Positions 1 to 64,000 are shown, numbered from the stretch's first letter. The stretch is DNA of 64,000 nt from an uncultured Alphaproteobacteria bacterium (GCA_963834165.1 CAWIAL010000019.1:12215-76214); one strand, 5' to 3'. Numbers and translations: made by a program. Notes: generated by a model not told the origin, from the letters alone.

Positions 1-497
1 TGCGCACGAGTGCGGAAGGGGTCTGGGCGCTCGGGGACTGTAACGGCCGGGGCGCTTTCACCCACACGGCCTATAACGATTTCGAAATCGTAGCGGCCAA
101 TCTGCTCGATCACGATCAGCGCTCCGTAGCCGATCGGATCACCGCTTACGCCCTTTTCATCGATCCGCCGCTTGGAAGGGCGGGAATGACCGATGAAGCG
201 GTGCGCAAGTCGGGCCGTCGCGCGCTTCAGGGCATAAGGCCGATGACGCGAGTGGGCCGCGCGGTCGAGAAGGGCGAGACTCAAGGGTTCATGAAGATTG
301 TGGTCGATGCGGACACCAACGAGATCCTTGGCGCCGCCATCCTCGGCCCGGGAGGCGACGAAGCTATACACTGCATCCTCGATACGATGTACGCGAAGGC
401 GCCTTATCCCACGCTACGCCGCGCCATGCACATTCACCCGACCGTGTCGGAATTGATCCCGACGATCCTCGGCGAACTCCAGCCGCTCGTCGCTTAA
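1..497 (+). CDS. FAD-dependent pyridine nucleotide-disulfide oxidoreductase, C-terminal part (5' end outside window)
   Basis: Frame 3 is open from nt 3. Translation reads ..EGVWALGDCNGRGAFTHTAYNDFEIV.. (GD FAD-binding motif), then a dimerisation-domain-like ..MHIHPTVSELIP.. Stop at 495-497. Confidence 0.8.
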   Translation, partial: RTSAEGVWALGDCNGRGAFTHTAYNDFEIVAANLLDHDQRSVADRITAYALFIDPPLGRAGMTDEAVRKSGRRALQGIRPMTRVGRAVEKGETQGFMKIVVDADTNEILGAAILGPGGDEAIHCILDTMYAKAPYPTLRRAMHIHPTVSELIPTILGELQPLVA

Positions 498-3244
498 TGG
501 CAAGCTGGTTCTTCTCCCGGTTCAGCATCTTTCAAGAGGGAAATAATGCAGTTGCGCTCTTCCATGTTGTGCTTGTTATAAATCTGCCCATCGAGATAAG
601 CCTGCAAGGGAGGAGACAGCCACCAGCTCAGCGAGACACTCTTATATTGTGACTGCTGTTGTGCTTTCTTCATGATCCGCATCGCTTTCTCTTCGGCTTG
701 TTCAGGCGTGTCTGTGTATTTCAGGAGCAGTTCCCCAAAGAAGCTGTCTTCGGGTTGCGGGCAAACATGGATTTGCGCTGCGGAGGGGATACCGGCATTC
801 AGTTGGCGCGCTCTCTTGGGCAGTTCCAGGATCGTCTGATAACCCCGTGCAATCCGGGTCGCATTCACCGTGAGCAGGTCCATCAAGGAGCCTATGGGCC
901 GGAAATCGGCCTCGTCCGGGATCTGCGGCCTGGCCGGATAAGCGCTGTCCGCCGCGCAGTTTTTTGCGGCCTCAAACCAAGCCGGCTCGTTTGAGACTTG
1001 CAGGATGAAAGGCAGGAGCCTGCCGTCCAAAGCCTTCAGGCCGCGGGCGATTTCCACCGCAGTCACGATACCCGAATTATCGAAAAATCCCCCATCGACA
1101 ACGCTATCCGCAATTTGAGCCCTCCTGTCCCTGATGTCAGCGTGGGGCGTTACAAAGGGAGAGCGTGAACTGAGGCTGGCCGCGGTGCTGAGGCGGATGT
1201 CGACGGATACGGGCTTCTTTCCCTCGCACTTTACCGACGGGCCGAAAAGCGAAGGAAGCGCGCGGGCCACCTCATCGAGCGGACTGAGTTCGGGGTAGGT
1301 TTTGGTCACAGGGTCGAGGTAAGGAGAGCACAAGAGTTCATGAAAATCATAGGCGTCGGCGAAGAGAACGCTGCCGCCCGTTCCTATTGGATCTGTGATT
1401 TTCACAGGCGTGACGATGATGCGCCGCCCGGTTTGGATCGAGGTCGCGTTCATGAAGATAAGAGGCGTCCAACTCTCCGGGGACGGCGCCATCGCTTGCA
1501 GCGGGCCGGATAAGGGCGACGTTTGCCGTGACATCCCGTAGACCTCGTTGAAGGCTCTCTCCCACGCTGTTTCAAGGACGCCGGCGCGATCCATCACGAA
1601 TGGAAGCCGCGAAAGCATGGGAATGTCCCGCGCGAGGTAGGCAACAACGGTCGGGGAGATGAAGTCGTTGGACAACGCTGCCTGCAGAGTATCCTTGTAA
1701 GTCACAAAATCGGTCAGAAAATCCATGTTTGCGGGATGCGATGCGATTGCGCCAAGCGGCTTTGCTGTCGCGACGTTTGGAAACCACTGCCTTTGCCTGT
1801 AAAGCGCTGTCTTGAGTTCGTTGAGCGGGACATTTTGCTGGACCTTTAAAGCGCTGACAAAGAAGGCCGCCCCCACGGAACTGCCGGATACGCTCGATAT
1901 TGCGAAAAGCTGCTGGTGAAATGGGCGCCCACGCGGGTTTTTCCGTTTGTCGAGGCTGTCGTCTTCAAGAGCGCCAAGCACACTCGCGAGCAGGAACGCT
2001 GCCCTGCTGCCGCCGCCCTCGCCCGCGACGATGATCGGGCGTGGACAGGCGGCGAGCCCGGGCGCGTTCGCTGGGAATTGCTCGCAGCCCGTGGCATTCC
2101 ACCCGCTGGCGGCCTTCCACTCTTTCAGAGCATCGCCAAAAGCAACGGGCTTCAGCGTTGCCTGCTGGTCCTTCGATAGCGTTGCCATGCGCACAGTATG
2201 GCCGTCCCCAATAAAAAGGCCGGCCAAGACGCCAATGACGAGGAACGTAGTAATGAATGGAAACTGATGGCGGTTCGAAAGCAACGCCATGAGCGTCAGG
2301 AAAGGCAGCCACGCGCCAAGCACGATAAATACTAATGGAGCGCGCTTGAGAGAGAGCGTGTCGGCCATGAAATCCCACGCAGCCTGAAGGTTGGGATGAG
2401 ATGAAAGGCCAGACGTTGCAAAAGCTTCGCGGACGCTATCCGAATATGAAAGGAAATGAATCGCAACAAGGACGAGCAACAGGCAAGTAAGAACGCTCAT
2501 GTAGACCCACATGAAGAGCTTAGCCCGCTGCGCTGCGATCCACGTCTCCTGGCTTAGAAACTGAGGCTTCAACGCCGTCAGATGAACGTCATGCTCGTCT
2601 TGCTTTTGATCTTGCTTCCTTGTGAATTCTTCGATGCGTAAGAGGCTATCTTTGCATGTTTTTGGATCGCTACGCTCCAGCTGTTCCATTCTGCGCCGAA
2701 CGTAGCTTATGAATACATCGCGCAATGTAATTGCAATGACAATGCAACCCGTAGCAAAACACAGCATTATCAAGTGGAATCCAAGGAACTTTCTAAGTAT
2801 GACTTCGTATTCGTTTCCACTGGATGGCGATGGAAGATTTTCTGAAGCGGAGATCATGCCAATCAAAACGGCAATGAAAGCCAGAATGGCAAAGACCCGC
2901 GGCAGAACGAAAATATAGAACTTGAACCTGTTTTCTGTATCGACGCCGATCAGATCGAAATTCTGCAGCAGAAGCAGGCGGGTCGTGAAGACCAGCGGAA
3001 GCGCCCAAATGAAAACGCCAATCGCATAAAAGCTGGTCCAGTAAACGACCTCCTGAATCCAGTAAGGCCGGGCATCGAGCAGGAGATCTTGAACTTGAGG
3101 CAGCTCCATAAACGCGTAGAGCCCAACCAGAACGCTGAGGACGCTGAAAAACGAAACGCCGAGAGCGCGAATAAAGAGCCGGGTTTCTGACACTCGGTGA
3201 CGATTATGATGGGAGGGCGCATGCGCTTTGGAGGCTTCTGCCAT
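494..3244 (-). CDS. Polytopic-membrane patatin-like phospholipase (about seven N-terminal hydrophobic helices plus a C-terminal patatin domain)
   Basis: 920-codon ORF. The track start at 3256 is TTG; the first ATG is at 3244. Patatin motifs: GEGGGSRAA (oxyanion hole), SGSSVG (GxSxG nucleophile), VDGGFFDN (catalytic Asp). The first ~400 aa are hydrophobic-helix rich. GC counted 38-42% in 2701-2820. Confidence 0.8.
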   Translation of the reverse strand: MAEASKAHAPSHHNRHRVSETRLFIRALGVSFFSVLSVLVGLYAFMELPQVQDLLLDARPYWIQEVVYWTSFYAIGVFIWALPLVFTTRLLLLQNFDLIGVDTENRFKFYIFVLPRVFAILAFIAVLIGMISASENLPSPSSGNEYEVILRKFLGFHLIMLCFATGCIVIAITLRDVFISYVRRRMEQLERSDPKTCKDSLLRIEEFTRKQDQKQDEHDVHLTALKPQFLSQETWIAAQRAKLFMWVYMSVLTCLLLVLVAIHFLSYSDSVREAFATSGLSSHPNLQAAWDFMADTLSLKRAPLVFIVLGAWLPFLTLMALLSNRHQFPFITTFLVIGVLAGLFIGDGHTVRMATLSKDQQATLKPVAFGDALKEWKAASGWNATGCEQFPANAPGLAACPRPIIVAGEGGGSRAAFLLASVLGALEDDSLDKRKNPRGRPFHQQLFAISSVSGSSVGAAFFVSALKVQQNVPLNELKTALYRQRQWFPNVATAKPLGAIASHPANMDFLTDFVTYKDTLQAALSNDFISPTVVAYLARDIPMLSRLPFVMDRAGVLETAWERAFNEVYGMSRQTSPLSGPLQAMAPSPESWTPLIFMNATSIQTGRRIIVTPVKITDPIGTGGSVLFADAYDFHELLCSPYLDPVTKTYPELSPLDEVARALPSLFGPSVKCEGKKPVSVDIRLSTAASLSSRSPFVTPHADIRDRRAQIADSVVDGGFFDNSGIVTAVEIARGLKALDGRLLPFILQVSNEPAWFEAAKNCAADSAYPARPQIPDEADFRPIGSLMDLLTVNATRIARGYQTILELPKRARQLNAGIPSAAQIHVCPQPEDSFFGELLLKYTDTPEQAEEKAMRIMKKAQQQSQYKSVSLSWWLSPPLQAYLDGQIYNKHNMEERNCIISLLKDAEPGEEPACH

Positions 3245-3265
3245 AAACCCGGCCAAGGATTGCGG

Positions 3266-4867
3266 CTAAACGCGGCGGTTAAAGCCGATATTGTCATCGA
3301 CGACGGTCGCAGGCCCGACAGGGATTTTGGCTGGATTTGTTATGCTGAGCAGCTCGAACTCGATCTTATCGGCCCAAACCTTTCGCAGGAAATCGCCAAA
3401 AACGGCGATGTTGAGGGGTTCGCCGGGGCAGCGCCGGTATCCAAAACCGAAAGGCGCATAGCCCGCGTCATCGCAAACCGGAAGAGCCTTGCCGTCGACC
3501 ACGCCGTAAACAGTGCCGAACGCGCTGTTGGTGATTTCAGCCTTTCTGCCATCGCTGACCGGAAATGAGGTTTTGCCGAAGGGGCACTTCGCGAACCCTA
3601 TCTCTTTCGCTCTGGTTTCGCCGATCTGATCGCTCGTAGGCGCATGGATATAGCGATCGGGATTGAACTCGAGCGGGTTCTTCCAATGGACGGGATCGAA
3701 GCTCGCAGGCGCATGGGGCGTGATTGCATAGACATAGCGGTCTGCACCGTGGACGGGCATCAATTCATGAAGACTGGAAATGCTGCCCGGGTTCGGTGAA
3801 ATCGTCCGGAACAGCTCCATAACGAAACGTTGAAGCGGCGTGAAGGTGGTGCCATCGGCATTATCGTGGTCGCTTTCCATGGTTTTCTTGAACCAGGCCT
3901 TGACAGCCGGGTCGCCGGAGGTTTTCTCCAGCTTGAGCATGATATTATAAAGCGTATCGCCCCACTGGCTGAGGGCGCCGAAGTTGTGAAAACATTCGAA
4001 GACGATATCTTTGTGCCGGAAGTCCTCGCCCTCCTTGCCGTTCTTCGTCCAGTAATAGACAAATGTCTTCTCAGGGTCTTTTATTTTTCCGCTCATGACA
4101 TCGTGCGTCTTCGCTGCGATCCACTCCTTTAGCGGCGTCCGCAGCTCGCGCACTTTCATATAGTTCTCGTAAACAATCCCAAGCATGGGGTTCCGGACGC
4201 CGATAACGGTGTTGAAGCTGTGGCCAATTTGGCGAACGCCGGCCGGGACCTCGTCGCCCTTGACCCCAAGGTGCAGGTCCCAGAACAAATCGGGATAGCT
4301 TTCAAGATAGTGCCGCATCAGCGGCTGGCCGGCGTTTTGCGAGCTGAGAAGCTGGTCGAAGAAGGCCCTGACCTTGTCCGCATACATTGGCTCATAAAGG
4401 TCAGCCGTGAGCGCGGAAATATAAATGCGCTTTCGCCGGTTATCGGGTCCGCGCTTGTCGAGCCCCAGGATGAAGACCGAAAGCCCGTCTTTCTCGAAAC
4501 TTGGCTTCCAATCGTCATAAAGAAGCCCCCAAAGATCGTAAGGAAGCGCATACTCCTTGCTGAGGGCGTCGCCGATCATGGGCACCGGCGGTATGTCCGC
4601 ACGATAGAAGCTGGTGCGCAGGAAGGGCATGACGACGTGCTCGACATAGGCGGGGTCGAAGCCCGTGGGGATTATTTCAGGCGTTTGGCCTTGACCGGTT
4701 CTCTCAGCTGGGGCGCCCATCTGCGCACTGGCCTGCCCTCCGCCGGCGGCCAGCAATCCCGCGGCGCCGGCCACGATCAAGAATTGACGCCGCGCCATGT
4801 CGCCGGGCGCGGTTGCGGCGCTGCCGTCTTCGTTGGGATGGCTCCCCCCCGTTTGCTTCGAACTCAC
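3266..4867 (-). CDS. Twin-arginine-signal cytochrome P450-like haem-thiolate protein (atypical)
   Basis: GTG start with GGGAGG 5 nt upstream. Tat-like motif ARRQFLIVAGAAGLLAAGG..ASAQ. P450 hallmarks: ELFR (ExxR), FNPDRY (PERF-like), FGFGYRRCPG (Cys-ligand loop). Confidence 0.75.
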   Translation of the reverse strand: MSSKQTGGSHPNEDGSAATAPGDMARRQFLIVAGAAGLLAAGGGQASAQMGAPAERTGQGQTPEIIPTGFDPAYVEHVVMPFLRTSFYRADIPPVPMIGDALSKEYALPYDLWGLLYDDWKPSFEKDGLSVFILGLDKRGPDNRRKRIYISALTADLYEPMYADKVRAFFDQLLSSQNAGQPLMRHYLESYPDLFWDLHLGVKGDEVPAGVRQIGHSFNTVIGVRNPMLGIVYENYMKVRELRTPLKEWIAAKTHDVMSGKIKDPEKTFVYYWTKNGKEGEDFRHKDIVFECFHNFGALSQWGDTLYNIMLKLEKTSGDPAVKAWFKKTMESDHDNADGTTFTPLQRFVMELFRTISPNPGSISSLHELMPVHGADRYVYAITPHAPASFDPVHWKNPLEFNPDRYIHAPTSDQIGETRAKEIGFAKCPFGKTSFPVSDGRKAEITNSAFGTVYGVVDGKALPVCDDAGYAPFGFGYRRCPGEPLNIAVFGDFLRKVWADKIEFELLSITNPAKIPVGPATVVDDNIGFNRRV

Positions 4868-5084
4868 GTCAACCTCCCTGGAAGCGCGATTGCAAATCTA
4901 GTTTTGAATAATAAGTGCTGACAATTGACCGTGCATTGGCCAAATTCATATATAATTGATTTTTTATTACGGAAGTATTAGATAAGTATCTCAATCCTGA
5001 ATGTGCTGCAATGTCAAAGCTAGTAATAGTCCCCTTCAGAACGTGGATTTTACTTTTGTCTGCAAAGCAACTCTCTGCGGGAAC

Positions 5085-5792
5085 TCATGACCGGGGCGCC
5101 GCACTGGCGCTCGCACGCATGGCTGCGATAGCCGCCGCGTAATTTCGAGCGCCGAAAATGGCTGAGCCGGCGACGAACGCGGTCGCTCCGGCCGCCGCCG
5201 CCTGCGCAGCCGTCTCCACGTTCTCTCCGCCATCGACCTCGATGACCGGATGCAAGCCGCGCTCGGCGCACATCGCCCGGATCCTCCGGATCTTGGGCAG
5301 CATCTCGGGCAGGAAGGCTTGGCCGCCAAATCCCGGATTCACAGTCATCACCAGGATGACATCGCAAAGATGCAGGACATATTCGATGAAATCCGGCGGG
5401 CTCGCCGGATCCAGCACCACGCCCGCTTTCTTGCCGAGCGCCCGGATCTGAACCAGCGTTCGATGCAGATGATTGGTAAAGCCGGGCGCCGCCTGGACAA
5501 GCAGGTGATCCGCGCCCGCCCTGGCGAAGCCGGCAAGGTAGCGCTCCGGTTCCACGATCATGAGATGCACATTGAGGGGCTTCGCGGTTGACCGCCGGAT
5601 GGCCTCCAGCACGACCGGCCCGAGGGTGATGTTGGGTACGAAGCGGCCATCCATCACATCCACGTGGATCCAGTCGGCGCCGGCCGCATCGACGGCTCGC
5701 ACCTCTTCGCCAAGGCGCGTGAAGTCGGCCGACAAAATCGACGGTGCGATGATGATCGGCGTGTTTGCGTGGGAACTATCGGCTTGGGGCAT
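5085..5792 (-). CDS. rpe: Ribulose-phosphate 3-epimerase
   Basis: ..IIAPSILSADFTRLGEEVRAVDAAGADWIHVDVMDGRFVPNITLGP.. The ATG at 5792 gives 235 aa; the track ORF start at 5972 adds 60 non-homologous residues. Confidence 0.9.
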   Translation of the reverse strand: MPQADSSHANTPIIIAPSILSADFTRLGEEVRAVDAAGADWIHVDVMDGRFVPNITLGPVVLEAIRRSTAKPLNVHLMIVEPERYLAGFARAGADHLLVQAAPGFTNHLHRTLVQIRALGKKAGVVLDPASPPDFIEYVLHLCDVILVMTVNPGFGGQAFLPEMLPKIRRIRAMCAERGLHPVIEVDGGENVETAAQAAAAGATAFVAGSAIFGARNYAAAIAAMRASASAAPRS

Positions 5793-6124
5793 CGATTTCT
5801 TGCGGAGACGGGGGATCTGGGAACATGCAGTAGCATCCAACCGGCCGAGCGCCGTGCAGTTCCCTCGGCCCGGCGTCGTCGTCACGCCGCTAGCAAGCTG
5901 CGGTATGACGTCTGCCAATACGAGGCCGGCGCGCTTCAGGAAACTTGCTGAATTCCCTTTAGGGGTGCTCAACCAAGAACCTCGAGAGTGCGATATGCGG
6001 AAACCTTCGATGGTAAATGTTGTTTGACCAGAGCTGGTTGACGCCAGGGAGGTAGTTTTTGTCCGGCGGTCCGAACTGATGAAATGCAGGACCTGACGCC
6101 GAGGAGCGGCGGCGAGCGCAATTC

Positions 6125-6961
6125 ATGATGACAGCCAGCAAAATCTCGCTTCTGCTCGCCGACGTCGACGGCACGCTCGTCACGCACGAGAAGATTTTGA
6201 CCGAACGCGCCCGCAATGCCGTGCGCTGCCTGCGCGAACGAGGGATCCGGTTTGCAATTACGAGCGGACGGCCGCCGCGGGGCATGGCCATGCTTATAGA
6301 GCCGCTCGCCCTCGATACTCCTATAGCGGGCTTCAACGGCGGAATCTTCGTTCACCCCGACCTGACCATTATCGAGGAGCGTTTGCTTGCCGCCGATGCG
6401 GCTAGGCAAGCCTTGGACATCATCTTGAAGCGTGGGCTCGACGCCTGGGTCTACTGCGGCAACGACTGGCTGGTACGGGACATCGAAGCGCCGCACGTCG
6501 AGCGCGAGGCTTGGACGGTTAAGTTTCGCCCGAAGGCCGTGAAGGATTTTGACGGCGCGCTGCAAAGGGCCATCAAAATCGTCGGCGTGAGCGACGATCT
6601 CGCGAGCGTCGAGCGCTGCGAGGCCGATGCCCAGGCCGCGTTGGGCCATCGCGCGACCGCCGCGCGCTCGCAGCCCTATTATCTCGATGTGACCCATCCG
6701 GACGCGAACAAAGGTTTCGTTGCCGGCTACCTGGCGCGTACGCTCGGGATACCGGCAGAAGCGATCGCAACCATTGGCGATCAGCCTAACGACGTCTTGA
6801 TGTTCAAGCGCTCGGGCCTCAGCATTGCCATGGGCAATGCCAGCGAGGACGTGAAGCGGCAGGCGAGCGCCGTTACAGACCCGGACGGCGATGAGGGCTT
6901 TGCCAAAGCCGTCGAGCGCTTCTTGCTGAGCGCGCATGCTAAAAAGGAGATGGCACCATGA
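6125..6961 (+). CDS. Cof-type HAD-IIB sugar-phosphate phosphatase
   Basis: HAD motif I LLLADVDGTLV; C-terminal IGDQPNDVLMF..GNA motif. Its stop overlaps the tal start (ATGA). Confidence 0.85.
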   Translation: MMTASKISLLLADVDGTLVTHEKILTERARNAVRCLRERGIRFAITSGRPPRGMAMLIEPLALDTPIAGFNGGIFVHPDLTIIEERLLAADAARQALDIILKRGLDAWVYCGNDWLVRDIEAPHVEREAWTVKFRPKAVKDFDGALQRAIKIVGVSDDLASVERCEADAQAALGHRATAARSQPYYLDVTHPDANKGFVAGYLARTLGIPAEAIATIGDQPNDVLMFKRSGLSIAMGNASEDVKRQASAVTDPDGDEGFAKAVERFLLSAHAKKEMAP

Positions 6962-8043
6962 AGCCGACGCAAAAGCTCCATGACCTAGGTCAGAGCCTCT
7001 GGCTCGATAACATCACGCGAAGCTTGTTGAGCTCCGGCACGCTCCGCCGCTACATCGGTGAGCTTTCGGTCACCGGGCTGACATCCAACCCCACCATCTT
7101 CGACCAGGCTATCAAGAACAGCCAGGACTACGACGACGCCATCAGGAAGCTGGTCAAACGGGGTAACTCCGGGGAGGACCTGTTCCTTGAACTGGCCATC
7201 GAGGATATCGCAGCCGCCGCAGACTTGTTCGGCCCGGTGCACGACAGTACCCTTGGCGTCGATGGCTGGGTTTCGCTGGAAGTCTCCCCCTTGCTGGCTT
7301 ATGACACCAAAGCCACGATCGCGATGGCCAAAGAACTGCACGCCCGGGCCGGCCGCCGCAATATCCTGATCAAGATCCCCGGCACAAAAGAAGGGCTTCC
7401 GGCGATTGAAGAAACGATCTTCGCTGGCATACCTGTCAACGTCACGCTCCTGTTCTCGCGCGAGCAGTACCTCGCTGCGTCGGAAGCGTACATGCGAGGT
7501 ATTGAACGGCGGATCGACGCGGGGCTTAGCCCCTTCGTTGGTTCCGTTGCCTCGGTGTTCATCAGCCGCTGGGACGCCGCTGTGATGGGCAAGGTGCCGG
7601 ATGCCATCAGGAACCAGCTCGGGATCGCCATCGCCAAACGTATCTACAGCGCCTACGGCCGACAGCTTGGCTCGGAGCGCTGGATGCGTGCCTACAACGC
7701 TGGCGCTCGTCCGCAACGGCTTTTATGGGCGAGCACAGGCACAAAGGACCCCAGCGCTTCCGACATCCTGTATATCAAGGCACTGGCCGCGCCCTTCACG
7801 GTGAACACCATGCCGGAAGCGACGCTGAAAGCCTTCGCAGACCACGGCGAAATAGGTGCAACGATGTCCCCGCACGGGGGCGATGCCGAGGAGGTGCTGG
7901 CGCGGTTCGCCGAGGCCGGCATCGACGTCGATGCCCTCGCGGCCAGGCTTCAGGACGAAGGTGCGAAGTCGTTCGTCAAATCCTGGAACGATCTCCTGGG
8001 CGTGATCGCGTCCAAATGTGAGGTGCTGGAAAAAGCCGGGTAG
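6958..8043 (+). CDS. tal: Transaldolase (long form, 361 aa)
   Basis: ..LHDLGQSLWLDNITRSLL..TSNPTIF..ILIKIPGTKEGL.. AAGGAGA lies upstream of the ATG. Confidence 0.9.
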   Translation: MKPTQKLHDLGQSLWLDNITRSLLSSGTLRRYIGELSVTGLTSNPTIFDQAIKNSQDYDDAIRKLVKRGNSGEDLFLELAIEDIAAAADLFGPVHDSTLGVDGWVSLEVSPLLAYDTKATIAMAKELHARAGRRNILIKIPGTKEGLPAIEETIFAGIPVNVTLLFSREQYLAASEAYMRGIERRIDAGLSPFVGSVASVFISRWDAAVMGKVPDAIRNQLGIAIAKRIYSAYGRQLGSERWMRAYNAGARPQRLLWASTGTKDPSASDILYIKALAAPFTVNTMPEATLKAFADHGEIGATMSPHGGDAEEVLARFAEAGIDVDALAARLQDEGAKSFVKSWNDLLGVIASKCEVLEKAG

Positions 8044-8047
8044 TCAG

Positions 8048-8768
8048 GTGAGTACTGCTTCAGTTCTCAGTTTCGCGAAAGAGATGCAAGCGGGTGCGGG
8101 CCTGGCACCTTCGCGGGCAGCTGTCAGGAAAGTCCTGGTCGCCGATGTGGGGGGCACCAACGTCAAGCTCCTTGTTACCGGGCAAAGCGAGCCTCGCAAA
8201 TTGGCATCCGGCCCCATGCTTACGCCGGAGCTGATGATGGCCGAAATCGAGCGGCTCATCTCCGATTGGGACTACGAGGCCGTATCGATTGGTTATCCTG
8301 GGCCTGTTCTCGACGGACGTCCGGTGGCAGAACCGCATAATCTGGGAAGCGGCTGGGTTGGGTTCGATTTCGCTGCTGCATTCGGCCGCCCGGTGAAGAT
8401 CGTGAACGACGCGGTCATGCAGGCCATTGGAAGTTACAGGTCGGGAAAAATGCTGTTTCTCGGCCTTGGAACAGGGTTCGGAATCTGCCATCGTCGTCCA
8501 CGGCAATGCTGAGCCTTTGGAACTCGGCCATCTCCCTTACAAGAAGGGCACCTACGAGGATTATGTCGGCCGCCGCGGGCTGGAGCGGAATGGGAAGAAG
8601 CAGTGGCGCCGCGATGTTGCCGATGTAGTCGGACGCCTCATCGCCGCTCTTCAACCGTCCGACACGGTCATAGGCGGCGGCAACGTCTGCAAACTGAAAG
8701 AGCTGCCTCCAAACTCCCGCGCCGGTCATAACGCTCATGCCTTCCATGGTGGATATCGGCTTTGGGAC
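8048..8768 (+). pseudogene. ROK-family (polyphosphate-glucokinase-like) sugar kinase, frame broken by a 1-nt insertion at 8482/8483
   Basis: Frame 2 reads ..[35 protein letters not shown] and then hits a stop at 8510-8512. The homologous continuation [39 protein letters not shown] is in frame 0. Start is GTG 8048 or ATG 8084. Confidence 0.7.
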
Positions 8769-8843
8769 ATACCAGAGCCATATACTTCGCAAGGCGCTCA
8801 TGTTCATTTGCGCGGGCTGAAAGAAGTCGACAGTGGATGGGGG

Positions 8844-10502
8844 ATGCAAATGCTTGACGAAACGTGCGCCATACGTCCAGCCAGGAAGGACGCGGCTTGG
8901 AAGGCCCTTGAAGATCATCAGAAGAAAATCGGCGAGGTCCATCTACGGGATCTCTTCGGCAACGATGCCAGCCGCGGACAGCGCATGACGGCGGAGGCTG
9001 CCGGCGTGTACCTCGACTATTCGAAAAATCGCATCAATGACGAGACGCTCAAGCTGCTTCTCGATCTGGCAGAACAATCGGGTCTTCGCGCGCGCATCGA
9101 CGCCATGTTCCGCGGCGAGAAGATAAATACGACTGAAGGCCGGGCGGTGCTGCATACAGCGCTCCGGGCGCCGGAGGGAGCATCGATTATCGTCGATGGC
9201 AAAAATGTCGTGCCGGAGGTTCATGCCGTGCTCGACAGGATGGCCGACTTCTCGAGGCGCGTCCGTGACGGCGAGTGGAAAGGTCACTCCCGCAAACGCA
9301 TCAGAAATGTCGTCAATATCGGTATCGGCGGCTCGGATCTTGGGCCCGTGATGGCCTACGAGGCCCTGAAGTATTACAGCGACCGCTCTTTAACGTTTCG
9401 CTTCGTCTCCAACATCGATGGCACCGATCTTGTCGAGGCAACGCGCGATCTCGATCCTGAAGAAACGCTATTCATCGTCTCCTCTAAAACGTTCACGACG
9501 CTGGAGACAATGACGAATGCGCACAGCGCGCGCGATTGGCTGCTGAAGGGGTTCGGCGGCGACGAGAAGGCAATTGCCAAGCACTTCGTTGCGGTGTCGA
9601 CAAACGCTTCAAAAGTTTCGGAATTCGGCATCGACACGGCGAACATGTTCGAGTTCTGGGACTGGGTCGGCGGCCGCTATTCCATGGATTCCGCCATCGG
9701 CCTCTCTACGATGCTGGCCATCGGCCCGGAAAACTTCCGCGCCATGCTCGATGGCTTCCATGAAATGGACGAGCACTTTCGCACCGCGCCGTTCGAGCGA
9801 AACCTGCCCGTGCTGATGGCGGTGCTGGCGATCTGGTACAACAACTTCTTCGGGGCACAGACCATCGCGGTCTTGCCCTACGAGCAATACCTCAAGCGCT
9901 TCCCTGCCTATCTCCAGCAGCTCACAATGGAGAGCAACGGCAAACACATAACTCTGGACGGGAAGGAAGTAGATTATCAGACCGGGCCGATTTACTGGGG
10001 CGAACCCGGCACCAATGGCCAGCACTCGTTCTACCAGCTGATCCACCAGGGGACCCGGCTCATTCCCTGCGACTTCATCGCCTTCGAGCAGCCTCTCAAC
10101 CCGATCGGGCGTCATCACGACATGCTGCTCGCGAACGTCTTCGCCCAGGCAGAGGCGCTGGCCTTCGGCAAAACAAGCGAAGAAGTGAAGGCGGAAGGCA
10201 CGCCCGATTGGCTCGTTCCTCACCGCACATTCGAAGGCAATCGCCCATCGAACATGATTCTGATGGAACGGCTGACGCCCGCCGCGCTCGGCAAGCTGGT
10301 CGCGCTCTACGAGCACAATGTTTTCACGCAAGGGGCGATCTGGGACATCGACTCGTTCGACCAATGGGGCGTCGAACTCGGCAAGGTGCTTGCGCAGCGC
10401 ATCATCGGAGAGCTGGAACGCCCAACGGGAACCGAACCCGGCCACGACAGTTCGACCAATGAGCTGATCAACCGCTACCGCAACGCAAAGGCGGCTTCAT
10501 GA
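8844..10502 (+). CDS. pgi: Glucose-6-phosphate isomerase
   Basis: ..[54 protein letters not shown].. The ATG at 8844 gives 552 aa. The same frame is open upstream to 8427. Confidence 0.9.
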
Positions 10503-10577
10503 TGGCACCCTGGGTTCGGTGAGGAACTTTCGGGCTGCCGCTGGGAAGCGGCGACTGAGCTAAGCAAGGAGAATCTC

Positions 10578-11594
10578 ATGCAACTCGGGATGGTTGGACT
10601 CGGCAGAATGGGGGCCAACATGGTGCGGCGGCTCCTGAAGGACGGCCATCAATGCGTGGTTTTCAATAGGTCGCCCAAGCCCGTAGAGGCGATGGTGCAC
10701 GAAGGCGCCATCGGATCCTCCTCGCTCGAAGACATGGCCAGGAAACTGGAGAGACCGCGTGCGGTCTGGTTGATGGTCCCCGCCGCGGCTGTCGACGATA
10801 CAATCGCCGGGCTGCTGCCTCACCTTGAAAGTGGAGACATCCTCATCGACGGCGGCAACTCGTACTATGTGGATGACATCCGGCGCGCCGGTGAGCTCGT
10901 ATCGAAGAATATCCACTACGTGGACGTTGGAACCAGCGGCGGCATCTGGGGCCTGGAGCGCGGTTACTGCCTGATGATCGGCGGCCCCGATCCTGCCGTG
11001 AAGCATCTCGACCCGATCTTCCAGTCGCTCGCGCCGGGCACGGGCCAAATCCCTCGCACGCCAGGACGCGAACACCTCGAAGGCACGGCAGAGCTGGGCT
11101 ATCTCCATTGCGGGCCGAGCGGCGCCGGTCACTTCGTCAAGATGGTGCATAATGGGATCGAATACGGCGTCATGAGCGCCTATGCCGAGGGGCTGAACAT
11201 CCTGCGCCATGCCGATGTTGGCGCGAAACAGCACGCGGTCGATGCGGAGACTACGCCGCTGCGCGACCCCGCGCTTTATCAATACAACTTCAATTTAGCG
11301 GATGTCGCCGAAGTTTGGCGGCGCGGAAGCGTCATTGCCTCCTGGCTGCTGGACCTTTCAGCCGCGGCCTTGGCCAAGAATGCGTCTCTGTCCGGGTTTG
11401 AGGGAAGGGTTTCAGACTCCGGTGAAGGGCGGTGGACGATCAAAGCCGCTATCGATGAAGCGGTGCCGGTGCCGGTGCTCTCTTCCGCGCTTTTTGAGCG
11501 TTTCAGCTCGCGCGGGGAAGCCGATTTCGCCGACAAGCTGTTATCGGCAATGCGCTACGAGTTCGGGGGACATCTGGAGAAATCCAGCAGTTAG
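10578..11594 (+). CDS. gnd: 6-phosphogluconate dehydrogenase, decarboxylating (short, 338 aa type)
   Basis: [38 protein letters not shown].. AAGGAG upstream. Confidence 0.9.
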
Positions 11595-11640
11595 CATCGA
11601 GCAGACTTACGAAAGCCCCATCCGGCCGGGAGGTGCTCTC

Positions 11641-12342
11641 ATGAAGATCGACGTGTTTGCCGACTCCGACGCTGCAGCCCGCGCGGCGGCACGTATCATC
11701 GCCGCTGAGGCACGTGCAGCTGTTGCTGCGCGCGGACAGTTTGTCATGGCTTTCAGCGGCGGCCATACGCCGTGGGTGATGCTGCGCGCGCTTGCGGAGG
11801 AAGATCTGCCCTGGGATAAGGTTCACATCGTCCAGGTAGACGAACGGGTCGCCCCTGCCGGAGACCGCGACAGAAACCTGACCCATCTGCGCGAAAGTTT
11901 GCTCGATCATGCGCCGCTGCGTGCGGATCATGTTCACGCCATGCCGGTGGAGGAATCCGATCTCAACGCCGCGGCTGCTCAATACGCCCGCACGCTGGAG
12001 CGCGTGGCCGGATCGCCGCCGGTGCTCGACCTCGTCCATCTCGGCCTCGGACCCGATGGGCACACGGCGTCGCTCGTGCCGGGCGATCCAGCCCTCGAAG
12101 TCGAAGGCGCGGATGTCGCCGTGACGGGGCCATACCAGGGGCACCGCCGGATGACGTTGACCTACCCTATTCTCAACCGGTCCCGGCGCATTCTCTGGCT
12201 CGTAACCGGCGGCGAGAAGGCGGGGATGCTCGTTCGCCTGCGCGACGGCGATAGCTCGATACCTGCGGGGAAACTGCGTCAGGACAAGGCCCTTATCGTA
12301 GCCGACCGGGCGGCGGCTGAACGGCTCGGTGCAAGCATCTGA
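11641..12342 (+). CDS. pgl: 6-phosphogluconolactonase
   Basis: ..FVMAFSGGHTP..VHIVQVDERV..DLVHLGLGPDGHTASL.. The ATG at 11641 is preceded by GGGAGG. The track ORF start at 11302 lies inside gnd. Confidence 0.85.
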   Translation: MKIDVFADSDAAARAAARIIAAEARAAVAARGQFVMAFSGGHTPWVMLRALAEEDLPWDKVHIVQVDERVAPAGDRDRNLTHLRESLLDHAPLRADHVHAMPVEESDLNAAAAQYARTLERVAGSPPVLDLVHLGLGPDGHTASLVPGDPALEVEGADVAVTGPYQGHRRMTLTYPILNRSRRILWLVTGGEKAGMLVRLRDGDSSIPAGKLRQDKALIVADRAAAERLGASI

Positions 12343-12356
12343 TTGGAGGCGAAACC

Positions 12357-14462
12357 ATGAGTGAAACCGCCGCTCATCCAGATCCGGAGATCAACACCCG
12401 CTCGATGACCCCTGAACAACTGGATCAACTGTCCATCAATACTATCCGCACGCTCTCGATGGATGCGGTGCAGCAGGCAAACTCTGGCCATCCCGGCACG
12501 CCGATGGCACTTGCGCCGCTTGTCTACACGATCTGGAACCGCGCGCTGCGCTTCGATCCGCAGGACCCGATTTGGCCAGACCGCGACCGGTTCGTGCTCT
12601 CGAACGGACACGCGTCGATGCTCTTGTGGTCTGTCCTTCACCTGACTGGGACGCGCGGAGTGAATGCCGACTACGAGCTGCTCGGGCAGCCGGCGGTGTC
12701 GCTGGACGACATCCGCCATTTCCGCCAGCTCAACAGCAAGGCGCCCGGTCATCCCGAGTACCATTTGGTTTCGGGTGTCGAGGCTACGACCGGTCCGCTC
12801 GGGCAGGGCGTGGCCATGAGCGCCGGCATGGCCATCGCAGAAAAGTGGCTCGCCAAACGCTACAACCGCCCCGGTTTCGAGATCTTCGACTACAATATTT
12901 ACGTGACTTGCAGCGATGGCGACATGATGGAAGGGGTCGCGTCGGAAGCGGCTTCGCTCGCAGGCCACCTCAAATTGGATAACCTCTGCTGGATATACGA
13001 CAACAACCATATCACGATCGAGGGGAAGACCAAGATCACCTTTACGGAAGACATCGCTTGCAGGTTTCAAAGCTACGGCTGGAGCGTCCTGCGCGTGGGC
13101 AATGCCAACGATATGGAACTTATCGAGAATGCGTTGGATGTCTTCCGGAAGACCAAGGACCGCCCGACGTTCATCATTCTCGACAGCCATATCGGCTATG
13201 GCGCGCCTCACAAGCACGACACGGCCGCGGCTCACGGCGAACCTCTCGGCGAAGAGGAGGTCCGGCTCGCGAAGCGCTTTTATGGCTGGCCCGAGGACGC
13301 AAAGTTTCTTGTTCCCGATGCGGTACGCAAACACTTCGCCGATGGAGTAGGCGCACGCGGCGCGGAGGCGCGGCGGAGGTGGAACGAACTCTTCGCTGCC
13401 TATCAGGGCAAATATCCCGAACTCGCCGCAGAAATAGACCTCATGCAGCGGCGCGAGTTGCCGGAAGGCTGGGAGCGCAATCTCCCGGTTTTTCCCGCCG
13501 ACCCCAAGGGCATCGCGGGGCGCGAAGCTTCAGGCGATGTGCTGAACGTGCTTGCGCAAAATATTCCCTGGCTTGTCGGCGGGTCGGCAGACCTCGGCAC
13601 GTCCAACAAAACCACGCTGAAATTCGAGGGCGCCGGGGACTTCGAGCCCGAGACGCCCGGCGGAAGGAACCTGCATTTCGGCATTCGCGAGCACGCTATG
13701 ATGGCGGCGGTCAACGGTCTGTCCCTATCGAAGCTCAGGGCGTTCGGCGCGACTTTCCTTATATTCAGCGATTACGCGCGCCCCGCCATACGCCTTGCGG
13801 CCATCATGGAGCTGCCGGCGATTTTCATCTTTACCCATGACGCCATGGGCGACGGTGAGGATGGCCCCACCCATCAGCCGGTGGAGCAGCTTGCCTCGAT
13901 GCGTGCGATCCCCGGTCTGGTTGTGATTCGGCCTGCCGACGCCAACGAGGTCGTGGAAGCCTACAGGTATATCATTCAGCTCCGGCACGAGCCGGCCGCC
14001 CTGGCGCTCTCGCGCCAGCCGTTGCCGACATTGGACCGCAGCAAATACGCGCCCGCCTCCGGAGTGGCGCGCGGCGCTTACGTGCTGGCCGATGCACCGG
14101 GCGGAAAGCCCGAGGTCATCCTCATCGCCACGGGCAGCGAGGTTTCTCTCGCCGTCAAAGCCCACGAACAGCTTTTGGCCGACGGCATCCGTTCCCGCGT
14201 GGTCTCCATGCCATCCTGGGACATCTTCGAACACCAGCCGCAGGAATACCGCGACAGCGTGCTCCCGCCGGATGTGACGGCTCGCGTCGCGATAGAGCAG
14301 GCTTCGACATTCGGATGGGAGCGGTACGTGGGCTGGAAAGGCCGCGTTATCGGCATGAAAACTTTCGGCGCGTCCGCTCCGCTCAAGGAACTTCAAAAGA
14401 AATTCGGCTTCGAGCAAGACTGCGTGCTGGAAGTCGTGAAGGAATTGCTCGGCAGGGCTTGA
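12357..14462 (+). CDS. tkt: Transketolase
   Basis: ..SGHPGTPMALAPL..DRDRFVLSNGHASMLLW..GPLGQG..THDAMGDGEDGPTHQP.. Confidence 0.95.
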   Translation: MSETAAHPDPEINTRSMTPEQLDQLSINTIRTLSMDAVQQANSGHPGTPMALAPLVYTIWNRALRFDPQDPIWPDRDRFVLSNGHASMLLWSVLHLTGTRGVNADYELLGQPAVSLDDIRHFRQLNSKAPGHPEYHLVSGVEATTGPLGQGVAMSAGMAIAEKWLAKRYNRPGFEIFDYNIYVTCSDGDMMEGVASEAASLAGHLKLDNLCWIYDNNHITIEGKTKITFTEDIACRFQSYGWSVLRVGNANDMELIENALDVFRKTKDRPTFIILDSHIGYGAPHKHDTAAAHGEPLGEEEVRLAKRFYGWPEDAKFLVPDAVRKHFADGVGARGAEARRRWNELFAAYQGKYPELAAEIDLMQRRELPEGWERNLPVFPADPKGIAGREASGDVLNVLAQNIPWLVGGSADLGTSNKTTLKFEGAGDFEPETPGGRNLHFGIREHAMMAAVNGLSLSKLRAFGATFLIFSDYARPAIRLAAIMELPAIFIFTHDAMGDGEDGPTHQPVEQLASMRAIPGLVVIRPADANEVVEAYRYIIQLRHEPAALALSRQPLPTLDRSKYAPASGVARGAYVLADAPGGKPEVILIATGSEVSLAVKAHEQLLADGIRSRVVSMPSWDIFEHQPQEYRDSVLPPDVTARVAIEQASTFGWERYVGWKGRVIGMKTFGASAPLKELQKKFGFEQDCVLEVVKELLGRA

Positions 14463-14475
14463 TTCGAGGTCGGAC

Positions 14476-16647
14476 GTGGCGTTCAAAGTTGAGGTAGGTC
14501 CGCCGCAAATATCCATTCATTATGGTCAGACGGTGCTGATCACAGATCTCGACGGCCAAGTCCGATGGCCGAGCGAACGCGGCCTTTTCTTTTTCGATAC
14601 CCGCGTGGTCAGCAGCTGGATGATCTACGCGAATGGTGAGCCCTTTGACCTTCTCAGTGGCGGCGCCACGACCTACTACACCTCGACCGTCCAACTCACC
14701 AATCGCACCATCCCGACGGAGGATGGCGCCATTCCACCGCGTACGCTGGGCCTCTCCGTGAGCCGATCCGTCGCCGGCGGCATGCACGAGGACCTGGACA
14801 TTTCCAATAACGGCATGAAGCCGGTGCGCTTCCAGCTTGAGATCGCACTGCGCTCCGACTTTGCTGACATCTTCGAGGTCAAATCGGGCACCATCGTGCG
14901 TCGCGGGCGCATCACCACGGAATGGTCCGATGCGGAACAGGAGCTGCGCACAACGTATCGCAACGCCGACTTCATGCGCTCGCTGACCGTCGCGCCGAGC
15001 GGAGGCGAGCCCCGGGCCGTCTATGCCAACGGGCGGCTCAGCTTCGAGGTATGCCTCCCTCCAGGCGGGTCGTGGCATTGCTGCCTCCATTACTCGCTGA
15101 CGGATGGCGAGCGCCGGTTTGAGTCTCCGCACCCTTGCGTCGCGGACAGCGACAAGCTTCGGCACGCCGAGACGCTCGCCGACTGGCTGAGGACGGTCCT
15201 GCGCATCCGCACCAGCAACGAAGAGTTCTACCGCCTTTATCGTCAGGCGCTGGAGGACATGGCTGCGCTGCGCCTGCCCATCGGCGGCACCGATCATATG
15301 GCGTTTCTGCCCGCTGCGGGTCTGCCCTGGTTCGTCGCTCCGTTCGGCCGCGACAGCCTTATCGTCTCGCTCCAGAACCTGCTGATCTATCCTGAGTTTG
15401 CGCGCGGCGCGCTGGACATCCTCGGATCGCTTCAGGCGAAGGAGGAGGATAGCTATCGCGATGCGGAGCCAGGGAAAATTCTGCACGAAATCCGCTACGG
15501 CGAGCTCGCGCATTTCAAGCTGATCCCGCACACGCCCTATTATGGCACCGCCGACGCCACGCCCCTTTATCTGATCACCCTCCACGGTGCATGGCGAGCG
15601 CTTGGGGACATCGCGCTCCTCGAACAGCATTTGGATACCGCCGAATCCTGTCTCGCCTGGATCGACAATTACGGCGACCTCGACGGCGACGGGTTCCAGG
15701 AATATCAGACCCGCTCTCCGGCCGGTTACGAGAACATGGGCTGGAAAGATTCGGGCGACGCCATCGTCTATCCGGACGGATCGCTAGTGAAGGGGCCAAA
15801 GGCGCTCTGCGAGTTGCAGGGCTATGTTTACGACGCATGGCTATGCATGGCGCAAATCTTCGATGCACTCGGCAAACATGACCGGGCTCGCGAATTGCGG
15901 ACGAAAGCCGCTGTTCTGTTCAAGCAATTCAATGAGGCTTTCTGGGACGAAGACTCAGGGTTCTACGCCCTTGCCCTCGATGGCGATAAGAGGAAGGTGC
16001 TTACGGTTGCGTCCAACCCTGGCCACTGTCTCTTGTCAGGCATCGTGCCCCATGATCGCGCTCGGAAGGTGGTGGAGCGGCTCATGGCGCCCGACATGTG
16101 GAGCGGCTGGGGCATACGCACTCTTTCGGCGCTGCATCCGGCGTTCAATCCCTACAATTACCAGACAGGGTCGGTTTGGCCGCATGACAACGGGCTCATT
16201 GCGGTGGGTTTCAAGCGCTATGGCTTCGGCGCTGAAGCGGCTCGCATCGCGCGCGACATCAGCGAGGCCGGAACCCATTTCCTGTTGAACAGGCTGCCCG
16301 AGCTCTACACCGCCCACCCGCGGGACGGGACGACATTCCCCGTGCAATATCTCGGCGCAAACGTGCCGCAAGCCTGGGCCGCGGGCTCCGTATTTAGTCT
16401 GATGCAGGCAATGCTGGGCTTTATGCCGGATGCGCCGAACGGCAAGCTCTACATCGATCCCTTGCTGCCGCGCTGGCTGCCCGATCTCACCGTGTTCGGC
16501 CTGCGCGTCGGCAGGCACCAATTCGACATCAGCTTCTGGCGCGAAGGCGAGGAGACGAAGTTCGACGTGTTGCGCGGTGATCCGAACGCCGTCGAGCGCA
16601 GCAGCGCCATCGTGCAAAGCGACCGGCTGAAGCTCGGATGCGCATGA
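14476..16647 (+). CDS. Amylo-alpha-1,6-glucosidase / glycogen-debranching-enzyme-family protein
   Basis: GTG start 13 nt after tkt. Motifs FGRDSLI, EPGKILHE, YYGTADATPLY, GWKDSGD, ELQGYVYDA, WSGWGIRTLS, YQTGSVWPHDN. Confidence 0.8.
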   Translation: MAFKVEVGPPQISIHYGQTVLITDLDGQVRWPSERGLFFFDTRVVSSWMIYANGEPFDLLSGGATTYYTSTVQLTNRTIPTEDGAIPPRTLGLSVSRSVAGGMHEDLDISNNGMKPVRFQLEIALRSDFADIFEVKSGTIVRRGRITTEWSDAEQELRTTYRNADFMRSLTVAPSGGEPRAVYANGRLSFEVCLPPGGSWHCCLHYSLTDGERRFESPHPCVADSDKLRHAETLADWLRTVLRIRTSNEEFYRLYRQALEDMAALRLPIGGTDHMAFLPAAGLPWFVAPFGRDSLIVSLQNLLIYPEFARGALDILGSLQAKEEDSYRDAEPGKILHEIRYGELAHFKLIPHTPYYGTADATPLYLITLHGAWRALGDIALLEQHLDTAESCLAWIDNYGDLDGDGFQEYQTRSPAGYENMGWKDSGDAIVYPDGSLVKGPKALCELQGYVYDAWLCMAQIFDALGKHDRARELRTKAAVLFKQFNEAFWDEDSGFYALALDGDKRKVLTVASNPGHCLLSGIVPHDRARKVVERLMAPDMWSGWGIRTLSALHPAFNPYNYQTGSVWPHDNGLIAVGFKRYGFGAEAARIARDISEAGTHFLLNRLPELYTAHPRDGTTFPVQYLGANVPQAWAAGSVFSLMQAMLGFMPDAPNGKLYIDPLLPRWLPDLTVFGLRVGRHQFDISFWREGEETKFDVLRGDPNAVERSSAIVQSDRLKLGCA

Positions 16648-16660
16648 GAGCCAAGGAACT

Positions 16661-17332
16661 CTACTTGGCTAGCGAGGAAAGGTCATAGTTGAGGAGATCG
16701 CCGATCTTTTCGATCTGGATATCGGCGGGAGGGTAGGCGGCAACAATTTTGGGATCATTGGCGTAATGGCCCTGCCTTGGGAATACCGTCGTGACTCGCT
16801 CTCCCCATATCTCTTTGATTCTGGTCAGGATGCGAAGCTTGTCGTCGATCATGACGTAATGTCTGGCAGGATAGAAACGTTCGACGTCGTCAAGCTCTTC
16901 CTCTTTATGGATGTAGATAAGAACACGGTCTTCGAAGGCCTCCCATAGGCCGGACCTTTCGACCTTGCGCGGCTGGAACACTGCATCGCCATCCGAAAGG
17001 ATTACGGCGCGCCCCAATCGCTGCGCATGTTTAACGGCATCGACTGCGCGGGGATACAAGCGATCGGCAAATGGGTAATCAACCATCCAGTTTGCCATCC
17101 GCAACAACGCGGGATCGTGAAGATCCCCAAGCCGGTACAATTCCAGCGCGCCCAAATAATCTGAATAGCCGAGCTGGCTGGTGAGCTTCTCGAAGATCGC
17201 CCAGTATCTATCGCAAGCGGTTGCGCCGTAGGACTTCTCCAAATGGTCGCTCAAATCGGCCTGGACGCGATCGTTGTCGATAAGCGTGTTGTCGACGTCG
17301 AACAGGAAGACAGTGTCGTGTGGGTCTGTCAT
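16661..17332 (-). CDS. HAD-superfamily hydrolase
   Basis: FLFDVDNTLIDND (DxDxT motif) and later ILSDGD. Convergent with the debranching gene, 13-nt gap. Confidence 0.7.
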   Translation of the reverse strand: MTDPHDTVFLFDVDNTLIDNDRVQADLSDHLEKSYGATACDRYWAIFEKLTSQLGYSDYLGALELYRLGDLHDPALLRMANWMVDYPFADRLYPRAVDAVKHAQRLGRAVILSDGDAVFQPRKVERSGLWEAFEDRVLIYIHKEEELDDVERFYPARHYVMIDDKLRILTRIKEIWGERVTTVFPRQGHYANDPKIVAAYPPADIQIEKIGDLLNYDLSSLAK

Positions 17333-17583
17333 CTCAAAATCTCGTTTCCGAACGGTCGAACCATCTCACGCGGCGCGCGCGGACGGTGCGAGCCCGCTCA
17401 CTCATCCTAACTCCGATTTCAGAAAAAGGAGCCGCGGTGGTTGCGGCCGCTTGACGGGAACGTGAAGAGCCACGCGAGCGCAGCGGCCTTCGCTTGCAGC
17501 CACGGCACTGGACAACCTCGCCAGCGGATGAGAGCATTGTTCATTCGTCGAGCGCTGCCAAAGGGAGGCACTCGGGAGAACCC

Positions 17584-18456
17584 ATGTTCGAAAAGGGCTT
17601 GTTCGAAGGCCAGCGCATTCTGGTCACAGGCGGCGGCACCGGCCTTGGCCGGGGTATGGCGGAGCGCTTCCTCAGCCTCGGCGCGGAGGTTTTCATCTGC
17701 GGCCGGCGCAAGAGCGTCTGCGAGGAGACTGCGGCAGACCTGATGCAGCGGCATGGCGGCAAGGTCACGGCTTTCGGCGTGGATATCAGAGACGCCGGGG
17801 CCGTTGACGCCATGGCGGAGGAGATATTCGCCTCCGGCCCGCTCACCGGCCTCGTCAACAACGCCGCGGGAAATTTTATTTCGCGCACCGAGGATCTCAG
17901 CCCGCGCGGCTTCGACGCCATCGCGAACATCGTCATGCACGGTACCTTCTATGTCACGCATGCGGTCGGGCGGCGATGGATCGCGGGGGGGCATCGGGGC
18001 TCGATCCTCTCAATCCTCGTGTCTTGGATTTGGAACGGCGGTCCCTTCACCGTGCCTTCGGCCATGAGCAAGGCCGCCGTCCATGCCATGACCATGTCGC
18101 TTGCTTCCGAATGGGGCCGCTACGGCATCAGGCTCAACGCCATCGCGCCGGGGGAGATCCCGACAGAAGGCATGAGCAAGCGCCTGAGCCCCACATCAGC
18201 GCCCGGCGAGCGCACATCGCAGATCAACCCGATGGGACGCGTGGGAACGATCGAGGAACTCCAGAACCTGGCGGTGTTCCTGATGTCGGACGGCTGCGAG
18301 TGGCTTACCGGCCAGACCATCTGCATGGACGGCGCGCAGGCGATGGCGATGGGCGGAAACTTCTACGAATTGCGCAGCTGGACCCATGAGGACTGGCGGC
18401 GCGCCCGCGAGGCCATTCAAGCGCAGAACGCCAAGGACCGCGCTGCCCGCGGCTGA
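17584..18456 (+). CDS. SDR-family oxidoreductase (2,4-dienoyl-CoA-reductase-like)
   Basis: ILVTGGGTGLGRGMA (Rossmann TGxxxGxG), NNAAGNF, S..K catalytic region. The ATG at 17584 is preceded by GGGAGA. Confidence 0.8.
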   Translation: MFEKGLFEGQRILVTGGGTGLGRGMAERFLSLGAEVFICGRRKSVCEETAADLMQRHGGKVTAFGVDIRDAGAVDAMAEEIFASGPLTGLVNNAAGNFISRTEDLSPRGFDAIANIVMHGTFYVTHAVGRRWIAGGHRGSILSILVSWIWNGGPFTVPSAMSKAAVHAMTMSLASEWGRYGIRLNAIAPGEIPTEGMSKRLSPTSAPGERTSQINPMGRVGTIEELQNLAVFLMSDGCEWLTGQTICMDGAQAMAMGGNFYELRSWTHEDWRRAREAIQAQNAKDRAARG

Positions 18457-18624
18457 GCCATAGCCAGGGCGAGGGGCATCTTTATCTCGGCGCTACCAGC
18501 GTCAATAGTGACTATCGTGAATTTCAACCAAAGATGGGCATAATGACGTCCCAGCCGTGGCGAAGGCGCTCAGGAAGCATTGTGCTTTTAAAGTTATCGC
18601 CGTTTTCATAGCGGAGCGTTTCCA

Positions 18625-19731
18625 ATGTCAGATACCCTCGCAGCCCATAAGCAGCCGTCCGAACCAAATCCGAAGCAGCCTGAAGACGAAAAGAAGCGAA
18701 TAGAGATCCCTTCATGGTGGGCGATTGTCGCACTGATCATGGTCGGCCTCGTCGTCCTGCCTATCCAGTACGCAAGTTTGCATTCGAAGAAAAACGTTGC
18801 GCAGGAGGAGGCGCAGGCCAAACCGGCTGTTCCCGAGGCAGGGTCCCAGACGAAACAGGATGTTGGGCAGCCGCAGACGCCGGTAGCGCAAGCTGTTGCG
18901 CCAGCGGACTCGCAGTCAAAGCCGAATGTCGAGCAGGCAGACGCGCAGGCCAAACCGGCTATCCCTGAGGCAGCGTCTCAGACGAAGCAAGATGCCGTAC
19001 AGGCACAGACTCCGGTAACGCAGGCTGTTACGCCAGCAGACTCGCAAGTGAAGCCGAATGTCGATCAAGCAGACGCGCAGACCAAACCGAATGTCCCCGA
19101 CGCAGCATCACAGGCGAAGCAAGAAATTGCTCAAGCGGACGCCGCTTCGAAACAAAAGGTTGCGCTGACAAAAAGCTCTGCCGGGAAGCTGAAAGTCGAG
19201 GATGCGGTGTTCTTCCGCATCGAAGGAAAGGACAAACAGGGCCGGGCCGCCGCATTCGATTTCATTATGCTGTCGAAGGACTACGGGTGGGCCAAGGGGA
19301 GCACGAGCCAGATTGCATCGGGCGGGAAAGTCATCCCGAATGCAGAGGCGGCAAACCGCATTTTTGCTCCGAAAGTGCGTGAGTCGCTTTCGGGCGCAAC
19401 CGACCTGATCGGCGTCGGGCTCGCTTCGAGTGGAAATCGCACTGAAGAGGAAGCGCGTGCCTTGGCTCGCTCCAAGACTTCCGCAGCGTGGCTCAAAAAG
19501 GCCGGCAAGCCGGGAACGGCGCTCTGGACGTTGACGCTTGGCCAATACAAGGGTTGCAAAGAGCAGGAGGATGCGGACTCGAGTTTCGACCGCCCTGTTA
19601 TTTTCGCTGGCGTTCGATCCAAAGCAGACGGCGCCAACTTGGCTGAAGCTTTGGCCGACGCGATCAACGGTCACGATAACTTGCCGGGCCGCGACTGCTA
19701 CTCTCGCTTCGATATGGAGAAAGTCCGCTGA
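18625..19731 (+). CDS. Membrane-anchored hypothetical protein with a 44-aa tandem-repeat spacer and an unassigned C-terminal domain
   Basis: ATG start. One hydrophobic helix (WWAIVALIMVGLVVLPI), then about 2.5 copies of AQAKPA.PEA.SQTKQD..Q.QTPV.QAV.PADSQ.KPNV.QAD, then ~200 aa of non-repetitive sequence. Confidence 0.6.
   Translation: MSDTLAAHKQPSEPNPKQPEDEKKRIEIPSWWAIVALIMVGLVVLPIQYASLHSKKNVAQEEAQAKPAVPEAGSQTKQDVGQPQTPVAQAVAPADSQSKPNVEQADAQAKPAIPEAASQTKQDAVQAQTPVTQAVTPADSQVKPNVDQADAQTKPNVPDAASQAKQEIAQADAASKQKVALTKSSAGKLKVEDAVFFRIEGKDKQGRAAAFDFIMLSKDYGWAKGSTSQIASGGKVIPNAEAANRIFAPKVRESLSGATDLIGVGLASSGNRTEEEARALARSKTSAAWLKKAGKPGTALWTLTLGQYKGCKEQEDADSSFDRPVIFAGVRSKADGANLAEALADAINGHDNLPGRDCYSRFDMEKVR
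18811..19140 (+). repeat. In-frame 132-bp tandem repeat, about 2.5 copies (units begin at 18811, 18943, 19075)
   Basis: The gcgcaggccaaaccggct unit start recurs at exactly 132-bp spacing; the units are diverged but colinear. Confidence 0.85.
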
Positions 19732-19831
19732 AGGCTGCACAGGGACCTGAACTCGCCAGAGGTCAAAGGCGAGAGCCGCCCGCTGGGTTGCGGAGGCTCT
19801 TTCCTTTCGCTCCGTTTCGCGAAGCCCCTTG

Positions 19832-20281
19832 TTATTTAGGCAACGGCCAATTTATGGATGACCCCATCTTCTTCGCCTTGTCGTAATCGGCGCGCAGGTC
19901 CTGCTTCATCCCCTCAAGCTGAGGATAGTCCGCCGGCAGGTGATTGACGATGCAGGCCGCGAGGCAAACCTTGGCTTCGGCCTTCGCGCGCTCCGCAGCC
20001 GCCACATTTGGAAAAGCCGCGTTGCCGTAGGCGTCCACGCAAAGAAACTGGCAGAAACCGCCGATGCGGGCGAACGCCGTCTTTTTCTCCTCGCCGGTCC
20101 ACTGGGCATACTTTCCCTGAGGAAGGCCCGCGATTGGCGCCTTGGCGATATAGGCGTTCACGTCGCCGTCGCGCGTTTGCGCTTGGGACGCGCAAATGGC
20201 GACGCAAGAGGCGGCGGCAGCCGTAACAACGGCGAGAACCGCGCCAGCTCGCGTCATTTGCAAAGGCTTTCGCGACATCAT
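19832..20281 (-). CDS. Small secreted Cys-containing hypothetical protein
   Basis: ATG start and signal-peptide-like N-terminus (AGAVLAVVTAAAASCVAICASQA). Six Cys. Divergent from the alpha-2-macroglobulin gene. Confidence 0.5.
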   Translation of the reverse strand: MMSRKPLQMTRAGAVLAVVTAAAASCVAICASQAQTRDGDVNAYIAKAPIAGLPQGKYAQWTGEEKKTAFARIGGFCQFLCVDAYGNAAFPNVAAAERAKAEAKVCLAACIVNHLPADYPQLEGMKQDLRADYDKAKKMGSSINWPLPK

Positions 20282-20494
20282 TTGCCGCCCTTAGCGTCTT
20301 AGCCACCCCATTGTCAACAGCGGCTGCATCCGAATAAAGCGCAACGCCTTACCATTCATAAACCATCACAAAAACTTCGAGCTTTCTCCTTCAAAAGATC
20401 ACGTTTCCCGACTTTTTCCGCCTTGCGTCAGCCCGAATTTTGGCGGCACTTGTCCAGCAAATAAGAAGTAACCCCATCTTGTCGAGTTGCTGCT

Positions 20495-23400
20495 ATGTTT
20501 TTGATCCGCTTTTTCTTTGCTGCTTTCGTAACCGTGGCTGTCATGGCGGCCGTCCCCGCCGAGCAGAAAACTCCCATCGATGACTACATCGTTCGAGAGT
20601 CCGAAACCTTTGAAAATACGCTGCAGTCCACCTGGCCCACCAAGGGCAAGGACGCCAAGGGCTGGAAAGCCGAGGGCGTGAAGGCAAGCGCCGCAAGCGA
20701 TCACCGCGCCGCGACGGGCTATTTTGCCTCGTCGGCGCTTCTCGATAAGAAAAACGCCGATACGTGGCTGCAACTCGCGCGGGAATATCTCGCGATCGAG
20801 ACGGACAAATACGGCGAGAAAAGCACCTTCTCCCGCAATGCGGGCGCATCTGCTTATATCGCCTACACGCACTCCCAGACCCCTCAGGCAAAAGCGCAGG
20901 CGCTGGCCGTTCTGGCCGAAAGTCTCGCCGCACGCGAGCAATGGCGCCCTGCTCTGCGCATCTACAAGATGAGCCTTGCGCTCAATGCCGACCCGGATGT
21001 GCAGGAGGCTTATGACGGAGCCTTCAACGAGCACGGCTTCCGCATGCTCGATTACACCTCCGACAACGAGTTCGAATTCGCCGCGAATCTGCGTGCAATT
21101 CTCCGATACCATTGCCAAAGGCCGCATCAATTTCGCAGATTACGTTACGGTCAATAATGAGAAGCCCGCTTCGGTGCGCGTGCAGGGCTCGCAGCTCTGC
21201 GTGGAGGACCTTCTCCATGGCAAGCGCTATGAAGTGAAGGTGCGCAGCGGCATTCCCTCGACCGAGGACGACCTGTTGCCGAAGGCCGTGGAACTCACGG
21301 TCTATATCCGCGACCGCTCGCCCTCGGTTCGCTTCTCCGCGAGGAATTATGTGCTGCCCCGGACAGGCCAGCAGGGCATCCCCATCGTCAGCATCAACAC
21401 GAAGCTCGTGAAGGCAACGATCTATCGCATTGGAGACCGGCGTCTTGCCGACGAAGTGCTGGACGGCGACTTCCAGAAGCCGATGGAATCCTACCAGCTG
21501 AACCAGCTCGCGAACCAGAAAGGCGAGAAGCTCTGGTCCGGTGAGATGTCGGTCGCTTCGAAGCTGAATGAAGAGGTCACGACCGCATTCCCGATTGACA
21601 CGCTTTTGCCAAACCTCAAGCCCGGCCTCTACGTTATCGCGGCAAGCGCGGCCGAGGAAAGCGCCAAGGCAGACGAAAATTCCGCCGACTCCGAAAACGA
21701 CTACGGTACAAAGACGACGCAGTGGTTCGTCGTCTCCGACCTGGGCCTGACCGCATTTTCAGGCGCCGATGGCGTCCACGTTTATGTCCGCTCGCTCGGC
21801 ACTGCGAGCCCCGTCGCCGATGCCGAAATCCGGCTTGTGGCGCGCAACAACGAGGTGCTCGGAACTGTCAAGACCGATGCCACAGGCACCGCGACGTTCG
21901 AAGCCGCGCTGGCGCATGGGATCGGCGGCCTTGCGCCAGCGCTCGTTATCGCGCGTGGAGCGGATAGCGACTACGGCTTCCTCGATATCACGAAGCAGGC
22001 CTTCGATCTGTCCGACCGCGGCGTCGGCGGACGCACGCCTCCTGGGCCGCTCGATGCGATGGTTTTCACCGAGCGCGGCGTCTACCGTCCGGGCGAGAAC
22101 GTGTATGTCACCGCAATGCTGCGCGACGCGGCGGCGAACGCCGTTCCGTCCACGCCGCTGATCGTGAAGCTGTTCCGCCCCGATGGCGTGGAAGACCGGC
22201 GCGAAACGCTCGCCGACCAGGGCAACGGCGGACGCAGCTGGCAGATCGCGCTGCCCGATACAGCCATGACGGGTTCGTGGCGTCTTGCGGCGTTCGTCGA
22301 TCCCAAGGCCGCGGCACTCTACGAGAAGAATTTTCTCGTGGAAGACTACGTCCCCGAACGGCTTGAGATGAAGCTGACCGCGTCCCAGCCCATGATTTCG
22401 GCGGGCACACCCGGCGTCGTCGGTCTCGCGGGCCGTTACCTCTACGGTGCGCCAGCCTCGAACCTTGGTCTTGAAGGCGAAATCGTGATTTCCGCGGCCA
22501 GCGAGGTCTCCGGATTTCCCGGCTATCGCGTCGGGCAGGAAAGCGAGAAGTTCACCACCGTCCGCAAGGATCTCGAAGCGCTGCCAAACACGGATGCGAC
22601 GGGCGCTGCTTCGCTTTCCATCGCATTGCCCGATCTGCCCCAAACGTCGAAGCCGCTCAACGCGGATGTGACGGTTCGCCTGCGCGAGCCGAGCGGGCGC
22701 GCACTTGCGGACCGCATCGCGCTCAAGGTCAACACCGGCAAGAGCTTCATCGGCGTGAAACCGCTTTTCGAAGGCTCGGTGCCGGAGGGAGCGCCTGCCG
22801 AGTTCGAAATCGTCGGCATCGGGCCGGACGGCAAGCAAACGGCGATCGGCGGTCTGAAATGGGACCTGCAGCGCGTCGAGAGCCAGTTCCAGTGGTACAG
22901 CCGCGACAATCGCTGGTCCTATGAGCTTGTCACCTACGAGAGCCGCATTGCGGGCGGGACCATCGACACACCGGCATCGGGTACGGTGCGCATCAAAGCG
23001 CCCGTCGATGCTGGCACCTACCGGCTCGACATCGCATCCGCTACCGCGCAAGGCCCGGCGACAAGCTATTCCTTCTCCGCGGGCTGGTATGTCTCTGAAA
23101 CCTCGGACACCCCCGAAATCCTTAACCTGGCGCTCGACCGCGCTTCCTACCGCCCCGGCGATGACGTCAAAGTAACGGTCATGCCGCGCATGGCCGGGCA
23201 CGCGCTCGTCGCGATCGTGAGCGACAAGGTGCTCGCGACGCAAATGATCGATGTGGCCGCGTCGGGCGGCTCGGCGACCTTCAAGGTCGATCCGGCCTGG
23301 GGACCGGGAGCCTACGCGACCGCAATTCTTTACCGCCCGATGGACAGCGCCGCGAAGCGCATGCCAAGCCGCGCTGTGGGAGTGAAATGGATACCGCTCG

Positions 23401-25838
23401 ACACGAAGCCGCGGACGCTCGCCATCGCGCTCGATACGCCACCAGCGGTGCGCCCGGCTGGCCCCGTCACGGTGTCGGCCTCGATCTCCGGCCTCGACAC
23501 CGGCGAGAACGCGACCATCGTCATCTCCGGCGTCGATCTCGGCATCCTGAACGTGACGCGCTACAAGACGCCCGCGCCGGCCTCATACTTCTACGGCCAG
23601 CGCCGCCTCGGGCTTGAGATGCGCGACCTTTACGGCAAGCTTATCGACGGCATGCAGGGCGTGCGAGGCGTTGTCCGTTCCGGCGGCGACGAAGGCGGCC
23701 TTGAGATGAGCGGCAGGCCGCTCGCCGAGGCTCCGCTCGCCGTGTATTCCGGCCCGCTCCAGGTGGACGCGAATGGGAAAGCGCAGGTGACATTCACTTT
23801 GCCTGCTTTCAACGGAACGATGCGGCTTGCGGCGCAAGCCTGGACGCCTTCGAAGCTTGGTTCCGGCGAGAAGGATGTGATCGTGCGCGACACGGTCGTG
23901 GCGCAAGCGACGCCGCCCAAGTTTTTGATGCTCGGCGACAGCTCCAACCTGCACCTCAGCATCGAGAACGTCGAGGCTCCCGCTGGGACTTACCAGCTAT
24001 CGGCGAAGGCCGATGGCGGCATCGAGGTGATCGGCGAGAGCGAGCGCAAGCTGACGCTGGAGCTTGAGAAACGCATCAGCCAAACCATACCGATCAAGGG
24101 CGCCTCCGTCGGCGACGGCCACATCTCGTTCTCGCTCACAGGACCGGGCAATGTGGCCATCGAGCGGACCTACGCGATCCCGGTCGAGCCGCCAGCGCCC
24201 AACGTCCGCCGCCGCACGAGCCAGATGCTCGCGGCGTCTACCGGCTCCTTGCGCGTCGGCAGCGAGTTGATCCGCGATCTGGTCCCGGCTTCGGCAAAGG
24301 TTTCGGTCACGGCTAGCCGCACGGCGTCCTTCGATGTGCCGGGGCTGCTGATCGGCCTCGACCGCTATCCATTCGGCTGCGCCGAGCAGACCACAAGCCG
24401 CGCGCTGCCGCTTCTCTACTACGACGAGGTTGCGTCCCGCGCGCGCCTGAGCAAGGAGCCGAAAGCGAAAGCTGCCATCGAGAAGGCCATCACGCGGCTT
24501 TACGAGATGCAGTCGTCGTCGGGTGCTTTCGGGCTGTGGGGGCCGTACGGCGAAGACGCATGGCTGACAGCCTATGTCGCGGACTTCCTGACCCGTGCCA
24601 GGGAAAAGGGCTACGCCGTCCGCGATACGTCTTACGAGATCGCGCTGGACAGGCTCAAGAACACGGTCAACAACGCCCGCGACTTCAAGAAAGGCGGTGA
24701 GGATCTGGCCTATGCGCTGTATGTTCTCGCTCGGGCGGGGCGCGGCGTACTTGGCGATCTGCGCTACTACTCCGACACGAAGATCGACGCGTTCTTGACG
24801 CCGATTGCACGCGCTCAGCTCGGCGCAGGGCTCGCCATGCTCGGCGATAAGGAAAGAGCCGCGCTGACATTCGCCTCCGCCTTGTCGGCGCTCACCGCGC
24901 CCGACATGGAGGTGCCGCTGGCGAACCGCGCCGATTACGGCACGCAGCTTCGCGACGCGGCCGCGGTGCTGGCCCTGATGGGCGAAAGCAGCGCGGCGAC
25001 GCCGCAATTGCAGAAGGCGTTCAACATCGTCGTCGCGCTCCGCGCGCAACAAAAGGAGACGACGACCCAGGAGAGCCTCTGGCTCCTGCTCGCCGCGCGA
25101 ACGCTCGATGCACAGAACAAGGACCTCGCGCTGGAAGTGAACGGCGTGCCGGTCAAGGGTTCGTTCCAGACGGTGCTGGCCGGCAGCGACTTTACCGCCG
25201 GTTCGATTCAGGTGACGAACGTGAGCGCGATCCTGCCGAACGCGGCCTCGGAAAAATTCGAGACGGTGCTGACGCCGGAACAATTCGCAGGCGAAGGGCT
25301 GCTTGTGAAGAACCGCGGGCCCGAAGCCGTGCCGGCCTCGGTTCTCGTCACCGGCGAGGGCATGGAGCCGGAGCCGTCCGCCGAAAGCGGCTTCAAGATC
25401 GAGCGCAAGACCTATTCGCCCGATGGCAAGGAGATCCCTTTCGACAAGCTGAAGCAGAACGACCGTGTGGTCGTCGTGCTGAAGGTGACGGAGGTCGATC
25501 CGAAGCTTGCGCAGATCGTGGTCGAGGACAGGCTTCCGGCGGGCTTCGATATCGAGAACCCGGCGCTGCTGAAGGGCTCGGACCTGAAGGCTTTCGCATG
25601 GCTGCCTGCGACTTACAATCCCGTCTTCTCGGCGTTCCGGGATGACCGCTTCGTGGCGGCGTACTCGCTCACCGATCAAGGGCGCAAAGTTCCCGCGCAA
25701 ATGACGATGGCCTACGTGATGCGGGCGGTGACCCCCGGCGTCTATATGCACGCAGGAGCACGCGTCGAAGATATGTACCGGCCGGACCGCTTCGCGCGGA
25801 CTTCGGGCGCGAAGGTGGAGATTACGGCGGCGCAGTAA
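20495..25838 (+). CDS. yfhM: Bacterial alpha-2-macroglobulin family protein (YfhM-like), reading frame interrupted by a 1-nt insertion at 21077/21078
   Basis: Signal-peptide N-terminus in frame 2 (20495-21076). The homologous continuation SPRICVQFSD.. is in frame 0 to 25838. Thioester motif GCAEQ at 24378-24389. Combined length ~1780 aa. pbpC lies immediately downstream. Confidence 0.85.
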
Positions 25839-25854
25839 ATGGACGAGCGCAACA

Positions 25855-25985
25855 CCCCTCACCCCAGCCCTCTCCCCATGGGAGAGGGAGCAACAGCGTC
25901 CCTTCTCCCGTCGCGCCGGAGGCGCGCCAACAGAAAGAGCAAGCACGCCAAGGCGTGCTTGCTGGGAGAAGGGCAGGATGAGGGG
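25855..25985. repeat. Nested palindromic REP-like element in the yfhM-pbpC gap
   Basis: Outer arms cccctcacc../..ggatgagggg and cccttctccc/gggagaaggg. Inner hairpins ctctcccc-atg-ggagaggg and gcaagcacgcc-aa-ggcgtgcttgc (25939-25962). The first 37 nt recur near-identically at 47280. Confidence 0.7.
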
Positions 25986-25990
25986 CGTCC

Positions 25991-28066
25991 ATGAGGTCCC
26001 GGCGCACTATCATCCTGGCGCTGACGGGCATTTTTGCCCTGCTGGCCCTGATCGCGGTCTGGCTCAAACTGTTTGAGCCGTTGCCCCTGGACGCGGCGGC
26101 TTCATCGTCCCGGCTCGTGCTCGACCGCGACGGGCATCTCTTGCGGGCCTTCACCACGCCGGAAGGGCGATGGCGCCTCGATGCCAAGCCGGAGGATGTA
26201 AGCCCGACCTATCTGTCGCTCCTGCTCGCCTTCGAGGATCATCGCTTCTGGAGGCATACGGGCGTTGATCCTCTCGCGCTGGGGCGAGCCGTGCTGCAAG
26301 CGGTCCGTTACGGCAAGCCCATCTCCGGCGGATCGACGCTGACGATGCAGGTCGCACGGCTTCTGCGCGGCTCGCCGACGCATTCGGTCCTCGCGAAGTT
26401 CCAGCAGATCGCGGACGCGGCGCGCCTGGAATGGGCGCTGAGCAAGGGCGAGATCCTCGCGCTTTATCTCAAGCTCGCCCCCTATGGCGGCAATCTCGAA
26501 GGCGTTCGCGCCGCCTCACTCGCCTATTTCGGCAAGGAACCGCACCACCTCAGCGTAGCGGAAGCCGCGCTCCTCGTGACGATCCCGCAATCCCCGGAAG
26601 TGCGCCGCCCCGATCGCGGGTACGAGTCGCTCGTCGAGGGCCGCGATCGGGTCATTCGCAGAGCGGCCGCTGCCCATGCGATAACGGAGGCCGACGCGAA
26701 AGCGGCACTCTCGCAAGCGGCTCCGCGCGGGCGGCGAGACTTCCCGGCGCTTGCGCCGCATATTTCCGACAGGCTGATCGCCGCGCTGCCAAACCAGCCC
26801 GCCATCGCGACCACAATCGACCGCAATCTGCAGGAAGCCACCGAGACGATCACCCGCAGAAACGCGATAAGCTTCGGAGAAAAAATATCGATCGCCGCGC
26901 TTATCGTGAACAATCGCACGGGCGAAGTGCTCGCCCATGTCGGCTCGGCCGGCTATTTCGACGATACGCGGCTCGGTGCGATCGACATGACAACCGCGAT
27001 CCGCTCGCCCGGATCGGCCTTGAAGCCCTTCATCTACGGCCTCGCCTTCGAGGATGGGCTGGCGCACCCCGAGACGCTGATCGAGGACAGGCCCGTGCGC
27101 TTCGACAGCTACGCGCCCGTGAATTTCGACAACGTGTTCCACGGAACGGTAACGGTGCGGACAGCGCTTCAGCTTTCGCTTAACGTGCCCGCAGTGAAGG
27201 TGCTGAACGAGGTCAGCCCGGTGAAACTGGCTGCGCGCTTCCGCGATGCAGGCATGCCGTTCGAAGTACCGCGCAATCTGACGGTGGCTCTGGGCGGCGC
27301 TGGCCTTACGCTGGAAAACCTGACGGCGCTTTATGTGGCGCTCGCGCGTGGCGGGAGCGTCATCCCGATCCGTTACCAGAAGGAGAGCGGCCCGGTTTGG
27401 GGCGCGGGCGATCCACCTGTGCTGCTTCAGCCCGCCGCCGCCTGGTATGTTGCCGACATCCTTCGGGGCGCGCCTGTACCCCCGAGCGTCACCCCGGGCG
27501 CGGTCGCCTTCAAGACCGGCACCTCCTACGGTTTCCGCGATGCCTGGGCAGCGGGTTTCGATGGCGAATACACCATCGCAGTTTGGGCAGGGCGCGCCGA
27601 CGCGAGTTCCGTGCCGGGTCTTGTCGGATTGCGCGTGGCTGCGCCGGTGCTGTTCGAGCTGTTCAGCGCCCTCGGGCCCCATCGCGCGCCGTTTGCTGCT
27701 GCGCCGCCGAATATCATCGGCTCGCGCAAGACGGCTGACCTGCCGCCTCCGTTGCGTATTTTCCGCGAGCAGAAGCGCGACGCGCCAGGCGGCGGAAGCC
27801 CGGAGCAGGCGCTCCATATAGCCTTCCCGCCTCCCAACTCGAATGTCGAACTCGCAACCGTTGAGGGACAGGCGGACATGCTTCCCGTCGCTTTGAAAGC
27901 CGAAGGCGGGACGCTGCCGCTGACCTGGCTCGTGGACGGCGTGCCGCTCGCGTCTTCTCCCCATCGCCGCGAGGCGTTCCTGAAGCCGGTTGGCCCCGGT
28001 TTCGTGCAAATCACCGTCGTGGACGCGGAGGGGCACTCAGACCACACGCAAGTCCGCCTCCGCTAA
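25991..28066 (+). CDS. pbpC: Penicillin-binding protein 1C (transglycosylase/transpeptidase)
   Basis: Glycosyltransferase motif LLAFEDHRFWRHTGVD..GGSTLTMQ. Transpeptidase SxxK (GSALKPF). Position is directly after the alpha-2-macroglobulin gene. Confidence 0.9.
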   Translation: MRSRRTIILALTGIFALLALIAVWLKLFEPLPLDAAASSSRLVLDRDGHLLRAFTTPEGRWRLDAKPEDVSPTYLSLLLAFEDHRFWRHTGVDPLALGRAVLQAVRYGKPISGGSTLTMQVARLLRGSPTHSVLAKFQQIADAARLEWALSKGEILALYLKLAPYGGNLEGVRAASLAYFGKEPHHLSVAEAALLVTIPQSPEVRRPDRGYESLVEGRDRVIRRAAAAHAITEADAKAALSQAAPRGRRDFPALAPHISDRLIAALPNQPAIATTIDRNLQEATETITRRNAISFGEKISIAALIVNNRTGEVLAHVGSAGYFDDTRLGAIDMTTAIRSPGSALKPFIYGLAFEDGLAHPETLIEDRPVRFDSYAPVNFDNVFHGTVTVRTALQLSLNVPAVKVLNEVSPVKLAARFRDAGMPFEVPRNLTVALGGAGLTLENLTALYVALARGGSVIPIRYQKESGPVWGAGDPPVLLQPAAAWYVADILRGAPVPPSVTPGAVAFKTGTSYGFRDAWAAGFDGEYTIAVWAGRADASSVPGLVGLRVAAPVLFELFSALGPHRAPFAAAPPNIIGSRKTADLPPPLRIFREQKRDAPGGGSPEQALHIAFPPPNSNVELATVEGQADMLPVALKAEGGTLPLTWLVDGVPLASSPHRREAFLKPVGPGFVQITVVDAEGHSDHTQVRLR

Positions 28067-28269
28067 CGCAGCACGACGATGCAGGAATCTTGGCTCCATC
28101 CTTCGACAAGCTCAGGATGAGGCTGAGCGTTATTGAGCCTCATGGTGAGCTTGCCGAACCATGGGCAACAACTCATTTTGGCAGCCTGCTAGAACGATTG
28201 GGTTCGCTTGATCGAGCGGGCGGCGCGCCTAAATGCATGCAAACCCTTCCAAAATTTCGTGAGGTTTCC

Positions 28270-28677
28270 ATGACGCGACTTATGACGCTTGGGCTTGCCG
28301 CGGCGGTTGTCATGTTTACGAAAAGCGCCGGCGCTGGCCCGCTCGACGCCTACCGGGGGAATGCGCGCCCTGTGATCGTATTCGGCTCGGACGATATCCC
28401 CGCTTTTCGCGAGCAGATCGCCATTTTCAACCACGCTTCCGTTGGCTTGCGCGAACGCGATATTGTCCTGGTCCCCGCGAACCGCGAGCGGCAAGACCTC
28501 CGCAGCGCTTACCGCGTCTCGCCGGGCGAGTTCGAAGTGCTGCTCGTTGGCAAGGACGGCGGCGTGAAATTCCGGAGCCGCAAGATCGTGCCGCCGCAGC
28601 AAATCTTCCGCCTCGTCGACGCCATGCCAATGCGCCGCGACGAGATGCGCAATCGCTCCAGTCACTCCGCGGGTTAA
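28270..28677 (+). CDS. DUF4174-like secreted protein
   Basis: Signal peptide MTRLMTLGLAAAVVMFTKSAGA, then ..RPVIVFG..FEVLLVGKDGGVKFRS..F.LVDAMPMRR.. The track ORF start at 28090 lies in a repeat element. Confidence 0.65.
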   Translation: MTRLMTLGLAAAVVMFTKSAGAGPLDAYRGNARPVIVFGSDDIPAFREQIAIFNHASVGLRERDIVLVPANRERQDLRSAYRVSPGEFEVLLVGKDGGVKFRSRKIVPPQQIFRLVDAMPMRRDEMRNRSSHSAG

Positions 28678-28823
28678 ACGAAAAGGCCGCATACCGGCCT
28701 TCGGATCATGACATTAGAAATGGGCTTCCCATTTTGCCACTGCCCCGCTAGAGACTTCGGCGGCAATGCGGGGCGGCTGGCCCGCAGGCACGTGCAGCAT
28801 CAAGTGAAGGGGGCACAGGGACC

Positions 28824-30443
28824 ATGCTCGATCGCCGAAATTTTCTCAAATTGGTGCTGGCCACCCAGGCGTTCGCTGCACTTCCAACGCTGTCTGCAAA
28901 TGCGGCGGTTGCGAACCTTCGTTTCGGGGAGGCGCAACCATTCTCGGGCGAATGGCTGAAGGCGCATGCGCAGGCCCTCGCGGCAGTGCCTTATGCTCCG
29001 CCCCCGCGTCCCGATCCGCAAATCGTTGCCTCCATCGATTACGATGCTCACGGCAAGCTCAAGTACAAACCCGATTTCGCTCTTTTTGGCGATGGGCACG
29101 AGAGCGCCTTTCCGATCACCTTCATGCACGTCGGGCAATACTTTCCGAAGACCGTCCGCATGTTCGCGGTCGAGCCATCGGCCGAAGGCGGAAGCGCGCG
29201 AGAGATCCTCTACGACGCGGACTACTTTACCATCCCCTCTGACAGCGTGGCCGCGAAACTGCCTGCCAACCCGTCGCGCTTTGCGGGCTTCTGGCTGCGT
29301 GAGCCAAAGGCCGGGACCGAAGATTGGCGCATCGCCGAGCCGTGGGTGACGTTTCTCGGCGCATCCTATTTCCGCGCCAAGGGCGAGTTGGGCCAGGTTG
29401 GTTTGTCGGCGCGCGGGATCGCGCTTACGCCGGGAGGGAGCGCGCCGGAGGAGTTTCCGGACTTCGTGAGCTTCTGGTTCTTGCCTGCGCCACCGTCCGC
29501 TAGAGCCGTCACCGTCTACGCGCTGCTCGATGGTCCGAGCGTCACCGGAGCGTATCGCTTCAACATGGAACGCACCAAGGGCGTGGTGATGGAGATCGAG
29601 AAGACGCTGTTCTTCCGCCAGCCCGTCGAGCGGCTTGGCCTCGCGCCGCTCACCTCGATGTACTGGTATTCCGAAACGGTGAAGCAGGCCGCCATCGATT
29701 GGCGTCCCGAGGTGCACGATTCCGACGGGCTTGCGCTTTGGACCGGCGGCGGCGAGCACATCTGGCGTCCGCTCAACAACGCTGCGCATATCACCGTCTC
29801 AAGCTTTGCGGACGAGCATCCGCGCGGCTACGGCCTTCTGCAGCGGGACCGCGAGTTCGACCATTATCTCGACGGCGTGCGCTACGACCGCCGCCCGTCG
29901 GCCTGGGTCGAGCCGCTGGGCGATTGGGGGAAAGGGTCGGTGCAGCTCGTCGAGATGCCGACCGACGACGAGATCAACGACAACATCATCGCCTACTGGA
30001 ACCCGGAGAAACAGCCCCAGGCGGGCGACCGCATCGATTTGCGGTATCGCTTGCACTGGCTCGCGGATGAACCTTATCCCACGTCGCTCGGCCGCTGCGT
30101 TGCCACGCGTCTCGGGCGCGGCGGCGAGCCGGGTCAGGCCCGTCCGTATGGGGTGCGGAAGTTCACGGTCGAATTCCTTGGCGGCCCGCTGTCAGAGCTT
30201 CCGAACGGCGTCAAGCCCGAACTCGTGATGTGGTGTTCGCGTGGAAAACTATCTTCGCCAATGTCCGAGGCTGTGCCGGACGATGTGCCGGGCCATTGGC
30301 GCGCACACTTCGATCTTGTCGTCGAGGGGCAGGAGCCGGTGGAAATGCGCCTTTACCTCAAAGCGCGCGACAAGGTGCTGACGGAGACCTGGCTCTACCA
30401 GTATCACCCGTTTGCCACCGACGCGCGGCCGGTCGGATACTGA
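28824..30443 (+). CDS. opgD: Periplasmic glucan biosynthesis protein D (Tat signal)
   Basis: MLDRRNFLKLVLATQAFAALP (twin-arginine signal). ~540 aa MdoG/MdoD-family sequence. Confidence 0.8.
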   Translation: MLDRRNFLKLVLATQAFAALPTLSANAAVANLRFGEAQPFSGEWLKAHAQALAAVPYAPPPRPDPQIVASIDYDAHGKLKYKPDFALFGDGHESAFPITFMHVGQYFPKTVRMFAVEPSAEGGSAREILYDADYFTIPSDSVAAKLPANPSRFAGFWLREPKAGTEDWRIAEPWVTFLGASYFRAKGELGQVGLSARGIALTPGGSAPEEFPDFVSFWFLPAPPSARAVTVYALLDGPSVTGAYRFNMERTKGVVMEIEKTLFFRQPVERLGLAPLTSMYWYSETVKQAAIDWRPEVHDSDGLALWTGGGEHIWRPLNNAAHITVSSFADEHPRGYGLLQRDREFDHYLDGVRYDRRPSAWVEPLGDWGKGSVQLVEMPTDDEINDNIIAYWNPEKQPQAGDRIDLRYRLHWLADEPYPTSLGRCVATRLGRGGEPGQARPYGVRKFTVEFLGGPLSELPNGVKPELVMWCSRGKLSSPMSEAVPDDVPGHWRAHFDLVVEGQEPVEMRLYLKARDKVLTETWLYQYHPFATDARPVGY

Positions 30444-30748
30444 GGTTTCGGCGCGGGCCGGCTTGCGCGGCGGACGCTTAATTATACGCGGAGCACATCC
30501 CTCCGCCGTTACCGCGGACAAGCACGTGAAATTCGGACGGTTGGCCTTGCGCCCCTGCGTTATCGGCCCGGGCTCCGCATGGTCGCGGTCTCGCCTGTAG
30601 CAGCTTGTGCGTTTCCGCCGGGAAACGGAATGACGGAACAAGGGTTTGAGGGGTTGGTTCTGCCCCATGAGCGGCGCCGAAGCCTGTTGGCACGGAGGGA
30701 GCCGGCCCCCCCAATCCCCAAAAAGTTCCGTATTCCAAAGAGGCAGAA

Positions 30749-32902
<2,154 letters not shown>

Positions 32903-32977
32903 TGGCACTGCTGGCGAGCGGGGCGGAAGAATCCGCTCCGCGGCCGTCCCCAGCTTCCGGGCGGGAAGAAGCTCGCG

Positions 32978-33006
32978 TTGACAGCGGGGGCGCGTCTGCT
33001 TATTTC
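32978..33006 (+). promoter_or_regulatory. Possible sigma70-type promoter upstream of secA
   Basis: TTGACA (32978-32983), 17-nt spacer, TATTTC (33001-33006), ~150 nt upstream of the secA ATG. Motif match only. Confidence 0.25.
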
Positions 33007-33157
33007 TGCTGCCATGGAGGAGAAGGACGCTTCCCTCTCGGTCATTTCGAAAAAAGCCCCTAGGAAAAGCCACCGCCGGGAAGAAAAGGCGCTCTGGCAG
33101 CGGTCCGTTAATTTTTGGGCTGCACTTTTCTCAGCGAGGCAGTGAGGCTCGGCTATT

Positions 33158-36086
33158 ATGGTTTCTCTTGGCGCGATCGCAACCAAGATCTTCGGCAGTT
33201 CCAACGACAGACGCTTGAAGAGTTATAATTCGAGAGTTGCGCCAATCAACGCGCTCGAGCCCAAGTTCGCGGCTTTGTCCGATGAGCAGTTGCGCGCCAA
33301 GACCGTCGAGTTCCGCGAGCGGCTAGCCAATGGCGAGAGTGTCGACGATCTCCTGCCGGAAGCTTTCGCCACGGTGAGGGAGGGCGCAAAGCGCACCCTT
33401 GGCCAGCGGCATTTCGACGTTCAGCTCGTCGGCGGCATGGTGCTTCACCAGGGCAAGATCGCCGAGATGAAGACCGGCGAAGGCAAAACGCTCGTCGCCA
33501 CCCTTGCTGCCTATCTGAATGCGCTGCCCGGCCGGGGCGTCCACATCGTCACGGTGAACGATTACCTTGCCAAGCGCGACTCCGAATGGATGGGCGAGAT
33601 CTACAAGTTCCTTGGCCTCACCGTCGGCTGCATCGTGCATGAGCTTGACGACGACGAGCGCCGCCGGGCCTATGCCTGCGATATTACCTACGGCACGAAC
33701 AACGAGTTCGGCTTCGATTATCTTCGCGATAACATGAAGTATTCCATCAACGAGATGGTGCAATTCGGCGGCCGCCCGACGGAGCTGCAGGGCCACGCCT
33801 ATGCGATCGTCGACGAGGTGGACTTCGATCCTGATCGACGAGGCGCGTACGCCGCTCATCATCTCCGGCGCCATCGAGGACAAGGCCAGTCTTTACAAAG
33901 CCATCGACGCGTTCATCCCTCGCCTTGCCAAGGAGCATTTCGAGCTCGACGAGAAGATGCGCACCGTCGTTCTGACGGAAGAGGGCAATCAGCGTATCGA
34001 AGAAATGCTTCAGGAAGCCGAGTTCGTGAAGCCCGACACGTCGCTCTACGACGTCGAGAACGTGTCGATCGTTCACCATGTGAACCAGGCGCTTCGCGCC
34101 CATAAGCTCTTTCTGAAGGATCGCGATTATATCGTGCGAAAGGGCCAGGTGGTCATCGTCGACGAGTTCACGGGCCGTATGATGGAAGGCCGGCGCTACT
34201 CCGAAGGGCTGCACCAGGCGCTCGAAGCCAAGGAATCGGTCGAGGTCCAGCCGGAGAACCAGACGCTCGCCTCGATCACCTTCCAAAACTACTTCCGTCT
34301 GTACGAGAAGTTGGCCGGCATGACCGGCACGGCGCTGACGGAAGCCTCCGAGTTTGCCGATATCTATAAGCTAGAAGTCCTCGAAGTCCCGACGAACCGC
34401 CCGATGATTCGCATCGACAGCGATGACGAGGTCTACCGGACGGCGCAGGAAAAACTGAAAGCGATCATCAATGTGATCGGCGATTGCAGCACCAGGGGCC
34501 AGCCCATTCTCGTCGGTACAGTCTCAATCGAAAAATCCGAGACGCTCTCGGAAATGCTGAAGCCGTACAAAATCCCGCATCAGGTGCTGAACGCGCGCTT
34601 CCACGAGCAGGAGGCGCATATCATCGCGCAAGCCGGTGTGCCGGGCGCCGTGACCATCGCGACCAACATGGCTGGGCGCGGCACGGACATTCAGCTTGGC
34701 GGCAACGCATCGATGCGGCTTTCCGACTGGATTGCCGAGCGTGAAGCTGCGGGCCAGGCGCCGGCGCCGGAGGAGATCGAGGCGGAGCGCGCAAAAATCA
34801 ACGCCGACGTCGAGGAGAAGAAGGAGAGAGCCCTCAAGGCGGGCGGCCTCTACGTTCTCGGCACCGAGCGGCACGAAAGCCGCCGCATCGACAATCAGCT
34901 TCGCGGCCGTTCGGGCCGTCAGGGCGACCCCGGCGCTTCGAAATTCTATCTCTCGCTCGAAGACGACTTGATGCGGATCTTCGGCGCGGAACGCATGGAC
35001 TACATGCTGCGCAAGCTGGGCATCAAGGAAGGCGAAGCGATCGCGCATCCCTGGATCAACAAGGCGCTCGCGAACGCGCAGAAGAAGGTCGAAGCGCGCA
35101 ACTTCGACATGCGCAAGAACGTGCTGAAGTTCGACGACGTGATGAACGATCAGCGCAAGGTCGTCTTCGAACAGCGCATCGATCTCATGCAGGACGATGC
35201 GCTTGAGGATACCGTTGCCGACATGCGCCGCGAAGTCGTCCAGGAGCTTGTAACCGCGCACATCCCCGCGAAGGCCTTTGCCGAGCAGTGGGATGTGAAG
35301 GGGCTCCGCGAGGAGTTCAAGTCGATCTTCGACGTCGATGCCCCGGTTGAGGATTGGGCGGCCGAGGAAGGCATCGCGGACGAGGAAATCGAGGAGCGGT
35401 TGCAGGAACTTGCCGATAAGGCGGCAGCCCGCAAGGCGTCCGAAATCGGCCCTGAAAACATGCGGCAAATCGAGAAAGCCATTCTCCTGCAAACGCTCGA
35501 CCACCTCTGGCGCGAGCATCTCGTGAGCCTGGAGCATCTGCGTCAGGCGGTCGGCTTGCGCGGCTACGCCCAGCGAGATCCGCTTCACGAGTATAAGAGC
35601 GAGGCCTTCCAGCTGTTCGACCACATGCTCGGACGCTTGCGCCGCGAGGTGACCGGCCAGCTCATGCACGTGGTTCTTGCGCAGCAGGCGCAGGAGGAGT
35701 TCGCTGAGCTGGGCGATTTGCCGGACATGCAAGCGCACCATTTCGATCCATTGACAGGCGAGGACGAGTTACTGTCTGAGGAGGCTCAACCCGCTCCGAT
35801 GTCGAGACAAGAGCGCCGCGCCGCCGCGAAGCAAGGAAATGGCGCGCCGCCGCCCGCGTCCCCGGCCCGCAAGGCTGGGAGCGCCGCAGGCGGACGCCCG
35901 GCAAAAGACGGCAAGGGTCAGCAGGCTCGCGGGCGTGGTGGCCGGGGCGGTCCTGCCGCCGCTGCCGTCGATCCGAACAATCCCGAAAGCTGGGGCAAGG
36001 TCGCTCGCAACGCGCTGTGCCCTTGCGGCTCCGGCAAGAAGTTCAAGCACTGCCACGGAGCCATCGCCTCCGCCGCAGCGGAGTAG
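33158..36086 (+). CDS. secA: Preprotein translocase ATPase SecA, reading frame interrupted by a 1-nt insertion at 33824/33825
   Basis: Frame 2 reads ..[21 protein letters not shown]. The universally conserved continuation [15 protein letters not shown] is in frame 0. C-terminal zinc motif [14 protein letters not shown]. Confidence 0.9.
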
Positions 36087-36114
36087 GCCGGCCGCAAGGG
36101 GCAATATGATGTGG

Positions 36115-36138
36115 ATGGCCGGGACAAAGCCCGGCCAT
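36115..36138. repeat. Palindromic hairpin element downstream of secA (possible terminator)
   Basis: atggccggg-acaaag-cccggccat. A near-identical copy lies at 51027-51050. Only a weak T tract follows. Confidence 0.5.
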
Positions 36139-36222
36139 GACGATTTCTAGCGCATCGTGCATCAGACCGGAAGGGCTAAGCCCTTGCCTTGTTACGGATC
36201 GCCACGGCGGCACAAGCCGCCG

Positions 36223-37416
36223 CTAGCGCGACCGCAGGCGGGCTATCAACTCGGGGCTCGGATAGGAGTTGGCGGGCAGGCCAAGCTTCTCCTGCACTTT
36301 CTTGATGCTGGCGCGCGTCGCCAGACCGAGCTTTCCGTCGACCTCTCCGACATCGTAGCCCTTTGCCCGAAGCAGGGTTTGCAGCTCTTTTGTCTGCTCA
36401 TACCCGAACGGCACCACACCGCGCCCTCTCGACATCGCAGGCGCGCCGGCGATCCGCGTCGCCAGATACGCAACCGTAGTCGAATAGACGAGCGACTGGT
36501 TCCACTCCAGATAGACCTTGAAGTTATTGAATGCGAGGAAAGCCGGACCATTCCGCCCCATCGGCAGGAGGAGCGAAGCAGGAAGATCGTCGCGAACGCC
36601 GCCGCCTTCAAGCAGCCTGACGCCCATGCGCGCCCATTCGCCGACGCTATGCTGGATGTTGAGGTCGGCTTGCCCCCAGTCCATGCTTTCGGGCACATGA
36701 ACTTCCTTCACCCAAGGCTCTCCACGCCGCCAGCCGAGGGCGTGCAGGTAATTCGCCGAAGACAAAAGCACATCCGGCACACTGTGAATGAGGTCGGCCT
36801 TGCCGTCGCCATCGCCGTCGATCCCGTATTTATAGTAGATCGAGGGGACGAATTGCGTTTGGCCCATTTCCCCGGCCCAAGGACCGCGCATCTCATCGGG
36901 CCTGAGATCGCCGCGCTCGACGATGCGGAGCGCATCCAGAAGCTCGGCGCGAAACTTTTCCGGCCTGCGGCAGTCGTAGGCAAGCGTCGCGAGCGAGCGC
37001 AGCGTTGAAAGGCTGCCGTTGTTCGAGCCGAAATCCGTTTCCAGCGCCCAATAGGCGACGATCACCGGCGCAGGCACGCCAAACCGCTGGTCGATCTTGT
37101 CGAACACAGGCTTGTATTTTGCGATCAGCGCCCGGCCTTTCTCGATGCGATATTTGGCGGCCATGCGGTCCGAGAATTCGAGAAAGGTCTGCGAGAAGAC
37201 CTTCTGCCCCCGGTCGCTGTTGACGACGCCTTGGTCGAAGGTCACGCCATCGAGCGCGGAGAGGGCCCGAGCGGAAATGCCCTTGGCCCGCGCTTCCGAC
37301 CGGAAGTCGGAAAGCCATCGCTCAAAGCTGCCAGAGTTCGTGCAGGCGGAGCCCTCGCCAGCCGAAACGGCGAGCACGAGGCTGACGAATAGTGCGCGAG
37401 ACAAAGGTCTTCTCAT
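36223..37416 (-). CDS. Lytic murein transglycosylase (MltB/SLT_2-like) with C-terminal peptidoglycan-binding domain
   Basis: Signal peptide; ..VIVAYWALETDFG..GEMGQTQF.PS.Y..; C-terminal ..LQTLLRAKGYDVGEVDGKLGLATRASIKKVQ.. Confidence 0.85.
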   Translation of the reverse strand: MRRPLSRALFVSLVLAVSAGEGSACTNSGSFERWLSDFRSEARAKGISARALSALDGVTFDQGVVNSDRGQKVFSQTFLEFSDRMAAKYRIEKGRALIAKYKPVFDKIDQRFGVPAPVIVAYWALETDFGSNNGSLSTLRSLATLAYDCRRPEKFRAELLDALRIVERGDLRPDEMRGPWAGEMGQTQFVPSIYYKYGIDGDGDGKADLIHSVPDVLLSSANYLHALGWRRGEPWVKEVHVPESMDWGQADLNIQHSVGEWARMGVRLLEGGGVRDDLPASLLLPMGRNGPAFLAFNNFKVYLEWNQSLVYSTTVAYLATRIAGAPAMSRGRGVVPFGYEQTKELQTLLRAKGYDVGEVDGKLGLATRASIKKVQEKLGLPANSYPSPELIARLRSR

Positions 37417-37506
37417 GACTGGCTCCAGTCGATTTATTCAGGGAATCACGGGGTATGAGGGGATCCCGCTCGAAAATAGGGCGAAATCAAGACATTCCCA
37501 TCGCGG

Positions 37507-38343
37507 TCAGGCGGCGAGGCGCTTGTGTATGGAAAGATCGAGGATCGCCGGCCGCAATCCGGTAAGGGGGTTATCGGGGTCCCACTTCAGGGCGATGGTC
37601 TGGAACCGCGCTGCGAGCGCATCGTAGATCAGGAGCTTGCCGGCGAGCGTATCATCCAGCTCAAGGATGACCTTGATCACCTCAACGGCTTGCAGCGTGC
37701 CGAGGACGCCCGCGACGGGCCCCAGCACGCCCGCCTCCTCGCAGTTTGCCACCGTCCCCGGCGGCGGTGGCTCGGGGAACAGGCAGCGATAATTCGGCAG
37801 GGGCTGGCCCGCCTCATCCTTTTCGTAGGCGCGAAAGGTGGAGAGATACCCATCAAGCTGGCCGAGGGCCGCAAACACGAGCGGCTTACGGGCGAAAAAG
37901 CAAGCGTCGTTGACGAGATAGCGGGTGCTGAAATTGTCCGAACCATCCGCCACGATGTCGTACTGCGAGATGATGGAAAGGGCGTTCTCGGCCGTGAGCC
38001 GGTAAGGCATCGCCTCGACCTGGACATGCGGATTGAGGCTTTGGCAAAGGGCCGCCGCTCGCTCGGCTTTGAGCGCGCCCACGTCGGCCGTCCTGAACGC
38101 GACCTGCCGCTGGAGATTGTCGACCGAAACCCGGTCGTCGTCGATGATGCCGATCTTCCCCACGCCCGCCGCGGCAAGGTACATGATCACCGGAGAACCA
38201 AGCCCGCCCGCGCCGACAACCAGCACACGCGCGGCCTTCAGCCGCTGCTGGCCCTGGCCGCCAATTTCTTTCACGAGAAGGTGCCGCTTATACCGCGCAA
38301 TCTCTTCCGGGGAGAGTACTGGCTGCTTATCGGTCTCGTCCAT
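37507..38343 (-). CDS. HesA/MoeB/ThiF-family adenylyltransferase
   Basis: ..RYKRHLLVKEIGGQGQQRLKAARVLVVGAGGLGSP..DDD.V..NLQRQ.. Confidence 0.8.
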   Translation of the reverse strand: MDETDKQPVLSPEEIARYKRHLLVKEIGGQGQQRLKAARVLVVGAGGLGSPVIMYLAAAGVGKIGIIDDDRVSVDNLQRQVAFRTADVGALKAERAAALCQSLNPHVQVEAMPYRLTAENALSIISQYDIVADGSDNFSTRYLVNDACFFARKPLVFAALGQLDGYLSTFRAYEKDEAGQPLPNYRCLFPEPPPPGTVANCEEAGVLGPVAGVLGTLQAVEVIKVILELDDTLAGKLLIYDALAARFQTIALKWDPDNPLTGLRPAILDLSIHKRLAA

Positions 38344-38371
38344 GCAGCGTCCTTATCTTTCAGACCCTCAA

Positions 38372-38719
38372 TTTAAGAGGAGATGCCGCTTAGGGAAGCG
38401 AAAAGCGCGAATTCGCTTGCTTCATGGCTCATTGGCGCAGCGCGCCGGAAGCGGACGAACAGACGATCACGCGACGGGCCAGATCGAGACATCGCGTCTT
38501 AAACAGCGCAGTCGCAGCGCCGATCATAAAACAGGCAATCGCAGCGCGCCGCAATGGCACTTTTGGCGTCGCATCCGCCGCACCTCATGAGCGCAATGGC
38601 CGAAGCGACACCCTGCGCCGGGCCAACAACCTCAAAGCCGGCCTCCCTCAGAACATTCGCCAACCTCAAGCGCCACGAGCGCTTCGTGCCTCAACGACGA
38701 GAATGCGCCGACCCCGCAC
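38372..38719 (-). pseudogene. Single-domain response-regulator (receiver) gene remnant, readable only across three frames
   Basis: GTG at 38719 overlaps the kinase 3' end by 29 nt. Reading is RRILVVE, then (skip 38688) DEALVALEVG, then (skip 38656/38657) DVLREAGFEVVGPAQGVASAIALM. The later part is less clear (a possible ..VIVCSSASG.. in yet another frame). The 3' boundary is approximate. Confidence 0.5.
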
Positions 38720-41700
38720 TTGAGCGCACGCAGCCTTCGACGGGCCTTGGGCTTTTCCCGATGGCGGCGGAGCAGCTTCCTTCCAAGACGTTATCGCTCG
38801 CGCATTGGAGCCGCCAGATGAGGCCATGCACCGCAAAGTCGAGTTCAATATTGGCGTCGAGGTTCATTATGGCCATGCGGGAAATGACGGTCGAGCCGAA
38901 GCCTGTTTGCGTAGGCTTCATCACGGGCGGGCCGCCGCTCTCGCGCCAACAAATCGAGAAGCGCTCCTCGCCGCCTTCGGCTCCCTCCAAAACCCAGCCA
39001 ACCTCGACGCGGCCGGAGGCGTTTGAGAGCGCGCCATATTTGCCTGCGTTGGTCGCAAGTTCATGCAAAGCCATGCCTATGGTCTGGGCGGCGGACGCCG
39101 AAATGAAGAGGAGAGGGCCGTGGAGTGCGATCCGGCCCCCGATCAGATCGCTGAAATGCGCGAGCTGGGTGTGGATGAGTTCGTGAAGGTCTACGCCTTT
39201 CCACTCGGCCTTGACGAGAAGGTCTTGGCTGGCGGCAAGAGCGCGCACCCGCTCTCCGAAGCGTTCGGCGAAATCCTCTGGAGCCGACGCAACCGTCTGC
39301 CGTGCGATTGCCTGGACGAGTGCGAGTATGTTCTTGGCGCGATGGTTTACCTCGCGCAGCAGAAGACTGACTTGCTCCTCCTGACGCTTGCGCTCGGATA
39401 TATCGGTCACAAGCGCGATCAATCGGGTAGGTGCGCCGCTGGCGTCGCGCAGAAGGGAGACGTGCTTATTCACCCATATCGGTTTGCCATCCTTGGCCAC
39501 ATACCGATTGACGATCTCGAACCAAGGTATCTCTTGCGCGACAAGCCGGCGAAGCGCCATCAAATTTGCCTCCCGATCCTCCGGATGCACGAGGTCAGGG
39601 AAGTTAGCCGCCCGAAGCTCCTCCTCAGTGTAGCCCAGCATGGCGGCATAAGCCGGATTGCAGGACTGGAACCGGTATTCCAGGTCCGTAATGGAGATGC
39701 CGGTAGCAGCATGCTCAAAGATCCCCCGGAACCGCTCCTCGCTCTCGCGAAGCGCCTCTTCGGCCCGTTTGCGCTCAGTGATGTCAGTCTGCACGCCGTC
39801 CCAAATCACGCTGCCGTCTTCCGTCCGATGCGGGCGCGACTGCAATCGCATCCAGCGCACCTCGCCATCGGGACGGCGCATCGGGATTTCCATCTCGAAG
39901 TCCGACAGCTCGATAGCGCTGAGCCGTTCCTTTTCGATGAGCTTCGATAAGTAGTCGGGGAGGATCTGACGGTGAAGCATGCCGGCGTCGCGCAGCACCG
40001 CCTCAACACTCACGCCATTCAGGTGCTCGATCCCGGCGCTGATATAGTGGAAGCGAACCGCACCACCCGCTTCGTGACCATACCTATAGACGGCACCGTC
40101 CGGGAGGCTGTCGCCGAGATGGCGCAGCCGCTCCTCGCTGTCGCGCAGAGCGTCAAAGGCGTGCTTCCGATCGGTGATGTCGACGAAGGCGCCGACGGCT
40201 CCGCGTACCTCTCCCCCGTCGTCGAGAAGGGGCAAGGCATTCCCAAGGAAATGCTTGCAGTCGCCATCCACAAAGTGGAGCTCGAATTCCGCTGCTTTGA
40301 TCATGCTCTTCGTAGCGGCGGCGCGCTGCAAGGGAAGCTCACCGCTCGGAAGGACGCGTCCTTCCGACCGTACCTCGAAATGCTGAGGCGCCTCGCCGGC
40401 TGGCGCGGACTTAGAGGCATTGGCATGCGCGGGAAGACGTAAGAGTTCCTGGCCGGCTCGGTTGAGGCTCATGCGCGTGCAGGCCGGGTCCTCGGCAATG
40501 AAGACCGCCGCCGGGATTGCTTCCAGGATGGCTTCAAGTTCGCGGCGTCTCTGCCGCTCCTGTTTCTCGCTCTCGCGCAGAGCCTCCTCGGCCCGCTTGC
40601 GCTCGGAGACGTCTATGAAGGCCGCGACCCCGCCGACTGTGTTTCCATCTGCATCACGCAAGGGAATGGCATTTCCATAAAGGCTCCGGCTTTCGCCGTC
40701 CGGAAACCGCCATTCAAACTCATAGTCCATTACCTCCTCCCCGAGCGCGGCCCTTTGCATGGGAAGCTCATGATTTGGAACAGGCAAACCGTGCTTGTCG
40801 AAAACTTCGAAGCGAAGGATGCTGCTATCCGCAGCGGACTTTGAAGCATTGGATCCATCGGGTATACGCATCCACGCATTACCTAACCGGTTCCCCTGCA
40901 TGGTCCGGCAAGATGGATCGCGGGTGATCCAGATGCCGGCCGGTACTGAATCAAACACAGCTTGTAATTCCGCTTCCGTGGCAGTAGCAGCCTCAAGGAG
41001 ACGGGATTTGGCCTCATTTGCCAAGCCCAACTCCGCCGTCCGTTCGACGACCATCCGCTCGAGTTCGGCGCGGCGTTCCGCTTCAACCAGCCGCAATCGC
41101 CATTGGGCTTTCTGCAACAGTCCGACGATCCAAGAAATCAGAAGGCAATTGATAACAAAAATGGCCAGAGCCATCCAATCCATCGGATTCGCCATTATGA
41201 AAGAGCCAACTGGCTCCATCCAGTAATAATCGGCGAGCGCTGCAGCGAGGAGCGTCGCCAGAGTTCCCGCGCGAAGGCCGCCGTAGAGCGCGGCCAAAAC
41301 CACGGCCGGATAAAGAGTTATGAAGGTAAAGTGCGCTCCAAGCGGCTGCAGAAACACCAGACGAAAGACGGCTGCGATGAGAACAATGGCAATGGCGACC
41401 GAATAGCGGTGCGGCGCCTTTTCCGGCAAGGCCGCCGTAACCAAGAATGGGGCTTCAGTATCGCGGAATGCGACATAGGCAGCGACGAGCATATAGCCGC
41501 CGCCGAGATATTGTGCTGCGCGGCTGACCCAGCCCAGCACACCGCCGACGATGGTTTGCAGCATTATACCGGCGTACCCGATGACAAGCAGCAGCAACGC
41601 GAGGACAAACCAATCGAGAAACGATGAGCGACGAAGCTTCGCTCCTCCCCGCAACAACAGGAGCGTTTGCAGGATTGCGAAGATGGTCGAACCAAGAACG

Positions 41701-42281
41701 ACTTGGCGCTCCGGACTGGCGCCTTTGCCCTGGACGAAGAAGACAGGCGTCCACTCTTGGAGGGTCACAAACACCATGAACGCCGCCACCACCAATGCCA
41801 GAGCATAAGCGCCAAGCAGCACGGCCGCGCGATGGATCATTGCGGGGGAACCGCGCTGAAGCAAGGCGGCGCCAGCGAGATAGCAAAGCGACGCGCCCCA
41901 GACCGTGAGATTGTGACTGGTGACGATGGTATTAGCGTTGAAGCCCGGCGTGAGGGCGGCGAATGACGGAGATAGACCCGAAGCGCCCCAGAGCAACGCC
42001 CCGCACCCAAATAGCACCACGCCCGGCGCGCCTGTGACGCGAAAATTGCGTGCGAACAGGAATGCGATGCCCAGCGCCGGCAAAGTCGTGAGCAGGATAC
42101 TCAGCGCAATCAAAAGTCCGGGCAACTCATGCGGCGCCTGCACATCGCTGAACCACAGGCCGATCACGGCCACGAACAATACCGGCAACGGAATCAAGAC
42201 GAACCTATGTGGAGCAAACAGGTCCGGCCGATCAATTCCCTGGCTTACGATGCTCGGTTCGCTGTGGACAAAATCACTCAT
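38691..42281 (-). CDS. HWE/HisKA_2-type sensor histidine kinase: polytopic N-terminus plus four PAS-like modules
   Basis: About a dozen hydrophobic helices in the first ~420 aa. Four PAS-like units each end in D(I/V)(S/T)(E/D)RK.AE.AL. H-box EVNHRAKNILALVQAIARQT; N-box HELATNAGKYGA. The track start at 42359 is TTG; the first ATG is at 42281. Confidence 0.85.
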   Translation of the reverse strand: MSDFVHSEPSIVSQGIDRPDLFAPHRFVLIPLPVLFVAVIGLWFSDVQAPHELPGLLIALSILLTTLPALGIAFLFARNFRVTGAPGVVLFGCGALLWGASGLSPSFAALTPGFNANTIVTSHNLTVWGASLCYLAGAALLQRGSPAMIHRAAVLLGAYALALVVAAFMVFVTLQEWTPVFFVQGKGASPERQVVLGSTIFAILQTLLLLRGGAKLRRSSFLDWFVLALLLLVIGYAGIMLQTIVGGVLGWVSRAAQYLGGGYMLVAAYVAFRDTEAPFLVTAALPEKAPHRYSVAIAIVLIAAVFRLVFLQPLGAHFTFITLYPAVVLAALYGGLRAGTLATLLAAALADYYWMEPVGSFIMANPMDWMALAIFVINCLLISWIVGLLQKAQWRLRLVEAERRAELERMVVERTAELGLANEAKSRLLEAATATEAELQAVFDSVPAGIWITRDPSCRTMQGNRLGNAWMRIPDGSNASKSAADSSILRFEVFDKHGLPVPNHELPMQRAALGEEVMDYEFEWRFPDGESRSLYGNAIPLRDADGNTVGGVAAFIDVSERKRAEEALRESEKQERQRRRELEAILEAIPAAVFIAEDPACTRMSLNRAGQELLRLPAHANASKSAPAGEAPQHFEVRSEGRVLPSGELPLQRAAATKSMIKAAEFELHFVDGDCKHFLGNALPLLDDGGEVRGAVGAFVDITDRKHAFDALRDSEERLRHLGDSLPDGAVYRYGHEAGGAVRFHYISAGIEHLNGVSVEAVLRDAGMLHRQILPDYLSKLIEKERLSAIELSDFEMEIPMRRPDGEVRWMRLQSRPHRTEDGSVIWDGVQTDITERKRAEEALRESEERFRGIFEHAATGISITDLEYRFQSCNPAYAAMLGYTEEELRAANFPDLVHPEDREANLMALRRLVAQEIPWFEIVNRYVAKDGKPIWVNKHVSLLRDASGAPTRLIALVTDISERKRQEEQVSLLLREVNHRAKNILALVQAIARQTVASAPEDFAERFGERVRALAASQDLLVKAEWKGVDLHELIHTQLAHFSDLIGGRIALHGPLLFISASAAQTIGMALHELATNAGKYGALSNASGRVEVGWVLEGAEGGEERFSICWRESGGPPVMKPTQTGFGSTVISRMAIMNLDANIELDFAVHGLIWRLQCASDNVLEGSCSAAIGKSPRPVEGCVRSSAGSAHSRR

Positions 42282-42685
42282 TGCAATACTCGGACGAGAG
42301 CGAAGCGCTGTCTCCGGGATTGTTCTCCTCCAGAAGTTACGCGCAGGCCGGTACTTCAAAACCTTCGCGGCCTCATGTCAACTGCACAGCTGCAGGTCCC
42401 ACAAGTGGACACAAAGGCGCTAAAGCGCAACTTCTGCGATACCTGGCCGGGCACGACGGGTCGCAAGGGCCACTAGCAGTCTGCAGCAGCCATATGCCTT
42501 CGCGAAGGCGCCGCGTTCCTCAGTTCAACGGGCTACGATGCATCTTGCTATGTCGAAGCGGTTTTCTAACAGGGTAGCTAACAGCAAACAAGGCTACCTT
42601 CTGCTTCGGGTCAAATTGCGCCAATTACTGCAAGCCTCACATTTGCTGAGACCCGGAACCGGACCTTAGCTTGAGACGCCGCTGC

Positions 42686-44131
42686 TCAGTACGTCGCAAG
42701 GAACTCCTTATAGTTCGGGTTTTGCCTGAGCAAACTGCCCGCCGAGGAGATGAGCAGGTCCACGTCGTCTTTCGGCAGCTTGAAGCGAGTCGGGATCTTG
42801 TCGAGCCGCGCCTTCACGCTTGGCTCGCGCATCTGGTCGAAGCTCACTTTCGCCACTTGGAGCGAAAGATTGTGGCAATCCCAGCCGTCCGTGGAGCCGC
42901 GCAGCGTCGCCACTTCGGGCGGCGTTAAACCGCAACGGTATTCGATCATGCGGTCGCGCCATTTTTCCATCTCGGCGAGAAAGGCGTCGTAGGCCGCGCG
43001 AACATTCGCATCCACAGCGGTGTCGGAGACGGCCTGGATCAGGTCCATGAGTTCGGGCGACTCGGCATTTTTTGCGAGATCGCCTCCCGGCGGGCGGCCT
43101 GCATCGACCACCACGAAGAGAAAGCGCTTCAGGTTCACTACCTGCCGCGGCGTGAGCGGCTCGTAGGGCTTGGTTGCTGCCGCGAGTTCGAGGACGAAGC
43201 CGCTGAGCCCGAGGTTATCGGTCATTCCGCCGTCGAGGAGCTTCACGAACTGCACATCGGTCTTTTCGCGATACCGCTGCACCGCGGCCGCGGAGGCGCG
43301 CAAGATCGCAGGCGCGCCCGGCCGGTCGCCGGAATAGACCCAATCGGGCGCATTGAATTGGCATTTGTCCGCGTAGTTTTCGATCACGATAGGGGCGAAG
43401 ACGAGCGGCACCGCGGCTGATGCCGCGACGGCCTCGGACAGGGGATAGCGGCGAAGGTCGCTGCAGAGCGCGCCGAAATTCACGGTGTTGTAGATGAAAG
43501 TCGTCCGATTGAAGATGTCGGAAGCGTTGATCCAAAGCTGGGGGCGGCCCGGTTTCAGCACATCGGCGTAGGTTGCGCCGCGAAACAGGTTCTTGTCGAG
43601 CCACGCCGGCAAGCCGCTGCGGTCGTTGACGCCTCCCTTTGCAAGCAGCATCAGGTTCGTCACGTTCACGGATGTGCTGAGCGAGGCTTCGACATCCTGA
43701 ATGAGGAACCTGTTGCGGAAATCTCCAAGCATGTCGCGTCCGCGCAACGCGAAATAGGCCGCAGTGACCGAGCCGCCCGAAACACCCGACACGAGGGAAA
43801 CGCGATCGATGAGCGGCCCGCGCGTTCCATTTGCTGAGGCAACCTCGGTCTTTCCCAGCTCCTGCAACACGCCGAAGGCAAAGGCGCTCGCCCGCGTGCC
43901 GCCGCCCGAGAAGCTCAAGCCGATGGCGGTATCCGAGTTTTCCTGAATGGGCGCCGCGCTCATGGCCGCCGGTTCAGCGGCTGCAGCGGGCTCATCGGTG
44001 AGCGCCGAATTGATCGGTGCGTTTCGAATGCCGAAACCTGCGCAGGCGGAAAGCGCGAACGCGGTGCCAAGACAAGCCGCGGCTGCCGCGAAACGCCAAG
44101 ATCGCCGAGCAAAGCCTGATTGTCTGTTCAA
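42686..44131 (-). CDS. Patatin-like phospholipase lipoprotein
   Basis: TTG start. Lipobox FALSAC. Motifs FSGGGTRASAF, SGVSGGS, LDGGMTDNLG. Confidence 0.8.
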   Translation of the reverse strand: MNRQSGFARRSWRFAAAAACLGTAFALSACAGFGIRNAPINSALTDEPAAAAEPAAMSAAPIQENSDTAIGLSFSGGGTRASAFAFGVLQELGKTEVASANGTRGPLIDRVSLVSGVSGGSVTAAYFALRGRDMLGDFRNRFLIQDVEASLSTSVNVTNLMLLAKGGVNDRSGLPAWLDKNLFRGATYADVLKPGRPQLWINASDIFNRTTFIYNTVNFGALCSDLRRYPLSEAVAASAAVPLVFAPIVIENYADKCQFNAPDWVYSGDRPGAPAILRASAAAVQRYREKTDVQFVKLLDGGMTDNLGLSGFVLELAAATKPYEPLTPRQVVNLKRFLFVVVDAGRPPGGDLAKNAESPELMDLIQAVSDTAVDANVRAAYDAFLAEMEKWRDRMIEYRCGLTPPEVATLRGSTDGWDCHNLSLQVAKVSFDQMREPSVKARLDKIPTRFKLPKDDVDLLISSAGSLLRQNPNYKEFLATY

Positions 44132-44397
44132 AATGCTATCCTCTCGCCTTCAAAAGGCGGCTGCCAATTCTCATGCCCGAATGCCGGCCGCGATGTCCTG
44201 GCAAAGAAACCGCGCCCGGACACAAGCAGTGCTGGGCGGAAAAGATATTGTCCTCAACGATGCAGTTGCCCCACGGACTCGTCAGAAATGTGGCACCGCT
44301 GACATCGGCAAGCGCGAGGCAGGCCCCAAGGCCTATACCTAAGCCCGTGGAAACTTTTGGATGTGTATGCTTACCCTTTCGGTTAGAGTGCGGGCGG

Positions 44398-45654
44398 ATG
44401 TATAAACGGTTACCATTGCTTTGTCTTTCAGCGGCGCTCGTCCTGGCGCTGCCTTTGACGCCTGCCGGAAAAGCGGCGGCGGGCACTCCGCTTCAGGACG
44501 CGATCGCAAAGCTCACACCCCAGCAGCAGGCGACGCTCAAGGCATACGAAACCGCTCGCATCGCTCATGTCCACCGTGTGGATCAGTACTGGCGGCTGGT
44601 GGAGCTGAAGCGCAAAAGGCGCAAGGCAAAGATCGCGGCAGGCAAGCCGTTGACGGTCGAAGACTACGTGAAGGAGCAGCCCCCCGTCTATAAAGGGCCG
44701 AAGCGGCCGGACGATATCATGGCGCTGCTTCCGAAGCCGCCGAAGCCCCCCGCCGTTCCTCACGAGCCAATACCGGTCATCGCCGATTTTCTGCGGGAGG
44801 CGGAAAACATCTACGGCTTCCGGCCCGATCGCGTGAGCGAAGACGAGTTCATGATCTATTATGCGATCGAGGCCATCAAGCTCGGTTTAACGAGAGATCA
44901 GGTGATCCGCGTGTACGCGCTCGAAACGGGGGGCATGGGCACGCACGATCTTCAATCGGGCTATAATCCTAAGACCGGCCACGCAGCGTCGACAGCTCTC
45001 GGCTATGCCCAGTTGCTGGCGGCAAACTCCATCGAGCAGGTCCGGAAAGAAGGTCCGGACTTCGCCGCCCGGCTAGACCGTCTGGCCGAGGAGCCGAATG
45101 TCTCGTACAGCAAGGCGCAAGCGCTTCGTGTCAAGGCAGCTTCCATCCGGCGCATGGTCGCTGACGCCCGAAGGGTTCACGAGAGCTGGCCCGCCCATGT
45201 GGCCTACGCGAAAACGCCCAAAGGGCTGGCGATGCATGCGCTGAACCTCGATGGCAATGTCGGGCCCTGGATGCAGGTGGTTAAACTGCGCGGCATCATG
45301 GAATACGCGTCCAAGAAGGGCATGGGCCGCCTGACCGGCGCACAGCTGGAGCTGATGAACCTGGCTGGGCCGGGGAGCGGTTTCGAAATGCTGCAGCCGC
45401 CCGGGCGCGACATGCCGACTGCGAATTTCTTTGAGCGCGGAGGCTACGAGCGCAATCCGGTGGCGCATGACAAAACGGGAGCGCAGATGCTCGCCAAGTT
45501 CGAAGAGATCATGGACCGGAACGTGCAGAAACCCGGCGCGCAGAAGTTTGCCCAGATTTTCGATAGTATCGCCCGGCGCCTAGCCGCCGGCGGCCAGGTT
45601 CGCGAATTGGCCGAGGCGGAGCGGCCATGGTACAATCCTTTCGGCGCGCGCTGA
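44398..45654 (+). CDS. Secreted hypothetical protein (weak lysozyme/transglycosylase-like motifs)
   Basis: The ATG at 44398 gives the signal peptide MYKRLPLLCLSAALVLALPLTPA. Motifs ALETGG and ALGYAQLL are weakly SLT-like. The track ORF start at 44017 overlaps the divergent patatin gene. Confidence 0.55.
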   Translation: MYKRLPLLCLSAALVLALPLTPAGKAAAGTPLQDAIAKLTPQQQATLKAYETARIAHVHRVDQYWRLVELKRKRRKAKIAAGKPLTVEDYVKEQPPVYKGPKRPDDIMALLPKPPKPPAVPHEPIPVIADFLREAENIYGFRPDRVSEDEFMIYYAIEAIKLGLTRDQVIRVYALETGGMGTHDLQSGYNPKTGHAASTALGYAQLLAANSIEQVRKEGPDFAARLDRLAEEPNVSYSKAQALRVKAASIRRMVADARRVHESWPAHVAYAKTPKGLAMHALNLDGNVGPWMQVVKLRGIMEYASKKGMGRLTGAQLELMNLAGPGSGFEMLQPPGRDMPTANFFERGGYERNPVAHDKTGAQMLAKFEEIMDRNVQKPGAQKFAQIFDSIARRLAAGGQVRELAEAERPWYNPFGAR

Positions 45655-46090
45655 GCGAGAACGCTTAAGAACGCAATCGATTGAGTGAAACGCCCGCAAA
45701 GCCTGTCCCGGTGAAGATGGGGAGCCGCCATCCAGTAATCGGAGCTCCAAAAGTTCCGTGGTCAGGGATATGGCATCGCTCACTGATTCGCCGCCGGAGT
45801 ATATTCCAGTGCGAACGGGTGCGGGAACGGCAACAAGGCAGGTCAAGAATTTCGGCGCTTGTTCCAACCCGCAAACAATTGCCCAATTTGGTCACCAAAA
45901 GTTTTACGCTGAGCTTAAGCGAAAACGCGTAGACCCCGTTGTACGGCTTGAGCGGGCAGCAAGCTTGTCACAAAAGCTCAAGCCAGCTTCGGCTAGGCCA
46001 GCAAAAGGAAGAATCATCATACTGGTGTGAATGGGTTGCGCTGGGCGCCATGGGGCACCGGCTTCCGGCAATTCATCCAAGGAGGCTCTT

Positions 46091-46333
46091 ATGGTTAATC
46101 ATGCGAAGGCAAAGTTCGCGGCGTCTTTCCTGGTTCTGTCTTTGATGGCGAACCCCGCGGCTTATGCTGCGGCCGAAAACACGCCAGGCGACAAGCCGTC
46201 CCAAACGGAGCCTGAGACTAAATCTTACCTGCCGCCGTGGATGCAGGGTCAGGGTGGCGCCGATAATGGGAGCACGGCGGGAAAAAACAGCCCTGCTGCG
46301 GGATACGGCTTCCGCGCCCGTGACGGCCTCTAA
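46091..46333 (+). CDS. Small secreted low-complexity protein (may continue to 46475 if the A6 run at 46282-46287 has one extra A)
   Basis: AAGGAGG 6 nt upstream of the ATG at 46091. Signal-peptide-like FAASFLVLSLMANPAAYAAA. Confidence 0.4.
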   Translation: MVNHAKAKFAASFLVLSLMANPAAYAAAENTPGDKPSQTEPETKSYLPPWMQGQGGADNGSTAGKNSPAAGYGFRARDGL

Positions 46334-46824
46334 CCCCGGTGCAACATCCGCGGCTACAGAGCCCGATGCGTCGAAGAAGAAGGTGGGGGGCGCGAGCCAG
46401 GGACAGAAGTCCAACCGTCACGCTTGGCCAAGCAGCTCGCTATTCAAGGGGCTTGCTGGACTGTTTGGGCGATAGGCAATCGGCTCGTCAATCCAAATCA
46501 AGCGTAATACCGAACGCAATAGACGCTGCCCCCCGTGTCGTGCCCACGAAGGCGGGATCCAGTAATCGGAAGGTGAAAGGTTCGCAAAACAGCGGCTTAG
46601 CGCTGCGCTTACCACGTCCCCGCCTGCGCGGGGACGACAACAAGAACGGTCAGGAACTTCTGCGCTTGGTAAAAGCTCTTTCCTGGTTGTATTTATATAC
46701 CTATTAATACGGTTGGTATAGTTTTATCGCGAGCTTGGCTATTCATATGCGGCTTCACTGCGCGTAGCGTGCAGGCCCGCAAGTCATGAGTAGAGTTTTT
46801 GCTGCGCGGAACAGGGAAATCTTT

Positions 46825-47184
46825 ATGCGTATATTCAGGAAAGCCATTGCTATTGCAGCGATTGCCTTCGCGATTGCCAGTCCAGCGGCTTTGGCCGGCC
46901 CCCCCGGCATTATCTCCGCCGGGATCGATAGCGCGGCTGGCGTCGCACTCTCGAATGATAGTCTTCGCCTGGACGTTCGCGTTTATGTCCGCAGAGGATA
47001 CAGAACCGTCAGCGTCGAGCGCCCCATTCGTGCCTGCCGCCCGCATTGCGGTACTTACCGGCCTTACTGGTTTGGCTCGACCACAACCTATTACTACGGC
47101 ACTTATCCCTTTGCATATCCGGCCGGGCTTTACGCCACCACGCCTGTCTTAACCCCGACTGCGTTTCCGTTCGCCTTGTACTAG
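46825..47184 (+). CDS. Small secreted hypothetical protein (Tyr/Pro-rich C-terminus)
   Basis: MRIFRKAIAIAAIAFAIASPAALA signal peptide. 119 aa. Confidence 0.45.
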   Translation: MRIFRKAIAIAAIAFAIASPAALAGPPGIISAGIDSAAGVALSNDSLRLDVRVYVRRGYRTVSVERPIRACRPHCGTYRPYWFGSTTTYYYGTYPFAYPAGLYATTPVLTPTAFPFALY

Positions 47185-47207
47185 AAGCATGACATGGAAA
47201 CGCGAGG

Positions 47208-47314
47208 CACCTCTCCGGTGAGAGGTCGGACCGCTTTGCGGTCCGGGTGAGGTAAGTGCATGATTATCGAATGTAAGCGCCCCTCACCCCAACCCTCTCC
47301 CCTGGGAGAGGGAG
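47208..47314. repeat. REP-like palindromic elements between convergent genes
   Basis: Hairpins cacctctcc-ggtg-agaggt.. and ggaccgc-tttg-cggtcc. Also cccctcaccccaaccctctcccctgggagagggagc (47280-47314), near-identical to 25855-25891. Confidence 0.65.
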
Positions 47315-47327
47315 CTCCCGCTTCGAT

Positions 47328-47564
47328 TTAGAAATCGGAGGCGATGCCCTTCTTCTCCCAATCGCCGTAGCGCGTCGGTTCCGGGCCTTTGCGGCCGCCG
47401 AGTTCTTTCGGGAGCGCCGAGCCGCCGTCATCGCGCTTTCGCTGTTCTGCTTCTTCCAGAGCGCGCTGCGCGGCTTCTTTCCGGCGGCGATCTATCTCGG
47501 TTTCCCTCGCCTCTTCCATTTTTATCCTCGAAAGCCAGCTTGCATGTTTGATTGCAAGCCCCAT
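47328..47564 (-). CDS. DUF1674 (SDHAF4-like) small protein
   Basis: C-terminal ..GPEPTRYGDWEKKGIASDF is the family signature. Confidence 0.7.
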   Translation of the reverse strand: MGLAIKHASWLSRIKMEEARETEIDRRRKEAAQRALEEAEQRKRDDGGSALPKELGGRKGPEPTRYGDWEKKGIASDF

Positions 47565-47637
47565 AAGTTTGGAGGCGTTGCCCTATTCGGCAATATGGTC
47601 ATTCGCCGCGAAGGGCAGCGATGCGGCTCTATCAGCG

Positions 47638-48741
47638 TTAGTTCGCGAAGCGGAAATGCATGACGTCGCCGTCATTCACGGTGTAATCCTTGCCCTCCAG
47701 CCGCATCTTGCCGGCTTCCTTCGCACCCGTCTCGCCGCCAAGCGTCACGAAATCGCGGTAGGCGATTGTCTCGGCGCGGATGAACCCTTTTTCGAAGTCG
47801 GTGTGGATAACGCCCGCTGCCGCCGGCGCCGTCGTGCCTCTCGTGATAGTCCAGGCGCGAGTTTCCTGCGGCCCGGCGGTGAAATAGGTAATGAGCCCGA
47901 GGAGACGATAACCTGCCGAGATCAGCCGGTTCAGCCCGGGCTCATCGAGGCCAAGTTCCTTGAGAAATTCCTTGCGCTCGTGCTCATCGAGATGGGCAAG
48001 CTCGGCCTCGATCTTCGCCGAGATCACGACGATCTCCAATTCTGCGCCGCTAAATCGCTGCTTGACCTGCTGCGAGTAGGCATTGCCCGTGTCGGCGCTC
48101 GCCTCATCCACATTGCACACATAAAGCGCAGGCTTTGCCGTAAGAAGTTGCAAATTCCGGAACGCGCGATGCTCGCTTTCGGGAATCTCAGCCAACGCTA
48201 GCCGCGCGGGTTTACCCTCGGCGACATACTTCAACGCAATGTCGATCAAGGCGAGCGTGGTCTTCGCCTCTTTGTCCTGGCCTTTCGCCTTCTTCTCAAC
48301 AGTAAGCCTGCGCCGTTCGAGGCTATCGAGATCGGCAAGCATCAACTCGGTCTCGACCGTTTCTGCGTCCGCGATAGGATCGACGCGGCCCTCAACATGG
48401 GTCACATCGTCATCCTCGAAGCAGCGCAGCACATAGGCGATGGCATCGACCTCGCGGATATTCGCGAGAAACTGATTGCCGAGACCTTCGCCCTTCGACG
48501 CGCCGCGCACAAGACCCGCGATATCGACGAAGGTCAGCCTCGTCGGGATGATGGCCTTCGACCCCGCAACGCTTGCGATTTTTTCGAGGCGCTCGTCAGG
48601 GACGGACACCTCGCCGACGTTCGGCTCGATGGTGCAGAAGGGATAGTTCGCCGCCTGCGCGGCCGCGGTCTGCGTCAGCGCATTGAAGAGGGTGGATTTG
48701 CCGACATTCGGCAATCCGACGATGCCACACTTGAATCCCAT
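47638..48741 (-). CDS. ychF: Redox-regulated ribosome-binding ATPase YchF
   Basis: MGFKCGIVGLPNVGKSTLFNALT.. C-terminal ..GKDY.V.DGDV..FRFN. Confidence 0.95.
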   Translation of the reverse strand: MGFKCGIVGLPNVGKSTLFNALTQTAAAQAANYPFCTIEPNVGEVSVPDERLEKIASVAGSKAIIPTRLTFVDIAGLVRGASKGEGLGNQFLANIREVDAIAYVLRCFEDDDVTHVEGRVDPIADAETVETELMLADLDSLERRRLTVEKKAKGQDKEAKTTLALIDIALKYVAEGKPARLALAEIPESEHRAFRNLQLLTAKPALYVCNVDEASADTGNAYSQQVKQRFSGAELEIVVISAKIEAELAHLDEHERKEFLKELGLDEPGLNRLISAGYRLLGLITYFTAGPQETRAWTITRGTTAPAAAGVIHTDFEKGFIRAETIAYRDFVTLGGETGAKEAGKMRLEGKDYTVNDGDVMHFRFAN

Positions 48742-48762
48742 AAAAAGTCCGCCGGCCTTTGC

Positions 48763-50130
48763 CTAACTGTATGTGCCGCCGCGAACCCGCGTCCGGAACC
48801 ACCTGGTAAAGATGTTGCCCTTCTTTTTGGGCTTAGGCGCGGGCTGAGGTTTTGCAGCGGCAGCCTTGGGCGCGTCAGCTTTTTTCGCCAGGGGCTCTGC
48901 GACTGGCGCCGGTTCAACCTTCGCGGCTGCAGCCAAAGCTGGTTTTTCTTCCACAACCGTTTCCGGAACCGCTCGCACCGGCTCAGCCTCGGTCACAGGC
49001 TGAGGTTTAGCGGGTTCGGCAGCGGCGACTGGCTGGATGCTCTGGAACACCGGCTCCGCTACTGCGTGTTCCGGTTCTGGAGCAGGTTCCGGCTCGGTAA
49101 CAGGCTCGGGCTCGGAAATGGGCTCCGGCTCCGGAGTGGGTTCCGGCTCGCCTACGGGTTCCGGTTCAGGCACCGGCTGCGGCTCGGGTACGTGAATTGG
49201 CTCGATAACGGGCTCCGGCTCGGCAATGGCCTCGATGACGCGCTTCGCCGGCGCTGGAGCGGGCTCCGGCTCGGCGATAACCTCGATGACATGCTGCGGC
49301 TCTGGAGCCGGTTCCGGCTCCGCAACGGCTTCGATAACGGCTTCCCGTACTGACGCAGAAACGGCTCCCACGCTTTCCTCGCGCGTCGCTGCAACTGCGA
49401 TGGGAGGCACAGGCATGGGCTCGATTGGCCTTGAAGCGGCGGCCGCGATCGTCGCCAGGGTTACAGCCTCCGCGTCGGGGAAGCCTTCAATCCTAAGCGC
49501 GGGAGCGGGCGCCTCAACCTTAGGCGCAGGCGTTGACCCGTTCAATTTTGCCGCCGGCGCGGAAGGCTTGCGTCCGCGGGCGGCTTCACTCAAAAAAGCG
49601 GCCTCGCTTCCTTCCACCAGCTTCGCCATGCCGCGCGCCACGCCTTCCAGCACAGGCACCAGCCATTCAAGATCGGCTTTCGCGAAATCATGGAGCACGT
49701 AGTTGGCAACAAGCGCCTTATCGCCGGGGTGATCGATGCCAAGGCGTACCCGCATGTAATCGTTGCCGATGTGCGCGGAGATCGATTTTAGGCCGTTGTG
49801 GCCCGCATTGCCCCCGCCCGTCTTGACGCGAATCGCGCCGGGCTTCAGGTCGATCTCGTCGTGGATGACGATAACGTCGCCGAGCGAAAGCTTGTAGAAG
49901 CGCATGGCCTCTCCGACCGCGCGTCCGCTCTCGTTCATGAAGGTGGATGGCTTCAGCAGGATGCACTTCTCAAGCCCGATCTGCCCCTCAGCCGTATAGC
50001 CTTGGAACCGCTTCTTCCAGGGCGCGAAGGTGTAGCCCCGAGCCATCTCGTCGACCGCCATGAAACCGATATTATGACGGTTACCTGCGTATTTCTCACC
50101 TGGATTGCCTAATCCGACGATCAGTTTCAT
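48763..50130 (-). CDS. pth: Peptidyl-tRNA hydrolase with a ~260-aa Pro/Glu/Ala/Val-rich C-terminal extension
   Basis: [35 protein letters not shown].. (Pth domain ~190 aa), followed in the same frame by VIE.(I/V)AEPEP and EPEP(V/T/I/A) repeats. It ends ..[23 protein letters not shown], 21 nt before ychF. Confidence 0.8.
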
Positions 50131-50190
50131 GATTCTAATCTCTTATTATCGATGAATTGCGCCGAGGCCGGATGCAAATTCCATGCAAGC

Positions 50191-50811
50191 CTACTCGCTC
50201 TTTTCCTCTTCGCCGGCGGCTTCCTCAGCAGCTTCCGACCGGGCCGCTGCGGCGCCTGCGATCGTCGCGATAGTAAAATCGCGATCCGTAATCGTCGGCG
50301 TGATGCCCTTCGGAAGCGTGACGGCTGAAATGTGAATGCTGTCGCCAATATCCTGGCCGGTTAGATCCACCGTGATTTTCTCGGGGATCGCATCGGCCGG
50401 GCATGAAAACTCCACCGTGTGCCGCACAATGTTCAGCACACCGCCGCGCTTCAGACCGGGCGAGGCATCCTCGTTTATGAACTGGACGGGAACTTCCACG
50501 TCGATCCGCGAGGTGCGGCTGACGCGCATGAAATCCACGTGGATCGGAAAGTCGCGGACCGGATCGACCTGAACGTCGCGCGGAATGACGCGCTCCTTCT
50601 TGCCATCCACGTCCAGCAGGTACACGGTCGAAAGAAAGTGGCCGGTCTGGTAGTGCTGCCACACGAGCCGGTATTCCAATGACACATTCGCAGGCCCCTT
50701 TTCGCCGCCGTAAACGACGCCGGGGACCATCTTTTGCGCCCTGAGCGCGCGATTGGCGATTTTGCCAGTTCCTTCGCGCGCGGTTGCTTTGAGTTCTGTA
50801 AGCTCCGCCAT
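50191..50811 (-). CDS. rplY: 50S ribosomal protein L25 / general stress protein Ctc
   Basis: ..AREGTGKIANRALRAQKMVPGVVYG..V.VD....FPIHVDF.RV.. Confidence 0.9.
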   Translation of the reverse strand: MAELTELKATAREGTGKIANRALRAQKMVPGVVYGGEKGPANVSLEYRLVWQHYQTGHFLSTVYLLDVDGKKERVIPRDVQVDPVRDFPIHVDFMRVSRTSRIDVEVPVQFINEDASPGLKRGGVLNIVRHTVEFSCPADAIPEKITVDLTGQDIGDSIHISAVTLPKGITPTITDRDFTIATIAGAAAARSEAAEEAAGEEEKSE

Positions 50812-51026
50812 GATTGTCTCTGTTTTGTTAGATGAGCGCGATTGTGCGGCGAACGGGCGCGCGAACCTTCGGCACTCTGGGGTGTCTCAAACCATCTCTA
50901 TAAGGGCAAGCGCGGCGAAAGACAATAAGTTGATGGTTGCCGTACCGTCTCCCATGGTGTGCCCGCCGCGGAATGCCGCACATCCAACCATCCAGGAAAC
51001 ATGCCCCAGCGTGGCAATGGAATGAG

Positions 51027-51050
51027 ATGGCCGGGCCAAAGCCCGGCCAT
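51027..51050. repeat. Palindromic hairpin element between prs and rplY
   Basis: atggccgggc-caaa-gcccggccat. With flanks it is 28/29 identical to the copy at 36115. Confidence 0.5.
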
Positions 51051-51082
51051 GAACGGTGTGATCACTTGTGGAGTGTGATGCG

Positions 51083-52015
51083 CTAATCGAAAAGGCTGGA
51101 TACCGATTCCTCGCCCGAGGTGCGTAAAATCGCTTCGCCGATCAATGCAGCAAGCGAGATCACTTCGATATTGCTCGCCACGCGAACCGCTTCCGTCGGG
51201 ACGATCGTGTCCGTAATGACGAGCGTCTCAATCTTCGACGCCATGATGCGCGCTACGGCACCGCCGGAAAAAACGCCGTGCGTGATGTAGGCGACGACCG
51301 ATTGCGCCCCTTTGTCGATGAGCGCCTGCGCGGCGTTGCAAAGCGTACCGCCGGAATCGATGATGTCGTCGATCAGAACGCAAGTGCGCCCCGAGACGCC
51401 GCCGATGACGTTCATGACCTCGGATTCACCCGGAGCCTCGCGGCGCTTATCGATGATAGCGAGAGGCGCATCGATGCGGCTTGCCAGGCTACGGGCGCGC
51501 ACCACGCCACCGACGTCCGGCGAAACCACGGTTATGTTGCCGTTCGTATAACGCTTGCGAATATCGCGCACCATGACCGGCGCTGCGTAGAGATTATCGG
51601 TCGGAATGTCGAAGAAGCCCTGGATCTGCCCGGCGTGGAGATCGACCGTCAGCACCCTGTCCGCGCCTGCGTGCGTAATCATGTTCGCGACGAGCTTCGC
51701 TGAAATGGGCGTACGCGGAAGCGTTTTACGGTCCTGGCGGGCGTAACCGAAGTAAGGGATCACCGCTGTGATGCGCCGTGCCGAAGCCCTCCGGAGCGCG
51801 TCGATGATAATGAGCAGCTCCATGAGGTTGTCGTTGGCCGGATAGGAGGTCGATTGAATGATGAAAATGTCCTCTCCCCGGACATTTTCTTGGATCTCGA
51901 CGAAAATCTCCATGTCCGCGAAGCGCCGAACGAGGCACTGCGTCAGCGGCGTTTTGAGATAGGCGGCGATGGCGTGAGCCAGGGGCCGATTGCTATTGCC
52001 AGCGACCAGCTTCAT
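51083..52015 (-). CDS. prs: Ribose-phosphate pyrophosphokinase
   Basis: [60 protein letters not shown].. Confidence 0.95.
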
Positions 52016-52148
52016 GATACGGGACAGTCCATGGTGAAAGTGAGCTCACAGAAACAGCTACGAGCGCGCTTCTATCAGCGCGCCCGTTATCTGTAAACCT
52101 GCGAACGTGGAAAGGCCACACGCACGTTGAAGCAGGGTAGAAGCCTCG

Positions 52149-53255
52149 TTACCCGGCCGATCCTGTGGCCGCCTGTGCCTGACCGGAGCCCTTGTTAAGC
52201 AGCTTCGTGACTTCTGAAGCAGCCGCGCCAGCCGCTTGATCTGCGATCTCGCCCCATGCTCCATCCAGGGCTCCCGCGCCGATCTTGTTGTTCTGCACAA
52301 CGGTCTTTTCCAACTGCTTGCCGCTCGGATCGATGACCACCCAGCGAATGGTGATCGGCTGCTGACCGTTTGCAACGGCGCCCATCTCGACGTGACCCTG
52401 GATTTTATAGGTTCCAGGAGCCGCTGCCGAGGCAAGCTTGATGCCTTGGCGGCCAAGCGCCCGCTTCATAGCTTCCGCAAGAGAGGTCTTGCCATCCCCA
52501 GGCGCGCCGTTCACAGCAGGCACCACGGCGACCACCTCTCCTTGAGAGGCGGCGGCTGTCTGCACCGGCCGCGCTGCGGCTGAAGCGTCAACCGCGGAAG
52601 CAAGCGATGGCGCGTCGGCCTGAGTTTTCGCTGCTTTCGGCGCGGACAGAGCCGCAGTCTTCACGGGAGCCGGGGCAGCCGCAGTCTTCACTGGGGCCGC
52701 TGCCGGTTTGGCGCTCGCGACCGCCATTGTAGTAGCGGGTGCGTTCGGGTTCTCGATCCAGGCATTGACATCCGTCGCGGACTTCACCGCGACTTTCTGC
52801 ACGCTTTCGGGGGTCACGTGGTTCCAGGAATCGCCGCCCCGCTTGGGAGAGACAATCTCTTCGCCTACGATGCTGCGAACCTTGTTGCCTGCTTTGTCCG
52901 TAACGTCGATCGTATACGCGACTTTCGTGCCTTGTTTCGCCTCCGCCTGCGCAACATACGAAGGCTTGATGATGTAGAGGGCGTCCTTGGCGTCGACGAT
53001 CGCGACACCGTTGGCCTTGATCGATGCAGCAAGCTGCTCGTTTACCTTGCTGGCATACTTTTGCGGAACGCCCTGCGCAGGCGACAGGGCGACAGCGGGC
53101 TTGGCCTTTTAAGTCAAGCTTGCATTGGCAGAATCGCTATTATGAAAGAGATCACCGCTGCAGCCAGCGAGGCCGGCAAGCATAAGTACCCCAGTCAAGA
53201 GCGACGCAGCCCGGCAAGCTGCGCTCTGCGCGGCCGGTTTGTTCTCGCGCGTCAC
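52149..53255 (-). pseudogene. Lipoprotein gene interrupted by an in-frame TAA (53109-53111)
   Basis: GTG at 53255 with AAGGAG 7 nt upstream. Signal peptide plus lipobox LMLAGLAGCSG. TAA follows after 48 codons. The same frame then stays open for 319 more codons with no start codon until GTG 52817, and encodes two similar modules (..AYTIDVTDKAGNKV.. and ..ITIRWVVIDPSGKQ..). Confidence 0.55.
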
Positions 53256-53447
53256 TTTTCCACTCCTTGCTTTTTTGGCTATAGGACGGCGGTACTTGAC
53301 TATACCGGCACTTTTTATTCCGCCGAATCTGTTCAACGATGAAAATCTAGCCGCCGCGGTAATTGTCGTCTAGCTGGAGCAGCGTTACTCGGCCCCTGCA
53401 CAGCAAAAACTCGTTAATATCGGGCCGGCACGGCCCACTTATCCACA

Positions 53448-54269
53448 TCATCGGATCACGATGGCCGAAATTTGGCGACCATAATCGGGTTCCGCCCGGT
53501 GGCACGAACGGCGGTAACTGAAAAGAATCAATTCGTTTTCATAGGTACAAAGGGCAAGGTCCTGAATGTTTGCGATTCCCAGAAGCGTGAGCCTATCTTT
53601 GACGTATGCCGGCAGGTCGAAATGAGGATGGCCATCTCCTTGGGGTTGCGAAAAATACTTCTCATTATCAATGCAGCCAGCGACGAACGCGGCCTTGAAC
53701 TCCGGGCCGACCTCATAGGCCGCCTGTGAGATGGCGGGGCCGATGGCAGCCGCTATGCGAGATACATGCGCGCCAAGGCTTTCCATCGCTTCGATTGCAC
53801 CCTCGATCACACCCGCCTTCGCGCCCTTCCAGCCCGCATGCACGGCGGCGATGACGCCTGCGTTGGCGTCGGCCATGAGTAGCGGGGCGCAATCGGCAGT
53901 AAGGACGCTCATGGCAAGCCCCGGCGTTCTCGTCACAATTGCGTCGGCGTCCGGGGCTTCCGCGGCGATCCACGGAGAATCGGCGACGACAGCCCTCGGC
54001 GAGTGACTTTGGCGCGGACCGATAAGAACCGCAGAATCGATTCCCAAGGCCGAAGCGGCACGCGCGCGATTTTCTTCGACCCTATCGCGTGCATCGCCCG
54101 AACCCCTGCCGCAGTTCAGAGAGGCGAAAATGCCCTCCGAAACGCCCCCGGTGCGGAGAAAAAAGCCATGCGCAATTCTGGCCGCTTCGAGGCTGTGCGC
54201 TTTTACGAATGCCGGTGCGCGCCGGTTGTCAACGTCTGCGCCCCCATTCGGATTTATTCCGTGAGCCAT
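53448..54269 (-). CDS. pgeF: Peptidoglycan editing factor PgeF (YfiH/DUF152 family)
   Basis: ..GGVSEGIFASLNCG..VLTADCAPLL..AAVHAGWKG.. The track start at 54302 is TTG; the ATG is at 54269. Confidence 0.8.
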   Translation of the reverse strand: MAHGINPNGGADVDNRRAPAFVKAHSLEAARIAHGFFLRTGGVSEGIFASLNCGRGSGDARDRVEENRARAASALGIDSAVLIGPRQSHSPRAVVADSPWIAAEAPDADAIVTRTPGLAMSVLTADCAPLLMADANAGVIAAVHAGWKGAKAGVIEGAIEAMESLGAHVSRIAAAIGPAISQAAYEVGPEFKAAFVAGCIDNEKYFSQPQGDGHPHFDLPAYVKDRLTLLGIANIQDLALCTYENELILFSYRRSCHRAEPDYGRQISAIVIR

Positions 54270-54294
54270 GGCTCGCCCCCTTACCGCAAAACCG

Positions 54295-55410
54295 CTAGAC
54301 AAATGGGGGCGGCGGCATCGAGATGCTATTGGTCAAGGCAAGAACTTTGAAGAGCACGCCCATTTGGGCCGGATCGATAAGGCGCATGATCCGGCTTTTC
54401 AATTCGCCGGCTTCCTCCACGGAGGCGCGGGCGAGGAGCTGGCCGAGGCGCGCTTCGACGCCGAGGCGCAACAGCCATTCTCCCATCGGCATGGGGCCGA
54501 AGGCTTTGAATTTCTCTTCAGCGGCTACCCGCTTCAGGTGCGCGAAGTCCACATGCGCCGTGAGGTCGCTTTCCCCCGGATCGTCGAAAACGCCGGTAAA
54601 GCGATGCGCCTTGACGGCCTGAACCGTGTCGCCCAGCGAGGGCCGCGTGTACCCGTAATCGATAATGAGCGCGGCGCTGGGCGCATGTGCGGCGAACGCT
54701 TTGAGCACGCCGCGTGCCGCCGGCCGTTGCTCGAGAATTGCGCCGTCCTCGACGTGGTCCCATTCGCCAGCGTCAAGATCATCGGCTAACTCTGCCGTGG
54801 ACTTAAGCGCAAACTTGAAAGTTCCGCCCTCAAACGCAACCATGCGCTCGCGCCATTCCTTCGATGCGGCGTCGAACACGAACTGCCGGACCGGCAAGCA
54901 GTCGAAGAACTCATTCGCGATCAGGATGGCAGGGCCATCCGGCACCTGTCCGATGTCATCGTGCCACGAGACAGGAACCGGCACCGAGGCGAGCGCCGCC
55001 ATCTGGGCGTTGCGCAAAGGCTCCGAGGTTTCGATGAGATGAACCGTAACGCGTTCCAAAAAACCGGGGAGCACGCGCAGCGCGCGAAGCGCATCCGCCA
55101 TCAGCGTGCCGCGGCCGGGCCCAAGCTCGACCAGACGAACAGTGGCGGGCTCGCCTATCTGGCGCCAGACCTCACCGGCCCATAATCCGATAAGCTCGCC
55201 GAAAACCTGCGAAATTTCCGGCGCGGTGATGAAATCGCCGCTGCGCCCCAGCGGATCTTTCTTCCGGTAGTAGCCGTGCTCCGGATCGGTGAGGCATGTT
55301 TCCATATAGTCGTGGACGGAGATTGCGCCGCCGCCCGCGATGCGCGCAGCCAGCTTTACGGCCAAGGGCGTGATGTGTCGATCGGGGGGCTGGGAAGGCG
55401 GCGGCGTCAT
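54295..55410 (-). CDS. Class I SAM-dependent methyltransferase (DUF185 / NDUFAF7-MidA family)
   Basis: ..HGYYRKKDPLGRSGDFITAPEISQVFGELIG..LVELGPGRGTLM.D.. Confidence 0.8.
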   Translation of the reverse strand: MTPPPSQPPDRHITPLAVKLAARIAGGGAISVHDYMETCLTDPEHGYYRKKDPLGRSGDFITAPEISQVFGELIGLWAGEVWRQIGEPATVRLVELGPGRGTLMADALRALRVLPGFLERVTVHLIETSEPLRNAQMAALASVPVPVSWHDDIGQVPDGPAILIANEFFDCLPVRQFVFDAASKEWRERMVAFEGGTFKFALKSTAELADDLDAGEWDHVEDGAILEQRPAARGVLKAFAAHAPSAALIIDYGYTRPSLGDTVQAVKAHRFTGVFDDPGESDLTAHVDFAHLKRVAAEEKFKAFGPMPMGEWLLRLGVEARLGQLLARASVEEAGELKSRIMRLIDPAQMGVLFKVLALTNSISMPPPPFV

Positions 55411-55664
55411 GAAACGATCCTACGCCAAGGCCAGGGCGGCAAACAGCTTTTGTTGAGCAAAGGGAGGACTACGGTCGGTCGGCTTCTCCCTAGCCGGTGC
55501 AAGCCCAGCCATACACGTGCAGCGCGACATTATGCGCCCGGTACAACTGAAACACCGTTCGCAAGGGCGCTCGCCCTGTGACAAGGGTAGTGACTTATTG
55601 CCGAATCAGAGAAACAGAAACAAAAAATTTTTGAAGAAGACGCCGAAACTCCAAAGGAGCCAGC

Positions 55665-56909
55665 GTGAAAGATAAACGCACATTTGGAACGATTAATGGT
55701 CTTCGAGGTGTCGCCGCGCTTGTCATCGTTGCATACCACTCGTCGTTATATGATGCACTAAATCTAAAAAATGGATTTCTTGCCGTAGACTTCTTCTTCG
55801 TTCTAAGCGGGTTTATAATCGCTTATTCGTACGACGAACGGTTGAGGAAAGGGGGATTCATAACAGAGTTTTTTCTCATCCGTCTTGTCCGGCTATATCC
55901 ACTCTATCTTCTCGGTACACTTATTCCGCTGCTCCCAATATCCTTATTGGCGATTCTAAAGGGCACCGTTATTGAATCGAGTTTTGCTAATTTACGTGCA
56001 GTGCCGTTTGCGTTTCTGATGTTGCCGGCGCCACCAACTATTGGATGGCAGCAGGGGCTTTTCCCTCTCAACGGTCCGGCTTGGTCCTTATTTCTTGTCT
56101 TAGTTATGAACATGCTGTTCGCCCTGACTGTCCGTCTTTGGACCGAGCTTAGAATATTGTTCATTCTAATATGTGCCGCTTCAATTTTGGTTCTGGAACA
56201 CAGGTTCGGCGAAATCAGTGGCGGGTGGAATTGGGTGAGCGTGCATATGGGGATACTGCGGGTTTTATATTCATTTCCTGCGGGAGTCCTGATTTACAAG
56301 CTATATCAGAAAAGGACACCCCTCCCGTCCATTCCAAGTCCTCTTATCGTTGCTTTGTTTATCGCTTTTGTATCGGTACCATTCGATTGCATTGTCCCGT
56401 TCGCCCGCCTCATAGGTCTTCCAATTCTGGTCGCCTTGGCGGCACGAAGCGAACCTTCGATTACACTTGCCCCCACTTATGCGACGATCGGAACTGTGTC
56501 GTATGCAATTTATGCTATTCACTTGCCATTGCGTACAATTCTAGCGGCTGTTTGCCACAAATTCGCATTGCCCCAGGGGCTGCCAACCGACGTAGTTTTT
56601 ATCGTCCTGATGGCTCCGGCCTGTCTCTTGATCCACAACCTTTACGATATTCCAGTGCGAAAATACTTGGGTCGTAAACTTCTTCGCCGCCCAGAAGCCG
56701 GCGCCCTGAACGCTGTAGTGCGACTTAAGTCACTCCACTACCCCGGCATGGACCCTTCTGCACGATATCGCCGCGAGGCGGGGCAAGTGACCAGTCTAAG
56801 GCTTCGGCGGCCGGATGGAAAGCTGCTGAAAGCCCTTGCCGAGCATGACGGGTTTCCGGCTGGAGACGAGCCGGTTGTTCACGCCCACCCAGCCGATTTC
56901 GCCCGATAG
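55665..56909 (+). CDS. Acyltransferase-3 family membrane protein (OafA-like)
   Basis: GTG start with AAAGGAG upstream. INGLRGVAALVIVAYHS..VDFFFVLSGF.. About 10 hydrophobic helices. GC counted 37% in 55741-55800. The last ~75 codons overlap the convergent CoA-binding gene. Confidence 0.75.
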   Translation: MKDKRTFGTINGLRGVAALVIVAYHSSLYDALNLKNGFLAVDFFFVLSGFIIAYSYDERLRKGGFITEFFLIRLVRLYPLYLLGTLIPLLPISLLAILKGTVIESSFANLRAVPFAFLMLPAPPTIGWQQGLFPLNGPAWSLFLVLVMNMLFALTVRLWTELRILFILICAASILVLEHRFGEISGGWNWVSVHMGILRVLYSFPAGVLIYKLYQKRTPLPSIPSPLIVALFIAFVSVPFDCIVPFARLIGLPILVALAARSEPSITLAPTYATIGTVSYAIYAIHLPLRTILAAVCHKFALPQGLPTDVVFIVLMAPACLLIHNLYDIPVRKYLGRKLLRRPEAGALNAVVRLKSLHYPGMDPSARYRREAGQVTSLRLRRPDGKLLKALAEHDGFPAGDEPVVHAHPADFAR

Positions 56910-57332
56910 CCGTCCATACTCGATCTTGGGGCAGCGGTTCATGACGACCGTCAACCCCGCCTCCCCGGCTAGACGCGCGGCCTCATCGTTGCGGACGCCA
57001 AGCTGCATCCAGATCGCCTTGATGCCTAGCCTGTCCTTCAGCGCAATGGCCTCTCGTACAATCCCCAGCGCCGCCTCCGAGTTGCGGAAAATTTCGACCA
57101 CGTCGACAGGTTCTTCGAGATCGGCAAGGCGGGCAAACACCTTTTGCCCAAGGATTTCGCCTCCGGCTTGTCCTGGATTGATCGGGAAAACCCGATATCC
57201 CTTCGCGAGGAGGTATTTGAGCACGAAATAGCTCGGGCGCACCGTGTTCGCGCTCGCGCCCACCATGGCGAAGCTTTTGGACTCGTGCAAAATTCCGGCG
57301 ATGGTGCTGTCGGGATAGCTGTCGTGGTTCAT
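56796..57332 (-). CDS. CoA-binding domain protein (YccU-like)
   Basis: ..SKSFAMVGASANTVRPSYFV.KYLL.KGYRVFPINP..VD.V.IFR..A.. Confidence 0.8.
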   Translation of the reverse strand: MNHDSYPDSTIAGILHESKSFAMVGASANTVRPSYFVLKYLLAKGYRVFPINPGQAGGEILGQKVFARLADLEEPVDVVEIFRNSEAALGIVREAIALKDRLGIKAIWMQLGVRNDEAARLAGEAGLTVVMNRCPKIEYGRLSGEIGWVGVNNRLVSSRKPVMLGKGFQQLSIRPPKP

Positions 57333-57460
57333 GATGGTCCCTCGCTGCAAGCGCGATATAGCGGAAAACGCGGCGTTGCGCATCCTCCCCGGCGACATCA
57401 CATGGAAACCACTCGCGGATTTGGAAGTTTACATCGCGCAAACGCCAAGGGAGAGCCGTT

Positions 57461-57889
57461 ATGAGCCAGGACTTGCAGTATCAGATCCGGATTTACCTGA
57501 ATGATGAGTTTGCGAAAATTGCCCGGCAAGATCCCGGCAGTCCTGCGTTGAAGCCGCTCACGGATGTCCTCGCGAAGCATCGGACGGCGATGAAATCGGC
57601 GTATGACGCCTTTGCGGAGTATGTCGTCGAAGCTGAAAGGCATGGGACCGATCTATTCCCACTCTATAGGTGGACGAAGGCGACGATCGAGGACCCCGCC
57701 AAGAAGGAAAAGCACACCAAAGTCTTCACGCTGTATGCCGGCGGCGAAGAGGTCTATGCGAAAGAAATCGCGGACGCGCTCGAAGCCGATTTGCAGCCTC
57801 TCATCGGCGGCGAAATCGTCTCCCGCCTCTCGAAGCACGACACGAACCCCGCTAACAACCCGCAAATGCCCGAGCGCTTTCGCTCATAG
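57461..57889 (+). CDS. Hypothetical protein (142 aa)
   Basis: ATG preceded by GGGAGA. Codon usage is typical of the window. No motif recognised. Confidence 0.5.
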   Translation: MSQDLQYQIRIYLNDEFAKIARQDPGSPALKPLTDVLAKHRTAMKSAYDAFAEYVVEAERHGTDLFPLYRWTKATIEDPAKKEKHTKVFTLYAGGEEVYAKEIADALEADLQPLIGGEIVSRLSKHDTNPANNPQMPERFRS

Positions 57890-58406
57890 GTCCGCGAAGG
57901 CTATCAACTCATCGGGCTTTTATCTCACCGGCGACCTTGGAACGAGGCCGGAGCTTTGCAGCACTCGCCGACTCTGATCAAGGCCGCCAAAGCCTTCTGC
58001 GGTGTCTAGCGTTCCTCACCGATCGGGCTTGCGAATTGTCTCCGCCTCCGATACTGCGAGCGATCCCGCCCTGCCCCCTGGTTGCGGGGTTAGCCGGAAG
58101 CAAATCAAAGCCAATCTCATTATTATTTTCGAAACGCGCCATTAAAATTTATTTATTGCTGAGGCGGAAAGCCTCCGTGGGTCAATAGAACGGCTGTATT
58201 TTTGCAAATCTAACAGTGAGAATGAAGCCCTATACGACCAAGTTACCGCTTCCAAGCGACTCTGATCTCGAAAAGTAACGTATATGACTTCAGCGCATGG
58301 CTGATACTCGCCACGTTTTATTGATGTGTGTGGTGCACCATAATATGCTGCAATGCAACATGAGAAGGGTTCGAGACTCGCTTTAGAGTCCGGGTCGTTC
58401 GATCAG

Positions 58407-58814
58407 ATGTCGAAAGGAACCATCATGAGCCGCTTGGCTATCGCTATCGCTGCCACAGCCCTCTTACCCTTTGCCGCCTCTGGTGAGGAGAAAACGCTCC
58501 ATTCTGAGTACAGCGCTTCGGTTTCGACCTACAAGCCGTTGCAAGGTTTCAGCCATGTGGTCGGTGAAAGGCATTTTGTCGGTTATTATATAGTGTCCAG
58601 TAACGGCTGCGCGGTGACCGTTATCAACGCAACCGCGGGTGACGAGCGCCTTCTGGAGACCCCGCGCCGGCAGAAGTTCGACCTTCCGGCTGGCGGCCGC
58701 ACTGAAATCAAGGCTGACCACGGCAAAGCGCTTGCGGTAGCTTGCAACGCAGACGGCGCAGCAATCACCGTCGCCGCTCTCGAACCGGGCGTCGGGCCGT
58801 CTGCCAGCTGGTAA
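58407..58814 (+). CDS. Secreted hypothetical protein
   Basis: Signal peptide MSRLAIAIAATALLPFAASG (ATG at 58407 or 58425). Preceded by a ~450-bp AT-rich gap. Confidence 0.45.
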   Translation: MSKGTIMSRLAIAIAATALLPFAASGEEKTLHSEYSASVSTYKPLQGFSHVVGERHFVGYYIVSSNGCAVTVINATAGDERLLETPRRQKFDLPAGGRTEIKADHGKALAVACNADGAAITVAALEPGVGPSASW

Positions 58815-58951
58815 GTTTGGCGGCCCCTTTTCCGCCGAAGCCTGGGCGATTGCCCATCAATCCGTGCTACCTCCAGCACTCGCTTTGGCCCATGAAGCTC
58901 ATGGGCCAAAGCTTTGGTTCACGTACCGCAGCACCAAGTTGCGCAGCTCGC

Positions 58952-59770
58952 CTAAGACCCCGACCATTGCGGCTTGCGTTTTTCGAGGAAGGCCCCAATG
59001 CCTTCTTCCGCGTCGCGCGCGAGCATGTTCTCGACCATGACATTGGCCGTGTAATCGTAAGCCTCTGCGAGCGGCATCTCGGCTTGGCGGAAGAAAGCCT
59101 TCTTGCCGATTTCGAGCGTGAGCGGGGACTTGCTAGCAATCTTCTCCCCAACCTCGATGGCCGCGTCCAGCACCGCAGCATCGGGCACGATCCAGTTCAC
59201 GAGGCCGAGTTCTTTCGCCTTCGCCGCCGGGGCCATCTCGCCCAGCAACAGCATTTCCATCGCCGCCTTCCGCGAAACATTGCGGGAGAGAGCGACCATC
59301 GGCGTCGAGCAGAACAGGCCGATATTCACGCCGGGCGTGGCGAACTGTGCGCTTTCTCCCGCCACCGCCAGATCGCAGCTTGCCACAAGTTGGCAGCCTG
59401 CGGCCGTTGCGATCCCGTTAACAGCCGCGATCACAGGCTTGGAGCAGGCGACGATGGCTTGCATGAGCGCCGCACAGCCGCGCATGGTGCGCTCGAAAAA
59501 CGCGCGGCCGCGATCCGCGTCCTGCCGCCTCGCCGTCATTTCCTTGAGATCATGCCCCGCGCAGAAGGCCGGAGGAGCGCCCGTGATGACGATGGCCGCC
59601 ACCTCCCGCGCCGCGCCCTGCTGCTCGATGGCGCCATGCAGCGCCGCAATCAGGTCGAGCGAGAGACTGTTCCGCGCCGAGGGCCGGTTCAACGTTATAA
59701 TCGCAACCGCGCCGCGCTGCTTCTGCTTCAGGTGCGCGGGGTGGGCTTCTTGAGGCTTGAAGGTGTCCAT
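58952..59770 (-). CDS. Enoyl-CoA hydratase/isomerase (crotonase) family protein
   Basis: ..GAVAIITLNRPSARNSLS..VITGAPPAFCAGHDLKEM..IAAVNG.A.AAGCQL.. Confidence 0.85.
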   Translation of the reverse strand: MDTFKPQEAHPAHLKQKQRGAVAIITLNRPSARNSLSLDLIAALHGAIEQQGAAREVAAIVITGAPPAFCAGHDLKEMTARRQDADRGRAFFERTMRGCAALMQAIVACSKPVIAAVNGIATAAGCQLVASCDLAVAGESAQFATPGVNIGLFCSTPMVALSRNVSRKAAMEMLLLGEMAPAAKAKELGLVNWIVPDAAVLDAAIEVGEKIASKSPLTLEIGKKAFFRQAEMPLAEAYDYTANVMVENMLARDAEEGIGAFLEKRKPQWSGS

Positions 59771-59797
59771 GCCGGTCTCCCTTCAGCGGAGAATACC

Positions 59798-60376
59798 TCA
59801 ATCGAGCCCCAGTTTCACCGCAGCTTCGATGTCGGGCTTCATTTGCTGCACCACGGCCACATTTTGCTGCGGTGGCTCTTTCGCGAGCTGATCGGCGAGG
59901 TCGTCCAAATTCTGCTTGAGCCGTTCCTTTTGGTTTTCGTTGATGAGCCCAAATTTCTCCAGCTCCTTGACGGCCCTCTCTTTGTTCTTATCGAGCGTCG
60001 CCCGGGCAACGCCCTGGGCCGGGCCGGCCGTCACGAAAACATAGGCCTGTCCGATTGCCTTTCCTGTGTCGGACCATTCCTTGAGGTCAGCAAAGCCATG
60101 ATTGACAGCAATGGTTTTCGCTTGCGTTTGCAGCTTGCTCGACTTGATGGCCTTGACCACGGCGCCGACGGGGTTTTTCGCCGCTTCCGTGTCCGTGCCT
60201 GCCCGCAAGCCCTCGCCCACCGCAATGGTCCGCATTTGAGAGAAGGAGGCGAGAAACCGCGAGACGTTGTCTTGCGTCAGGGCAACGTCCTTCGCCGAGG
60301 CCGAACCGATGGTGGCGAAGACAGCAGCCACAAAACCGCATAGAAGTGCGCAAACGAGTTTCCGGAAATCGCCCAT
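59798..60376 (-). CDS. Secreted hypothetical protein
   Basis: MGDFRKLVCALLCGFVAAVFATIGSASA signal peptide. No motif recognised. Confidence 0.45.
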   Translation of the reverse strand: MGDFRKLVCALLCGFVAAVFATIGSASAKDVALTQDNVSRFLASFSQMRTIAVGEGLRAGTDTEAAKNPVGAVVKAIKSSKLQTQAKTIAVNHGFADLKEWSDTGKAIGQAYVFVTAGPAQGVARATLDKNKERAVKELEKFGLINENQKERLKQNLDDLADQLAKEPPQQNVAVVQQMKPDIEAAVKLGLD

Positions 60377-60473
60377 GCTTGACATCTCCTCCTTCATGGA
60401 TCCCAAGACTGGCCGGCCAGTTTTGGCCGAAGCCTGTCTTCGCGCCCAATCTTGGTGAAATAACGGAGACCGA

Positions 60474-60923
60474 ATGTTGAACGATCAGGATGCCCCGAAG
60501 CTTGCCGCGCCAAAACTGTCCGCGGAGGAGGTCAATTTGTTCCTGGCGCAAGTGTTTCCCCAGATCGCCATCGGCAGCGCCTACAAGGTCGAGGAAACCC
60601 GCCATGGATTTGCGCGCGTGCGGATGGTCTACGGCGACCATTTGCTGAGGCCGGGCGGCACGATATCCGGCCCAGCCATGTTTTCGCTCGCCGATGTCGC
60701 GATGTATGCGGCCGTTCTCGCGTCGATCGGTCCGGTAGCCCATGCCGTGACGACCAATCTCACCATCAATTTTCTGAGGAAGCCGGATCAGCGCGACATG
60801 ATCGGCGAGGCGAGGCTTTTGAAGCTCGGCAAAAGACTGGCGGTCGGGGAAATCGCGCTCTGCTCCGAAGGCGAGACGGAGCTTGCCGCGCACGCGACCT
60901 CGACCTATTCGCTGCCGGGGTGA
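60474..60923 (+). CDS. PaaI-family (hotdog-fold) thioesterase
   Basis: ..RPGGTISGPAMFSLADVAMYAAVL..TTNLTINFLR..GKRLAVGE.. Confidence 0.75.
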   Translation: MLNDQDAPKLAAPKLSAEEVNLFLAQVFPQIAIGSAYKVEETRHGFARVRMVYGDHLLRPGGTISGPAMFSLADVAMYAAVLASIGPVAHAVTTNLTINFLRKPDQRDMIGEARLLKLGKRLAVGEIALCSEGETELAAHATSTYSLPG

Positions 60924-60972
60924 TGCGGAGCCGCGCCCGTCTAAATTCAACCCGATCCGGCGCCGTCCGGCG

Positions 60973-62299
60973 TTACTCCAATCTTAACGTGAGCCGGGCG
61001 GCGAAGAATCCGTCAATGCCGCCGGCGTGGAATGGGAGCGTTCTCACCATCCCGGCGCCGGTGATCGCTTCCGGCGGAACGCGAAGCTCATCGGCATGAA
61101 CGGGCACGAGCATCACATCGCTGCGAGCGGCGAGCAGCGCCTCAATCTGCGCTTCGCACTCCTCGGGTTCGAGCGAGCATGTGCTGTAGACGAGCCTGCC
61201 GCCCGGCTTCAGAAGGCTCAGCGCGTGATTGAGAAGCCTGCCCTGAACTGCGGCGAGGGCGGCGACATCGGCTTCGGACTTGAGATAGGCAATGTCAGGG
61301 TTGCGGCGGATCGTGCCCGTGGCCGAGCACGGCGCATCGAGCAGGACGGCGTCGAAAGGCTCGGGCGGGGTCCATTCGCTCACATTCGCCTGCACGATTT
61401 CGGCTTCGAGGTTGAGCCGCGCGAGATTCTCCTGCAGACGGCGCAATCGCGAGGCGGAAATGTCCACAGCAGTGACATGCGCGCCGCGAGCCGCAAGCTG
61501 CGCCGTCTTCCCGCCGGGCGCGGCGCAAAGATCCGCAACGCGAAGGCCGGTCACATCGCGCAGCAGCAGCGCGGGCAAGGCGGCAGCAGCGTCCTGCACC
61601 CACCAAGCGCCCTCAGCGTATCCATCGATGTCCTCGATGCGGCCCCTGGCGGAAAGGCGGACCGTGCCCCACGGCAAAAGCGAGCCGGCCAGCCGCGCCG
61701 CCCACGCCGCGGCATTCGCTTTCACGATGAAATCCAGCGTGGGCTCTTCGAGATGGGACCCTGCGATCTCGCGCGCGCTCTCCTCGCCATAGTGGCGAGC
61801 CCAGCGCTGCCAAAGCCAACCCGGTGTATTGAGCTTGCCCGCGTCCTGCTCAGCGAGGATCGCCTTTTTTTGTCCGCTCACGCGCCGCAGCACGGCGTTG
61901 ATCAGCCCGCCAAGGTGGCGAGCGGCGCGCGTTCGCTTCGCCTGCTCCACCGCAAGACCGATCGCGGCATGGGGCGCGACATCCATGAAAGCGAGCTGTG
62001 CGGCCCCGGCAATCAGGATGAAGCGCGCCTCGAAGGCGTCGGCAGGCAGCGGTTTTTCGAGAAAACGGCCGAGCAGGTCTTCGATCTGGCCGAGCCTGCG
62101 CAGCGCTGCCGTTGCGATGGCGCGCGCGAAAGCGCGGTCGCGGAAGGCAAGGCTCGGAAAAGGCGGGCTTCGCGCTCGATGCAGCGAAGGCCTCGTCGAA
62201 GGGCTGCCTGTCGCGCAGAACCGCCTTCAGGAGATGAGAAGCGAGCTGCCGCGCTTGCAGGCCCGACGCTTCCTCTTGCGATTGCTTATGGGGGTTCAA
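60973..62299 (-). CDS. rsmB: 16S rRNA (cytosine967-C5)-methyltransferase RsmB/Sun family, frame interrupted by a 1-nt insertion near 62151
   Basis: N-terminal NusB-like part ..ARQLASHLLKAVLRDRQPFDEAF..KPAFSE is in one frame. The continuation LAFRDRAFARAIATAALRRLGQIEDLL..DLCAAPGGKT..LDAPCSATG.. is in the next frame. Confidence 0.8.
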
Positions 62300-62440
62300 A
62301 TGACGCCGCTTTCGTCGTCCCGTGCGCGGTGCGGCGCGAAGCGGTGCACTGCGGACACGGGATCGTTTAACTGATGTTACCCTTGAAGATCCCGTGTCTG
62401 CGCAGCGTCATTTCATGCCGCTGCGCGCACGCGATGACGA

Positions 62441-63417
62441 TCAACCCCAAGGCCCATGGCCGAGCGGGCGGCCGCCGTTTTGACGGCGGCCCCATGGCCC
62501 CGGCCCGGCGCTTCCATCGTCTTCGTCGAGCGGTACATTGATCGGGCCGCCGCTCGGCTGCTGGGTCTGGCCCATCTCGCGGGCCTGGGCGACAAGCGCC
62601 GCAATGCGGTTTTCCGTATTCGGGTGGGTGGAGAACAGATTGTCCATGCCGCCGCCGGTGAGTGGATTGATGATATAGAGCGGCGCGCTTGCGGGATGCA
62701 TCTCGGCTTGCTCGTTCGGGATTTGATGCGCCGCGCGGTCGATCTTGCCGAGCGCTGACGCGAGCCACAGCGGGCGCTGAACGATTTCCGCGCCATCGTG
62801 GTCGGCGACGTATTCGCGCGTGCGGCTGATCGCCATCTGGATTATAGCCGCGGCCAAGGGCGCCACGAAGATCGCAAGCAGGCTACTGATCATCCTCCGC
62901 CGCCGTTCTCGCCGTCGCGCCGTCCGCCGAAGAACATGCCGAAATTCGCGAGCATGGAAATCGCGCCCGCGATCGTGGCGGCAACCGTCATGGTCAGCGT
63001 GTCGCGATTTTTCACATGGGCGAGTTCATGGGCGAGCACGCCAGCAACCTCTTCCTTGCTCAGCATGCGCAGGAGACCGGCCGAGGCGGCGACAGCGGCA
63101 TTGTTCGGGTTGCGCCCCGTGGCGAAGGCATTCGGCTGCTCGGTGTGAATGACGTAGACGCGCGGCATGGGCAGGTTTGCATTCGCCGCCAGCTGACGCA
63201 CGATGGAGTAAAGCTCCGGCGCGCTCTTTTCATCCACTTCCTCCGCCCCTTGCTGGGACAGCACCATCCTGTCGGAGTTCCAATAGGCGAACAGGTTCGT
63301 GGCAGCGGCGATCACAAACGCGATTGTCATGCCGGTGCCTCCTCCGAGCGCATAGCCGATGGCCATGAAGAGCGCGGTCAGCACGGCGAGCAAGAGCATG
63401 GTGCGGAAGAAATTCAT
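62441..63417 (-). CDS. htpX: Zn-dependent protease HtpX (M48), frame interrupted near 62893
   Basis: [47 protein letters not shown] then TGA. The continuation [34 protein letters not shown] is in another frame, and the two ORFs overlap at 62890-62893. Confidence 0.85.
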
Positions 63418-63580
63418 GGCGCGTCCTGCCTTTTTATCTCGTTCCCTGTGAGGGAGCTTCTCAAAACAGAATTAATATTTCGGCGCTGGCGCGGGGGTGC
63501 GCAAGGCGGCGTTTCCCGCAAAAAAGCCGGAAACGCGAATGCGTTTCCGGCATGGGTCTTCATGCGTTGCGCGGCTGAAC

Positions 63581-64000
63581 TTAGCCCACGCTGGCCGGCA
63601 GAGCGATGAACCGCTGGTCGCCGTTCCGCTTCACAAGCGCAAGCGCGTTTTTCCGTCCGGCTTTGTTGGCGTCCGCAAGAGCGCGCCGCAAGTCGTCGGC
63701 GCGGTTCACGCTCTCATCGCCAACCTTGAGGATGATGTCGCCCTCGGCCAAGCCAGCCTCGGCCGCCTTGCCGCCGGGTTCTACCCCAACAACCGCAAGA
63801 CCGGCGCTGTCATCGGCGCTGATTTCGCTTGCAGGAGCCACGCGGATGCCGAGATCGGTCATCCCCGTCTTTGAATCCTTTTGCAAACTCGCGTGCTGCA
63901 CCGGCTTATCCGGCAGTTCGCCGATATTCAAAGTGATGGTCTTGCTTTGGCCGTTCCTGCTCAGAGTGATCTTTGCTTCAGAGCCGGGCGGCAGATCGGC
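63581..64000 (-). CDS. Do/DegP-family serine protease, C-terminal PDZ region (5' end outside window)
   Basis: The frame is open to the window edge. ..GLAVVGVEPGGKAAEAGLAEGDIILKVGDESV..ALALVKRNGDQRFIAL.. The track 'M' at 63931 is an internal TTG. Confidence 0.8.
   Translation of the reverse strand, partial: ADLPPGSEAKITLSRNGQSKTITLNIGELPDKPVQHASLQKDSKTGMTDLGIRVAPASEISADDSAGLAVVGVEPGGKAAEAGLAEGDIILKVGDESVNRADDLRRALADANKAGRKNALALVKRNGDQRFIALPASVG

Follow-up and report, generated by a model that had tools for sequence, protein, structure and literature searches.

A predicted Tat-exported P450-like protein encoded directly upstream of a polytopic patatin-fold membrane protein in an uncultured alphaproteobacterium

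We analysed a 64,000-nucleotide stretch of DNA from an uncultured Alphaproteobacteria bacterium (GCA_963834165.1 CAWIAL010000019.1:12215-76214; hereafter the window) and found that two adjacent minus-strand genes encode a divergent P450-fold protein with a predicted twin-arginine (Tat) signal peptide and a polytopic membrane protein whose patatin-fold domain, by prediction, lies on the periplasmic side. Our main reading, to which we give a probability of about 0.4, is that the two form an envelope pair in which a periplasmic P450-like enzyme, independent of a redox partner, acts on the product of the lipase, and that this pair is a young cassette limited to one clade.

ORF calling recovered both genes intact with the boundaries given in the preliminary description of this DNA. 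Gene 1 has a GTG start, preceded as described by GGGAGG 5 nt upstream, and its TAG stop ends at 3266; gene 2 starts with the ATG at 3244, or encodes 920 aa instead of 916 aa if TTG 3256 is the start. The reported spacer of 21 nt and the AT-rich gap ahead of gene 1 were likewise found, and both genes are probably read from a single promoter in this upstream region, judging from the following features.

3266..4867, minus strand: gene 1, predicted divergent P450-fold haem-thiolate protein of 533 aa (ORF, family profile, Foldseek)
494..3244, minus strand: gene 2, polytopic membrane protein ending in a patatin-fold domain, 916 aa (ORF, homologues, AF2)
3245..3265, minus strand: intergenic spacer of 21 nt, in which no terminator-like site was found
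4868..5084, minus strand: AT-rich upstream region, 38.7% GC, with a promoter-like site and a conserved element
4924-4895, minus strand: promoter-like site TTGTCA-18-TAGATT, upstream of gene 1
4960-4951, minus strand: conserved upstream element ATCAATTATA, at an equal distance 5' of the P450-like genes in loci L001, L087 and L006

The two genes had also been described as a low-GC module, possibly acquired horizontally. Although the GC content of positions 2701-2820 (given as 38-42%) is indeed 40.0%, this deep dip is limited to the part of gene 2 that encodes the membrane domain. Taken whole, the module has 56.0% GC, whereas the window averages 60.7% (sd 2.2, 4.4-kb windows), hence the label was an overstatement. 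With a GC3 of 70.6% for the P450 gene, similar to the 71.5% of pgi, base composition gives horizontal acquisition weak backing.

Profile and structure comparisons identified the gene 1 product as a member of the P450 superfamily. The family profile A4 matched CYP1A2 in the PDB with an E-value of 1.2e-6, and 74 of the 74 sequences matched at E up to 0.1 were P450s. The top 50 PDB matches of the predicted structure in Foldseek were also all P450s (best E 2.5e-5), at TM-scores of only ~0.4 and from an AF2 model of moderate overall quality (pLDDT 62.8, pTM 0.67) in which the Cys-loop region is poorly predicted. The suggested search with PF00067 gave a divided answer: the window protein scored 16.6 bits, under the cut-off of 22.8, with a match covering the Cys-ligand loop only, but divergent family members passed (P0244, 26.4 bits; P0290, 25.5 bits; P0267, 24.6 bits). 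Comparison by hhalign with an approximate P450cam query sequence aligned the Cys loop alone.

All motifs previously quoted for this protein (ARRQFLIVAGAAGLLAAGGGQASAQ, ELFR, FNPDRY and FGFGYRRCPG) are present and are invariant or nearly so among homologues; the Cys loop, E351-x-x-R354 and the PERF-type F401-N-P-D-R405-Y are invariant (26 and 22 sequences). The interval of about 70 residues reported between FNPDRY and the Cys loop measures 74 residues from Y406 to C480. In the HMM alignment with solved P450s, ~62 residues are skipped there where CYP1A2 has ~15. The family comprises at least 1363 homologues, is present in at least 465 species genomes and is very strongly conserved across phyla, making up a large branch of the P450 superfamily that is as yet uncharacterised. 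One member carries a fused Ferritin-like domain. The main features of the gene 1 product are as follows.

4724..4867, minus strand: predicted Tat signal peptide, residues 1-48, with R26-R27-Q-F-L, a G/A-rich h-region and A46-S47-A48 followed by Q49
3929..4015, minus strand: predicted I helix, residues 285-313 (AF2 secondary structure)
3806..3817, minus strand: ExxR motif E351-L-F-R354, invariant in A1 and A4 and aligned with the ExxR of CYP1A2
3458..3649, minus strand: family-specific insertion, approximately residues 407-470, with conserved C428 and C465 and low pLDDT in the model
3422..3451, minus strand: Cys-ligand loop F473-G-F-G-Y-R-R-C480-P-G482, invariant

The preliminary description held that the I helix lacks the acid-alcohol pair. 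This helix carries the family signature D287..E291-x-F-H294-N295-F-x-A-x-S-Q-W-G-(N/D)-T305, as read from column counts, and H294-N295 is invariant in the core family. The stretch quoted at the time does lack the pair, but it ends just before G303-D304-T305, where the family consensus from residue 303 is G-N-T and T305 is conserved in 23 of 26 sequences, so that the helix may yet contain such a pair. From its conservation, N/D304-T305 may be a variant proton-relay pair.

The family most often matched by the window protein and by the profiles, in colinear segments, was CYP152 (P450 BSbeta, SPalpha, OleT; 6fyj at E 8.6e-5 with A4), which shares the P450 fold and uses free fatty acids and H2O2 without a redox partner. 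CYP152 enzymes differ from the gene 1 product in being cytoplasmic and ~420 aa long, in having an I-helix Arg-Pro (which falls at V/G297-A298 in the weak alignment) and the Cys loop H-R-C-A-G-E, and in lacking both the ~47-residue insertion and the signal peptide predicted for gene 1. Membership of CYP152 was rejected, as NCBIfam CypC gave 12.2 bits where its cut-off is 600, and the best E-value of 8.6e-5 was obtained with the family profile only. CYP74 allene oxide synthases and hydroperoxide lyases are P450s that convert lipid hydroperoxides and need no O2 activation and no redox partner. Their I-helix Asn, to which the invariant H294-N295 of the gene 1 family may be compared, is catalytic, and their Cys loop is altered and lengthened, unlike the canonical FxxGxRxCxG loop of gene 1. 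Membership of CYP74 was rejected too, since no CYP74 structure was among the profile matches (E up to 10) and none was among the 50 best fold matches. Given the lack of a specific CYP74 match, the weak similarity to CYP152 and an I helix with N/D304-T305, the hydroperoxide or oxylipin chemistry first proposed finds no direct support here; a role of the pair in envelope lipids is plausible.

As described earlier, no gene of the ferredoxin or ferredoxin-reductase type was found in the ten large ORFs of positions 186-25838. The end of a convergent flavoprotein gene that abuts gene 2 (Pyr_redox_dim, 186-497, plus strand) is of the disulphide-reductase type and not of the ferredoxin-reductase type. 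Electron donors within the periplasm, for instance c-type cytochromes, may serve the P450-like protein.

Gene 2 has 133 homologues, among them Rhodomicrobium vannielii Rvan_3329, and its product gave an AF2 model with a pLDDT of 78.7 and a pTM of 0.83. Hydropathy analysis resolved the roughly seven hydrophobic helices noted previously into seven segments, and the features of the protein are arranged as follows.

2195..3244, minus strand: membrane domain, residues 1-350, N-terminus predicted cytoplasmic (hydropathy, positive-inside counts, AF2 helices)
Within this domain: TM helices at residues 28-46, 66-93, 111-129, 154-172, 244-262, 304-322 and 328-346
494..2062, minus strand: patatin-fold domain, residues ~395-916, predicted periplasmic (invariant columns, Foldseek)
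2003-2017, minus strand: oxyanion motif G410-G411-x-S413-R414, invariant as G410-G411-G-S413-R414
1886-1888, minus strand: nucleophile S453, invariant within S-V-S-G-[SG]
1091-1096, minus strand: catalytic D717-G718, with D717-G718-G invariant

The patatin-like character of gene 2 rests on the fold, the intact Ser-Asp dyad and the oxyanion motif. The motifs GEGGGSRAA, SGSSVG and VDGGFFDN, from which it was first proposed, are all present and invariant or nearly so in homologues; the S-V-S-G-[SG] elbow is a G-x-S-x-G variant with another residue in place of the first Gly. In the search with PF01734, gene 2 scored 22.8 bits, short of the cut-off of 27.7, and the match was confined to the C-terminal part of the profile; several homologues bear precomputed PF01734 matches. 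In Foldseek, the patatin domain matched CapV, CapE, cPLA2 delta and patatin, with E-values between 5e-4 and 1.3e-2 and a target TM-score of at most 0.59, and the membrane domain had no structural match. Eight cysteines are conserved in the patatin domain, each kept in 17 to 29 of 29 sequences. Across 29 homologues, K+R residues amount to ~19.9 on the predicted inside and 5.7 on the predicted outside. The patatin domain is thus predicted to lie in the periplasm, on the side shared with the predicted exported P450, so that the objection named earlier, a cytoplasmic patatin domain with a periplasmic P450, is not borne out by the topology prediction.

Under our main reading, the gene 1 product would acquire its fold and its haem b in the cytoplasm before Tat export and cleavage after A-S-A. 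The gene 2 product is most probably a seven-helix inner-membrane protein whose patatin-type acyl hydrolase domain, rich in disulphides, lies on the periplasmic face. Envelope phospholipids would be cut by the lipase to give fatty acids or lysolipids, and such a product would then be converted by the P450-like enzyme through peroxide-driven oxygenation or rearrangement of a hydrophobic substrate. A redox partner would most likely be dispensable, because the periplasm is without NAD(P)H and ferredoxin and because a family-specific insertion of ~47 residues separates the meander from the Cys loop and would sit where canonical P450s have their redox-partner face. The pair would be a young cassette of one clade and not obligatory. 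Since the P450 family occurs elsewhere alone or with a COG4313 channel, the more general theme would be a periplasmic P450 that receives a hydrophobic substrate from an envelope partner.

When we looked for the two families as neighbours in other genomes, the pairing proved not to be general but confined to one shallow clade; that the genes occur together only in this small bacterial group makes a shared function no more than possible. The lipase was absent beside the P450-like gene in 79 of 80 other genome loci (present in one), a P450-like gene was found near lipase relatives in none of 80 metagenome loci, and none was found near the lipase of L082/L083, L175 or R. vannielii. Intact pairs were restricted to the window and three or four other contigs (window/L090, L002, L087/L088, L089), in four flanking contexts: by rpe in the window, by pgi and the G6PD gene in L087/L088, after a DUF4331 gene in L002, and ahead of an integrase and an IS91 transposase in the mobile setting of L089. 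L081 carries a relic, with a 256-bp deletion in the P450 gene and an intact lipase gene, and on the P0124 contig the P450 gene is missing beside an intact lipase gene. One Rhodomicrobium MAG has both genes on separate contigs (locus tags ACLPIX_18815 and ACLPIX_01855).

This distribution bears on a serious rival, to which we would give somewhat less than an even chance, namely adjacency without coupling. In the clade's ancestor, a P450-like gene that brought its own AT-rich promoter region would have come to lie ahead of a lipase gene already in place, and each protein would work alone, as in nearly all other genomes. Such an origin fits the typically stand-alone occurrence of both families without a widely conserved neighbour, the restriction of the pairing to a single shallow clade, and the decay (L081) or loss (P0124 contig) of the P450 gene beside an intact lipase. 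It also fits the finding that ATCAATTATA accompanies P450-like genes where no lipase gene is adjacent (L001, L006). Furthermore, the lipase looks older in its position than the arrival of the P450, because its gene comes after sugar-metabolism genes in R. vannielii and a similar cluster adjoins it in the window and in L087. Conversely, coupling is suggested by the survival of the intact pair through at least three flank rearrangements, mobile-element context included, by the short spacer without a terminator, and by the prediction that both products face the periplasm. COG4313, the other recurrent partner of the P450, likewise handles hydrophobic molecules in the envelope, which also argues for coupling.

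Outside the clade of the pair, the recurrent neighbour of the P450-like gene is this COG4313/PF13557 outer-membrane channel, which adjoins it in 10 of 82 loci of alpha-, beta- and gammaproteobacteria, in variable orientation, and matches Pput2725 (4RL8) with an E-value of 3.5e-6. The channel family is implicated in the uptake of hydrophobic molecules and was first noticed in settings of phenol and aromatic degradation (PMC4493636). The latter origin would suit a P450-like protein acting not on lipids but as a periplasmic haem-thiolate peroxidase, a detoxifier or a haem or ligand binder for imported xenobiotics or aromatics, a reading that we consider unlikely. Plasmid-borne copies flanked by IS elements, typical of accessory catabolic or resistance genes, the Ferritin-like fusion of one member, and a very high cross-phylum conservation that would fit one fixed small substrate all speak for it. 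However, no catabolic pathway genes were found conserved around the family, its weak similarity is repeatedly to fatty-acid peroxygenases, and SphA, a COG4313 member, imports the lipid sphingosine (PMC4493636).

Both the main reading and its xenobiotic counterpart place the gene 1 product in the periplasm. In the window protein, A-R-R-Q-F-L-I is followed by the G/A-rich h-region and A-S-A, and an RR motif occurs in 81 of 120 family members. The twin-arginine motif proposed in the preliminary description is present and conserved in proteobacterial relatives, although the N-terminus of the window protein scored 7.5 bits with TIGR01409, under the cut-off of 16.7, and gave no match to Pfam TAT_signal; its sole PDB match is the Tat signal region of Streptomyces SCO3963. 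These scores, together with a long n-region of 25 residues and the existence of relatives at 60-64% identity without a signal, would be explained if the signal did not work, leaving the gene 1 product in the cytoplasm or tethered to the membrane by an uncleaved hydrophobic segment, on the opposite side from the lipase domain. We regard this as quite improbable. The R-R-x-F-L, the G/A-rich h-region and the A-x-A are kept in all close alphaproteobacterial relatives, whose N-termini are otherwise variable, and Serratia and Paraburkholderia orthologues pass TIGR01409 (22.4 and 21.4 bits). Orthologues are labelled by RefSeq/PGAP as 'twin-arginine translocation signal domain-containing protein', and the relatives without a signal peptide are cyanobacterial. 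The occurrence of the family beside outer-membrane channels elsewhere implies a periplasmic site of action. A precedent for such a route is given by the DyP-type peroxidases EfeB/YcdB. These haem b enzymes receive their cofactor on folding, cross into the periplasm through Tat and use peroxide there; they differ from gene 1 in their unrelated fold and in having His, not Cys, as the haem ligand.

In structure, the lipase domain comes closest to the CBASS effectors CapV and CapE, but it is very improbable that the genes form an anti-phage or toxin module with the patatin protein as a membrane-disrupting effector like CapV. At E up to 0.1, PADLOC models matched neither protein, the neighbourhood showed no cyclase, sensor or immunity genes, the lipase domain is predicted to be periplasmic and disulphide-rich, and the gene is a stable chromosomal one by housekeeping sugar genes in Rhodomicrobium species. 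The gene 2 domain shares with CapV, CapE and potato patatin the fold, the Ser-Asp dyad and the Gly-rich oxyanion loop. Those three, 300-360 aa in length, are soluble and cytoplasmic, whereas the gene 2 domain runs to ~520 aa, carries large insertions and eight conserved cysteines, and has an S-V-S-G-S elbow in place of G-x-S-x-G. In its attachment to the envelope, gene 2 resembles PlpD of Pseudomonas aeruginosa, a bacterial patatin-like lipase held there by a membrane domain. The patatin domain of PlpD is periplasmic; its anchor is a 16-stranded Omp85 barrel with POTRA in the outer membrane, in contrast to the seven helices predicted to hold the gene 2 product in the inner membrane.

Two adjacent minus-strand genes had been described as a low-GC, possibly horizontally acquired module in which a Tat-signal P450 is paired with a patatin-like lipase that may act on envelope lipids. 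Both ORFs are present, every peptide motif quoted for their products was found, and GGGAGG lies 5 nt upstream of the first GTG start. The genes and their surroundings in the window are as follows.

3266-4867, minus strand: gene 1, P450-like, 533 aa, GTG start
494-3244, minus strand: gene 2, seven-transmembrane (7-TM) patatin lipase, 916 aa from its ATG start, or 920 aa if TTG 3256 is the start
186-497, plus strand: 3' end of a pyridine-nucleotide-disulphide oxidoreductase gene (Pyr_redox_dim), which runs off the window start, converges with the lipase gene and overlaps its stop by 4 nt
4951-4960, minus strand: element ATCAATTATA, ~95 nt upstream of the gene 1 start
5085-16647: pentose-phosphate/carbohydrate cluster (rpe, HAD phosphatase, tal, glk, pgi, 6PGD, transketolase, GDE-like hydrolase), with the pair at its edge

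The two genes are closely spaced on the same strand, with 21 nt between the end of the gene 1 stop codon at 3266 and the gene 2 ATG at 3244, and no terminator-like site was found between them. The upstream region (4868-5084) is AT-rich (38.7% GC), as reported, and contains one sigma-70-like site, with no excess of such sites over shuffled sequence. Neither Rfam nor repeat scans gave a hit in the window or the upstream region. The upstream element stands at the same distance from the P450-like start in four loci (the window, L001, L087 and L006), whether or not a lipase gene lies downstream, with the variants ATCCATTATA in L001 and ATCCATTATG in L006. In L007-L009 it is replaced by GGAAC...GTT, which resembles an ECF-sigma promoter. 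L087 carries the pair within a similar carbohydrate cluster, and the lipase gene of R. vannielii follows otsB, GH15, otsA and glk.

The low GC content proved to be local, reaching 40.0% at 2701-2820. GC3 of gene 1 (70.6%) is similar to that of pgi (71.5%). Because the dip is limited to the membrane-domain half of gene 2, and the whole module has 56.0% GC (window average 60.7%, sd 2.2), composition is weak evidence of recent acquisition of the pair.

Direct annotation of both proteins with Pfam and NCBIfam was sub-threshold, and family profiles and structure models were therefore used. Taken alone, the gene 1 protein matched no NCBIfam model and aligned to Pfam p450 at the Cys loop only (16.6 bits, cut-off 22.8); more divergent full-length relatives pass this cut-off. 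A profile of close relatives (A1) gave marginal matches in the PDB (E 0.012 or worse), and significance was reached after divergent members were added (profile A4), with CYP1A2 at E 1.2e-6 and P450s accounting for 74 of 74 sequences at E <= 0.1. The top 50 fold matches of the AlphaFold model, which is of moderate quality (pLDDT 62.8, pTM 0.67), were all P450s. The family alignments show no variation in ExxR, the PERF-type motif or the Cys loop. A P450 fold with a Cys ligand is thus strongly supported, as the preliminary description had proposed.

Between the meander and the Cys loop, the A4 alignments reveal a family-specific insertion of ~47 residues. In the I helix the family signature is D-x3-E-x-F-H-N-F-x-A-x-S-Q-W-G-N-T, and a weak alignment places the Arg-Pro pair of CYP152 at residues 297-298. 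Since N/D304-T305 is conserved in the family and reads D-T in the window protein, absence of the proton-relay pair cannot be stated. Alignment of A1 with a P450cam sequence using hhalign covered the Cys loop alone and did not place the I-helix residues.

More than 1363 proteins in a set of 5.8 billion match the gene 1 family, and relatives are encoded in at least 465 species genomes, including those of Hyphomicrobium, Bradyrhizobium, Methylobacterium, Mesorhizobium, Achromobacter and Yersinia frederiksenii, as well as many heterocystous cyanobacteria and one Ktedonobacteraceae MAG. Identity across phyla is 55-65%. An exhaustive profile search returned 865 representatives at E <= 0.001, mostly fragments of the same family. 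One divergent P450-like member, P0246 (L171 3167-5569; 800 aa), bears an N-terminally fused Ferritin-like domain (PF12902, E 2.6e-51), a possible sign of a partner that contains di-iron or generates oxidant; its neighbourhood and that of P0064 gave no functional clue. A 533-aa ORF at 58742-60343, considered as a second P450 copy, was rejected as an Arg-rich spurious ORF.

An RR-type motif occurs in 81 of the 120 best homologues of gene 1. The exceptions are mostly cyanobacterial and share a conserved N-terminus, MSFFPILD.SEFF, without a signal. Close alphaproteobacterial relatives keep the Tat motif, the h-region and the A-S-A site, the remaining N-terminus being variable. The proposed Tat signal was recovered with TIGR01409 in plasmid-borne orthologues, named 'twin-arginine translocation signal domain-containing protein' in RefSeq, but the N-terminus of the window protein itself scores 7.5 bits, below the cut-off. 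A Tat-type signal across the proteobacterial branch of the family is strongly indicated, and the gene 1 protein is likely to be exported, as predicted from its N-terminus.

No universally conserved neighbour of either family was found. An outer-membrane barrel gene (PF13557) directly adjoins the P450-like gene in 10 of 82 loci, up- or downstream and on either strand, across alpha-, beta- and gammaproteobacteria.

L076: Yersinia frederiksenii
L085: Serratia fonticola plasmid
L086: Paraburkholderia plasmid
L045, L054, L055, L059, L069, L072 and L077: further barrel loci

These COG4313/PF13557 channels are 60-70% identical between loci, the P450 and channel copies on the Serratia and Paraburkholderia plasmids are IS-flanked, and the arrangement suggests a mobile two-gene unit. 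The barrel matches Pput2725 (4RL8; E 3.5e-6), a COG4313 channel whose family is implicated in uptake of hydrophobic molecules and includes the sphingosine channel SphA (PMC4493636). Adjacency to these predicted channels is an independent argument that the P450-like enzyme acts in the periplasm and on a hydrophobic substrate. The commonest immediate neighbour is an upstream gene for a DUF308 membrane protein (~190-220 aa; 14 of 80 loci, including L022 and L024), presumably HdeD-like, judging by its name. A gene for an ordinary patatin of the cytoplasmic type (347 aa; PF01734, 84 bits) recurs ~5 kb upstream of the P450-like gene in 16 Hyphomicrobium-group loci, L029 among them. Predicted genes for an AI-2E-type transporter and a metallophosphoesterase, not all on one strand, lie between the two, and this candidate partner was set aside as probable lineage synteny.

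We assign a probability of about 0.45 to the following reading: the gene 1 family would be a widespread class of Tat-exported periplasmic P450s, undescribed in the literature searched, which act without NAD(P)H-linked partners and receive their hydrophobic substrates from proteins of the envelope. In many proteobacteria the supplier would be a COG4313 outer-membrane channel, and in a Rhodomicrobium-related clade it would be the 7-TM patatin lipase that faces the periplasm. NAD(P)H-linked partners are absent from the periplasm, so the enzyme would do without them. None of the 10 large ORFs scanned (186-25838) encodes a ferredoxin or ferredoxin reductase. Judging from canonical P450s, the family insertion would fall in a segment on the partner-docking face. 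In the simplest reading, the enzyme would use peroxide to oxygenate a hydrophobic molecule, or would rearrange it.

The lipase family is far narrower than that of gene 1, with 133 matches, mainly from Rhodomicrobium and relatives (including Rvan_3329 of R. vannielii ATCC 17100) plus distant soil sequences. The gene 2 model is good (pLDDT 78.7, pTM 0.83), and in the fold search its C-terminal domain matches CapV, CapE, cPLA2 and patatin, in agreement with the earlier assignment; the membrane domain had no structural match in this search. G-G-x-S-R, S453 (elbow S-V-S-G-S) and D717-G are invariant in the family, and a patatin fold with an intact dyad is strongly supported. Topology was assigned by rule, from hydropathy and Lys+Arg counts. 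Hydropathy gives seven helices, matching the earlier estimate, and by the charge counts the N-terminus lies inside, as do the loops that follow helices 2, 4 and 6, with a mean across 29 homologues of ~19.9 positive charges inside vs 5.7 outside. Helix count and charge bias therefore strongly predict that the patatin domain faces the periplasm. Each of eight cysteines in this domain is retained by 17-29 of 29 sequences, whereas those of the membrane part are not conserved, a pattern that fits putative disulphides in an oxidising compartment.

The two genes are neighbours in one shallow clade but not across either family. The pair is intact in the following loci.

Window and its Logan copy L090: flank rpe
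L002: flanks DUF4331 and a CAP-domain gene
L087/L088: flanks of L087 pgi and G6PD
L089: flanks integrase and IS91 transposase; only the C-terminal half of the P450 is on the contig

Since these flanking contexts differ, the pair has been kept together through rearrangements. The lipases of these loci are the most similar to that of the window (74-81% identity), and their P450s form one shallow clade within which the unpaired L001 is nested (neighbour-joining tree without bootstrap). Among the best 80 genome loci (of at least 465 genomes), L002 alone has the lipase downstream of the P450-like gene. No P450-like gene was found near lipase relatives in L082/L083 (66% identical), L175 (69%) and R. 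vannielii, or in any of 80 metagenome loci (61-67% and 24-31% identical). The P450-like gene of L081 (6842-7956) has lost its I helix and ExxR to a clean 256-bp internal deletion, with the adjoining lipase intact; on the P0124 contig, the lipase gene comes directly after a 104-aa DUF4331 fragment, without a P450; and one Rhodomicrobium MAG carries both genes on different contigs. The link is therefore not obligatory, and the association is real but young, narrow and dispensable.

Functional coupling of the two genes is a tentative reading, somewhat short of an even chance; under it, the lipase product would be the natural candidate substrate of the P450-like enzyme in the paired clade. Simple juxtaposition without coupling, for which the many unpaired relatives speak and the retention through rearrangements does not, is a comparably credible account. 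The lipid-hydroperoxide (CYP74-like) chemistry proposed earlier has no support beyond analogy, and a defence-system reading was rejected, neither protein having a PADLOC match.

As for the putative exported P450 class itself, the CYP152 peroxygenases come nearest among known enzymes, by a weak sequence similarity, although the gene 1 protein falls outside CYP152. Tat-exported DyP peroxidases provide a precedent for export of a haem b enzyme. For gene 2, the closest precedent is PlpD, a bacterial patatin-like lipase anchored in the envelope, whose patatin domain is reportedly periplasmic. Searches of the open-access literature yielded no account of a P450 that is periplasmic or exported by Tat. 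The fold assignment is not new, because JGI already labels many family members 'cytochrome P450'. The family spans hundreds of species, is missed by Pfam and owes its RefSeq name to the Tat signal only. Bacterial P450s are regarded as cytoplasmic and supplied by ferredoxin or flavoprotein partners, and an exported class would, if real, give P450 chemistry a compartment and a partner logic that are both new. A periplasmic haem-thiolate enzyme would extend this chemistry to the cell envelope and offer partner-free, peroxide-driven catalysts of relevance for biocatalysis. If its patatin domain does face the periplasm, the 7-TM lipase would give diderm bacteria a new means of remodelling or scavenging lipids of the envelope. 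It is chiefly the exported family that is of interest; the gene pair matters less, as one testable hint on substrate class and not as a general system.

Elsewhere in the window, a ROK-family glucokinase gene is apparently split by a frameshift (8018-8512, plus strand, and 8427-about 8740, plus strand, different frame). Its N-terminal part ends at 8512, and its C-terminal part forms the first ~105 residues of an over-long 'pgi' ORF (8427-10502), to which the PGI of a relative aligns from residue 105 only; the gene is a pseudogene, or else the assembly has an indel here. Further downstream, a 1620-aa bacterial alpha-2-macroglobulin with a full MG domain set is encoded at 20976-25838 (plus strand), and the next large ORF spans 25991-28066.
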